Shown in pieces: positions 1-64,000 of a stretch of DNA of 64,000 bases (within the stretch, counting starts at the first letter, position 1; each line of letters begins with the position of its first letter). The position numbers were made by a program, and so were the translations under genes. Source of the DNA: Paragordius varius (taxonomy: Eukaryota > Animalia > Nematomorpha); the NCBI GenBank assembly GCA_964247055.1, contig OZ176058.1, positions 2,852,001 through 2,916,000 of the forward strand, in the 5' to 3' direction. A model generated the notes under the pieces. It was not told where the DNA came from. It saw only the letters and a list, made by a program, of their open reading frames with translations, and did not search any database.

Positions 1-125
1 AAACAATACCATATAAAAATTGTGAGAAAATAGTAAATTTGTTAAATTTAATTATATAAAAAATAAAATTTTATAAATTATAAAAAATACAATCAAAAAT
101 TGTTTTATATTTAAAAAAAAACTAC

Positions 126-239
126 CCAAAAAGGGATATTTAAGAGCATTTTTCCCTTGTCCAATTTCTTTGACTGAGGCGCCCAAATAAACGTTTCGGG
201 CATCGAGAATTAATTTATGTTTAGCCATATATGCCGATT
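126..239 (-). CDS. CadN: Cadherin exon 53
   Basis: HKLILDARNVYLGAS..YPFL (C-terminal part of LamG); phase 1 to 1. Confidence 0.85.
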
Positions 240-2098
240 CTAAAGAAAATGCAAAGTAAAAAAATAAAAATAAACATTTGCAAAATAATTTATTTATATA
301 TTTAAAATTTTACCATCTATAAAATTTAAATACCATTTATAGTTTAAATTCATTCTTAAACAATTCAAATTAATTACTTAACAATTCAAATTCAACCTAA
401 AAATAAATTATGTGTTTTCAAACTAATCTAACTTAATATTAATATAAAATATATCTTTATGCTATTGTTGTTTTTTTTAGTATTATTTCAATTTTAAACA
501 AAATTTTCAAAAAACATATAATTTATTTAAGGGTGAATTTTGTAAATGGTATATGATGATGATGTATAATTATATATATATATAAATCTATATATAAAAA
601 TTAAAATATTTTTTAAATTTTCTAATCAAATTACAATTATATATATAAAAAACAATTTATTACAACTAAAAATCCCTATTTAAAATTACAGTAATAAAGA
701 AAAATCTTGAATTCCTAACAAATTTTAACTAATAACTCTTTCATACTAATATTTTACCTTCAAAAGATTCCCAAATTTTAGCTGTAAGGCCCATACGGTT
801 TTCCAAGGGTCCCCCCTTTTCTTGCCCAAAAGTTACGTTCATATCATCAGTTTTTTGCGTAGGAAAAGTACCGTAGTGATTTAAATTTTTGTCTGAATTA
901 TATATGGTAAAAAGTGAATTTAAAATGATGAAACAATTGAATGACAAATATTAAAGCAAAAAAACAAATCATACGTTTTATTTATTAATAATGTAAAACT
1001 AGGGATATATCAAAAAGATTATATTTTTTATTTGATTTTTTTAACCCTAGATTTAGATTGTAAAATAAAGAATAAAAATAAAACACTTAATTTTATAATC
1101 AAGGGTTTATAAAATGATAGCCATTTTTAAATTATGTTTTAAAAAATTTGTCTAAATAAAATTTGTCATTATAATTTTTTACTATGAAAAGAAAATGAAC
1201 TATTGATTGTTTAAAAACTTATTGTTTTAGGTTACAATATAGGGAATAGAGATGTTTAATATCACTCATTTTTTTATCTAAAAAAAACAAGATTTAAAAA
1301 AATTTGTCATTTTAATTTTTTTGTTTACAAAAATTGAAATTATACGGACAAAACGTAAAAATATAAAGATAATTATTTTTTTCAAAACTGATGTACTCTT
1401 TTATACATGGTTTTTTAATATAACTAACTCATCGTTTAAAATTGCAAAGTATGAAATAAAGATTTATAATGGTAATAAAATTAATTTGTATATTTTAAAA
1501 TTGTATATAAACAATTTACATAAAAAATAAGGTTAAAATATTATTATGTTAATATTTTAATGTCTTGTTTTAGAGAAAAAAATGCAATTTTTATTACTGT
1601 AAAAACTAGCAAAAGGATCAAAATAATTGCTTGAATAGAAAGTGTGGTCACGTGCTCCGCAATTAAAAATGCTAATCTTAGCAATGGGACCTTCTCGAAC
1701 GATTTTAATATGTTTCCAATTACCATCGGTTAAGCGACATTCCTTATTTAAATCTAAATATAAATAATAATAATAAAAAATGTTGGAAAAAATATATTCG
1801 GAAAAAATAAAAATTTGTTTTTTGGATGGAATTTTAAATTTAATTTGGAAATAGTTAAGATAAAATGTATAAAAAACAACAATTAATTATTTGGGGAAAG
1901 TAATATAAAAAAAAATAATTTTGAAAAATTGGTAAAAGCAAAAATATTTATATAAAATATAAATTAGGAAAAATATATAATAAAAAACAAGATATTGTAA
2001 TATAATCTAAAAGTTATAAAATAAATTTTGAGAAAATAATGTAAAATGAAAGATTTTTGTTAAAACATATGAAAAGAATAAAATTTTAGGGGTAATAT

Positions 2099-2129
<31 letters not shown>

Positions 2130-5100
2130 AAGAATATAAAATTAATAAAAAAAATATTTGTGAAAAATACAATCTAAAAAATAATTTTTGTAAAAAGGTT
2201 GATAAAAATATGAAATTTTTAGAAAATAAACAAGAAAAGTTTTATAACTAAACAATTTTTCGATTCCAAATATGAATTTAAAAAATATAAAATATTTTTG
2301 GAAAAAAAAAGAATTAAAATAGATTTATAATTATATATATTGGTTAAATAAATAAATATATTTTTAACTTTAAATATTAAGGGTTAACGTTTTTTTAAAA
2401 AAAAAATTAGTAAATTCTAAAATTATTAATTTTTTTAAAAAAATTTATGGTAAATACAATTTATTTTATTTTAAAAAAATTTCCAATTCAAAACATTTTT
2501 TTCTCAATAATTTTAAAGGATATGAATTATTCCAAATAATATATTAAAATTAAAATTCAAAAAAAATTTATTATACAAATTTATTCTTGAACATTTTTTC
2601 ATAAAAAATTAAATCGAGAAAAATTTTTACTTAATGGTGTTTCAACACGCATAGTATATGTAGTTTTAACATCTCCACCATTAATTTTTGCTGGTATTTT
2701 GATTGGGTAACCAAGATTATACGTAAATCTAAAATGTAATACATTATTTTTTAAAAAAAATTTTAAAAATAAAATTATGCAATTTTTCTTGGATATTTTA
2801 TTAAAATATTATTTATTTTAAATAATATATTATTTATAAATTATACTATGTATAAAAAAATTCATTTCATTATTTTTTTTTATCACAAAAGTTTAATTCT
2901 TAATCTAGCTGAATTTTTAATCATAAACTATACTAATAAATTTACAAATCGTGAAAACATTTTTAAAAATAATAAAATATATTATGGTAAAATAATTTTT
3001 TCATCCAATAAAGTTCTAAATTCATAATAAAATTAAAATGCATTCAGCATACAGTATAAATTGAATTTATATAGACCAAAATTAATAATAAATAAAAAAA
3101 TTTTCAAGAAATACTTTTATAATTTACAGTTTTAACTTATTTAAATCGCAAATTAGATGTATATTGAAAAAACAATCAATTATATATTTTACAGTAGTTA
3201 TTAAATAAAATAATATGAAAAATTTAAGTTTAAAAAAAGTAAGGTTGTCTTTTGTAAAACAAATATTTGTCTTTGTATTATTAAGGTCTAACCGTATTAT
3301 ATTAATTTTCACAGTAAGATTTATCTATAAAATATTTTAGATATTTTTTTAAACTATTTCCTAAAAAATCTTCAAAATCTTGGAAAAAATACCTTAAAGA
3401 TCCAAATAGGGCAGGATCTATCGGCAATCCATAATTGCGTGTTAAATTGAGAAACGTTTCGTAATTCTGAGGACTATTTTCATTGTAAGGACTAATTTAT
3501 ACAATAAAATAAAAAAATATTTTAACACTTAACATTATTAAATTAATATGCTTATAAAAATTAAAATGCCAAAAATTAGAAAGGGAATAAAATATTATAT
3601 ATTTAATATGAGTCTGTAATGTTTTTATAATAAAAACCTCTAAAAAAAGATATAAAATACCCCTAAAAATGGAAAAATCTCAATATTATTTAAAATAATT
3701 TTTATATATATATTTTAAATTAATTCACTTTTCAATAAAAAAAAATTGTATAAAAATCATTTAAACAACAAAAAAGCACCTCCAAAAATCCTAAAAAAAC
3801 AAAATTATTAAAATCTAATCAAAAAATGAAAATAATGAATATTTATTAATAATAAATAATAATAAATTTAAAAAAATGTATAAAACCCAAAATATACCAT
3901 TGATTGATAAAACATCTAAAAATTAAAAAAATTAGTTACAAAATAATAAAAGGTTAAATGCATCTTTAATTTTTCAATCCTTAAATAAATATCTATAAAT
4001 TGATCATTTTTTTCAAAATAACCTCAAATTATGTAAAAATCATATCTAAAATTAGAACCTTTCTTCCGTATTAAAATTCAACCATTTATCTGCAGAGTAG
4101 GGTGCTAACATTTGACCTGAAAGTGTGTTAAAAGTAGTTTCAAGTGTTGACAAGGGGTCAGGAAATACCAAATCTAACCACATGTATTCATTCCCATCAA
4201 GGCTTGACGCTTGGAATATTCGAGAAATATATTCACTACCTTGAGATACGGACTGTTTACCATTTCTTTCATGATTTGGTTCGTAGTAAAAACTGCTTTT
4301 TTCATCAAAATTTTTATTATCGTTCGCAACATTGATATCGATTTGTGAATGTGCAAATGGTTTGAAATATTTATCAAGCCATGTTTGTAGTAACAAGTTA
4401 TTATTATTATTATTGTATGTTTCATCAGAGGAAACCCCAAAAATATTTTGCGTTTGTGGTACAGTTAAAGACTGTTGTCGCAAATTTATTTGACTCATTA
4501 TGGCACTTATAAAAGGTGCGATGGTTTGAAATTTAAGTTCAAGGACATTACTTAACGCTTCATATGTACCAATTATATTAGGGTTATTTTTTGTAGTGCC
4601 AATCTCAGAATTTTTGAAATTTTTTACGTTAACAGTTTCGTGTGAGTTAGTTAATCGAACCCTTAAATACGAAAACGTATTGGTATCAAATGGGGTAGGA
4701 ATAAATTTTTCTGCAATCGAAGCAACATTAGATTTTTGGGATTGTTCAAAACTTTCAATAGTGTTTGAAAGTGAATTTTGAGGTTCAAATTCATTCTTTG
4801 AAGAAACATTGTTTTGAATTGATGGTATGAAATTGTTATTGGCAGTTAAATCAATCATATGAATTATGTCTTGATGTAAGGCGGCCATGAAATGGAGGTT
4901 AAAAGATGCGCCTAAATTTTTTTTACAAAAATTAACTATTAATCAATAGTATAAAACAATAAATATTATAAAATTTTAATGAAGCATTTTAAATATAAGC
5001 CCAAGAATGTTAATTTTTTTGAAATTTTCCAATTTAAAATAAAAACGAAAAACAACTAAATATTTTTTACCCAAACTTTCATCACAATTATTTTCGTTTA

Positions 5101-8100
5101 TCATATGACCATCATCTCCATTTATGTCATTTCCTATTAAATCACTATCAGCTGTTAAAGAAGGCGTTTTATTAAAGAGAGGGCAGGTGTAAGAAATATG
5201 TTGCTTATTCAAAGAACTCATTAGTGTATTTCTACCGGCTAAATCTATAAGCGCGCCATTTATACGGAGTGCGGAGACGCATATAATTTTTTCTACATTC
5301 GTTTCCTTTCCTTGTGGATCATTTTTTGGATTTTGGAGGTGATGCACGTGATCTGCATGGAATTCCAGCCAATCAGGAATGGATCCGAGAATAACCATTC
5401 CACCCCCTCTGCGGCTGCCATAAACAGCTGTTATGTCTGCATCAATTAGCAGGCTAGAAGGCGTTTTTAATACTAAAGGCATACTTTTATAACAAGAATT
5501 CATGTTAGGACAAAACATTTTATCGATCGTTAGAGATATTAAATTGGCTGATAAATCAAGAATTAATTCGATATTGTGAGTATTCTTTGATTTGTGTAAA
5601 GTTATTTCAAATTTATTTTTGGCATTTTGGTTTTCAAAATCATTCAACTGTGTAGTTAAAACTTGGAAAGTTATCATTTCGTTTTGTTGATTTTCTTTTA
5701 ATAGAATTGCTTTAATTTCTAGCAACATATTGGGGTTTTTATGATTGAGTTTGGAATTAAAATTGTTATTGAAATAAGTATGGCTATCAAATGTCATAGG
5801 TAACACAATGGATAAGATTGGGAAAGTTACGTTTCGTCGTGTATTAGAGCCTGATTGAGAGGCCATATCAAAAGCCACATCGAAATTCAGAACTATTGGC
5901 TAATAGGTAAAAATATAAATAATGTTTAAACGTTTGTTAAGAGAATAAAATAAAGAAATTAAATAAGTGGTTTATATGTATACAGTGTATAAAAAAATTA
6001 AGATTAAAAATAGTTTTTGAAATAGAGAACTTAAAAAGTGGTCTATATGTATAGTGTGTATAAAAAAATAAGATCAAAAATAGTTTTTAATATAGGGAAC
6101 AAAAAGTGGTTTATATATATCCTGCGTTTAAAATAATTAAAATTATAAATAGTATTTAATAATTTGGATAAAATTCATGGAACAAAAATTGCATAATTAT
6201 TAACAAAAAATACATTAAAATATTAAAAATTGTAACCCTAAATCAAAAATATTAACAATAAGCCCATTACCACAAAGAACATTCAATAATTATGGAATTA
6301 AAACCATTTGTTTCAAACATTTTTTACTTTTTTTCCAATTTACCTGTAAAAATTTATGGTTTTCGAGAATATTCTCACAATCCTGCCCATTTTTCGATTG
6401 AATTAGAGGCGATGAATAATGTTTTGTAGATTTTAAAAGGTCATTCAAACCAGGAAGTATAAGATAAGATAAATCATCAGAATTCGATGGACGGTTTAAT
6501 GCGCCACCAATGTTTAGCGCAATCATACTGTATTCACAACGCGGTCCTCCCCCTTGCATATTAAATGGTGGTGGACATTCACAACTAAATAAATGTCAAT
6601 ATATGTTTTATAAAATATTTTGGCAATAATATAAAAATATTTTTTAAAAATACAAACATAATAATATTTGATAAAAAATAATATAAAATTGATGGCTACA
6701 AATATGTTTTGATCTGTATAATAAATATATTTAAAATATAAAATATTTTTTTGGTAAAAATAAATTAGAAGATTTTTTTATTAAATCTATTTTATATATA
6801 TTATTTTAATTTGGAAGTAAGCAAAATATTCCAGAATTATATAATATAAGAAAATTATTATAATTGAAGGTTTAAAATGCATTTTTGACAAATTAAAACA
6901 TTATACAATTTTAAAATATGCAAAAATAAATGCTTTTTTTTTTTAATATATTTTTGACTTTTTTAATACCAAAAAATTGTTATATTTACAAAAAGATAAT
7001 AATAAAATTTAATTTTCGTTGACAAAAACCACAACCTTAATTTAACTTAAATTTTTAAATTTAGTAAAGTCCTGACAAAAATACCTCTAAAAAATTGTTA
7101 AAAAGAAAAAAATATACGAACCTCGGTCCGGTTATAGGGTTATCTATACAGATACCACCATGGTAACACCAATCAGGACCCAGGAAAACACATGATGTAC
7201 GAACAATTTCTAAATTTTTATTTGTCTCAAAATCATTTTTTGGGTTATCAAACAAATTTTGAGTAGGCAAAACAGCTGGTAAGTGAACAGCTGTTCTATT
7301 TGTATCAATGACGCCAGCTGTTGAAATTTTTTTAAGTGGGGCGGTTTCACTCATTTTGGAGAGCACGTGACATTTATTTTCGATTTCAAAATGATTATCA
7401 TAATCATTATCAATACTAAGGATTTCAATGTCCAATGCTTTGGATATCTTTATTAAAAAATTTATAAAAAATCAATTATAAATTGAAATTATAATTTATA
7501 AAATTATGCGGATAACATATACAAAAAAATTTTTTTGAATATAAATGGCAAAAATGAGTTTTATAAACAAATTCTATCTATATATTAACAGATGCTAATC
7601 TGTTTTTTCCAAAATACTAGGCCAAAAATAAAAGGTATTTTTGGTGTTTTAAGGTCATTATCATGAGAGGTTTAAATAAAATCTTCTTATAAGATGGTGT
7701 TATAAAATAAAATTGTAGTTTACTTTAAAGGTTTTATTGCAAATTTTCATTAAGGATAAATAAATAATATATTGATATTTTAAATTTACTTTCCCTAATA
7801 ATATTATATGCTGTTAGTAAAGTACAACTATTATTAATAAATATATGACAAAGTTTATCCTTTTGTATTAGGTTAACATTAACAAAAAATTATTATCAAA
7901 ATAGGTATTTTGATTTTCATAAATTATTCTAAGCATGGATTAATCAAGGAAAAAATTAAAGAGTTTATGGGTGAATTTAAAACATAGGTGTGTAAAAGGT
8001 ATATAAATAACATTATAAAATAATTTTTATAAAATTAAATTTTTTTATAAAAGTATAAAAAATTACTAAATGTTTCCAATTAGCCAGGATAGTTTGAATT

Positions 8101-10636
8101 TTAAGCCGAGGGACATATTGTAACGTATATTGTGTATTAATTAGCCAATCATATATTAAGCTATCTTGATATCCAGATTGTTTACTATTATCTATATGGA
8201 AAATAAAAATATGAAAAAAAATCAAAAGAAAATATAAAATAAAAGTAATAAAAATATCGAATTTTAAAATAATTTTACGCATCTTAAAATTACATTATCC
8301 GAAAAAATTAAAATGAAAGCTAAATTACCATTTTTGGGTTAATTAATATAATTAAAAACTCCTTTTCCAACTTAAAAGAAATTGTATGATAATTATAAAA
8401 AAAACAACAAATCCCTCTATTCTTAAAAATTTTAAACAAAATAATTTAAGTTGAAACAATGTTACAATTGATAAAAAGAGGTGATTTAATAGTTTAATAT
8501 TTTTTATAATAATTATATTTAAAGTAATTAAAATAATTCTTCAAAATTTCAAAGTAAAACTAAACTAAAACTAAGTTTTTCTTACCAAAATCCTTCCGCA
8601 GTTCTTTTCGAATACGTTCTTCTACCAAATCGGAATTTGCGTTTGTGTTGCTAAAATTTTCATCCGAAATTTTTTCTACTTTATTCTTTGAATCGTAAAT
8701 TGTTTTGATACGATTAACATTAGTTAAGCCAGCCCATGTTTTTACAGCAAATACTAGGCGAGTTTTATAAGGGAAAGATTGACCAACCCTTTCAAGTTTA
8801 AGCAATTCAAAATGTGATGTTTCAATAAGATATTTTAAGTTCTTTTTATAATTAGGATTTTGTTTTTCTATCATGGAAGTTGTTTTCGAAAACGTTTTTA
8901 AAACGCTCAAAAAAGTTTGAAAACTTTTGTAATTTAAATTGCTTTCAGAATTTTTTTGCCGAGAAATTAATGGTAAATGTGTGGCGTGTAGAAATGAGGT
9001 TAAAATTTTTCGTAAGCCTGACCATTTATTAAGTTGGTTCCCAAAAACTGAGTTTCGTGCATAATTATTATTTTGGTTATTTTCATTATTATAATTATTA
9101 TTATTGATTTTGGATGGTTTCGGTTGTTGGACCTAAATTAAAAATTTTAAAAAATAAAAATATGGTTGGATTAATAAATTTAAATAAAAAGTAAATATAT
9201 ATGTAAATTCGATATTAACCGCGAAATTGTGTACAAACTTATTAATTTAATTTGTTTTTAGATATGTACAATAAAACTTTAATTATAGTACCTATAAGTT
9301 TCAACAGATTTATTTCAAAAATATATTTTTCAATATATTCTATAATTACAATAAGTATAAATTTTAAAAAAAATATTCCATTTTAAAAGTAAGTATTTTT
9401 TATAAAAATTATATACTATCGTTATAAGTTAAAATTCTTTAAAAAAATAGCAAATAATGATTTCCAATTTTTTTTTTCAAAAAATAAAGATTAATTTTTC
9501 AAAAATAATTAATAATTTTTACATTTAAAAAATTGTAAGGATAGGTAGGTGTGAGTTGTGTATCCCAAAAACTTTTTGAAGCACCCAAAAATTGTTCCGG
9601 TGAAATATCTAAAATATAAAAATATTTGGAAATATTTTAGAATAAATTATACAAAAACTTAGTTTTAAAATAATTAAATAGAAATTCAATAAAAATATTG
9701 TTTTCAATTGAAAAACTAAAATAAAATCAAATATATATAATAATAAGTCTATTCCACCAATCCTTTTGTAGATATTAATATTTTTATATTTTTTAATAAT
9801 AGTTAAATTATAATTTTCTTAAATATAAACTAAAAAACAAAAAGATTAAAAATTTACATACTTAATAAAAAAAATTAGATATTTATAATTTAAATCGTGT
9901 CATAATTTAATTTTTACCAAGATTTTAAATGTTTAAATATTTTTATTTACAGTAAAAACCAAATTATACGGACAAATAGTAAAAATATAAAGACAAATAT
10001 TTTATTTTATATGTCAATCTACTTTTTAAATCTATATTCATATCAATCTCATTGTTATAAATGGCAAAGTGTGAAATAGAAATATATTACTAACACAATC
10101 AATTCTATATTTTACAATTGTAACTAAATAGCTTATATGAGAAAAATTAAGGTTTTGAAAAGTATGGTTGTCTTTTAGAAAAAAATATTTGTCTTTATAC
10201 GTTTCGTCCGTATATTATTTTTTACAGTACATCATATTTGAGTTTTTTATTTATTAATCAAATATTAACCAAAAATTTTGATTTTTAAAATTAAAAAATT
10301 TAAAACCATTCAAAATGAGAGAAATAGATTGTGTAAATGCCATTTCATCAATCCGTTTAATGTGAACGTAAACTGTGGCCGGGACATTCAGCATGAATTT
10401 AACATCATAAACGTTGAAATCTAACTGATAACTAGCGTCCAATAGGGAAAATCTATAAAAATTTTAAAATAATAAAAATAAAATTATAATTAAATATTTT
10501 AAAATGGTAGATATTTTAAATATAAAAAAATTTCCAAAATAATTAAATTATTAAAAATTTTTAAATAAAAATAAAATTGTAAATAAATAATAAAAATTAT
10601 CTAAATAATAAATATATTAAATATTTATTAAAATAA

Positions 10637-10667
<31 letters not shown>

Positions 10668-13600
10668 AAAAATTATATAATTATATAATTAAAATATATT
10701 AAAATAAATTAAAATATTTGAAAAATTTTAAAATTGCAAAAATTAAAAATATATATATTATAAATTATCAAAATAATTATAATAAAAAGTTATTGAAATA
10801 AATTTAATAGTAAATTTATAAATAAAAATAAATGTTAAAATCTAGCTGACAACTTGCGTTTAGCATGGAAAATCTAATAAAAATAAAATTGTAAAAATAA
10901 ACTTCCATAAATTTATTAAAAATCAAATATAATTATTTATTTCTATATTATTTGAACTTAAAAAATAATAACCTAAAATTAAGAAAAAAATTAAAATATA
11001 ACTACATACATATATAAAAATTATTAATTTAAACGTTGAATTAAATGTATAAAGGATATATATTTATTTATTATTAATTCAAAATATATTTATCTAATGA
11101 CTTAAAAAATCATGAAAACACAAATAAAAAAAGGTAAAAGTAAATATAAATAACTTTTAAATTTACCAATTGTTTAAAAACTTATATATTTATATAAGAT
11201 TCTATTTCTGGATTTAAAAATAGGAAATTTCATTTTTTTAAATCAAACCTTATGTTTCATAAAAAAATATTTTTAAAAAAATTAAATTAGACCCCTTGTC
11301 AAACATGATGCGTATTTCCCCGCTCATGGAATCACATTTGAAATCTGGTAACAATTCTGAAAAATATAAATTATAAAAAAAATAATATAATATTTAAATA
11401 TACCATTTACAGTTCAAGTATACCCTCGAACAATTCAAATTCACCTTGAACAATTAATCACCCTTTTCGAATTCACCATAAAATAAATTATGTTTTTTAA
11501 GATTTATATCCTATATTTTTTTATTATTATAAAAAATGAAATTTTGTCTAAAATTAGTATAATACTGAAAAAATAATAAACTATGCCATAAAAATATATT
11601 TTATGTTAATGATGAGTTATATTAGCCCGAAAACATATAGTTTATATTTAGATTGAATTTGAGTTGTTCAGGGGTGAATTTGAATAGTAAATGGTATACT
11701 ATAACTTTTTATAAAATCACTTGAATCTATTTGATATTAGCAAAAATATAAAAAGTTAATAATTTGAAGTTTAACATAAAAAAAACCATAAAACAAAAAA
11801 TTTGCATAGCAAAAACGATATTAATAATAAAAATATTTTTGCCGGATAATAGACATTAAATAATATACATAAAATAAAATTGTTCTCAACGAATATATTA
11901 AAATAAAAAATTGATATTAAAACTAAAAAATCAATCAATAATATTTTATTAAAATTAATAATATATTTTATTTAAAAAGGCAAAACAGGACTTTTTAAAA
12001 ATTAAATTTAACTAAAGATTACATAAGATTTTACGCGTAATTAATAAATTATATATGCTTAATCACAATAAAAATTGAAATTGTACGGACAAAATGTAAA
12101 AAGTTAAAGACAAATATTTTTTTTCAAAAGACAACCATACTTTTTTAAACTCCATTTTTTAAAATATAACTCATTGTTTTAAATTGCAAATTATGAAATT
12201 GATACAATCATATATTTTACGATTGTAAATATATATTTTTTATGTTAGAAAAATTAAATTTTGAAAAAGTATGGTTGTCTTTTAAACACAAAGTTTTGTC
12301 TTTATATTTTTACGTTTTGTCCGTATATTTACAGTTTTTACTGTAAAAAATAAAAAAAACCTTTGTCTTCAGAAATCATATGATGGTTTTCAGAATTAAT
12401 CCTAGAAACTGTTAGGAGAGTGAAATTTTTATCGCCAGGCCTCAACCAATCATCTAAATCAGCTGTCCAAACCGTACCAATAAATGTGTTGGATTCCAAT
12501 TGATCTAATAAACAAACATAAAATTATTTAAACAAGTAAAAATATGGCTTAAAAGATGTAATATATTGGATAATTTTTTATAAAAAATAAATATTTTTGT
12601 TAAACCAAATATCTTAAAAAATATGGGCTAAGTAAGTATATTGGTTAATTTATAAAAATTAATCAATATGTTGTTAAAATATAAAAATTAAAACACTAAA
12701 TATAGAGTTATCTCAAATATCTATTTTTTAAATTTTTTTTTATAAATGATAATTTAACTTTAAACATCCTATCTATTTTATATTTACAAAATACAACTTA
12801 ATTTGTATTGAATATTTTATTTTAAAAAATAATTATTTTTAATCTATAAATTTTAAAATATTTTTTTCATAAAAATAAAAATATTTAACCATACCCTTTG
12901 TAATTATAGACGTAAAAAATGTGTTTCGTATAATATTTCATATTTGGAAAGAAAACCATCATATCAACCCAATAACGGAATTTTTTATAAACAGATATAC
13001 ATCTATATTTTTACAAAATATTTCATAATTTTAATTCTTTATTTAATTTTATTTTTGTGTTGATCCGAAGAAGTTAGAGGAATCTAACAAAAATTCATAA
13101 ATTTATTATTAATTTTGGTGATATTAAATCATATTATTCTATAAAAAAATACCCTAAAATTATATTCACATATAATTTCAAACAAAACAACTAAATTATG
13201 ATCATAAAGCTATTTCTATAAAAACGGAAAATATATTTTTATGCACAAAATATCCAAAAACTATTTCAAATCTCTGATTTTTTTTTAGTGAAAATCATAA
13301 AGTTATATACCTTTATAATTATAAACGTGGATATGTTTCGTATTATATTTCATTTCATCATCAACATTATCTGACATCAAATGAGTCTTAATTTTGGCTA
13401 AAATTTCATCCATCTTTTCGTCTTCTTTTATACTATGCAAATCAGCTGATTTGTCTTCCGTTTTTAACATTCCAGAATGTTGTTCTAAACTTTTAGACCG
13501 TTTTTCTCTCCTTCGATTAATATTAACATTCATATTTTGATTATTTTTTAAATCCAAATGAAAATTTTGAGTATTTTGATGTAAATTCTGCGAATATTCC

Positions 13601-16600
13601 TTTTTATATTGTTCAAAAGCTGAAATCGATTGTCCATTTAATACCAACCGAGGTTCTTTAAAGGTATGAGCCTTTCGTTTTATACGATTATTATTGTTAT
13701 TGGAATCAATAAGATTATTTTTATTAAAGCTTTGAAGTGAATAAGTTTGCCGCATATTATATTGTTCAAGAGTTAGGCTAGGTTGATCATTTAAATCGCC
13801 AATAATGATTCGGAGATAATCGATTCCACAAAAGGGTGGAGTCCCAGAATCACAGATACGGACAGGGTAATCAAACCATTTCATAGGCCATTCCTAATGC
13901 AAAAAAAAAGTAAAAAGAAAGAATATTGGTTAAAATTTGTAATTAAATTGGTGAATTAATAATAAAAAAAATGTAAAAATTTAAAGCGTAAAAAGAAAGA
14001 ATATTGGTTAAAATGGTGTTAAATAGAAAGAAAAATGTAAAAATTTAAAGCGTGAAAAGAAAAAAATATTGGTTAAAATGGTGTTTTAATTGGTAAAAAG
14101 AAAAGAATGAAAAAATTTAAAGCATGAAAAGTAAAAAAAAATGGTTAAAATGGCCTTAAATTTGGTGGATAGAAATAATAGTATATTGAAAAGAGAAATA
14201 TTTTAATTGTTGACTAGTTTAAAGTAATATAGAGATAGAATATTGGTTAAAATAGTGTTGAAACGAAAGAAAAATGTAAAATTTGAAACATAAGAAGAAA
14301 AAGAATTGGTTAAAATGGCCTTAAATATGGTGGATAGAAATAATAGTATATTGAAAGAAAAAAATTTTATTTGGATTTGAGTAGAAAGCGATTTGGATAG
14401 AATATAACTTTTTGTTTTTTATAACTTAAGTAAAATCGTAAAGATGTAGAGAAAAGAATGAATATTTGATAAGAAATAATAATTTCCTATTTTGGTTTTA
14501 TGCTTAAAACATAAAAAAGTGTAGTAAAGAAAAATTGTTATAATTGATTTTATAATGATTAGATTAAGGAATATTGGTTTCATTGATTAGATCAAAGCGT
14601 AAAAATTAAGAGAATTAATATTGGTTATTTATTTTTATTATTTTTTATTCCTTATGTTAGAACATAAAAAGTTAAGAAAAAAATATTGGTTAAAATGATG
14701 TTTTAATTGGTGGATAGAAAAATCAACTTATAAAAAGTGTTATTTTTTCGCTTTTACTATTAAAAAAGAATATTTGTAATGTTTTTAATAAGTTGCAAAG
14801 AAAATTATTGGTTAAAAAATGCTGTTTTAATTGGTTTGATTAAGTAAGAATATTAGTTAAAATGACATTTTAACCAATGAATGGAATTTTTTTGGTTAAA
14901 AGGCTGTATTATATAGACATATAGGTTAAAAGGGTGTTTTAATTGTTCATTAAGAAAGAATATTGGCTAAAATTGTAGAATAATCAGTGATGTAGGAAAG
15001 AATATTGATTTGGTGTTTTAAATTTTGGTTAGGTTAAAAAGTAGATGTATAAAGAAATTATTGGTTAAAAGTGTTTTTAATTGGCTTAAAAAGAACCCGC
15101 ATAAAATGGAAAATTAACTACTATTTTTTCAACTTCTAAACGAAAAATATGTTTTTTTTGGCTCAAATAAAAAATAAAATAGTTAAATATATATTATAAA
15201 GTATCGTATGGTTTGTTTTAATACCCAAAACTATTAAATTAAAAGGTCTTTAAATAACACATATAGAATGAAATTATGTTGAAGGTAAATTTTTTCCGTT
15301 TTTATTGGAAAACAATTGCATTGTAAAATAAATTTTAAAGAATACTTGGATTAAAAGAATTCTTTAAATGGTCTTTACATTTCTTTTATTTTATTTAATT
15401 ATTTTATTAAAAACTAATATATATATATATATAAATAAATAAAATTAATTAATAAATTATTTTTCCTTACATTCGATTCTCTATCAATCGCCCTTATAAG
15501 GGTTATCATAGCAGATCCATTTTTATTTGGCCCAGAATCTAAAAAAATATGTTATTATATACAAGATTTTAAAATACTCTGTAAGCTAAAAAATTATAAA
15601 ATTATCTATGTTTGTATAATAAAACTATATAACTTTACAAAATATATTTCAATTCAAAAAATATCCCGACATGCATAATTATTAACTTGAATTTTTAAAC
15701 TAAGAATAGGTATCACGTTAAAGTACATACAAAGCGGATGATGGAATGCCATAAAATTTAAATAGGGGGGGGGGGGGGGGGGGGCTTAATTTTTTTTAAA
15801 AAAACCAACAAAAACTAATTTTGAAAAATTCAACGTTATATTACTCAAATGAATTTAAAAAATTAATCAAAATCCATAAAATAAACCATAATTTAAATTC
15901 CAAATAAAAATTTAAAATAAAATCCACAAAGAACCGCAAAATATCAAATATAGATTATCGTAGATAAAAAAAACCTAAAATACAAAAATATTTCAACATT
16001 TCAATCGCAAAAAAATAAAATTTTTTTTAATGTGTCAATTTTAATCAATTTAAAATTTAAACAAACCTTGAATATGCGTCACATTAAAGTACATACAAAG
16101 CGGGTTGGCATCACAAGGCACGCCATAAAATTTAAAGGGGGGACCATGTCCAGCCACGCCCTCATTATCGGGATCTTGGGCCGTGAAAAGGCCAATGACC
16201 CTGCTGACTACAGATGATTGAGATGAAGTTGCCATGGTAACCGTTTCCATGGCAACTGGGAATTCTGGAATAACAACAGCTGATGGTGATTGCCATGGCA
16301 ATGACGATGATTCATTTATGAAAAAAGATGGAGAGTTGATATTATTAGACTCTACGCTAGTTGACCATGATGGTTTATCTTTGCTAAACAAATTACAATA
16401 AGATAGTTAGAAAGTATTAAAATATAGATATTTTCTATTTAAGTATCCAAAATTAGATATCATAATCTCAAAAATATGAATTATTGAAAATTAAATCAAA
16501 AACATATTAATCAAACACTTAAAATGTTTATTTTATTTGTATATTTGACAATGGTCATTTAACTTTTCTAATCATAATATGTGAAAAATTATTAAAAGAA

Positions 16601-19600
16601 TTGTGTATCTATATATATAATTTTTGATAGACTTATTAATTTCTTATATATAATTACAAAATCTAATTTAAAAACTTACACATAAAAGTAAGCCATATTA
16701 ATTTGAAATCGTGGGTAATTATCATTAATGTCAACCACATCAATTCTCAGCTGAGCGCGACCGGATAAAGATGGCGCACCGCGGTCACGTGCTCTTACAG
16801 TTATAACGACGATATCAGCTGTTTCATAATCCAACTGACCACCGTTCAAAAACACATGACCGGTGGAGTTTATTGTGGCGCTGACGAGGGGTGGATTTAT
16901 GCGTTCAATGGTATAACTGTTAAATAAGATCATATATAATAAAAAATTAATCATAGATTTTTAATATGTTTTGTAATTTTTTGATATAATAAACGTTTTA
17001 TTATTTTTTCCTAAAATAAGATAACCTTTATATGCAGATGATTAATCAATTTATTTTTACCTAAAAAAATATATTATTTATAAAATCAAATTAAAAATTT
17101 AATATAACACAAACTCTAACAATTTTAAATCCAAAACTTAAAATAACTAAAAACCAAAACGTTTAAAAATTCTCTTATATATCCAAAATCTATGAATTTA
17201 AAATCCAAATTTTTTATAAATCTTACTCAAATTCCCCATTAATTCCACTATCAGCATCCCGTGCTTCAAGCCGGTTCAAATATATCGGAAACGTTGTCAG
17301 CTGATTAACAACAGCTGATGTTGGCATGGCGATTCTATTTTGATCGCTTTGTAAAGGGGTATACAGTTCAGGCAAGGCCATGCGTATGAGTGCAGGTGTG
17401 AAAGATGGCGCATTATCGTTAGCATCTGTTATGTTAACAAGAACGAGGGCGGAATCACGAAAGAGGCCATCCGTTACTTCAATCAAGAGGAGAGCTAGTC
17501 GGAAACTAGGTATTTAGGAATAAAATTGAAAAAAATTAATATTTTAAAGAAAATAATTTATAAATATTTTATAAAATTTATAAGTATTAAATAAAATTTT
17601 AAACAAAAAATAAAAAGAAATATAAAAATTGTAAATTTTTGAAAAATTGATTACGTATTTTTAATTTTATGCTAAATATAAATACTTTTATAATATATTT
17701 AACTATCTTGATTTTCAATATAATTCATTGTTTTAAATGGTAAAGTGTGAAATAGAGATATATCACTTTCATACATAAGTTAGTTTAAATTTAGGCTAAT
17801 TTTTTTATAATATATATAACTTAACAAAAGTAATTTTTCATAAATCAATATTTTTCAAAGAAAGAAATAAATTTTGTTAACCCATCTTCAAAATTATCAT
17901 AATCTAAGGTTCTCAGAGCCACAATATCCCCGCCATTTCCATTATTATTTAGCAGATTATTTGAGTTTAAATTAGAATTTTCCAGCAGAGAATTCTGAGG
18001 AGAATTATTAAGCATCTCGATCAGCTGATGCGTATTGGTTTGACTGGCAATGCCGAAATATCGCAATTTATTGCGATTATTTGAAGCGGTACTTAAGGGA
18101 AAATTAAATAATTTTTGTAAAATTCTGAAAATTATAGATAATATATATATATATATATATGGTATGCATTTTAATGGCTCATTTCACACTAGTAGGGCAA
18201 TATTCAACATTTTTTTGTTTTTTCCATACACTATTGGATTGTTGCAAACTGCTTTACTATAGTGTGAAATAAGCAACCATAAAAATTATATTTTATACTT
18301 AAAATATAAAAACTAGTAAATTTTGTCAAAGTTGTAAAAATTTTTGCCAAATCTTAATATAATAATACCATATATTTTGATAATTTAATTATCGATTAAC
18401 TTTATTAATTTAATTATAATGAAAATATATTATAATTGTAGTGATAAATTCCTTCGAAAAATATTCAATTTAGAAACATAATTTGACCACTTTTAAAATT
18501 GAGTTTAATCAGGCAAATTTTTAAAAAACTACGTATAACAAAAAATAAATTGAGATAATTATTATAAAAATCCAAATATAATATTATTTAAATTAATTTA
18601 AATATAAACCCGAATTTTAAAAAAAAATTGATAAAAACCTCAAAAAACTGGAGAGTAAACCCGCTGCCAGCAGCTTAGCTTCAATATCAATCAGCTGATT
18701 TTTATTTTCCATATAGGATGTAGTAGTGCTTGAAGTTTCTTGCTGCAAAACCATAGAAATAAAGCTGGCTTCTGGGCTCATGGACCATTCTTCGTTTGTT
18801 TTATAGGTCTGTGGAGGAAAAATAAAATAATATATTAGAGAAATTAAAAAACTAATTTTATAGTAAATTTTAAAACTATATATTGTTTATACCTTATCGG
18901 TTTTTTGTTTTAAAAATCAATTATATACTCTTCTCATTTTGGGCGTGTGAACTAATTGAATACATATACATCAATAAAGCACCTAAACTAAAACATCTTT
19001 TTATACAAAATTTAACAACCGCTTTTGCAGGACATCAGCTGTTTTAATTTTTTCACCATTCAAAACAATCTTAACATAGGCTTATGCAAAAACAAACGTT
19101 TATAGCGCAACTTTTTATTTCCAAATATACCATTTACAATTCAAATTCACCCTTAAACAATTCAAATTCACCTTTGAACAATTCAAATTCACCCTTGAAC
19201 AATTCAAATTCACCCTCAAACAATTCAAATTCACCCTCAAATAAAATATATGTTTTTAGATTAAAAATTACCGATATTTTTATATATTTTTAAAAAATAA
19301 AAAATTTTGTTTTAAATTAAAATAATACTGAAAAAATAATAAACTATGCCATAAAATCATATTTCTTATTAATAATAAGTTATTTTAGTTTGAAAACACT
19401 TAATTTATTTTTAGGGTGAATTTGAATTGTTCAAGGGTGAATTTGAATTGTTCGAGGGTGAATTTGAATTGTTCAAGGGTGAATTTGAATTGTTAAAGGG
19501 TGAATTTGAACTGTAAATGGTATATATATTTATAGGCACTAAAGACGAAAATACATAAAATAAAATCAGCTGTTTTTTTCTGATAAAAATTAATTGTGAC

Positions 19601-22600
19601 TTAAGTGTAAACTAATTTAGTCATTATAGCAAATGCATAATAAAAGTCTAAAGTAAAAAAATTGTCTTTTTTTAGCAATAATACAGTTTTTATATACAAA
19701 AAACAGCTGTTTCATACCGCGAAAAACAAATGTTACTCCCTTAATTAACCGTAAAAACAGGTTTAGCATTATAACCCACGTGCTGGTCATGAGCATAAAC
19801 GCTTAAAACAGCTGTCTAATTAAACTTTTTAAAAATCAAACTTATATCATTTACTTTCCTTTTATGCTTTATTACACTAGCCATTAACCCTATATTTAAA
19901 GAAAAATCTGCTTAGATTGATAAATAATCAAAGGTTTATATTTTCTCTAGACTACTATTTTCGACTAATAAATGAGAAACTTCTGGAATTGTTTACACCT
20001 TACAGCTGTTGTTTAACAAACACTTCAGTATTAATTTTAAAATCATTAGAAATTACTTACATTTATAAAACTTCAATAATCTGTTTTTTTTGCTAAATAG
20101 CTGGTTATTATGAAAAAAGAACCTTTTCTCCCTTCACTGTATAAGCTAATTTAGCATTATCGCCCACGTCACGGTCCTGCGCGTGAACGCTAAAAACAGC
20201 TGTGGCCAGTGGAGACACACTCTCCGAAACAGCTGAGTAATATATTTTAGGGGTCGGGAAAGAGGGCGCTTGATCATTCCTATCCTCCACGTGGATGGTT
20301 ATAAAACCGGTTCCTAAAATAAAAATTTTTAATTAAAAAGAGGTTTTTGATAAAATACGGTTTTTAAATAAACTGTTATTTATTCTAAAATAAAAATTAT
20401 TTTAATTTTTTTGAAAATAAGCTTTTCTGGGAAAACTTTTTGTCTCTAATTTAAGATTTCCATTTTTGTTCCATCTAATTATGTATTTTATAGGATTTGA
20501 AAAAGTTATGCCTCTTAAATTAGGGGAGTTCAATATAAAATCGAACAAAACTTTGCATAAAACCCAAAATTTTTATTTTATAATCTTCAATTTCCAATCT
20601 TTTAAACCCTCTTTCAAATTTTATTCAAAAACTTTTGAAATAAAACTTGTTTATTAATAAAAAACCAGAAAATCCATCCTTATCTCTGGCCTCAACTTCA
20701 ATGGTGTATTTATCAACTGTTTCACGATCTAAATTAGCCACTAACGTAGTTATGTGTCCACTCAAAGGATCAATCGCAAATATAGGCATTTTTTCGGCAT
20801 TTAACACATTGGTTTTTATGCTAAAAAATATAATAATTTATTAATGATTTTGGTATATTTTTAAAAACAATAGATTTAAACAATTTAAAATTTTATATTT
20901 TAAACAATTTGAAATTTGAAATTAATATATATTTTATATTATAGAATAAGTATTTATTTTTTAATAATATATTTATACATTCGCAAACATCGGAAACATT
21001 AGTTTTCATGCTATATATAGTGATTAACCACCATATTTAGTTAATTTTAGAGAAATTTTTCATTTTTATGAAAAATTTAAAACATCTGTTTAATATATTT
21101 GGACATTTAAAATGATTATAACTTTTTTAATTTTTAAAAAACAGCTGTTTTAAAGATTTTTAAGCAATTTTTTTAAAAATGAACTTCAACCTCTTATTTT
21201 TTAAAAAATGAAAATATTTCTTTAGATAATTGTAATTAATCGGTAAATTAAACAAAAACAATGTTTAACACAGCTGTTTTATTCATTTTTAAGTAAAATT
21301 TTTACCTGTAAGTTAGTTTAGCATTTTCACCTTCATCAGCATCTTGAGCCCGAACAGTCATAACGGACCGGCCGGCTTCAGAATTTTCTGGAACGGAACC
21401 ACTAAAATGACCTAAAAAATTGATTTATTTATATTTAAATTATTAATTAAATTAAAAAAAATTATGATCATATAAACATAAATTTATATGCAAATATATT
21501 CCTATAATATCGTTTAAAAAAAAATTAAAATTTTAATTTATAAGTTAAAGCCTTTATCAACTCACCTTTGTTTTTATATGCTTAATATTCACTTGTTTGG
21601 TGCACAAACTTGTACAAAAAAATTAATAGTCCAATAAAACTTTTAAAACTTCTTTTAGAAATTTTCTTCAAAACTTAAATTTCAATATTTCTCACCTCTA
21701 TTTTTAACTTGTGTCATTTATATATGCAATAATATATATATAAATTTATATAAACAGTTAAAATACTTTAAAGTTTTTAATTTAATAAAACAAATATTAT
21801 AAATTCTTTACTTTTTTAACAGAGGCAGTTCATTTCAATATAAAAAAATAACAGCAATAACTATTTAAAACTGATTAACTTTTAAACTCCAAAATTGTAT
21901 CAAATAATAAAATTTAGATAATATTGTAATAATTAAGTTCCAAAAATTTCTCACCTGTATTTTTGAAGACTGGGGCATTATCATTTATATCCTCAAGGAT
22001 TACGCGGACATCGGCATACCCATAATTACCTCGACCCCCTTCATCAGTAGCCAAGGCTAACAAAGACCAAACCTTTTTAGGTTAAAAAAATTATTTTACA
22101 TAAAAATTAAAATTATAAGGACAAAACGTTAAGATATAAGACAAATTTATTTTTAATACATACTTTCATAAACCTTAATTCTTCTCTTTAAACATAAGAT
22201 TAAGTTTTCCATTCACATCTATTTTATACTTTGCATTGTGTTTTAAGTTATATTAGCAAAAAACCAAGATTTTTAAAAGTATGGTTGTCTTTTAGATAAA
22301 TATATTTTTTATATTGTTACATTTTTTGGTACAAAATCAATTTTTACTAAAACTTTTATTTTAAAAATTATAAAAAAAATATATTATTTATTAATAAATT
22401 ATATGTTAATATAATATTTATAAATATAAATTTTAGAGTTTATATATATATACATATAATTAAATATACTAAACACTTTGTTATAAGATAAAAAATATAT
22501 TTTTAAAATATAAAAATTTTAAACGAGTCAATAAAATAATTTCAACTCGTTTCAATATAACAAATTTTAATATGTAAACTGGTCCATTTAAAGATTAAAA

Positions 22601-24609
22601 TAAACCTCAGGCATTAAAATAAAAAATGAATAAAAAAAACTAAGTATATCACAGCATATAATTCTCTATTTCAATCTTAAAACAAAAAAAAATAAAAAAA
22701 CCGGTTGTCCATGGGGTGGATCTCTATCTAATTTTCTATGAATAGCAATTTCCCCTGTCATTTCATCGATTGTGAATGTTTTATCATCGACTCCCTGTCC
22801 CTGAAGACTGAATCGAATATCAGCTGGTAGCGCGGTATCTCGATCAGTTGCTCTCAGCTAAAAGGGGGGCGGTTTATAATTAATTGGTTATATTATATGT
22901 TTTGTAATTTTACATGATTAAGATAAAATTAAATTGCAGGTAATCTTTTCCCCATCGCCATTATACTTTTAATATTATTGGTCAAAAATTATATTTGAAA
23001 AATCAAACATTTATTAAAATAAAAAATGCTCAAATGAAAACTTTGATGAATAAATCTTAAAATCTTGATCATAATTAGAAAAATTATTTATTCCTCAATT
23101 ATGAAGGAGAGACCGCTAATTTCAGACCTGTTTCTAGCCATCAGCTGGTTGGAGATCAGCCGCTTAAGCCAAAAATTTAATTTTATTACCCAAGAAATTA
23201 GGATCAAATCAGAATATTTCTTAAATTTTTTCAATTTTTCTCAAGTATAATACCGCTGTTTTTCGCCATTTAGTTTTCATAAGCCATCAGTTGAGAATAC
23301 TGACTCGTATAATACATAATAAATTATTACTTATAATCTTTAGTTTAAAACGAGTTTTTCCTTAAGTATTATGTGAGAAAGACCACTAATTTTATCTCCA
23401 TTTCCATTTAGATTTTGACTCTTATCAGCTGATTGGTGATCAGCTGACAAGAAAAAAAATTTGAAACTTATGAAACTACAATAAACGCAACTCATTACTT
23501 AAGTAACAATTTAATTTTTATTTCCAAAGTCGTCTACCTTAAGTATTATGTGAGGTAGACCACTAATTTTATCTCCATTTGAATCCAATTTTTGAATGCC
23601 ATCAGCTGATTGGCGATCAGCTGCTGAAAAGAATTCCGTTTCTTCCGGGATCCGAACCTCATAAAGTGTCGAATCGAATTCGGGGGCATTATCATTCACA
23701 TCTTTAACATTTATGCTAACAAGTGTGCTATTCTCATTACGACCATCTGTAACCAGCACTTTAAGGATGTATTGCTAAATATAATTTAAAATATAAAATA
23801 AAATAAGTTAAAAAAATTGGTTAAATTCAATTATAAATATTTATAATACATAAAATATTATATATATAATTTTAATTAAATTTTTTGGAATTTCAATTAT
23901 TATTACGAACATGTTACCAGAACTTTAAGCATGTATGGCTAAATTAAATTTAAAATATAATAAGTTAAAACAAATAAAATTCTTTCATTTATTAAACATA
24001 AATCTTTTAAAAAAAAAATTGGAATTTCTATTTTTACTACGACCATGTTAACAGGATTTTAAATATGTATTAAACATTGATATATAAAATAATTTGAAAA
24101 TTTAATTAAAAGTTTACATTAATAAAAAAGTTATTTTCATTGAAACCATCTGTTAATCAGATTTTCAGAATGTATTGCTAGGAAAATAAATATTTTTTAG
24201 ATTAATTTTAGTAATAAATTGTTAAAAACAATATTTTTTTTAAAAAAAAGCAAGTTTAAAACGTACAAGGGATTAAATTTTGTATCTTTATGTTTTTAGT
24301 TTTTGTCTCTAAAATTATATTTCAAGCATGTAATTTAATTTTTTTATAAGATTTGAATAATTTTGATTCAAAAATTTTTTTAAAATTCTTACCCTAGGAC
24401 CCAATTCATAATCCAATTTTCCTCGCACATAAATTTGTCCAATGCTCGGTTTTATATCAAAAACGCCCCCCACGTTTCCAGATAAAATTTGGTATCTAAA
24501 AGGCAAATATTTCAAATTAAAATTGAAAAATATTTTTTCATTAAAAATATATATTTTAAAATTTCATATAAATATTTCAACATAATAAAAACTAAAGTTA
24601 TTGATATAT

Positions 24610-24640
<31 letters not shown>

Positions 24641-27600
24641 TTATTTAAGTATATTTTCCAAAATTTAATTTTAAATTGTTAACAAATTTTTAATAATTAT
24701 TAAATTTTATTAATAAAAAATTTTAAAAAAATTTCGTATTATAAAGATTTTTAAAAAGCTCCAAAACAATTGATAAAAAAATTTGATATTGCAAAAATAT
24801 TTATAATATTGATGGGAAAGAAAAAAACTTTTATTAAGAATATATATATATATATATATATATATGTTAGGAAATTAAAAAAGAATATTAATAAAAATAC
24901 AAAAAATATTTTACAAATTTATTTTTTAAAAAAATTTAAAAAAACCTTAATTGTGTGCTAGTTTCATCGGCATCTTTGGCGCTAACTTCAATTACTGGGC
25001 TATCTAAATAAAAAATTAAATTAATTTTTAGTATTAATAAAAAAAAATTTAAAATAAAATATAATTCAAAATTAATTTATACACGTAATTAAAAAGCTTT
25101 TTAAAAAAATTCTACATTCTTAATCATAAAATTTAGTATTTTTTCATTCTCAAAATCGTCGAATTATTCATAACTTTAAAAATTGAAATGCAAAAATTAA
25201 AAATATATATTTTATAAATACCAATCAATTAATTAATTTTCGAAATATTTAATAATCACGGTTATCAGAACGAAAAAATATTAATAAAAAATTAAAATAT
25301 ACAAATATAACAAAATAGGAATTTATTAAATTATTAAAATCAAAAAAATACTATAAAATAAATATAAAATTAAATTTAAAAATCACTAAAAATTAATATA
25401 AATATAAAATAATTATTTATTAATATTATCAAAAAATTAAATATACCCAAAAAATACTAAAAATAAATATGGATATAATTTAATTTTATCAAAAAAATAA
25501 ATTCAAAAAAAATACTATATATAAATTTTAATATAAAATAATTATTTGAATTTAATTATTTATTAATATTTTTTCAAAAATAAATAACTTTCTCTGGCAT
25601 CCTCATTAACATGGGCAATATAATACGGTTCCAAAAAATAAGGCACATTATCATTCACATCCTCCACTTTAATTCGTACATAGGTGGAACCTTTTTTTGT
25701 AAAAAATAAAATATTATTTTCTTTGAAATTAATTTTTTATTAACACTTGGATACAACACATTCATTTTAGTCCTTCGATTCAAATTGGGGTAGTTAAATA
25801 CCCCAGGCCTGCTTAAAATTTAATTCTTTAAAAAATATGGAAGGAATCGGAGCCATGGTAAAATTTTGCACTTATATATCATAAATACACCGAAATATAT
25901 AAAAAAATTTATTCAAAAATACTTAATATTACTTATTTTAAGCTAAAACCGAAAGGTAAAAATTTAGTCTACGTGACATGCGTGCAATGATAAAATTACA
26001 AATGTTAAATGTAATTTAAATAAAAAAAATTAGCCTTAGTTTTACCCTTAAAATTAAAGGTGGACCATATTTTAATTTTATAAAATAAAAATGGCGTCGA
26101 AGTAGTTTGACATGAAACATTTTTTTTCAAAACAAAATTTTATATAGATATTTTGCCATATTTATATAATTTTTATTAGGATAGAAGCATAAATTTAAAT
26201 TGTAACCGTTTCCTTCAGGAGCTTTTTAAAAATCCTAACTCAAATTTAGTCTGGGGTATTTACATACCCCAATTTGAGTCGAAGTGTTAAAAACATAAAT
26301 TAATTAATATAATTAAATCTATAGCTATGTTGTTGCGGAATTTTGAAAACATTTTGAATTAAATGTCAAAATTCTTAAAACTTCGAAATTTTAAAATTCA
26401 CGCAAAATTTTATTTTAAACTTCATAGATTTAAAAATTAACCATATGGACTTTATGTTAAAAAATGGGCTAATATTACTGGACATTTCAATATTTTTTGA
26501 AAAAACATATTTTACTAATCCATAAATATTTTTATTAACTATCAATAATCTCAATTTCAGATGTTATGATTTTTTAATTTAATTTTAATAATTTTTTGCA
26601 AAAAAAACTGAATTTGGCGATCATGAGGTAATATCACTGGACATTACATCATCATTTTTAAAAGTAAATACATTTAAGACTTTTTGAAAAATATTTTTTA
26701 AAAAGATAATTAAACTAAAAAAATAATTATTTCTAAATAATTTTCATAATTTGTAAAAAAAACTTAATAATTCGGTTATCCAATAGTTATACATCTGGCA
26801 TTTCATCCTAAATTTTTTAACTCTCTCAAAAAAATAAAAAAAAGGCGAAAATTCTTAAAACATCAAAAACTTTAAATTCATTTTTTCTCGAATTCCTCAA
26901 AAAATCTTAATTCCAAAAACAAACCGTAATTCGCGATTCTAGTGTTATATCAGTAGAAAATCTATCTTATCAATATATTAATATCAGTTTCATAACAATT
27001 ATATTAAAAAAAACTTAAACCCCAAAAATAATTTATATTTAGTATAATAAAACCCGAATTCCAAAATCCTGGGGTATTTCACCAGACATGCCAATTTTTT
27101 TAGAAAAAAATAAGCTCCCATAAATATTTTATACAGCAGAATTTCAATACTTTTAAAAATTTTTAATATTCAATTTTTAAATTCTAAAGATTTTTAAAAT
27201 TTTCAAAAATTTCAAAACTAAACAGAATTAGGCGATCCTGGTATATCCCTAAACATTTAGATTTAAAAATACTTTATAACCGAAAAAATTTAATTTTAAA
27301 AATTAATAATAATAAAACATATGATATCACAAATTCATATGTTTATTAAGAAAAATCTCAAGCTTAACATATTTTTTTCCCAAAAATCTCAGAAAAAACT
27401 AACCAGAATTTGGACATGGTATTATATCTTTATGAATATTTAAACACCGAAAAAATTTAATTTTAAAAAATGAATACTAATAAAACATATGCTATCACAA
27501 ATTCATATGTTTATTAAGAAAAATCTCAAACTTAACATTTTTTTCCCAAAAATCTCAAAAAACTAACCAGAATTAGGAGATCCTGGTATTATATTTATAA

Positions 27601-30600
27601 ATATTTAAAATTTCGTTTACCTCCCTTGAAAGGAGAAAATAGCGTATAAAGGTGATATAAATATTTAAATTTATGAAATTTAATAACCGAAAAAATTCAA
27701 TTTTAAAAATTAATAATAAACATATGATATCAAAACTTCATATGTTTTTTTAAAAAATCTTTCAAAAAAACTAACCGGAATTAGGTGAGCCCGGTGTAAT
27801 ATCACTAGACATTCCATCTTGCGCTAGAATGCGAATCAAATAATGCGATTTAACTTCGCGGTCCAGGGGGAGTCTAGTAAAAATTTCGCCTGTGCTGCTA
27901 TTGATAGAAAAGGCGGCCCAATCTAATGTTAAAATAAATGAATTAAAAATTTTTATAAATTCGATTGAATTTATTAACACTTGGATTCAAACTAGGGTTG
28001 CTAAATACCCCAGACTATATTTAAGTTTTTATTTTTCAAAAACCACTGAAAGAAATGGTCCAAATTTAAATTTATGCTTCTATCCTAATCAATATTATAT
28101 AAATAGGCCGAAATATCTAATAAAATTTGGTTTTAAAAAAATAGTTCCATATCAAACTACTTCGGTGCCATTTTTATTTTACAATATTTTTGTAAAATAT
28201 TGTGTTTATTTGATTTTAAATCTAAAATGAAATTTTTCATTTAAATCATATCAAACATTGATAGAAAAAGAAAAAAAGGGCGATTTTCTATTATTTTTAA
28301 ATTTAGCTAATGCACAAATGTCACGTTGACTAAATTTTTACCTTTCGGTTTTAGCTTAAAATAAGTACAAGTATTTTTGAATAAAATTTTTTATATATTT
28401 TGAATCATTCATATTATAATGTGCAAATTTTTGATATGGTTTCAATTCATTCCATATTTTTTAAAGAATTTAATTTTAAACAGGCCTGGGGCATCCAACT
28501 AACCCAATTTGGATCGCAGGACTGAAATGAATGTCTTGTATCCAAGTGTTAAATATATTTTTTAAACTGTTTAAAAAATAAAAAAAAAAGATAAAATTTA
28601 TATTTTGATGTTAAACTTTCGCCTGTACTTATATCGTTTATTTTTAGGATGAATTTGAATTGTTCAAGGGTAAATTTGAATTGTCCGAGGTTAAATTTTA
28701 ATTGTTTAAGGGTAAATTTGAACGTTTTTATATAAAAAAAGTCAGACCTTTCTGAATTCTATTGGAACCTTCTAAAGAAGAATCATCTATATTTTCTTGA
28801 CCATCAGCTGTTGTTTCCTGGTCGCTGGTTGTCCTCGTGAAATGCGCCCCCTCTTCCCTCGCAATCTCATATGTTATGCTGTTTGCTGGTGAAGTCAAGT
28901 CAGCATCCTCAGCCCTAACTGTTATAACGCTCGTCCCGGGTGGACTGTCTTCCCGCACAGTGGCGGGAAAACTATCAAGTGCAAAGATTGGGGCATTATC
29001 ATTCGCATCTTCAATATCAATCGTGATGTAGGTGTCCTGTATAATAATTTCAAAAAAAAATTATTAAAAATATACTATTTATACAATTCAAATTCACCCT
29101 CGAACAATTCCAATTCACCCTTAAACAATTCACTTTCACCCTCAAATAAAATGTATGTTTTTTAAGATTAAAAATTACCTATATTCTATATATTTTTAAA
29201 AAATAAAATTTTGTTTTAAAATAAAATAATACTGAAAAAATAATAAACTATACAATAAACATATATTTCATAATAATAATGAGTTATATTAGTTCGAAAA
29301 CACATAATTTATTTTTAGGGTGAATTTAAATTGTTCAAGTGTGAATTTGATGTTCAAGGGTGAACTTGAACTGCAAATGGTATATATGAAAAATTTTGGT
29401 TATATAAGAAGTTTCAATGTTGAAAATTTTATTATCTAGATTAATTTGTTTATAGGTTCTTAAAAATTAAGACAAGAATTTAACATATATAATAGAAATT
29501 TTCTAAACTATCGAGCGAAAAAAGTGGTTCTTAAAATGGATAATTATAATAATTTTAATATTTTCAATTTTAAAAAGATTATATCTGTTTTTTCCAATTA
29601 TTTTAAAATGTAAACCAAAAGAATGCAAACTCAAGAAGCCCCAAAATATCTACTATTTATTTTATCCATAAATTATTTAAATTTTACTGATTCCAATTGG
29701 ATGGGGGCATTATTTTTGGCCCGGAGTGTTATATTGTATTTACTAACGCGTTCATAGTCAAGCGAACTGTATAGTTTTATTAAGGCAACACTAGCATTCG
29801 TAGGATCCTGCACAATTTCAAACGTTCGATCACGATTTTGAAAGGCTTGATTACCTTGCAGAATTGAGTATCTGGTGGGAATATTAATATAAAAATAAAT
29901 TGTTAAAAGAATATTAAAATTTATGAGTGGAATAAAAAAATATTATTTATTTTTTGGCTATAATTTTAAAAAACTGCAAAACATTGCTTGTTAAACACTT
30001 TCAAAAATGTTTGAGACCTTTCAAAAGGCATTCTTATCCAATAATTGCAAACACCATGTATATAACTTCCACAAAATAATCCAAAATTTTTTTTACAGAA
30101 TTCTTCACAATTTAATTAAGTGGATTATTATTATTTCGCGACATAAAAGTCACAACACAAAGCGGCAAGAGAAGGGAAATACTTGTGATTTCGAATTAGG
30201 TATATTTTCCATTTTTCATTACTTTTAAAAAACACAAAGAGTAATTGACTATAAAATTTATCTTACAAAAACCTTATAACCCGTTAAAAAAAATTTTAAT
30301 TTTTCAAAACTTCCCAAAACTGCAAACTCTTTCAAAAACATAATATCTTTGAAGAACTCATTACTCTTTAAAAAACGCAAATTGTTTCAACAACCCAGAT
30401 TATTCTGAAATGTCAAATTTTTTCCCAAAAACCGACTTAAAAACCCTTCTGAACTTTCGGATATTAGTACTTGCTAAGAGCAGCTAAGCGAGCAATTATA
30501 ACTCGTGGGGTCTATCACTTAGCCCCGTCTTGTGGTAAAAAACACTACTAAATATTTTTCAATAAAACCTAGCTAAAGTTTTCAGTTGAGATCTTAAAAA

Positions 30601-33600
30601 ACGCACAAAACATAGCACTTCTCAAAAAAATTTGAAAAATTTCATGCATCAAAACCCTGATAAAAAACGTCATAACTTTTCACACAAAGCGAATTCTTAA
30701 AAACACACTCCAAATCTCAAAAAAGCAAGATTATTTTTAAAAATTTATTGTAAAATATGTTTTTTCGTACTGAACTCTTGGATCCTGGTACATGCTAAAA
30801 GCTGCTAGGCGAGCCACTATACTTCCTCGTGGAGCCATTTCACTCAACCGGGTCACGTGATAAGGAGCACCAATCCAAGCGGGCGGTTCAATGTCACGTC
30901 CCGTGACTATGATCCGTACACTGACGGTGCTACTAAGGGCTGGTGTGCCCTTATCTTGCGCTATGGCTGTAAGGTTAAAATCACCGCTTTCCTGCAAAGT
31001 GAAATAAAATTATTCATTTTTTGTAAAATAATTGTATTAAAAGAAAAATTAAATAAAATTATATTTTTGAATAAATTTTTTTTTTGAAAATGGTATACAT
31101 TCCTCAAAAACGCAAATGTCTAAACTATCCCAAAAAACAAAACTATTCGAAAATCGGTTAATTCCGATATTATAAAAATATTTACCAGTTAATTCATACC
31201 TTTTTCTAGAAAATCTAAAGATAAACGAAATTCTTCAATTTCAACAAACTTTCATAAAAACACTTTCCAACCTAAATCTTGCTCCGTACTTACCCCAATG
31301 AGAGGCGCTCCCACACTTATCCACCCCGTTTCAGGATCTATCGTAAATAGATCCGTTCCCAAAAGCTGTTCTAAACTTTCAGCAGAAGTTTTCTCTTCTC
31401 CCTCAGAACTTTTGTCCAGCTGTTTTGTGGCGCCAAAAGATGACGATGATGACATGAAATCTGGGGCTGTCCAAATGGCATGAGCATCGCTATTAGCCTT
31501 AACCAAACCATAACTAATTTCCCCATTAGGTCCTTCATCAGGATCGCTGGCAGAAACGCGTAAAAAGGGTGTATGAACGGGTGTACCAGCCTCTACGCTT
31601 TTATCATACCGACTTTGGCTGAAACTGTATTGATAGAACGAAAAATGAAAAATGTGAATTTAGAAGGACTATGTTGGTTAATTTGAGAAATATAAATTTG
31701 ATATATACCATTTGCACTTCAAGAGTGTCCTTGAACACTTCAAGTTGGTCCTCGAACAATTCAAGTTGGTCCTTGAACAAAAGTTGGTCCTTGAACAGTT
31801 CAAGTTGGTCCTTGAACATTTCAAATTGGTCCTTAAAAGTTCAAGTTGGTCCTTGAACATTTCAAGTTGGTCCTTGAACAGTTCAAGTTGGTCCTTGAAC
31901 ATTTCAAATTGGTCCTTAAAAGTTCAAGTTGGTCCTTGAACATTTCAAGTTGGTCCTTGAACAGTTCAAGTTGGTCCTTGAACATTTCAAGTTGGTCCTT
32001 GAACATTTCAAGTTAGTCCTTGAACAGTTCAAGTTGGTCCTTGAACATTTCAAACTTGAAGTGTTCAAGGACACTCTTGAAGTGCAAATGGTCTTGAAGT
32101 GTTCGAGGACACTCTTGAAGTGCAAATAGTATATGTATGAGTTTATGAATAATATAGTGTAGTTTGAAAAAAAGTAAAAATGAATAAGAATCGGAAAATA
32201 GATATTATAGGTATAATTCATATCAACTCTGACCTAAAGAGAATGCGCATAAAAAAGGTAAAAACGTAAAAATTGATAACATCGAATATGTATGTATAAC
32301 AATTTAAATATAAAACTTTATGCAAAAATTTAACACATATATAAATAGTGGATCACGTTTATACATATTTTCAATTAATTCTTAAATAAAAACGTACCTC
32401 GGTTCATTATCATTTCGATCGCCAATATTAACAGTGAAAGTACAAACCCCAATAAGTGGTCGGTCTCCCCGGTCTGTAGCGGTTACCGTTAGAGATCGCT
32501 TATAACCACCAGAAACAGCGGATGAAGCAGAGCTTAGCGTATTAGAAGCGGACCCTGAAACGAGATGGAGAGATTCTTCACGATCCAGAGGTATGGCTGT
32601 TTTAACCAGCTAGAAATATTTCAAACAAAAAAAGGTTATATTTTACATTTCATGAATAAAAATATTATAAAATAACCACAAAATACCGGATAATATTTAC
32701 AAAATTTCCAAATAAATAATAAAAGAACACCATAAACGCAAAAATTCATAATTTGTCCACATAAATTCGCTAGAAATCTCAAAATTGTTTTAGAAACGCC
32801 AAATGCACAATTCAATAAAAATCTCTAAATTACCAAAAATTACGAATTCGCGAAAAAACTTCAAAAGATCACTAGAAATGTTTAAATTTCTGTAAAACCC
32901 ACACCCCAGTATTAGGTTTGATGGTAAAAACCGGGCAGGCTCGGCCCGGTAGATATTGTAGCGGACATGTAAATTTACTATGGCTATCAATAGCTCGGAC
33001 CGTTACCCGTGTACTTAGGGAGAGATAATTTTTGCGTAAATTATTATTAATACTTGCAAGAACAATCATACTTTTAATTGCAAAATTTTGTTAACAACAA
33101 TGATATTTCATTTAAAAACCCATATGACACCCAAAATCCCAATATTCTGCTAGCGATGTCAAAATATGAAAAACTCAAGGCTTCGCTAAAATATCCGGAT
33201 TTTTCCTGAAACCTTAAAATTTTGCTATAATAAAACCTTAAAAACCTAATCCAGTATCAGGTTCTATTGTAATAACCGGTCTTGCTCGACCCGGTTCAAT
33301 ATTGTAACGGCCTTGTCCATCCAGTCCGCTACCTCTATTAATAGGACAGTTATAACTGGTGTCTCGAGGGGAATATTCTGAGTAAACTCTCAAAATGTTA
33401 TTACCTCAAACTTTTCCATTCATATTTAGATAAAAACCTCAAAATTTTGCCAAACCAAATGAAGACCAAAATCTTGGATACGTCCAAAATTGATTGGATT
33501 TATTAAATTATAATAAAAACTTCTGACTTTCTGGTAGAAACCTCAAATTTTAACAAAACATTTAGCTTTTTAATAAAAATTTAGTGACCGATATATATTT

Positions 33601-36600
33601 TTTAAAAACTTACCCCAGTATCAGGTTCTATGGTAAAAACCGGTCGAGCTCGACCCGGCTCAATATTGTAGCGGACTTGTCCATCCAGTTCGCTACCGCT
33701 ATCAATAGCTCAGACCGTTATAACTGGTGTCTCGAGGGGAATATTCTGAGTAAACTCTCAAAATGTTATTACCTCAAACTTTTCCATTCATATTTAGATA
33801 AAAACCTCAAAATTTTGCCAAACCAAATGAAGACCAAAATCTTGGATACGTCCAAAATTGATTGGATTTATTAAATTATAATAAAAACTTCTGCTTTTCT
33901 GGTAGAAACCTCAAATTTTAACAAAACAACATTTAGCTTTTTGATAAAAATTCAGAAGCCGATATATATTTTTTAAAAAGTTACCCCAGTATCAGGTTCT
34001 ATGGTAAAAACCGGTCTTGCTCGACCCGGTTCAATATTGTAGCGGACTTGTCCATTTAGTCCGCTATCGCTATCAATAGCTCGGACAGTTATAACTGGTG
34101 TCCCAGGCGGGCTATTTTCCAGCACAGTTGGGTTATAACTCCCACAATCAGGGAATTCGGGTTTGTTGTTATTAATGTCTAGGACACGGACCACCACAAG
34201 TGCTTCAGTTACGTGACGTATACCGCTAAAATGAATAAAATCGAAATTAAAATCTTTCATTAATTTAAAGATGTAATATCAAATTAAAATATATAAATTA
34301 TTCAAATTGAATATTATATTTTTGTGAGGAAAACAATCCAATTAATTAATTAAAATTATAATTTTTAGAATAGGAGAAAAAATTAAATTTATATTTAGAT
34401 TTGGTTTATACCATTTACAAATCAAATTCACCCCAAAAAATTCGGTGTTTTCGGGAGTTTATTATTTTTGCAGTTTTATTCTAATTTTTAACAAAATTTC
34501 TTTATAAAAAATATAATTTTTATTTTAAAAAACATATAATTTATTTTAGGATAAATAAATTTGAATTGTTCGAGAATGAATTCGAATTATTCAATGATGC
34601 ATTTAAATTCAAGGGTGAATTTGAACAGTAAATGGTATATTTTACAAAAGATTATATATAATGCAACATATTTTAATGTTAAAAAACGTGAAATAGTAAA
34701 TTTACCTATGGCTATATATCCCTTAATAAGATAGTATTTTAAAATTATTTGAAAAATAAAATATATTCAATTAAACTTAGATTCAGCACAACAGGAGCCA
34801 TCATCTGTAGCTGTGATGTTCAGTGTATAAAACTCTTTTCGTAAAAGGGTCCCACCTTGTGAACTGGAGGAATGATACTTATTCAAGCCTAAATAAAATA
34901 TAAATTTATTAAAAGACACAATAAAAAAGGATGGATTTTTAAATATTTAATAATAGCTTTAATAAAAACAAAATCGACCTTTGTTTAAAAATAATTATTT
35001 ATTGAAAAAGCTCTTATTATACAAATTTAAATCAAAATCAAATATATGGAAATTTTTATAAATAAACCCCTGGATTTTATTAACCATAAAAACAAATAAT
35101 ATAAAATTTAAATTGATACAAAATTTAGTGTTAAAAACAGGCATGAAAATGTATTGATAAAAATAAAAATATCAATTCATATTTTATAATTATAATTTTT
35201 CATTCTTCAAAAATATTTTATATATAATTCATCCATTTTAATAAAAAAACACTCTAAAAAACCTTGATATAATAACCCTGGAAACAATTTAAAAACAAAA
35301 CTGTAAATTGTTTAAAGAATTTTTCCAAAAAACTAAATAAATTATTTTAACTAACAGGTGATTAATGAATCAATTTATATGTAATTATACCATTTCCAAT
35401 CCCATTTTCTGTGATGGAATCAGCTGTGTTTGGGCTCCCAATCAGGGTTATAACGCCATCAGGATTAATGTGGAAATCATCGGAATATTCGCTACCACCT
35501 ATTAATTTAAAAAATAAATATTATTTTATATATAACAGGAAATTTGAGGGAACTCTATGTAAAATTTTTTACTAAAATGCAAAGAAAATATTTTTTAAGG
35601 AAATGGTTTTTTTTAATTATAGTAAAAACATTTTAGCAAGTATTTTCGGACAAAAGCGTTTAATTTAAAGCTATATTTATTTGCTTAATCCCCTAAAAAA
35701 TTAATTAACTCAAATACTGCTTTAAATGATTATTACATTTTTTAACTTGAATGTTTTTTTATGGTTTATTCAATAAATCTTGAACTATTTTTAATAGTAT
35801 TTTATACATTTATCCATTTCTTGAAAAAAACTTTACAAGAAATGCCTTTAAAATTGTAGATATTATCTCTATCTATATTAAATAATAATAACCTTCCTTT
35901 AAAACTATAAAACAAACCTCAAATTTGTTATTACTACATATATTGCATAAAACTTAAAAATTAACTGTTTTAAAAACATATATTCTAAAATATTTAAAAT
36001 AATCAATTAACTTATTTTCCCAAAAAAACCTTAAAAACTATAGAAAACAAGCTTAAACTTTTAAATTGTTTTTATTTTTAAAAAACGTTAACTGTTTTAA
36101 AAATAATTATTTAAACCCCGTTCCACCCTTTAAAAAAACAAAAAAATACTTGAACCTTCCCTAGATAAACCTTAAACTTTCAAAAAAAATTAAAGAGATT
36201 AGGTAAAACTATAAAGAACATATATCAGGGTCCATGGCATTAATTAATATATACAGTTTAAAAATATAAACTTATTTACAAAAAACTGTATAGAAATTCG
36301 ATTTTTAAGAAGGCCAATAACTTTGACTCTCAATTTTAATAGAAACTTTTTAAAAAATCCATATTATTTAAATTATGGTAAAAAAATGCAAATTCTTAAT
36401 AAAATTATCCGAAACTCCTAAAAAATTACTACAAACTTCAAAACTTTAAAAAGTAATAAATTATAATATCCTTAAAATGATAAAGATTATCTCCATCAAA
36501 ATTAAATAATAATAATAACTTTCAATTAAACACTAAATTAAGAATAAATTTGTTATCATATAGGCTTTAACAAAGTTTAACTGTTTTAGCCCCCCTTCCA

Positions 36601-39600
36601 CCCTTCTAAAAAAACCAAAAAATCCTTAAACCTCCCCCAAATAAAATCTTAAACTTTGAAATATTTTTCTCTAAAAAAACCATATCTTGGAAACAATTAA
36701 TGTGGTATTTCTTTCAGAGTCCAGCACACATAATATTTCGTGTAGGCATTTCATAATAACTATCAGTTTATTTTTTTCACGATTAAGAGTAAAAAAATTT
36801 AAATCCTAAAATAACTCAAAAAAATTCCCCAACAAACTTCAAAAATTAAAAAATTTCCAAAAACAACTTACTTTCAAAACTGTAAAAATATTATATCCTT
36901 CATACGATATTCAAACCTTAATATGTGTAAAATTTTTAGCCATACAAAAAGTTTTTGAAACATAAAACACCTAAAATAACTCATAAAAAATTCCATAATT
37001 AAAAAATAAAAAAATTTCCAAAAACAACTTACTTTCAAAACTGTAAAAATATTATATCCTTCAGGGTGTACGATATTCAAACATTAATATGTGTACAATT
37101 TTTGAAAATAGCCATCGAAAAAATATTATTAGTTTTTTTGAATCAAATTTTATTTATTACACGACTTTAAGAGTGTAAAAAAATTTAAATCCTAAAATAA
37201 CTCATAAAAAGTTCCCTAACAAACTTCAAAAATTAAAAAATTCCAAAAAAACAACTTGCTTTCAAAACTTTTATCCTTGAGGGTGTACGATATTCAAACA
37301 TTAATATGTGTACAATTTTTAAAAACAGCCATACAAAAAATATTATTAGTTTTTTTGCATTCTAAAATAACTGAAAAATTCCATAATTAAAAAATAAAAA
37401 TATTCCAAACTTACTTTCAAAACTGTAAAAATATTATATCCTTCAGAGTGTACCATATTCAAATATTAATATGTGTACAATTTTTAAAAACAGCCATACA
37501 AAAAATATTATTAGTTTTTTTGCATCCTAAAATAACTGAAAAATTCCATAATTCAAAAATAAAAAAATTCCAAAAACAACTTACTTTTAAAACTGCAAAA
37601 ATATAATATCTGTCAGAGTGTACGATATTCAAACATTAATATGTGTAGAATTTTTACAGCCATACAAACATTCAAAAAATAGCCCTAAAAAATTCCCTAA
37701 ACATTTCAAAACTTTAAAAATGAAAAATCCTACCTTTAAAACTATAGAAAACATTGTCTCCATCAGGGTCCACGGCATTAACACTAAGGACTACGGCACC
37801 TGAGCTGGCATCTTCGCTGATTTCGGGCACATAAACATTCCGAGAAAATATGGGCGCTTCATCGTTCACGTTAGAAACGATGATTTTAACCTAAAGTTCA
37901 ATAAAAAAATGATAAATTTTAAAAGTTTTAATTTATGATTTTTAACTGTAAAATATTATAAAAAATTAATTTTGAAAAATATTTTATTGAAAGTAAATAA
38001 TTTGAAGCATATGAACATTTCAAGAAAGGAATACATCAATTTTATGCGATGATTTTGAGCTTTAGGAAAATTATAAAAAAATTTGTTTTTAAAAATAAAA
38101 TTTATTCAAAGATTAAAAAGTCTAAAAGTTTAACGAATTTTTTGATTTTTAAAAATGTAAAAAAAAGGTTGTCTGTCAAACAGTTTCTAGAAGAAATTAA
38201 AAGATATTAAAAACTCTTTCCTCTTTGAAATACCTAAATAACCCCAAAACTTTGCATAAGTAACTTTTTTCAAAAAACTCACTTGAGCTATTGAACTCCG
38301 GGCTGGGGTCCCATTATCCCTAGCTCGTACCCGAAAAACGTAAGCATGTTTTTGATGAAACCCATCATTATTATTTGATCCGGGGTTAAAATTTTGACGC
38401 CCGAAATTATTAATTTTATTAACGTTTTCATTATTTTCCATATTTAGATTATTTGGATTGGTGCCATCTGTAAGCGAATTCGAATTCATTATTGGAGTTT
38501 CATAATCCAAAGTAGCTCGGTTACGAATAACCCCAGTCACGGGATCAATGCTAAATGTTTCGTGAACGTTTGCTCGGCCCGGGGTAATGCGCTGTGAATT
38601 TAATACAGAAAATAAAAAAGATTGATATTGCAATTCGTAAATACAGAAAATAAAAAAGATTGAATTTGCCATTAATAAATGAAATATTTTTTAAATTCAG
38701 CATAAAACTCTAACCAATAATTTACAGAATTGGAAATTATACCTACAGAGACAAATTGCAAAAACTAAAAGATATATTTTTCACAATCAAAAACTTAGTG
38801 TTGCTTTTACAGTATATATTGAACTTATTTTAAAAACGTAAAAACATTTTAATTTAACTTAAATTAATTTGACAATAAAATACATAAATATGGATCATTC
38901 AATGATGAAAAATTGTTGCTTTTAATGTAAAAATTGAGGCATACATAAGAAAATGAGAGATATATATATTTTTCATTCAAAAATAATTTTTTCAAAAGAA
39001 AACTTTACCTAATATTTAATAAATGTTGCTTTTACAGTAAAAATTGAAATTATACAGAGACGAAACGTTAATTTAAAAACAAATATTTTCACACACAAAG
39101 AAAACAAAAAATTTTTTATAACATAGTTTAGCTTATCATATTGGGTTCCAAACTCAGGATTAAAAATATTGTATTATGGAATGACATAAAACTTTGTCTA
39201 TTAATCATTATAAGTAAAAAATGTGGTTTATAAACAAAATAATTGCATTGCATTTAAAACAAACCATATTTTCCCAAAGGTTAAAAACTATGCGTTATAA
39301 CAAAATAGTAGCCGAATGAAAATTTTGCCTTCAACTAATAAAAATATTGGTCTTTAAATGGAAAAAATGGTAGAAATTTTATGCATTTTATAAAGTAGGA
39401 ATATAAACTCTTACTGTATTTTCAAAATTGTTAGTTCCTGTAAGAAGAGGAGGTATAACCTCAAAAGCCGAAAGCAAATCATATGTTATTTGACCAAAAT
39501 GGCCGCTATCTGCATCACTGGCTTGCACTAAAAAGTGTTAAAATAAAATGATTTTTTTAACAAAAAAAAATATTAAAAATTATAAAATATTTTGGAAAAT

Positions 39601-40688
39601 ATAACTTTTCAAAAACAAAATACTCAAAACATAAAATATTGACTGATTTTTATTAATTTTGGGGGAAATAACTGAAAAATAAGTAGTTATTTTTAAACAA
39701 TATTTATTTAGTTATAAATAAAATATTTTATAACTACATCTTAAAAAAATTGATGCGTTAGATAAGTTTTAAGTTTAAAAACAGCTAAAAATTTTGACAT
39801 TTACTTAACCTTAAAAGTATCTAAAATAAAAAAATATATTTCTAATAAAAAACGATTAAAATCAATATATATATAATAAAAAAAACATATACAAAAGTGG
39901 TTAAAATATTAATCAAAAGCAAAAAAAGTTATAAATTTTTTCATTGATATTGAAAAAATATGTAAAAACGATTCTTGATCGAAATGATCAAAAAGTAAAT
40001 TAATTAATTTAAATAATAAATAAAAACTTAATTTCTTAAAAATTAAAAAATTAAAAAATTAAATTTAGTAAAAAATAAAAAAAAAGTTACCTTTTAAAAG
40101 TTCAGTGCCTATGGGTACGTCCTCAGGGATTTTTTGTTTAACATATTCGGGTTGACTAAATACGGGTCCATTATCATTAATGTCCAATACGTTTATAGTT
40201 AGCTTAATTATTAGAGAAATAAATTAATTTAATAACATATTTTAGGTAATATATTGATAAATTTGATAATCTTTTTTTGGCTATATTATATCAGAAAAAT
40301 AAAAAATTGGTAAAAAAAAATAAATAATTAAAAATTAATATATTCGTAAATTATAAAAAAAATATTAATATAATATATAAGTCTAGTATCATGTATTTCT
40401 TATATATCTATAGTTAACCTTAAAATATTAATAAGTAAAAAAGTTTAAAATAATAAGGTAAAATATTTTTTGATTATTTTAAAAATATGAATGTTTTATG
40501 CTACTAATTGCTGGAATACAGAGAGATATATTAATTTACATAAAATAGATGTCCATACTTTTTTAGCAACCTTGATTTTTTTCTAATAAATTAACCAAAA
40601 AAAATATTTTATTAAATTATTTTTTTTATCAACCTCATTGAATTTAATTAACATCAAAAACTATTTTAAACATAGTTTTAAATTTTAT

Positions 40689-40733
<45 letters not shown>

Positions 40734-43700
40734 TTAAAGAAGAAAATTTTTTAGAATAAATTATTAATTTTAACAAAATTTTGTTATATATATTCTTTAA
40801 AACTTATTAAATAAATTTATATAAATTCTAATAAATTAAAACATCGTCAATTTTAAATATATCAACAAAATGTTAAAAATTTAAATGGAAAAATGTTTCA
40901 ATTATAAATTTTGGAAATATAGAAGACAAATAATTATTATATATACAAAGCGTTACATAACTAAAAAGAAAATGTATGTATAATAAATCGATTTTCTAAA
41001 AATTGTTATACTAATTAATAATTCAAAATTTTTACATCGAAATTTTTCAAACATTACTATTTTTTAAATAATTAAATATAAAATTTACATCACAAATATA
41101 AATTTAGAAATTTTGTGTTATCTATAAATTTAAATATTTTTCAAAAATATTTTTTGGAAAATAAATAAAAATATTTATACATCAGCCAGTCTTTCAAACA
41201 TAATTTGTTGAATGTTGGTGCTAGGATCCACATATATTTCGCGAGCCACAATTTTCGCTTGATATTGTTTGGGTTCATTAAAATTCTCATAATCCAATTT
41301 TTTATTCAGGCTATGAAAAAAATAAATTATATAATTTTTTTGAAAAAATCATTAAAAATATATTTGCATTTATTACACAAATATATAAATTATTTGGATA
41401 AAAAATATTTAATTTATAAATTTTAGAAAAAATAATAAATTTTAAAACATAGAATTTAGCTTGACACTGTTTGGGTTCATTAAAATTCTCATAATCCAAT
41501 TTTTTATTCAGGCTATTAAAATAATAAATTATATAATTTTTTTGAAAAAATCATTAAAAATATATTTGCATTTATTACACAAATATATAAATTTGGATAA
41601 AAAATATTTAATTTATAAATTTTAGAAAAAATGATAAAGTTTAAAACATAGAATTTAGCTTGACACTGTCTGGGTTCATTAAAATTCTCATAATCCAATT
41701 TTTTATTCAGGCTAAAATCATAAATTTATAAGGAAATAATATTATAAAAAAAATTTACGAAAAAATAAACAATGCAATTAGATCCAATTAAGTCCTAACT
41801 AAAAAATAATCCAAAATTTAATATAAATTTAAAAATTTCAAATTTTTTTATCAAGACTTACTAAATTTCTCCACCAAGTGGTCCAGTTTTAATTGAAAAG
41901 AGTGTTCTAGGATCTATGTTGCTATTAAAACTACCATCTTTATTTTGGCCGTTTGCATTTTTATGGGTAGTTTCACCAAAAAACAGCTGATTATCATCAT
42001 CACCGCCCGGAAAAACAGCTGATGATGGCGGGACTAAATCGTAAATGATTGGTCGATTATTAAAACTTTTGGCGTGCACGTGACCTATCAGGGTTCCTGG
42101 TTCACTTTCTTCTTCCACATTCATGACAAACCTTAGGATAAATTGGGTTTTAAAAACAATTTTATAAAAATTATTAAATAAAATTATATATTCAGAATAA
42201 TAAAATAAATAAAATTATAATATATTTTTATATGAAAATTTAATAAGATGATATTAAAATAAATTAAAACATTTTGGATTTACAGAAAAAAAATGTTTTT
42301 CCGGCATTATTTTTTGTGTGCCAATCTATAATAATAATATTAAAAGTGCATCTTACTGCATTCTCATGTAATAACTAGCCATATATTGAATTTAGAATAT
42401 TTAAGTTAACGCATTGAAATAATATGGGTTACATATAAACTTTTTATCATTACACGGAAATTTAAATATTTTTCAAAGGCAAAATTATAGTTCCTAACTG
42501 TAAATAAAGCATAAATAGTAGTGTTTTATTATTTGAGGGGAACAAAAATAATTTTATAACTTTTATAGTATTTTATATTATTTTGTTGCTAAAAGCCTTG
42601 CATAAACAAAAGAGACATATTATTGACTCAAAAAATTTTTTACATAATGTAGAATGAATATTTTTTGCCACTACTTTAGAAATATAATTAAATATTTGGA
42701 AGTTATTCCTTCTACTATACACTATTAAATAAATTCTCCGCAAAAATTTAGTTTTTGCTTTAAAATTTATAAAAAAAATAAGAGAGTATTGCTTATAAAA
42801 AAGATAAATTTTCGGTTAAACCCCTACAACAATCTTCACTATACACCTATAAGACATATTTTGACAAGATAAATACTTATTGTAAAAATGAAAAAAGGGA
42901 TAAAAAAAGGGCAAAAGGTAAAAAATTTTGATTCAATACATATGTAGCAAATTATTATCATAATTTACCAATACAAAAAAACTTTTTTAGTCCATGACAC
43001 AGTAAAAATTTAAATTATACGGATAAAACTCAAAAATATAAAGACAACCATACTTTTTTACACCTGGATCTTAAAATTTTTTAATGAGAATGTTCCCAAT
43101 TTTCATCATTATTTTTTATTTTGCGACCCAAAAAGAAGATATATATTTAAGAAAATAAAGGTTTATATGGTGGTCTTTTGGAAAAAAAATTTTGTCTATA
43201 AATTTTTAAGTTTTGTCCTTTTCTATGTAAATCTTTTTACCGTGTAAATATAAATATTAATACCCAATATCCTTTCCATTTGGCTTATTGGGGGCAATAG
43301 ATGTTACTACACCAGCTTTGGAGCCGTGTTGTGGATAGGTGGCGGTTATTCCATTTAATTCTTCAAAAATATTATAAAAAATAATATATCCATAAAAAAT
43401 ATTTATCTATATAAAAAAATAATAATTATATATTATAATGTTAAAAAATATATATGTTATAAAATCTACAATCCTTAACCATAATTAAAAAAAGTCAATC
43501 AGCCAAAAAAACAGATCATTGTTTCTATTTCATTAAAATTCGATAAATATCCCTAATAGATCAGGGCTTTTAACTAACGAAAGATTTTAATAAGGTACGG
43601 AATTGTCTAAACTCGAAAATTTTCACAAAAATTTTATATTTATAACTTGTCAAATTTCAAATAAAAACTAGAAAATTTTTGCAAAGAATTTATATCTCAC

Positions 43701-46509
43701 AAAAAATTATCCATACTTATCAAACTTGTCAACACTTATTAAACATCTTTCCCAACTTATCTTCCAAATTTCAAAACTTTCTATTCTCTTAAAACTACCA
43801 GGAAAATCTGGATCCTATAAAGTACGAAATCTTTTAAGCCCGTAGAAAAAAGAAAAGGGAAGGTATGGGGCTAACAACTATTATGGATTCTTTGTAATAT
43901 CAGGAACTGAAACCGGCTCAAATTTATCAGGACCTTTTTAAAATCTCTTAGAATTTTCCGAACTTTTTAAAAACCAGATAGCAACTTTTTAAATGGACCT
44001 TTTTCAAACCTTTTCAATAAAATCTTTCCATAACTTTTTCCCCTTATGAAGTATTTAAAGCTTACTAATCTCTCAAAACTACCTAAAATTATTTGAAATC
44101 TAAAGAGCATTGAAACTTTAATATACACTTTCTCAAAATATATTTATCTGAAGGAAGAGAACGATTGGGCGGTCTAGGGCTAACAACTATCAAGGCTTGA
44201 GCGGTGCAAATTGATCATAACTCCTTGCTATATCGCGTACAGAGCACGCAAGATATATTCTTGATAAAATATCATAAATAGTTCAATTTATGGAAGACTT
44301 TTTCAAAAACACTCAAAATTTTTCAATTGAAATTTAACTACTTAACAATTTTTTACCACACATTTAATAAGATTTTTCAATCTTCCTAAATTTTTAACTA
44401 TCTCATCTCTTAACACAATTTAAAACTTTGTGAAAGCTTTTATTTAGTATGAATTTGCCAAACTGAAAAATATTTACTCGTAGAAGAACGGAGATGCGGT
44501 CTAGAGCCCACGACTATTGAGACCTGAGCTGTGGCAATTAAATCATAACTGCCTGCTATATCACCTAATGCCTTTTTTTATTATTACCCCAAAGTTATCC
44601 TTTTAAAAACGGTATAAATTTTCAGAGTCTTTTGAAAATATCTAAATAACCTTTCAATACTTTTTCCAAACCTTTAAATTTTTTCAAAACTTTTTCAATC
44701 CATAATTTAAAAACTTAATCACTCAAAACGACCCAGAATACTGCTAAATATATAAAAAGGTTGCAAATTTTTATAAAATACCCGTAGTAGAGGTAGAACG
44801 AAATTGGGGCGGTCTAGGGCCCACAACTATTGAAACTTGAGCCGTGGCGAATTGATCATAACTCCCTGCTATGTCGCGCACAGAGACCCGCAAAACGTAT
44901 TCAGTGCCAGCAGGCCCAAGGAATGCCGAGGGGGCGTATTCAAAATCTGACGGGCCGCCGCCGCCAAGAACAGATGATTTTACAGCTGTATTGGAGTTTG
45001 GATTGGGTTTGAGTTCAATGGCCCCGGAAATGGGATCCACGCGAAACTTTTTACCTGTGTTAAAAAAGTTGAAATAAAATCAATATAATAGATAAAAGAA
45101 TATTTAAAAATTTATAAAAACCATTTTTCAGCTAATTTATACCTCTGTTATAATATAATTTTAAAAAATTTGCCGTATCTCTAAAATTTTAATCTAATTA
45201 TTTATATTTAATCACTCACATGAACATTTAGGGAACGTTTTACAAAAAATCAAATTTTATATCTTATTTTCTTACATTAAAAAAATGCAAAATTTAAAAG
45301 ATTGATTTAATTTTATCTTAAAGTATGAAACGAATATTGGAATTAAAGTGTTTAAATTTAAGGAGATTTGATAATTTAATTATACTAATATAATGATAAA
45401 AATAAATTTATTAGAACAAAAAATTCAAAAAACAAAAATCTATCCTAATCAAAGATTACTTGCATCAGATTCCAAATTATAACGCAAATAAGCGCCGGCA
45501 TCAAGATCCTGAGCCGTGAGTTTGAAAATGAATGCATTTGAAGTTCCTAAAAAAGTATAAGTAAAAAAGGTTAAAAAAACAGAATTATATAATATTTTTT
45601 TCAATATATATCAAATTTTATATTTATACCTTTTTATAAATGCTATTGTCTATAAAAAATAAACTAAGATGTATTCTTGCAAATTGAAATTGAGAATCGA
45701 TTCCGAAGGTCCATTCCTACTCTTTAAAGCGGGTACAAAAATAATTTTAGCAGAGGCGGTTCATTTTAGTCACAAACAGTTTTAATATAATTGGATAAAT
45801 ATGAGTTAGAGATATTAAAATATTATAAAATTAATTGAAATGGTCATATATAATAAAAATTTATTTAGTTTTGGAGTCCTAAATTTTATGATTTTTTTGG
45901 GTATATTTTTTAAACAAATTTTGATGAAGCCTTTGTGTGAAAATTTGAGATTTTATTATATTTATTTTTATTTTAAACCTTATTTAAGACGGATATACAA
46001 AACTTATTCAAAAACCTTTGTCGTTACCCATACAAAATCATTTTTTTAGTTTGCCATATCAAGAAAAAGGAATAAAATTTCTCAATTAACACTACATATG
46101 TGTGCAGATCTAACCATTTTAAAACTTATATTGAGGTCTATATTTATAAAAACCCATTTATAAATTTATATACTCATATCAATCAGCTGATTTAAAACAG
46201 ATGATATTTTAAATCAGCTGATATGCATATAGTTAAATGAATGCATGAATATATTTACCTGGAACAGTGTTGGGATCTATGGTAGCTTCCATGGGAATGT
46301 ATTCATTGGTAAAGAATGGTGGTTCATCATTCACATCCCGCACATTTAACGTTATAGTTTGACGTTCTTGACCTACAAAATTTACACATTAAAAACTGAA
46401 TTTATACGGACAAAATGTAAAAATATAAAGACAGATATTTTTACCTAAAAAACAATCATATATTTTTTTAAACTTTAATTTTTTTCTATATAAGCTATTT
46501 AATTAGAAT

Positions 46510-46554
<45 letters not shown>

Positions 46555-47332
46555 GAATTGATTGTGTCACCAATATACATAACAAATTTATGATTTGCAA
46601 TAAAAAACTGGAGTTTAAAAAAGTATGGTTTTCTTTTATAAAAAAATATTTGTCTTTATATTTTTACATTTGGTCCGTATGATTCTAATATCTGTAGTTA
46701 TTACTACATTTAGCGAAAAAATTTGTAAAAAAATTAAATAATAATTTTTAAATTGACATATTAATATATTTTTGAAGTTTGATGAGAAATTTTAGCAAAA
46801 ATATGTTTGTTCCTAACATTTTAGTTTGACGTTCTTGACCTACAAAATTTATTTTATTCTATATTTAGCGGGAAAATTTGTATAAAATTAAATAATAATT
46901 ATAAAGGAAAATTGACATATTAAGAAGTTTGATCAAAAATATTAGCCATAATAAGTTTAAAATAATAATTTTTTCTAACATTTAGAGATATAGTTTGACG
47001 TTCTTGACTTGCAAATATTAAATAGGAAAATTCTAGCAGAATTGATTATATAATTTAATTAACATAAAATCCAAATTTTAAATGATCAAAAATAACACAT
47101 TTATAGTTTGTCGTTATTTATTTAAAAACAATATAAATTTTAATTATCAAACAGAAGATAAATTAAAATTTAGTAAAATCTTATTTCATAATTGACAAAT
47201 ATAAAGCTTTTCAGTTTTAATTAATTTTTAATGATATATATATATAAATTTTACTTCTAATTTAAGTGAAAAAAACCAATTTGGACCATTTGTAACTTTT
47301 TCTGACCATAATTTTTAAATGAATGATGACGT

Positions 47333-47366
<34 letters not shown>

Positions 47367-50300
47367 CAATCAATAATACCAAATATACTGCCACCAAAAT
47401 TGTTAATTATATAAAAAATAATTGTATGATATTCTTTTCATATACTCTCAATTAATTTAATTAAATGTAACAAAAACGCCAATATTATTTAAAAATAAAT
47501 ATAAAATAACTATAGGAATTGAAAAAAAAATATATTTTAAAATACTCTCTAAGGGGAATTTTTTTTTGAAAAAAAAGTTAAATGGTGAAAAAGGTGTTTT
47601 TAGGTCAAAAAAATGCATTATGCTTTAAACAGAAAAAAGCAAAGAACATTTCTACCAGCTAATTAGCCTTAATTAGCAAAGAAATTAATAAGTAAAAAAT
47701 ATAAAAATTGTATAAATATTGTGTATTATAAAATAAATTTTTTTTATAAAAAATTATTCTATAAAATAAATAAATTTTAAAACTATTGTAAAATTTAATA
47801 AAATATATTCAAAAATAAATAGACAAATATGTTTTCCTTTAAAATTTAAAAAAATATATTATAAAATAAAATAAGTTGTAAAATAAATAAATTAGAAAGT
47901 ATAAATAAAATAAATAAATTAGAAAGTAAAATAAAATAATAAATGAAAAATATTTTTGTCGACACTGACTAATGAAAAAGGTGTGAACTTTAATGATGAT
48001 AAAGATACAGTAGTGTATGTCATAGAAAAAAGTTTATCCATAATTAAAGGAATAATATTAATGCTAAAATATAGAAAAAGGTTTAATTTCAACGATTTGT
48101 AATTTTTTACTATCCGCTACTTTAATCTTTTAAACATGGATAATATTCTGTCACATATATTCTGCCATAAAAAATATAAATTTAACAGGTTTTATTAATA
48201 AAATTAAAATAATAAAAAATCTAATTTTGATATTGAAAATTTTAGATGTAACTTTAATTATTTAAAAACTTTAAAAAATATTATTTTAAAAAAAAATATA
48301 TATATTCAAATTTTAAACATTAGTTCATTTTTAACAACCGTACACATTATAATTAAAATTTTACATATAAAAAATGAAATTTTATAAAATATGAAAAATA
48401 TTTAAATATAACATTTACAATTTACATTCACCCTTGAACAATTCACCCTAAAATAAATTATGTGTTTTTTATAATAAACTTATATTTAAAAAAATAAAAT
48501 TTTGTTTAAAATTATAATAATACTGAAAAAATAAACAATCACATGAAGATATATTTCATATTAACAATAAGTGATATTAGTTCGAAAACATATAATTTTT
48601 TTGTAGGGTGAATTTAATTTCTCAAGATTTAAATTGTATATCAACAAAAAAATAAAAAATTAAATATTTTAGAATAAATTGCAGGAATAATTTTAATATT
48701 TTGGCCATTTTGTCTAATCCAGAAAAATAAATCAATACATCCCTACCAATCAATAGTAATCAATCAATCATTAACAAATTTTGTTTTAACAAATATTTTT
48801 AAAAAGTAAAAATAATATTTAAACGTATTTTATAAATATTACAAAAAATATATTTATTTAAACTATATTTAAATATCAAAAATATGGTTTGTATTTTTAA
48901 AATAATTTAACAAATATTTTTTTAAGATTCAGAAAATTATAATTGAACAATATTATTACTAAAAAAACTATATTTATTTATAAACTATATTTTTTGAAAA
49001 AAAAAATCAAAAAATTAACAAAATTATAAATTTAAAAATAATTAAGCTAGATAACAGTGCTTCCGAGTTTTATTTAGATTTATATTTATATTTAAGCAAT
49101 AAAAGTTCATTAAAATATTATTGTAAAACTTTTCTATCATTTTAAAATATAAAATTCCTAAATTATTTTAAAATTATTTGAAAATTTTATCAATTTTATA
49201 AAACTTAAAAGTAATTAAGCTAAAAACACTGCTTTTTTCAGAGTTATTAAAAATAATATAAATACTTTACATAATTATTAGAAAAATTCCAAAATATTTT
49301 ATTAATTATTAATAAACTTTATATTTTTAAAATTTAACAAATAATTTATAAAATCTAAAAAATTTAAGCGCAATAAAAGACTGCTATTTTACAGAGTTTT
49401 ATTCAAAAGCACGAAAAGGTTCCTAGAAATCGCTCTGGCTTGTGGCAAAAAGGCATGTTATTGATTTTTAGTTAGCAGAAAAATTTTTTTTTGAAAAAAA
49501 TATATTGATAAATACGAATAAAAAAAAGGAATAATATAAAATATAATAAAATAGTTGACATAACATGGATAAAATTATATTCAAAAATAAATAATAATGG
49601 AAATATATGAAATATTTAAAGTAAAAAAGTTTAATTTGTTGTGGTCATGACTAAGCATATTTTAAATTATAAAACTAGTTTTGTAAACATTATTAAAAAT
49701 TATGGTGTAAAATCCTAATCATTCGAAAATATGTAAATTTTTTATCTATTAAAATACTTTTGAATTATATCTCAGTAACAATTTTATCATATATAATTTA
49801 TTCTCAAAAAATTTGTATATATATATATTAATTTTAAATCAGTTTTTAAAAAATTTTACCTAAAATATTCAAATTTTAAAAAAATTAAAAATATTAATTA
49901 AAATATTTTAAAAATATTAAACTATATCTATATTAATATCGAATTCAAAGTTTAAACTATTTTGTATGTTTTACCTCCTTGTGCATTGAAAATGCGCACC
50001 GTTAGTACGATCGTGTCAGCTGTTTCAAAATCAAGACCGGTGGTCAGCTGTTTTCTGTTGCCGCCAGCAGCTGATTCGCCGCCACTAAAAGCGCCTCCTC
50101 GGCCAGCTGATGAGATTAAAATAGCACCTGCATTATTGTTGCTATTTGAATTTATAGAAATAATTCCGGAAGTGGAATCAATTTCCACAATAGGAGGGGG
50201 TAAGGAAGATCCGCCACCAGCTGTGAGATAACTAAAAAAATGAAAAAAAATATTTTTAGTTTAATATTTTATGTTATTTTTGTTAAATATTTTTTAATTT

Positions 50301-53300
50301 TTTATATAAATTTTTATTTTTTTTTAATATTTTAAATATTTTTATTTTTTTTAAGGAAAAAACTAATTAATATAACTTTATTTAAAATTAAAGAAAGTGT
50401 TTTAATAATATAAATTTTTTTTATATGCTAAACTGTTTTTTATATTTATAAACTTGTAAAAAAATCTATATATAAAAATATTTATTAATAATAGATTATT
50501 TATAATTGAGATTTCCATGCTATATAATATTATCATTATTAATTATATTTATTACGCTTTAAAAATATATATTACATATTATCACCTATAAAAAACAATA
50601 TTATTTTAATAAAATATATAATAAATTTATCCAATATTTAAAGACAATTATAATTTTATTAAATATCGTAAAAAAATTTACAGTATTTTCAATAATTCTT
50701 TCAAACATAAAATTATATAAAAATAAATTAATTATTTATCAATTAAAAAAACATATAAAATTAATTTCGTAATTTACAATGTATGCAGACACGCCTTATA
50801 TATATAAAATATATTAATACAGGTGAAAATGTAGGATTAATAAATATAATCAAATTAAGTACATATAAAAATAAAAATAAAAAAAATATATTATAATATC
50901 CTATATGACTCATTTATATTTCAAATATTATTTTGTATTTAATATACAGTAACGTATTGTATAAAAAGGGAGTTGTCCATAATTAAATACGCGAAATTAA
51001 TGTTAAACATGAAAAAATGATTTTGTTTTTTAAATTCAATTAGTATTTGTTTGTTACCATACCTTACTATATATATATATATATATATAGTAAATATATT
51101 TATAAATGACTCATTTGAAATTAAATTTAATTACATATATATTTAAAAATGTAAAAAAAAATATTAACATAGTTTAAAACAGGGGTGTGATCATATTTGT
51201 CTAACCCGCGCTAAAAATTTCAAATACAAAATTTTACAATAAATCTAATTGTAATTGATTTTGGCAAACAAATTTTCTAAATAATTTTTCTAAATTTTGG
51301 CACTGATGAGCTAACTAAAATTGTTAATTATATAGGTTTTACAATTATGGTTTGAAATCACAGAAAATTTATTTACTCCGATATATACCATTAACATTTC
51401 AAATTCATACTTGAACAATTCACCATAAAATAAATTAAATGTTTTTTAAGATTGAAAAATACCTAATTATATTAAAAAAATAAAAAAAATTTTAAAATTA
51501 TGAGAAGATTATAGACTATGTCATTAAGATATATTTCATATTATTAATAAGTTATATTAGCCCGAAAACACATAATTTATTTTTAGGGTAAATTCGAATG
51601 GTGGGTGATTTCGAATTGTAAATGGTATACTTAGGCCATTTAAGTTGAAAACCCCTGGTCATCTAAAAACAAGAATATTTTTGAAATATGGAAAATTAGC
51701 TACCATCTATAAATAAAAAAACATATGACATCCGATCCGATTCCTTTATTTTGTGAACACTAAATTTTAATTTCCAAAAAAAATTATAATTATTTTTTAA
51801 CGTTTTTTACAGTTTTTATGACTATTTTTGTTTTATTTTTAATTTAAGTTTTATGTGGGAAACATTTATTTAGGTGTTTTTCGGTTCAAAGAAAAATATT
51901 CTAAATTCTTTGATACTTTATACTTTACTTTTTCCATATGTGTATAACTAATATATTATTATATGTTTCCAAATTCAGAAAGAATTTAAAAAGAGAAAAA
52001 TCAAAAAATTTCATAACTTATATAAAAAAACAAAAAATAAAATATACGCAAATTTACAATTAGAACCAGATAAACCAACCCAAATGTCAATAATAAATAT
52101 TGTTAATTATAATCGCCAAATTAATAATAAAATAATTATGCTAAATTACAATTTAAAAAATTTTTTAAAAATATTTAGATAAATATTTGTAACAAAAAAA
52201 TTAACATAACTCAAAAATACTCATGCAAATCTACCTATATCAAACCATCCAAAAATTATCATACTTCATTTTATAGATCTGTTATTAGGTGTTAAACCAC
52301 TTATTAAGGAAAATGCCTTTTGTAATATTTAAATTTAAAAGTATACTAAATAATAGCTTCAACCACTTTAAATATAAAAGGTCAAATACAATCTAAAATC
52401 TCCACCATCAAATCTAACAATAGAGATACATGTTTCAACAAACCCGGCAAACAGCTGTTTGGGCATAACCATATGGCGTTTAAATAAGTTGCCTTTGTTT
52501 AAACAACAACCCAATAAATCCAAATTATAAAATTTAGAATCAATCGTATAATAATTTCTAATCAAAAACCCTAAACAAACAAACACCCAAAAAAATCATC
52601 ATGTATCATTCTTTATAAAACAATGTATTGTTTTCGCTTAAATAACGCAATAATAAACTCAAATTACAACTATTTAAATCAATGTCATAAAAATCATGAA
52701 TTATGCTAAAACCCCAAAAACCACTTTAAAATCTAAAATAAAATATAAGTGTTCATTCATTCATACCTGTTAACAGCTGTTTTGCCACCACCACCATATG
52801 TGGATAAAACAACTGGTTGCCTTTGTTTAAACAGTGCAACATCAATTAATTCTGCCCGTTCACCTGGGTAAAAAGGTTCTAAACGCCCTATTGGGCCAAC
52901 TTGACTTTCATTAACGGTTAGCGTGTAATTAGCCCTGTTGACAGCTGTTAAAACGTCACGTTTTTTGATTCGGTTGTGTACAATCACCTGTTTGTTGACG
53001 TCAATCAGCTGTTTGTTATTACTAAGTTTGTGTAGGACAATGTTAAACACATACGTGCAATGTGACGTAAAAGTTGGTGAACTTATTTTAGCAGAAGCGC
53101 GTAGAAAAATCGTTTTTTTATTTCGTTTTATTTGATTATGGCATTTAAATATTCCAGAAGGTTCTTTTCTATCTTTTGAATAATTCTTTAATCCACTTGT
53201 AATCCATTCTTCTAAAAAAGCACAAAAGAAAAGTAAAAGGTAAAAAAAGGTTAAGAAAGTTAAGAATATATATTTTTGACACAAAGGTACTATGTTTGTG

Positions 53301-56028
53301 GCTGAGTAGATACCTATACCTAAAAATATAATACCAATATCCTAACATTTGAAGTATGTGAGGTTTAAGGTTTTTATTATAATAATAATGTAAAATTGGT
53401 AATTGCCTAACGCAATCATATCTTTCAAAACATTTTCAAAAAGAAAGTACTCATCTTGATTTTATAAATTATAAAGTTAGATATATAATTTTAAATAAAA
53501 AAACTTCTAATTCTCCAAAAAAAACATTAGAGGCGTTATATCAACTTAAACATATACAATCAGTTAAAATATTATGGTAAAAGTTAAATTATTGGATCTT
53601 CGAGTCTTGTAATTCATTTTAGAAAAAAACATCATTCATTTTTTCTCAAAAATATATGTTCCAATTAAATGGCGGCCCGTTAAACCAATAATAAAACTTT
53701 AAAATGAATGATATTAATTCTAATAGGGTGTGATTTTATATTGATATATTAACCAATTAATACTATGTTATTCCCTAGCTAAAATACGCGCAAACATAAA
53801 CTTAATGCGAACAGAATTTTTAAAAGGATCCTATACTATGGTTTATTTTATACAATGTTACGCAAACAGTGTTGTGCCAATTATACATACACATAAATAT
53901 GAAAATGGTGTTAATGCACTTTGCCTTGTATGCCATTAAAAAAAATTTTTATATATATGCTATATTGGTCAAAAAGAGAATATATTAAAAGTAAAACATA
54001 ATTTAGCTTAAAAAACCAATCTATATACACCTGGCTGGCCAATTAAAGTTCTCATCTGCACTATAGTCTAGAGAGGTCATTTTAAACATACACATTATAT
54101 TTATTGGTTTATCATAAATGTATAACAAAATTTAATTTTTTTCCTAAATCCAATGTAAAATGAATTTTTACAAAAAATTTAAAATTAAATTTTTAATAAC
54201 ATTAAGTGGTTAATATTTAAATTATATCATTTCATTTATTTAGTAATATTTTGTGGTTCAAAATAAATTTTTCTGCATATCTTTTACAAAAAAATAAATA
54301 AAATGATTTGATGGATGAAACCATCTTCTTTTTTCTAATTCTAATTCTTGGCATAATAACTTCCATAGCTTATTATTACACAATAAAATACGATATACAG
54401 TAGCGTATAGTATAATTAGAAGTTTTCCCATAATTAAATAAACAAAATCATGGTTAAAAGATGGGAAAAATGTTTAATTTAACCACTTATTGTTTATTAT
54501 CATACACTACTGTATTATAAATATTATAATATTTATCTTTATATTTCACCTTTTATAAACTAAAAAATAGCCAATATTGTATATTTTATCATATATTTCT
54601 ATAATTTACTTTTGCCTTATCAGAAAAAAAGTAAAAAAAAATAAAATATGGAAAAAGGTTTATAATATATTATAAAAACCACAACAATCTTGCAACTTTG
54701 TATATGTAATATTATCCCTTCTCTTCACAAAAAAAGAAAAGATTGTATGTTTAAGTATAGGAAAATGTGTGTTTAATAAGGTGTATTGGTCATTTTATAC
54801 CATACGTTACTGTAAATAATTCTACACAATTTATACCTTTGTTCTCACGCTGTTGTTGTTCGTCTTTTTCTTTTCCTTCTCTTTCTTCCACAAGAATTCC
54901 ACTGTGCCAAGATTGCTGGAATTTTCCATTTGTATTAGATATGGCCTGTATACTTCTTGAGGTGGTGGTGTTAAGATAATTATTGGTTAGATCATTATAA
55001 AGTTTTTTCTTCTGTTCATTTTTGCATAAAAAGGATGAAGATGATATCATGGTATCAGATTCAGAATTAACGTTATCAAAGTTATTTGGTGAGTCATCAT
55101 TTTCGTAATCAGTGTAAAATATAGGTTTTAGGATTGAAAGTTCACCAGTTATATAATTAAGATGAATGCTATCACGATGCAAAATCGCGTTTGCGACATG
55201 ATTTGGTGACAAAAAATTTATGTTTTTAGAGGTATTGTAATGTGTTACTTCATAATTTTGATCCTTTGTCGGTATAGATTCTAATTGATATGACCAGGTC
55301 CAACCCTTGGCGTGATACTTTGCAAATGGCGTCCGGAGCAGACGATAGAAATCGAGGCGGCCAATGACCTGAGGGAAGATATCACGTGAAAGGTCAAGTG
55401 ATGTCCTTCCATCATTGGCAGCAGACGACACTAAAGTAGGTTCGATAAAAAAGTTTTGATCTGAAATAGAAAATGCCGACGCATCCAAACATGTTAAATT
55501 CTTTTCAGAAATTATGCCGACAGATTTTGTGGATAAATCAATATCGTCTGGTCGTAGTATAGAAGATAAATCGTTTGATTCTGAAATTTTATCCGGTTCA
55601 TTATCAAAAATGTGAATGTGGAACAACTGTTGTTTATTTTTGCGTAAATTATCACAATTCGTAAAGGTTAAATCATTGAGGATGAGATTTTTGGTATAAT
55701 TATCACTTTCTTCATACAGGTATAAAAAGAAATCGGATGAAGTAGTTTTTAATATATTTAATGGTTTAAGTGTGAATAAATCTCCAGAAGGGAGGATTGA
55801 AAAATATTTTTCAATCCAAGAAGCATTGGAGTTATTATAAATTTTTATTGTGGGTATAACATGATTAATGTTAACGTTTAATAAAATGGTCCCTGGTGAC
55901 AAATTTGATGGCAAATTTAAATGATGAATGCAAGAATGGTCCAAAAGATCGAAATTGTCCCGGGATGCTCCCAATAAGTAGCAGATTAAAGAATATATGA
56001 AATAAATGTACCTTGATAACTTCAACAT
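126..56028 (-). CDS. CadN: Type-III classical cadherin (neural/DN-cadherin, HMR-1B-like); 53 coding exons in the window, 3' end beyond position 1
   Basis: All 53 exons join with GT-AG sites and matching phases into one stop-free frame of 12,454 nt. Motifs are colinear with DN-cadherin as I recall it: DVNDEPPFF, GPRPPQF, HAKSF, DDGSCC, GVCTFTV, QGQGVD..LDRDPPHGQP, GYADVRV, HGPPFKF, VYNYKG, DLDDW, EGF, LamG (DGNWKHIKIVR). About 15 EC repeats counted. Confidence 0.95.
331..551. mobile_element. MITE family A, decayed
   Basis: taccattta..caattcaaatt.. to gggtgaatttt.gtaaatggta. Confidence 0.75.
758..892 (-). CDS. CadN: Cadherin exon 52
   Basis: KNLNHYGTFP..KIWESFE; phase 1 to 1. Confidence 0.75.
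1598..1753 (-). CDS. CadN: Cadherin exon 51
   Basis: LTDGNWKHIKIVREGPIAKISI (LamG DG.WH motif); phase 1 to 1. Not captured by the ORF track in this frame. Confidence 0.9.
2631..2728 (-). CDS. CadN: Cadherin exon 50
   Basis: RFTYNLG (LamG motif); phase 2 to 1. Confidence 0.87.
3393..3491 (-). CDS. CadN: Cadherin exon 49
   Basis: PYNENSPQNYETFLNLTRNYGLPIDPALFGSL; phase 2 to 2. Confidence 0.8.
4059..4911 (-). CDS. CadN: Cadherin exon 48 (start of laminin G domain 2)
   Basis: IPTPFDTNTFSYLRV..LELKFQT..EYMWLDLV; phase 1 to 2. Confidence 0.85.
5071..5899 (-). CDS. CadN: Cadherin exon 47 (laminin G domain 1)
   Basis: LLEIKAIL..IELILDL..MVILGSIP..ICVSALRINGALIDL; phase 0 to 1. Confidence 0.88.
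5965..6120. repeat. About 70-bp tandem repeat (about 2.3 copies) in intron 46
   Basis: aagtggt(t/c)tatatgtata.agtgt.taaaaaaa.taaga repeated. Confidence 0.8.
6344..6584 (-). CDS. CadN: Cadherin exon 46 (end of EGF)
   Basis: CECPPPFNMQGGGPRCEY; phase 2 to 0. Confidence 0.9.
7122..7447 (-). CDS. CadN: Cadherin exon 45 (start of EGF)
   Basis: ISKALDIEILSID..IDTNRTAV..SCVFLGPDWCYHGGICIDNPITGP; phase 0 to 2. Confidence 0.9.
8067..8191 (-). CDS. CadN: Cadherin exon 44
   Basis: YVPRLKIQTILANWKHL; phase 1 to 0. Confidence 0.82.
8586..9132 (-). CDS. CadN: Cadherin exon 43
   Basis: 182-codon open frame with an N-rich insertion and TRLVFAV; phase 0 to 1. Confidence 0.8.
9523..9608 (-). CDS. CadN: Cadherin exon 42
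   Basis: DISPEQFLGASKSFW..; phase 1 to 0. Confidence 0.85.
9950..10227. mobile_element. MITE family C (Tc1/pogo-like, TA|CAGTAAAAA..TATACGGACAAA TIR)
   Basis: About 50-bp imperfect TIR ttatacggacaaa..aaagacaaatattt / aaatatttgtcttt..gtccgtata. Confidence 0.85.
10307..10452 (-). CDS. CadN: Cadherin exon 41
   Basis: DASYQLDFNVYD..VPATVYVHIKRIDE..SISLILN; phase 2 to 1. Confidence 0.9.
11293..11356 (-). CDS. CadN: Cadherin exon 40
   Basis: ELLPDFKCDSMSGEIRIMFDK; phase 1 to 2. Confidence 0.85.
11401..11696. mobile_element. MITE family A (TIR TACCATTTACAATTCAAATTCACCC, TA flanks, 21-bp subterminal repeats)
   Basis: TA|TACCATTTAC...GTAAATGGTA|TA; interior matches the other copies. Confidence 0.88.
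12066..12343. mobile_element. MITE family C
   Basis: Same TIR, ends TTTTTACTG|TA. Further full or partial copies at about 1325-1500, 3123-3316, 22105-22350, 38720-39090 and 63846-64000. Confidence 0.85.
12361..12504 (-). CDS. CadN: Cadherin exon 39 (NC domain)
   Basis: NTFIGTVWTADLDDWLRPGDKNF; phase 1 to 1. Confidence 0.92.
13311..13893 (-). CDS. CadN: Cadherin exon 38 (end of last EC, insertion, start of NC domain)
   Basis: YPVRICDSGTPP..IIIGDLNDQP..KHIHVYNYK; phase 0 to 1. Confidence 0.92.
13900..15090. repeat. Degenerate minisatellite in intron 37 (core aatattggttaaaa, purine-rich on the + strand)
   Basis: More than 12 recurrences of ttggttaaaa at roughly 60-110 bp spacing. Confidence 0.8.
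15471..15538 (-). CDS. CadN: Cadherin exon 37
   Basis: DSGPNKNGSAMITLIRAIDRESN; phase 1 to 0. Confidence 0.9.
15765..15784 (+). repeat. G20 homopolymer
   Basis: Direct read; lies at the end of an echo of exon 36. Confidence 0.95.
16067..16383 (-). CDS. CadN: Cadherin exon 36
   Basis: S/T-rich insertion, then AQDPDNEGVAGHGPPFKF; phase 2 to 1. Confidence 0.9.
16228..16302. promoter_or_regulatory. Exonic cluster of RFX X-boxes plus an E-box
   Basis: GTTGCCATGGTAAC (16228-16241), GTTTCCATGGCAAC (16243-16256), CAGCTG (16277), ATTGCCATGGCAAT (16289-16302). Function untested. Confidence 0.5.
16680..16916 (-). CDS. CadN: Cadherin exon 35
   Basis: LDYETADIVVITVRARDRGAPSLSGRAQLRIDVVDINDNYPRF; phase 2 to 2. 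Confidence 0.94.
17227..17505 (-). CDS. CadN: Cadherin exon 34
   Basis: FRLALLLIEVTDG..NITDANDNAPSF..ARDADSGINGEF; phase 2 to 2. Confidence 0.93.
17882..18091 (-). CDS. CadN: Cadherin exon 33
   Basis: LRYFGIAS..GDIVALRTLDYDNFED; phase 2 to 2. Confidence 0.9.
18639..18808 (-). CDS. CadN: Cadherin exon 32 (insertion exon)
   Basis: TYKTNEEWSMSPEASF..KLLAAGLLSSFL; the only open frame here; phase 0 to 2 bridges exons 31 and 33. Confidence 0.75.
19128..19522. mobile_element. MITE family A, best-preserved copy
   Basis: Long TIRs built from 4-5 AACAATTCAAATTCACCCTT(G/A) units at each end. Confidence 0.92.
20123..20313 (-). CDS. CadN: Cadherin exon 31
   Basis: GTGFITIHVEDRNDQAPSF..DRDVGDNAKLAYTV; phase 1 to 0. 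Confidence 0.92.
20666..20820 (-). CDS. CadN: Cadherin exon 30
   Basis: IFAIDPLSGHITTLVANLDRETVDKYTIEVEARDKDGFS; phase 2 to 1. Confidence 0.94.
21306..21411 (-). CDS. CadN: Cadherin exon 29
   Basis: HFSGSVPENSEAGRSVMTVRAQDADEGENAKLTY; phase 1 to 2. Confidence 0.94.
21955..22072 (-). CDS. CadN: Cadherin exon 28
   Basis: VWSLLALATDEGGRGNYGYADVRVILEDINDNAPVF; phase 0 to 1. Confidence 0.94.
22702..22857 (-). CDS. CadN: Cadherin exon 27
   Basis: LRATDRD..FSLQGQGVD..LDRDPPHGQP; phase 0 to 0. Confidence 0.93.
23090..24190 (-). repeat. Decayed copies of both ends of exon 26
   Basis: 3'-end copies at about 23355-23450, 23240-23300 and 23090-23165; 5'-end copies at about 23905-23945, 24035-24070 and 24128-24185. 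Confidence 0.8.
23538..23774 (-). CDS. CadN: Cadherin exon 26
   Basis: QYILKVLVTDGRNENSTLVSINVKDVNDNAPEFDSTLYEVRIPEE; phase 0 to 0. Confidence 0.94.
24393..24495 (-). CDS. CadN: Cadherin exon 25
   Basis: YQILSGNVGGVFDIKPSIGQIYVRGKLDYELGPR; phase 2 to 0. Confidence 0.94.
24946..25003 (-). CDS. CadN: Cadherin exon 24
   Basis: SPVIEVSAKDADETSTQL; phase 1 to 2. Confidence 0.9.
25589..25690 (-). CDS. CadN: Cadherin exon 23
   Basis: STYVRIKVEDVNDNVPYFLEPYYIAHVNEDARE; phase 1 to 1. Confidence 0.92.
25744..26286. mobile_element. MITE family D (TTAA flanks, CACTT termini, asymmetric ends; piggyBac-like)
   Basis: TTAA|CACTTGG...CGAAGTG|TTAA; internal inverted repeat CGATTCAAATTGGGGTA. Confidence 0.85.
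26460..27760 (-). repeat. Tandem array carrying repeated decayed copies of the exon 22 donor end
   Basis: aaactaacc(a/g)gaatt(a/t)gg..atcc.ggt.ta.atc variants at about 27560, 27400, 27220, 27050, 26920 and 26605. Confidence 0.8.
27776..27922 (-). CDS. CadN: Cadherin exon 22
   Basis: FSINSSTGEIFTRLPLDREVKSHYLIRILAQDGMSSDITPGSPNS; phase 1 to 1. Confidence 0.93.
27978..28548. mobile_element. MITE family D (opposite orientation)
   Basis: TTAA flanks; interior is the reverse complement of the 25744 copy. Confidence 0.85.
28748..29036 (-). CDS. CadN: Cadherin exon 21
   Basis: DTYITIDIEDANDNAPIF..REDSPPGTSVITVRAEDAD; phase 0 to 1. Donor gtctga assumed; an alternative phase-1 donor (gttcca) exists a few codons upstream. 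Confidence 0.85.
29073..29382. mobile_element. MITE family A
   Basis: caattcaaattcaccc repeats; right TIR ctgcaaatggta|ta. Confidence 0.85.
29688..29871 (-). CDS. CadN: Cadherin exon 20
   Basis: YSILQGNQ..LDYERVSKYNITLRAKNNAPIQLES; phase 2 to 0. Confidence 0.93.
30771..30991 (-). CDS. CadN: Cadherin exon 19
   Basis: FNLTAIAQDKGTPALSSTVSVRIIV..EPPAW; phase 0 to 2. Confidence 0.93.
31294..31624 (-). CDS. CadN: Cadherin exon 18
   Basis: FSQSRYDKSV..RVSASDPDEGPNGEISY..FTIDPETGWI; phase 2 to 0. Confidence 0.93.
31706..32131. mobile_element. Foldback-like MITE family B (TIR TACCATTTGCACTTCAAGAGTGTCC; array of 21-bp AACATTTCAAGTTGGTCCTTG)
   Basis: TIR at both ends, about 15 tandem units, right terminus duplicated. 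Confidence 0.9.
32398..32609 (-). CDS. CadN: Cadherin exon 17
   Basis: LVKTAIPLDREE..TVTATDRGDRPLIGVCTFTVNIGDRNDNEP; phase 0 to 2. Confidence 0.93.
32900..33380 (-). pseudogene. Two further decayed copies of the 3' half of exon 16
   Basis: Copies at about 33245-33380 (4-nt deletion) and 32905-33025; tandem period about 365 bp. Confidence 0.85.
33614..33745 (-). pseudogene. Partial duplicate of exon 16 with intact splice sites and an in-frame TGA (candidate poison exon)
   Basis: ttactcag|AAT..ACTGGG|gtaagt, 132 nt; CGA changed to TGA at 33710-33712. Confidence 0.8.
33985..34225 (-). CDS. CadN: Cadherin exon 16
   Basis: VVVRVLDINNNKPEFPDCGSYNPTVLENSPPGTPVITVRAIDSDSGLNGQVRY..FTIEPDTG; phase 2 to 0. 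Confidence 0.94.
34409..34637. mobile_element. MITE family A
   Basis: taccatttacaaatcaaattcacccc...gggtgaatttgaacagtaaatggta. Confidence 0.82.
34777..34888 (-). CDS. CadN: Cadherin exon 15
   Basis: FYTLNITATDDGSCCAES; phase 1 to 2, donor gtttaa. Confidence 0.9.
35391..35498 (-). CDS. CadN: Cadherin exon 14
   Basis: GGSEYSDDFHINPDGVITLIGSP..GIGN; phase 1 to 1. Confidence 0.88.
36740..37700. repeat. Tandem repeat array in intron 13 (gtacgatattcaaacattaatatgtgtac core)
   Basis: Five or six highly similar 120-190 bp units. Confidence 0.85.
37734..37890 (-). CDS. CadN: Cadherin exon 13
   Basis: VKIIVSNVNDEAPIFSRNVYVPEISEDASSGAVVLSVNAVDPDGDNVFYSFK; phase 0 to 1. Confidence 0.93.
38283..38591 (-). 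CDS. CadN: Cadherin exon 12
   Basis: FSIDPVTGVIRNRATLDYE..YVFRVRARDNGTPARSSIAQ; phase 0 to 0. Confidence 0.93.
39415..39527 (-). CDS. CadN: Cadherin exon 11
   Basis: VQASDADSGHFGQITYDLL..FENT; phase 1 to 0. Confidence 0.92.
40091..40202 (-). CDS. CadN: Cadherin exon 10
   Basis: LTINVLDINDNGPVFSQPEYVKQKIPEDVPIGTELLK; phase 0 to 1. Confidence 0.93.
41181..41310 (-). CDS. CadN: Cadherin exon 9
   Basis: LNKKLDYENFNEPKQYQAKIVARE..ERLAD; phase 2 to 0; the only complete one of three tandem copies. Confidence 0.88.
41445..41713 (-). repeat. Two near-identical tandem copies (about 200 bp) of the exon 9 acceptor and 5' end
   Basis: AG|CCTGAATAAAAAATTGGATTATGAG begins at 41711, 41512 and at the real exon start 41310. 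Confidence 0.92.
41862..42131 (-). CDS. CadN: Cadherin exon 8
   Basis: FVMNVEEESEPGTLIGHVHAKSFNNRPIIYDL..FSIKTGPLGGEI; phase 2 to 2. Confidence 0.92.
43000..43243. mobile_element. MITE family C
   Basis: cagtaaaaatttaaattatacgga...ttttgtcc..tttttac. Confidence 0.78.
43264..43360 (-). CDS. CadN: Cadherin exon 7 (insertion exon)
   Basis: ELNGITATYPQHGSKAGVVTSIAPNKPNGKDI; GC-rich island whose phase 1 to 2 is required to join exon 6 to exon 8. Confidence 0.8.
43838..44565 (-). pseudogene. Three decayed copies of the exon 6 3' end
   Basis: ggcggtctagggc(c/t)a.caactat-like blocks at about 44472-44565, 44150-44265 and 43838-43905. Confidence 0.85.
44782..45054 (-). CDS. CadN: Cadherin exon 6
   Basis: KKFRVDPISGAIEL..EYVLRVSVRD..VSIVVGPRPPQF; phase 1 to 1. 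Confidence 0.92.
45460..45546 (-). CDS. CadN: Cadherin exon 5
   Basis: TSNAFIFKLTAQDLDAGAYLRYNLESDA; phase 1 to 1. Confidence 0.9.
46259..46372 (-). CDS. CadN: Cadherin exon 4
   Basis: GQERQTITLNVRDVNDEPPFFTNEYIPMEATIDPNTVP; phase 1 to 1. Confidence 0.93.
46385..46690. mobile_element. MITE family C with an internal (TA)n
   Basis: ttatacggacaaaatgtaaaaatataaagaca / tgtctttatatttttacatttggtccgtatga. Confidence 0.85.
48411..48640. mobile_element. MITE family A, decayed
   Basis: catttacaatttacattcacccttgaac plus the shared interior. Confidence 0.7.
49975..50231 (-). CDS. CadN: Cadherin exon 3 (EC1)
   Basis: YLTAGG..VEIDSTSGIISI..LDFETADTIVLTV; phase 2 to 1. Confidence 0.9.
51386..51627. mobile_element. 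MITE family A
   Basis: taccattaacatttcaaattca...gaattgtaaatggta. Confidence 0.82.
52767..53211 (-). CDS. CadN: Cadherin exon 2: end of pro-region, KKR site, start of EC1
   Basis: EEWITSG..HNRIKKR/DVLTAVNRANYTLTVNESQVG; phase 1 to 2; ttttag acceptor, gtatga donor. Confidence 0.85.
54398..54512. mobile_element. Tiny MITE family E (about 115 bp, TA|CAGTAG..CTACTG|TA)
   Basis: TIR cagtagcgtat/atacactactg; similar copies at about 48008-48122 and 50947-51069. Confidence 0.72.
54837..56028 (-). CDS. CadN: Cadherin exon 1: signal peptide and pro-region
   Basis: MLKLSRYIYFIYSLICYLLG (hydrophobic N-terminus), then cadherin-like LNLPSNLSPGTILL..YFSILPSGDLFT. Donor G|gtataa (phase 1) matches the exon 2 acceptor. 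Confidence 0.8.
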
Positions 56029-56957
56029 CTTACTATTTTACATAAAATAAAGATTTATTTGAAAACTTGTCCATAAAATTTGGGATATATAATCAAAAAA
56101 ACATATTAAAACATAGGTGGAAAAGAGATCCAAATTATAATAGTATTCGAATATGAGTCTTTCGTAAAATAACCGTCAAATTAGCCGGTTAATAAAAGCG
56201 TGATAAATGCACAATACAAAAAACATATGGGAACAGGTAAATATGAAATTTGCGCCTTATATTAACTTTTTGTTTTCAAAAAAAAATTATCATAAACATA
56301 GGTAATATAATAGTTATTGGTATATTAAAAATTCTACAACTAAATCTCTATTGTAAAATTATAATGGGTTTTTTTGCCCACATTATATACAAATTCTTAG
56401 TGTGAAATTCCAGATGGCTTTTCTACAAACCAAAAAAAACATCTTATTTTAATATATATCTTTAGATATAAAATAATTAATTATAAAATAACTATATTTT
56501 TAGCCAATATCTCTAGAGTTAATAATTAAAAATAATAAATATTTTGTGTTTATATATTCACCATATCGGACATGCAAACTCATAACTAATTTGATTTATT
56601 TAACACTTCATCAATATCCATATTGTATTTTTGGTAAAATACTTTTCTTTAAAAAAATAATAAATCTACAATTTTATATGGTAAAATATTTGCATATGTA
56701 TCTCTTATTAATTTTATATATGTAACTATTTAACTGTTATTTGGTAATACATTTTTAACAAATACAAATATATAGTTTGTTTTGTTTATGCCTTTTATAA
56801 AATTATTCTTTTATTGTAAAACATTCAATGATATTAGCATAAGTTAAAATTTGTATCCATCCGCTTTTTACGCGCATATTAAAATTCTTGAAATAAATGA
56901 TTGTAAAATTTGTACCCCATACTTAAACTTTTTTTACGTTTTGCTCATAAATATTAA

Positions 56958-57446
56958 CACTTCGATTCAAATTGGGGTATCTAAATACCTCAGACTGAAT
57001 TTGAGTTAGGATTTTCAAAAAATTACCGAAGGAAACGGTCCCAATTTAAATTTATGCTTTTATCTTAATAAAAATTAAATAACTATACAAAAGATCTATA
57101 AGAATTTTGTTTTGAAAAAAAAGGTAAAATCAAAGCTAATTTTTTATTTTACATCTAACGTTGATAGAAATAAAATAGCGGTTTATTTTGTATTGTTTTT
57201 TAATTTTACCATTGCACACATGGACGTTAACTTAATTCTTTCGGTTTTAGCAAATAAGTAATATCAAGTATTTTTAAATAAATTTTTTTATAAATTTCGG
57301 TTTATTAATGTTATATAAATGCAAAATTTTGCCATGGTTTTGATTCCTTCCATATTTTTTGAAGAATTTAATTTTAAAGAGGGCTGGGGTATTTAACTAC
57401 CCCAATTTGAATCGAAGGACTAAAATAAATGTGCTGTGTTCAAGTG
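56958..57446. mobile_element. MITE family D, upstream of the cadherin start
   Basis: TTAA|CACTTCGATTCAAATTGGGG...CAAGTG|TTAA. Confidence 0.85.
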
Positions 57447-58199
57447 TTAAAAGAGATGATAGTAAAATATGATTATTTGCCTACGCAGCTGATATGATCT
57501 GTATAATTCTACTTCCGCATTTGCACAAATTAGTCTCTACCCGCATAACTTTTTCCTATGCACAATTTACCAACGAAGATTGCATCCTTAAAACTACTAC
57601 ATTATAAACATCTAAATTTTTTAGATCAAAAATAAATTTACCACAATAAAATTAATATTGGGTTCATGGCAAAAGCTTGATGATAGAATAAACAGAGGCT
57701 TTTATTTGAAAAAATCAATTAATTAACATGCTATCTAAACATAACTGCAAAACAGATTTTGGATGTTACAAAAAATGCCAGCGCTGAAGTTTAGACATCT
57801 CTCCACACTCGTGAAAGACGCCATTTTAAAAATTAATTCAAATATCAAAATCCTCCCTTATCTTTTCACTATTTTGATTTTACATTTTGTTAGTTTTATA
57901 TCCCAGAACTTAACAAAACTAAAAATTATTAATCAAATATTAAACATCGTTATCAATAATATATTTTTTAGATTTTTGTGATTTCTTGGGTTTTAAATTG
58001 GGACAGCTTAACACGAAGGAAACGAACATTAAAATTATAATATATACAGTTATTGCTGGTAAATTGTAACCTGTTTTAAATGCTATCTACTAACATTTCT
58101 CCACACCTATTTGCCTGTTGAAGCTTAAAAAACTTTATAGAAAAAAATGGCGGCAGAAAAAAAGATGAGGATTTTAATCTTATTGAACATTTTTTACAA

Positions 58200-58560
58200 A
58201 TAATTGTATAATGTTCAAAAGCTTTAGAAAGCATATTTTTAAATTCTTTTCAATACCTTAATTACTTTTTAGAATTTCTAATGGCCCTGGAAGATAAAAC
58301 TATCTCAAAAGGTAATCGAGTATTAAAATGTTTTACTAATTAACATAATGTATTTGCGCTCGTTCAACTTTCTGACCAAATTCCAACACTATCCGCAGTG
58401 AATATGACTCATATCTTACCTCCCTCCTAACACTTCACTAACTTTTCTCTTTTTTAATAGATTACAAATTGGATTAGTTTTGTATGACATTGCAAATATT
58501 CGCCTGTTTTGAAAGTTGTTTCGGTTAAAATTTAATTATCCAACATGGTTATGGAAATGA
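58200..58560 (+). pseudogene. Fossil pogo/Tigger-type DDE transposase fragment
   Basis: Frameshifted pieces in the expected order: KAY, FLEFLMALEDKTISKGNRVL, LLI, LSAVNMTH, YLPPNTS, KLD*, IANIRLF. These resemble DDE_1 motifs KAWM / F..WL..LD..M...RK.LL..DN / L..V...FLPPNTTS..QPLDQGII..FK as I recall them. Confidence 0.5.
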
Positions 58561-59165
58561 GAAAGCTTATGTTTGTTATATTTTAATTTCGAGGCTCTAT
58601 ATTTTGATTAAGCAGATGGAAAACATCAAATATTAAAAACTGCTTTAATATTTTATAAAGTAATTTATTTACGTTTTTGACCATACCATATTAGCTAATA
58701 GCGATTAAATAACCAATGAAAAAAATAACGGCGAAAATTACTATGATTTATTTTTATATTTATAATTTATTTATTCTGCGCCTAAAAGCCACTAGCCATT
58801 TTTACGATATTCCGAATCATCATTGAAACTACTCCGAGCAGTATTAAAGTGTTATCAATGTATTATAGGGCTAAATATATGAATATGTTTTATGGGCAGT
58901 TTAAAAGAAACATTTTGTTCCCCAACTCAAACTTTTTGTCGCCATATTCTTTTTAAAATTTTTGATGTAAATTAACGAATAACAAAATAAAATCGAAAAT
59001 ATATTTTTAATTTAGTAAAAAATTCAGGAAAGTTTGAAAGATTAAAATTAATTAAAGGACATTATATTGCCGATAAATCATAACTATAATCAAGTTTTCT
59101 AATCTATAGATATCAGAAAACCCTGCTTCGCTCAATAGATATATGTAGACTTCCACTATGTAAAA

Positions 59166-59469
59166 TACCATTTCCACTTAAAGGTCCTTTATCAATCCTA
59201 AGTCGGTCCCATTTCAAGAGTGTCCTTCAAATATAAATTAGGTTTAAACGCGTTATTAAAATATATATAAGTATTATGGGTTATTAATACCAGTTTTTAG
59301 TTAAAAAACATTAATCAATTTTAAATATTGGTTCGGAAATATTCACAAGTGGTTTATGGATGAAAATAATTTCAATTTGTACTTATATGTTAAAATTAAG
59401 TTATTTTTGATTAAAAAGTTTTAAGACCAACTTAAAGGGTTATTGGAGACTCTTAAAGTCCAAATGGTA
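59166..59469. mobile_element. MITE family B, decayed
   Basis: taccatttccacttaaagg...gagactcttaaagtccaaatggta. Confidence 0.7.
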
Positions 59470-59553
59470 TAATACAATAAAATATTAGCTATATACATAG
59501 TGCATAAAATCGGGGCGTTTTAAAAAATACTCTCAATTATTGTGATAAAAATG

Positions 59554-60198
59554 TATCACATTTGCGCTTCAAAAGTGTCCTTACACACTTCAAGTTGGTC
59601 TTTGAACATTTCAGGTTAGTCCTTTAACAATTCGAATTGGTCCTTGAACACTTCAAGTTGCTCCTTAAAATTTTGAAATTTTTACTTAACCATAATTTTT
59701 GCATGTACTTTTTAATTTTATTATTTGTTAATCTAATTTTCTTTATTTATTACATATTTTTCATTTAAAAATGAAAACTTTCATTCAAAAACCACTTTTT
59801 TGTTTTTAACTAATTTTTTTTCACTTTAACAAATTCATTCTAAAATTGCAAATAATAACCGACAAAACTTATATATTTTTTTGATTTGGAGTAAAATCTT
59901 TTAAAAGTCCAAAACAATATTAATATTGATATACGATTTTTTAATGATTAAAAGTTGATATTGATTTAAAATTTATCTTAAATAATAGAAAAAGGTTAAA
60001 AACGATAAAATAAATGAATGATTTACGATTTGATTGATAAAAGTTAAAACAAAACAAAAAATGTTAAAGGACCTATTTGAAGTGTTCAAGGACCAATTTG
60101 AAGTGTTCAAGGACCAACTTGAAATGTTCAAGGACCAACTTGAGGTGTTCGAGGACCAACTTGAAGTATTCAAGGACGCTTTTAAAGTGCAAATGGTA
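59554..60198. mobile_element. MITE family B
   Basis: catttgcgcttcaaaagtgtcc..aagttggtc at the left end; inverted aaggaccaacttgaa units and aagtgcaaatggta at the right end. Confidence 0.85.
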
Positions 60199-61431
60199 TA
60201 TCAGGATTATGATGGACCATTTGGTTTTGTTTATATAGCACCCCATTTGTAGGATCTGATACATATCAGAAAAACCCAAAATTTGCACACATTTTGCAAA
60301 ATAAATTTTTTTTTATTCCAAAAATATCGCTAAAATATAGCACATCAAGGTAAAATATATATAAAGTAAAATCTAATTCTAAATAGATTATCCAAAACGA
60401 TTTTGCTGCACGCAAAAACGATATTAATATTTTCTAGATTAGCTGTGTTCAACCGCTTCTCCAAAATATTTTGTGCAGTCTGCCGAAAATTTAAAAATAG
60501 GCTATTTTCAAATCATATAATTTTTGTAACAAATTTGCTCAATAATTCGTAAATTTGTCAACAAACTTGCAAAAATTAGTGAAATTATAATAAGAACATT
60601 GTGTTCGGATGTTACAGTTCTATGTTTAAAATCAAATAAAATAGTTTTTCGGGGCACCGAAGCCATTTGTTTTGAGCCACCTAGGCTATAATCCAAGGGT
60701 GGGCAGATTTTATAATTTTTGTTTTTTTATTTTGGATGATATATCTTCGAAATAATCGTAAATTTTTGATTAAAATCTAATTTATTATTATTTTAACATT
60801 TTTATGAGCACTTTTGCCTATCGAGCAAAGCGTGTTGGACCCTCTATAATATAACTAAAAAAATATATTTTTAACAAACTGTTAAAGCGCATGATATTTT
60901 CAAGCATGAAAGAAAAGTGTAGCTTTTGTTTATTAAATTTCTTATATAATTTGATAATTTTGAACATTTTTATAACCTCATAGTTACATTATAATACGGA
61001 TCGGTTTATCAAAAGCGTTTTTGAATTTAAAATTAAATAGAATTTTGTTCTGCTGAAATTTGAAAAACTATAATTTAATCAAAGTTTTATGATAATTTAA
61101 TTTTTATGACATTAAAATATATATAAATAAATGCATTTAAATTAAAGCGTCATTATACCGTTTCATAACCATAAAAAAAATACAGTCTAAATGTTTAAAA
61201 AATTAATATTTAAGGTTTGCATTTTTTAAAAATGTTGTATTTTATGGTATAATTATAATTACAATAAATTAATTTTCTTATAGTAAAATCTCGGCTTTTG
61301 TGCGTATTTTAATAAAACAAGCCCATATTAGAGGTAAAAGGGGTTTAAATTTAAGATTTTCGAGGTTCATATCCAAAAAATTTATAAAATTCTTTCATTT
61401 TTTTAACAATATTACAGTGTGAATTTTAATA

Positions 61432-61582
61432 GTAGCTTATTTAACACTATAGTTGGGCGATTTGCAACACAGTAGCGTATTAAAAAAAGAAAGGAAAAAT
61501 TATTTATTCCACATTTTGTTGTTTTTTACATACATTACTGTGTTGCGAATTACCCTACTATTGTAAGAAATAAGCAACCATT
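61432..61582. mobile_element. Small inverted-repeat element, family F
   Basis: gcttattt.acactatagt.gggc..ttgcaacacagta and its inverse; second copy at about 18172-18279. Confidence 0.68.
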
Positions 61583-62393
61583 AAAATCCATATTATAACA
61601 ATATTATCGTGGATAATGTAATCTGTTTTTTTATTATGTTGTAAAGGTAATTTATTTATTTGGTGTACAATTCTTATTGATCAAGACCTCTGACACAATA
61701 TATAAGGCATGTCTAATTTTTTTCATTTTTTAATAAGATTTTAAATAAAAAACATACAAAATTAAAAAAATTATACGCCTTATAGTTTAGTTTTAAAATA
61801 AATGCTTAATCAATATTTTTCTGATATATAAAGGATATTTATATAAAAACCCATAGTTTATTTTTTGTTTAAATTATTTATAAAAACCATATATGCAACT
61901 TAAATTCAATCATATAAATAGATGGCTGAATATTTATATTTACATTTTTCTAATTTTGGATTTATAATATATCAAACATTTGGCTCAATTTGACAATAGC
62001 ATCTATAATACAAATATAAGAAAATACAAAAATTACAAAAAAGTAATTTCATGCCGAATAGTAAATTATGGTTTGTTTCAAATTTATATCGCTAATACAA
62101 CAGCAAATAAATGTATATTTAATTGAATTTTTTAAATTCTTTTTCACCATCAATCAAATTATTTAACACTCCCTTACCTTTTCGCTAGCTATATCGCATA
62201 TTAATTTGAATTTTCGATATATTAAGAGGTGTTATAAGGTATTAAACAAAATTTAAAAATATGATTTTATACAAAGATTAATTCTTAAGAAATGTTAAAT
62301 TTCAAAATCCTCACCTCAAAATTTTTCGTTATTTCAAATTTATATAAATCGCTATACAATGACAAAATATTATAATTAAAATATTATATTATG

Positions 62394-62626
62394 TACCTAG
62401 TTTTCAAATTTCTTAAACAATTCGATTTCACCTTCGAACAATTAAAAATACACTAAAATAAATTATGTATTTTTTATACCTATATTTTTTTATATTTAAA
62501 AATGAATTCACGTTCAATATAATACTGGAAAAATAATAAACTATGCCACAAGAATACATTTAATGGAGTTATATAGCCCGAAAACACATAATTTATTTTT
62601 AGGGTGAATTTGAATTGTAAATGGTA
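62394..62626. mobile_element. MITE family A
   Basis: Shared interior and right TIR gggtgaatttgaattgtaaatggta. Confidence 0.78.
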
Positions 62627-64000
62627 ATTAACTTTGATAGTGTAAAAAATATTTGCTTTTTTATCTGATAATAGGTTATATTTAATAATATTCTAATCTA
62701 ATTAACTTTTAAACATTAGTTTATATACAAGATTGAGCTAGGATATAGAACTAATTTAATATTTTATCACGGACAAAAAGGGAAAAAGTCATGAAGGGTT
62801 GTTAAAATATAATTTTCAATATCTTTGTTAAAAGTTATTCTTTCATATGATTGTTTAATTTATAAAAAAATTTGGGTGTAATGTTATAAAAAATCATTTC
62901 TCATAAGCATCTCGACATATGCAATCCTCAACACTGCATGCAGACCTGTTTAGGAGTTTCAGTGAGTAGAGTTGATTGGGTTTTGACTTGATTGCTAATT
63001 TTAACCTTAAGACAATGACTAATATAAATGGCAACACAAAAACAGTCACTAGGATTAAAAAATACGTAATAAATTACGCTAAAAAATAAATTTATAAAGG
63101 TAAAATAGTTAATCAAAATATATTGTTTTTATTTTTAAAATATTATAATAATGAATGTAAATTAAACATTTTTTCTCAAACTCAAACAATGAAAATTATA
63201 AAAAAAACTAGGTATAAATTGGTTAGTCCTATTTAAAAATGATTGTCTTTTAGTGGTCATGGTTTGCATGTAGAATTCTGATTTTTACTATAATTGTGTA
63301 CAAATGTGAGACAATTAATAAATTTAAAAACTTATATATAATTAAGTGCGTTTAAAGTAAGTACAAAATTTAATATGAAACAACCAAGTGGGGTTTGTCA
63401 TGAGTGGAGGTAAGATTTTATAAACATCACAACCGTAATGAAGCAATACAGTATGAGTAAGTATATATTGCTAGATAGTTATTAATAATATCCACGGATA
63501 TGAAAGAAATTTATTGTTGGCTATAATAGTATAAAGTGAAAAAAAAACTATAAACCAATATTAATGCCCTTTGTTGTGTATGCTATTTGGCAATTATTAA
63601 TAACTTTCTAGCAATGTATACTTACTCACACTATACCTTGGTATTTATAATCAAAAAATAATATATATTAAAAAAAAAATTTAATTTTAACTTCATCACA
63701 CATATGCCCTTAATATGTTATCTACTTTTTGATGATTAAAAAAACTGATTCGGGAGAATTTACTATTCAACATTTTATTGATAATTCTTAATCACGTATT
63801 GGTTAATGGGCTTTAAATTTGACTGCAGAAGTTAAGTATAAGATACACGGTAAATATTTAAATTATACAGAGAAAACCTAAATTAAAGACATATATTATT
63901 AAAAGACAATCAGACTATTCAACCGTTTGACAATACATCACTTATTTTATACTTTGCAATCTAATTCAATGAGTTATAAATATTAAGTTAAAACAGTTTA

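Follow-up and report, generated by a model that had tools for sequence, protein, structure and literature searches.

Two RFX-type X-boxes in a coding exon of a giant hairworm cadherin gene, one probable case of a genome-wide DNA-level pattern

Within a coding exon of a giant cadherin gene of the hairworm Paragordius varius lie two exact matches to the RFX X-box, one base apart, followed by a weaker third, and the same word proved to be in large excess across the genome, chiefly in open reading frames where its free third codon positions are strongly biased. The reading that we favour, and hold to be probable though well short of assured, is that the boxes are RFX-type sites kept at the DNA level in a coding insertion that tolerates them, and that they represent one case of this genome-wide pattern. 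The window, meaning the whole stretch of 64,000 nucleotides that was analysed, is C9:2852001-2916000 of a 110.6-Mb assembly in 44 contigs (11 of them large). Its G+C content is about 23%, and the genome as a whole is very AT-rich, its non-coding DNA being about 80% A+T. The features on which the argument rests, in window coordinates, are the following:

4052-56028, minus strand: giant multi-exon cadherin gene (approximate span, from the first to the last long ORF)
16680-16954, minus strand: exon before the boxed exon (its upper bound is that of the ORF), with a GTAAGT donor at 16679 and the end of a cadherin repeat, ...DINDNYPRF... (PF00028, E 3e-6)
16067-16383, minus strand: predicted coding exon with the boxes (open frame, codon score), flanked by an ag acceptor (16385-16384) and a gt donor (16066-16065)
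16228-16241: X-box 1, GTTGCCATGGTAAC on the plus strand; on the coding (minus) strand GTT ACC ATG GCA AC, giving VTMAT, phase 0
16243-16256: X-box 2, GTTTCCATGGCAAC on the plus strand; on the coding strand GTT GCC ATG GAA AC, giving VAMET, phase 0
16275-16284: copy of the palindromic E-box word AWCAGCTGWT, AACAGCTGAT, between boxes 2 and 3
16289-16302: near X-box 3, ATTGCCATGGCAAT on the plus strand; in another phase, giving LPWQ

Boxes 1 and 2 are separated by a single C, with a period of 15 bp (5 codons), and both match GTHNYY AT RRNAAC exactly, that is, a 14-bp inverted repeat with a 2-nt spacer. Box 3 departs from the consensus at both outermost bases and is a weaker match, and a CAGCTG at 16277-16282 lies 20 bp past box 2 and before box 3. 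The original prediction, which described two boxes 1 bp apart, a CAGCTG and a near-third box within 75 bp, had all these sequence elements in the right place, and was also right to call them true RFX X-box matches, boxes 1 and 2 fitting the consensus exactly and box 3 only nearly. The 29-bp inverted repeat that it saw in boxes 1 and 2 is real, with 13/14 of the arms complementary, but it is a trivial consequence of two near-palindromic 14-mers standing side by side. The same two boxes also form a head-to-tail, in-frame direct repeat of 15-bp units, GTTGCCATGGAAACG and GTTACCATGGCAACT, which are identical at 12 of 15 positions. All three differences between the units fall at positions that the X-box consensus leaves free, an outcome that by our own estimate has a chance of roughly 1 in 27. 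Since box 3 is read in a different phase, it is not part of this 15-bp peptide repeat.

The window contains no further X-box matches. When the C. elegans-style consensus GTHNYYATRRNAAC was used, boxes 1 and 2 were the sole sites in the 64-kb window, with 4 strand matches against 0.59 expected, a number reached in 1 of 100 shuffles of the window. The perfect palindrome GTTGCCATGGCAAC, allowing up to 2 mismatches, found only boxes 1, 2 and 3 in the window (3 sites against 0.03 expected), and none of 100 shuffles got to 3. With neither word did shuffled sequence show such boxes at a similar frequency.

The minus strand of the boxed exon gives ...SLPWQSPSAVVIPEFPVAMETVTMATSS... as an open frame, whose first 190 nt or so are S/T-rich and without cadherin homology, and whose last 125 nt or so encode ...AQDPDNEG... 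(VIGLFTAQDPDNEG), as is usual halfway through a cadherin repeat. A Pfam search, in which exons were searched singly rather than as a spliced cadherin protein model, returned no family for the boxed exon and Cadherin for the exon before it, as expected from the earlier description of an S/T-rich stretch unrelated to cadherins. Because this stretch of about 45-60 residues is flanked by the Cadherin-matching exon and by the cadherin-repeat tail, it looks like an insertion within one cadherin repeat. The site had been placed about 40 kb into the gene, and we obtained the same figure, the distance from the boxes to the putative first exon (the ORF ending at 56028) being about 39.7 kb. By codon-usage score the proposed frame was the best of the three frames on its strand in both halves of the exon, and in the insertion the antisense frame equalled it; the S/T-rich part is therefore likely, rather than proven, to be coding, as judged from its open frame and codon score.

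The RNA runs examined gave no coverage of this stretch, and low-depth DNA runs labelled as other organisms proved to be of the same species, showing 0-2 differences and no listed change in the boxes. A word search for an orthologue of the boxed exon, made with that exon and with its neighbour, found nothing, and an exhaustive search with the neighbouring exon gave thousands of cadherin matches, which were only generic many-repeat cadherins, none of them matching the other exons.

The excess of the word extended to the whole genome. With up to 1 mismatch, GTTGCCATGGCAAC occurred at 100 sites, 9 of them perfect, against 1 site for the reversed word and 4 for GGCAACATGTTGCC, a CpG-free, composition-matched palindrome with everted halves, so that the X-box outnumbers its composition-matched controls by a factor of about 25-100. 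X-boxes stood in pairs, no more than 30 bp apart, in 9 places, where the control had none; besides the pair in the cadherin gene, two other strict pairs, at C2:12542423 and C8:1084494, have its one-base gap and 15-bp period. A genome scan had been proposed as a measure of how unusual such matches are, and both the single sites (100 against 1 and 4) and the close pairs (9 against 0) came out in favour of the motif.

The sites also carry preferences of the RFX type. Among 118 genome-wide matches to GTTRCC-N0-5-GGYAAC the 2-nt spacer AT was present in 58, and the base just outside the X-box was biased towards C/G, with C in 45 of 110 symmetrised flanks; both the flanks and the spacer agree with the 16-mer RFX motif of SELEX experiments. 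For the context of the sites we looked at X-boxes at C9:1109786, C9:4293611 and C9:4301508 and cut out a sample of 55, of which 54 proved to be independent. With only one related pair, a repeat family or paralogy was rejected as the cause of the excess for the sampled loci, whose flanks were unrelated to each other and where no target-site duplications were seen. The copies of the paralogues at C9:4293k and C9:4301k are too alike for their kept boxes to be informative; in non-coding arrays, for example at C9:1215320, boxes persist while the spacers between them diverge.

Most sites lie in sequence that looks coding. An open frame of 75 codons or more, with the G+C of exons, enclosed 50 of the 55 sampled sites, and in a slightly larger set of 59 loci 88% were in such frames, compared with 30% of nearby random positions. 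All three phases were used: phase 0 at 35 sites, with the peptide V-A/T-M-A/V-T, phase 1 at 12 sites, with G-Y/C-H-G-N, and phase 2 at 3 sites, with L-P-W-Q. When strand matches to GTNRCNATGGYNAC (GTN RCN ATG GYN AC) were collected, 116 of 227 proved to be GTTRCCATGGYAAC, with the wobble bases T, C and A at the three free third positions, which amounts to 51% against the 2.5% expected from codon usage in the ORFs carrying the sites. This fixation implies that it is the nucleotide word that is kept and that the peptides follow from it, a constraint measured over the genome as a whole. V-x-M-x-T was accordingly rejected as a functional peptide motif, given the three phases and the motif-specific wobble bases. 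That the DNA sites come first and the peptide is their by-product, as suggested originally for this one exon, has strong genome-wide backing, from the wobble bias, from the three phases and from the unrelated genes in which the boxes occur.

Two sites are exceptions, accounted for by protein domains: GYHGN in an EGF repeat, and GCRGN in what reads to us as a Kunitz-type motif. The box-bearing exons belong to genes such as HSF, a cyclin, kinases, a C2H2 zinc finger and a TAZ/CBP-like finger, and most boxes fall in domain-free, low-complexity stretches. One locus was compared across genera, the HSF exon, which is 68% identical to the Gordionus protein. Its box, a 1-mismatch variant, encodes VVMAT, and because this box peptide is replaced in Gordionus, which has ...APGMVS... 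there, the HSF site is, on the evidence of this alignment, lineage-specific and not ancient.

The CAGCTG between boxes 2 and 3 belongs to a different and much commoner word. The window holds 23 copies of AWCAGCTGWT against 0.08 expected and 47 CAGCTG cores against 1.3 expected, all but one of the cores lying between 5147 and 53013, inside the cadherin gene. At about one CAGCTG per 230 bp throughout the exon-like sequence of this gene, a copy among the boxes is unremarkable. Genome-wide, AWCAGCTGWT, which is Ohler core-promoter motif 5 of Drosophila, occurs 4072 times, compared with 537 occurrences of the word reversed; at X-box loci it is 4.6 times as frequent as the genome mean. An X-box and a CAGCTG within 60 bp of each other were seen at 27% of the 55 sampled sites and in 14% of GC-matched windows of the same loci, which is not significant (p = 0.058). 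With that result, and with the gene saturated with CAGCTG, a specific exonic composite of the two words finds no support, and the CAGCTG noted originally among the boxes is nothing particular to this spot, being one of 47 cores spread through the gene. Fixed composites do occur in two non-coding arrays, as X-box + GATAAT + CAGCTG in one and X-box + CAT + CAGCTG in the other.

A candidate reader of the X-boxes is encoded in the genome. A search for the RFX DNA-binding domain, also suggested at the outset, found one such gene (PF02257 at C3:10643513, E 9e-20; 78.5 bits on the ORF), whose domain is intact across a 26-nt intron, the wing motif ...RRLGTR/GNSKYHYYG continuing over it. An affinity with myxozoans or dicyemids, which so short an intron would suggest, was set aside in view of the Gordionus match of the HSF exon and of the inverted repeats in the mitochondrial contig. 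Five of six cilia families, namely IFT57, BBS5, IFT46, PACRG and tektin, gave no match in the genome, and the sixth, CFAP20, was present (E 1e-25). As CFAP20 was recovered exon by exon, the search method can detect split genes, and cilia genes are apparently missing from this genome. These absences agree with the loss of cilia genes in hairworms that Cunha et al. are said to have described in 2023. The original link of the boxes to ciliary and neuronal genes is not supported by these results: five of the six cilia families are without a match, and the box-bearing genes are of the HSF, cyclin, kinase, zinc-finger and TAZ/CBP-like kinds. We consider a ciliary role of the boxes unlikely, and a neuronal role finds no support.

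Several other explanations deserve to be weighed against RFX-type sites kept at the DNA level. The X-box and the commoner AWCAGCTGWT could together form a gene-body code, marking the exons and introns of certain genes so as to license their expression or to tell genes from repeats, with RFX or another dimer as a mere reader. The genome-wide excess of the E-box word (4072 against 537) and its 23 copies in the cadherin gene would fit such a code, as would its 4.6-fold enrichment at X-box loci and the fixed composites of the non-coding arrays. Yet the proximity of the two words in exons is not significant, the E-box word outnumbers X-boxes about 40 to 1, X-boxes sit in tight local clusters instead of running through whole genes, and the cadherin gene itself has 47 E-boxes and a single X-box spot, so we regard a shared code as unlikely, if still deserving of some weight. 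A little less probable again, in our judgement, is that the pair is a neutral by-product, an in-frame slippage duplication in a low-complexity insertion that resembles X-boxes by chance and has no DNA-level function at this locus. Slippage alone can explain the pair, as a 15-bp direct repeat (12/15) coding VAMET and VTMAT in S/T-rich, low-complexity surroundings, and Gordionus lacks the peptide that the HSF site encodes. What chance resemblance leaves out is that the word is 25-100 times over-represented with its wobble bases fixed, that box 3 is in a different phase and outside the peptide repeat, and that the unit differences keep to consensus-free positions (about 1 in 27).

A mutational or selfish origin, in which some mechanism with sequence specificity, such as template switching, the footprint of a nuclease or transposase, or biased conversion, would make or insert 14-16-mer palindromes in-frame, has a parallel in the coding palindromes of hairworm mitochondria. 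The 15.7-kb mitochondrial contig of this assembly contains perfect inverted repeats of 80 nt and 69 nt, a hallmark of Nematomorpha (PMC6649704); the 15-bp unit is exactly 5 codons, and the sites are found in tolerant, disordered segments. However, the composition-matched palindrome is not enriched, and any such process must therefore be specific to the X-box word; the sites favour the spacer and flanking bases that RFX prefers, and the loci have unrelated flanks and no visible target-site duplications. An origin of this type seems improbable to us. We give very little credence to the proposal that the palindromes work at the RNA level, the mRNA forming a hairpin or offering a protein-binding site that would serve as a splicing enhancer, a localisation signal or a translation signal. 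Although the sites are overwhelmingly in exon-like transcribed sequence and folding predictions have the boxes base-paired to one another, this fold is no better than those of shuffles (z = -1.3), for which reason an RNA hairpin was rejected. The two-fold symmetry, the RFX-like spacer and the flanks point to a dimer on double-stranded DNA, and boxes are present in the non-coding arrays too; neither the window nor the non-coding arrays of X-boxes gave a match to a known structured RNA.

If the boxes are RFX-type sites kept in a tolerant coding insertion, the likeliest mechanism would be binding by dimers of the single RFX protein, strong at boxes 1 and 2 and weak at box 3, and the bound boxes would act as an intragenic regulatory or chromatin-organising site. 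The pair itself probably arose by in-frame 15-bp duplication of one box, and across the genome X-boxes in coding exons would dictate codons and short peptides. We infer RFX binding from the identity of the motif, its spacing, its flanks and its genome-wide excess. Any effect on transcription is a further step in the same reasoning, for which the candidates are activation, repression, and a chromatin or gene-body mark made together with the E-box word. Of the original interpretation, then, the X-box identity, the RFX gene and the peptide as by-product stood, and the ciliary or neuronal link and the specificity of the CAGCTG found no support.

We also propose, tentatively and as a scenario that we find possible more than probable, that cilia genes were apparently lost, that RFX was redeployed, and that its sites and AWCAGCTGWT were overprinted on exons as the main cis-regulatory carriers, with VAMET and VTMAT as the price paid at the protein level. 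If RFX does bind these sites, nature would have provided, in exceptionally clear form, two codes on the same bases, with a long and specific transcription-factor word fixing codons and making peptides in dozens of unrelated genes. Such binding would also offer an example of the fate of the RFX regulon once cilia are lost, and for the cadherin gene it would mean that the S/T-rich insertion of one repeat owes its existence to the DNA sites, not to the protein. A wobble bias of 51% against 2.5% makes the question directly testable.

The closest known system is the RFX/DAF-19 X-box, GTNRCC-N1-3-RGYAAC (GTHNYY AT RRNAAC in C. elegans), of ciliary-gene promoters in nematodes, flies and vertebrates (PMC2375033, PMC10393296). 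The hairworm boxes share with it the 14-bp imperfect palindrome, the 2-nt AT spacer and the C/G flanks, and here too the genome encodes an RFX domain and the motif is over-represented. Unlike those promoter-proximal sites, the present ones are exonic and coding, some 40 kb inside the gene, and most sites of the P. varius genome are exonic, in genes that are not ciliary. RFX factors are also at work in cells or organisms without cilia, as with yeast Crt1, fission-yeast Sak1 and the mammalian RFX1/MDBP, RFX5 and RFX7. For RFX7 the setting is documented as non-ciliary (PMC8287911). These factors resemble the present case in showing that programmes other than the ciliary one can make use of RFX and X-boxes, through intragenic sites and by repression among other ways. 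To our knowledge, however, no non-ciliary RFX factor has its sites mostly in coding exons under codon-level constraint.

Duons, or exonic enhancers, are stretches where the protein code overlaps a DNA-binding code and codon choice is constrained. The X-boxes are like them in that the site constrains synonymous positions, here to the genome-wide 51% against 2.5%. In vertebrate duons the reported effect is subtle and spread across many motifs, whereas here there is one long palindrome with a 20-fold wobble bias, in short peptide insertions and in three phases. The AWCAGCTGWT word is, like the X-box, a palindrome over-represented in exons, but it differs in its likely reader, which would be of the bHLH type, and in its distribution, being gene-wide where the X-box keeps to one spot. 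Finally, the mitochondrial genes of Nematomorpha carry coding palindromes of up to 284 bp and of varied sequence (PMC6649704). They show that in the same phylum inverted repeats are tolerated in coding sequence; what sets the X-boxes apart from them is the recurrence, across many genes, of one short and specific word in the nuclear genome.

The AWCAGCTGWT palindrome, an E-box word with the core CAGCTG, saturates the whole cadherin gene, with 23 copies across window positions 5147-53013. The same interval holds 47 CAGCTG cores, 30 of which lie in exon-like sequence, and the sole CAGCTG of the window outside the gene is found at 57486. Elsewhere in the genome, we identified two non-coding arrays of X-boxes (RFX-type 14-bp palindromes), each numbered below on a local piece of the assembly:

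L027:1800-3920 (G000:C10:3119301-3121415), non-coding X-box array, 9 boxes
L030:1320-1930 (G000:C9:1215320-1215930), non-coding X-box array, 6 boxes

In both arrays the distance from each X-box to the element that comes after it, CAT-CAGCTG or GATAAT-CAGCTG, is constant. Tandem Repeats Finder did not call the units of either array, their divergence being too great, and an Rfam search of the two arrays returned no match. A near X-box variant, GTTGCTATGGTAAC, occurs in at least 8 copies across G000:C7:1788906-2293165, and since these recur on one strand at a spacing of 30-150 kb, the results suggest that the near X-box is part of a repeat family, either dispersed or segmental.

In the window, the intron downstream of the boxed exon contains a partial, decayed copy (~70 nt) of the 3' end of that exon, and tandem repeats occupy two sites, one in a cadherin intron and the other upstream of the gene:

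window 15700-15790, minus strand, decayed partial exon copy resembling 16075-16145 of the boxed exon
window 31604-32221 and 59973-60288, tandem repeats with open frames on both strands

An 8-nt gap shifts the frame of the exon copy, which adjoins a G run of ~25 nt (15766-15790). The neighbouring stretch 15564-15957 is probably a high-copy repeat, because its summed contig depth was very high in three sequencing runs. Several frames of the tandem repeats are open (KDQLE[LV]F.., SRTNL[NK]C.. and SSWSLN..).

Among cilia genes, one with a CFAP20 domain was found in the genome, whereas five other families had no match; an HSF gene adjoins it, with an X-box variant in its first coding exon. The mitochondrial contig (G000:C44; 15,693 bp) carries perfect inverted repeats, with arms of 80 nt and 69 nt, within its first 1.5 kb, and its cox1 (7480-8820) contains six in-frame TGA codons. 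Finally, the RFX DNA-binding domain is interrupted by a 26-nt intron (gtatgg...ttttag):

G000:C4:4468900-4470066, CFAP20-domain gene
L087:613-893 (G000:C44), perfect mitochondrial inverted repeats
L016:1693-1718 (G000:C3), 26-nt intron of the RFX gene

In a 2026 survey, animal introns as short as this were confined to myxobolid myxozoans and one dicyemid (PMC13644364), and given that survey 26-nt introns in a hairworm would be new.
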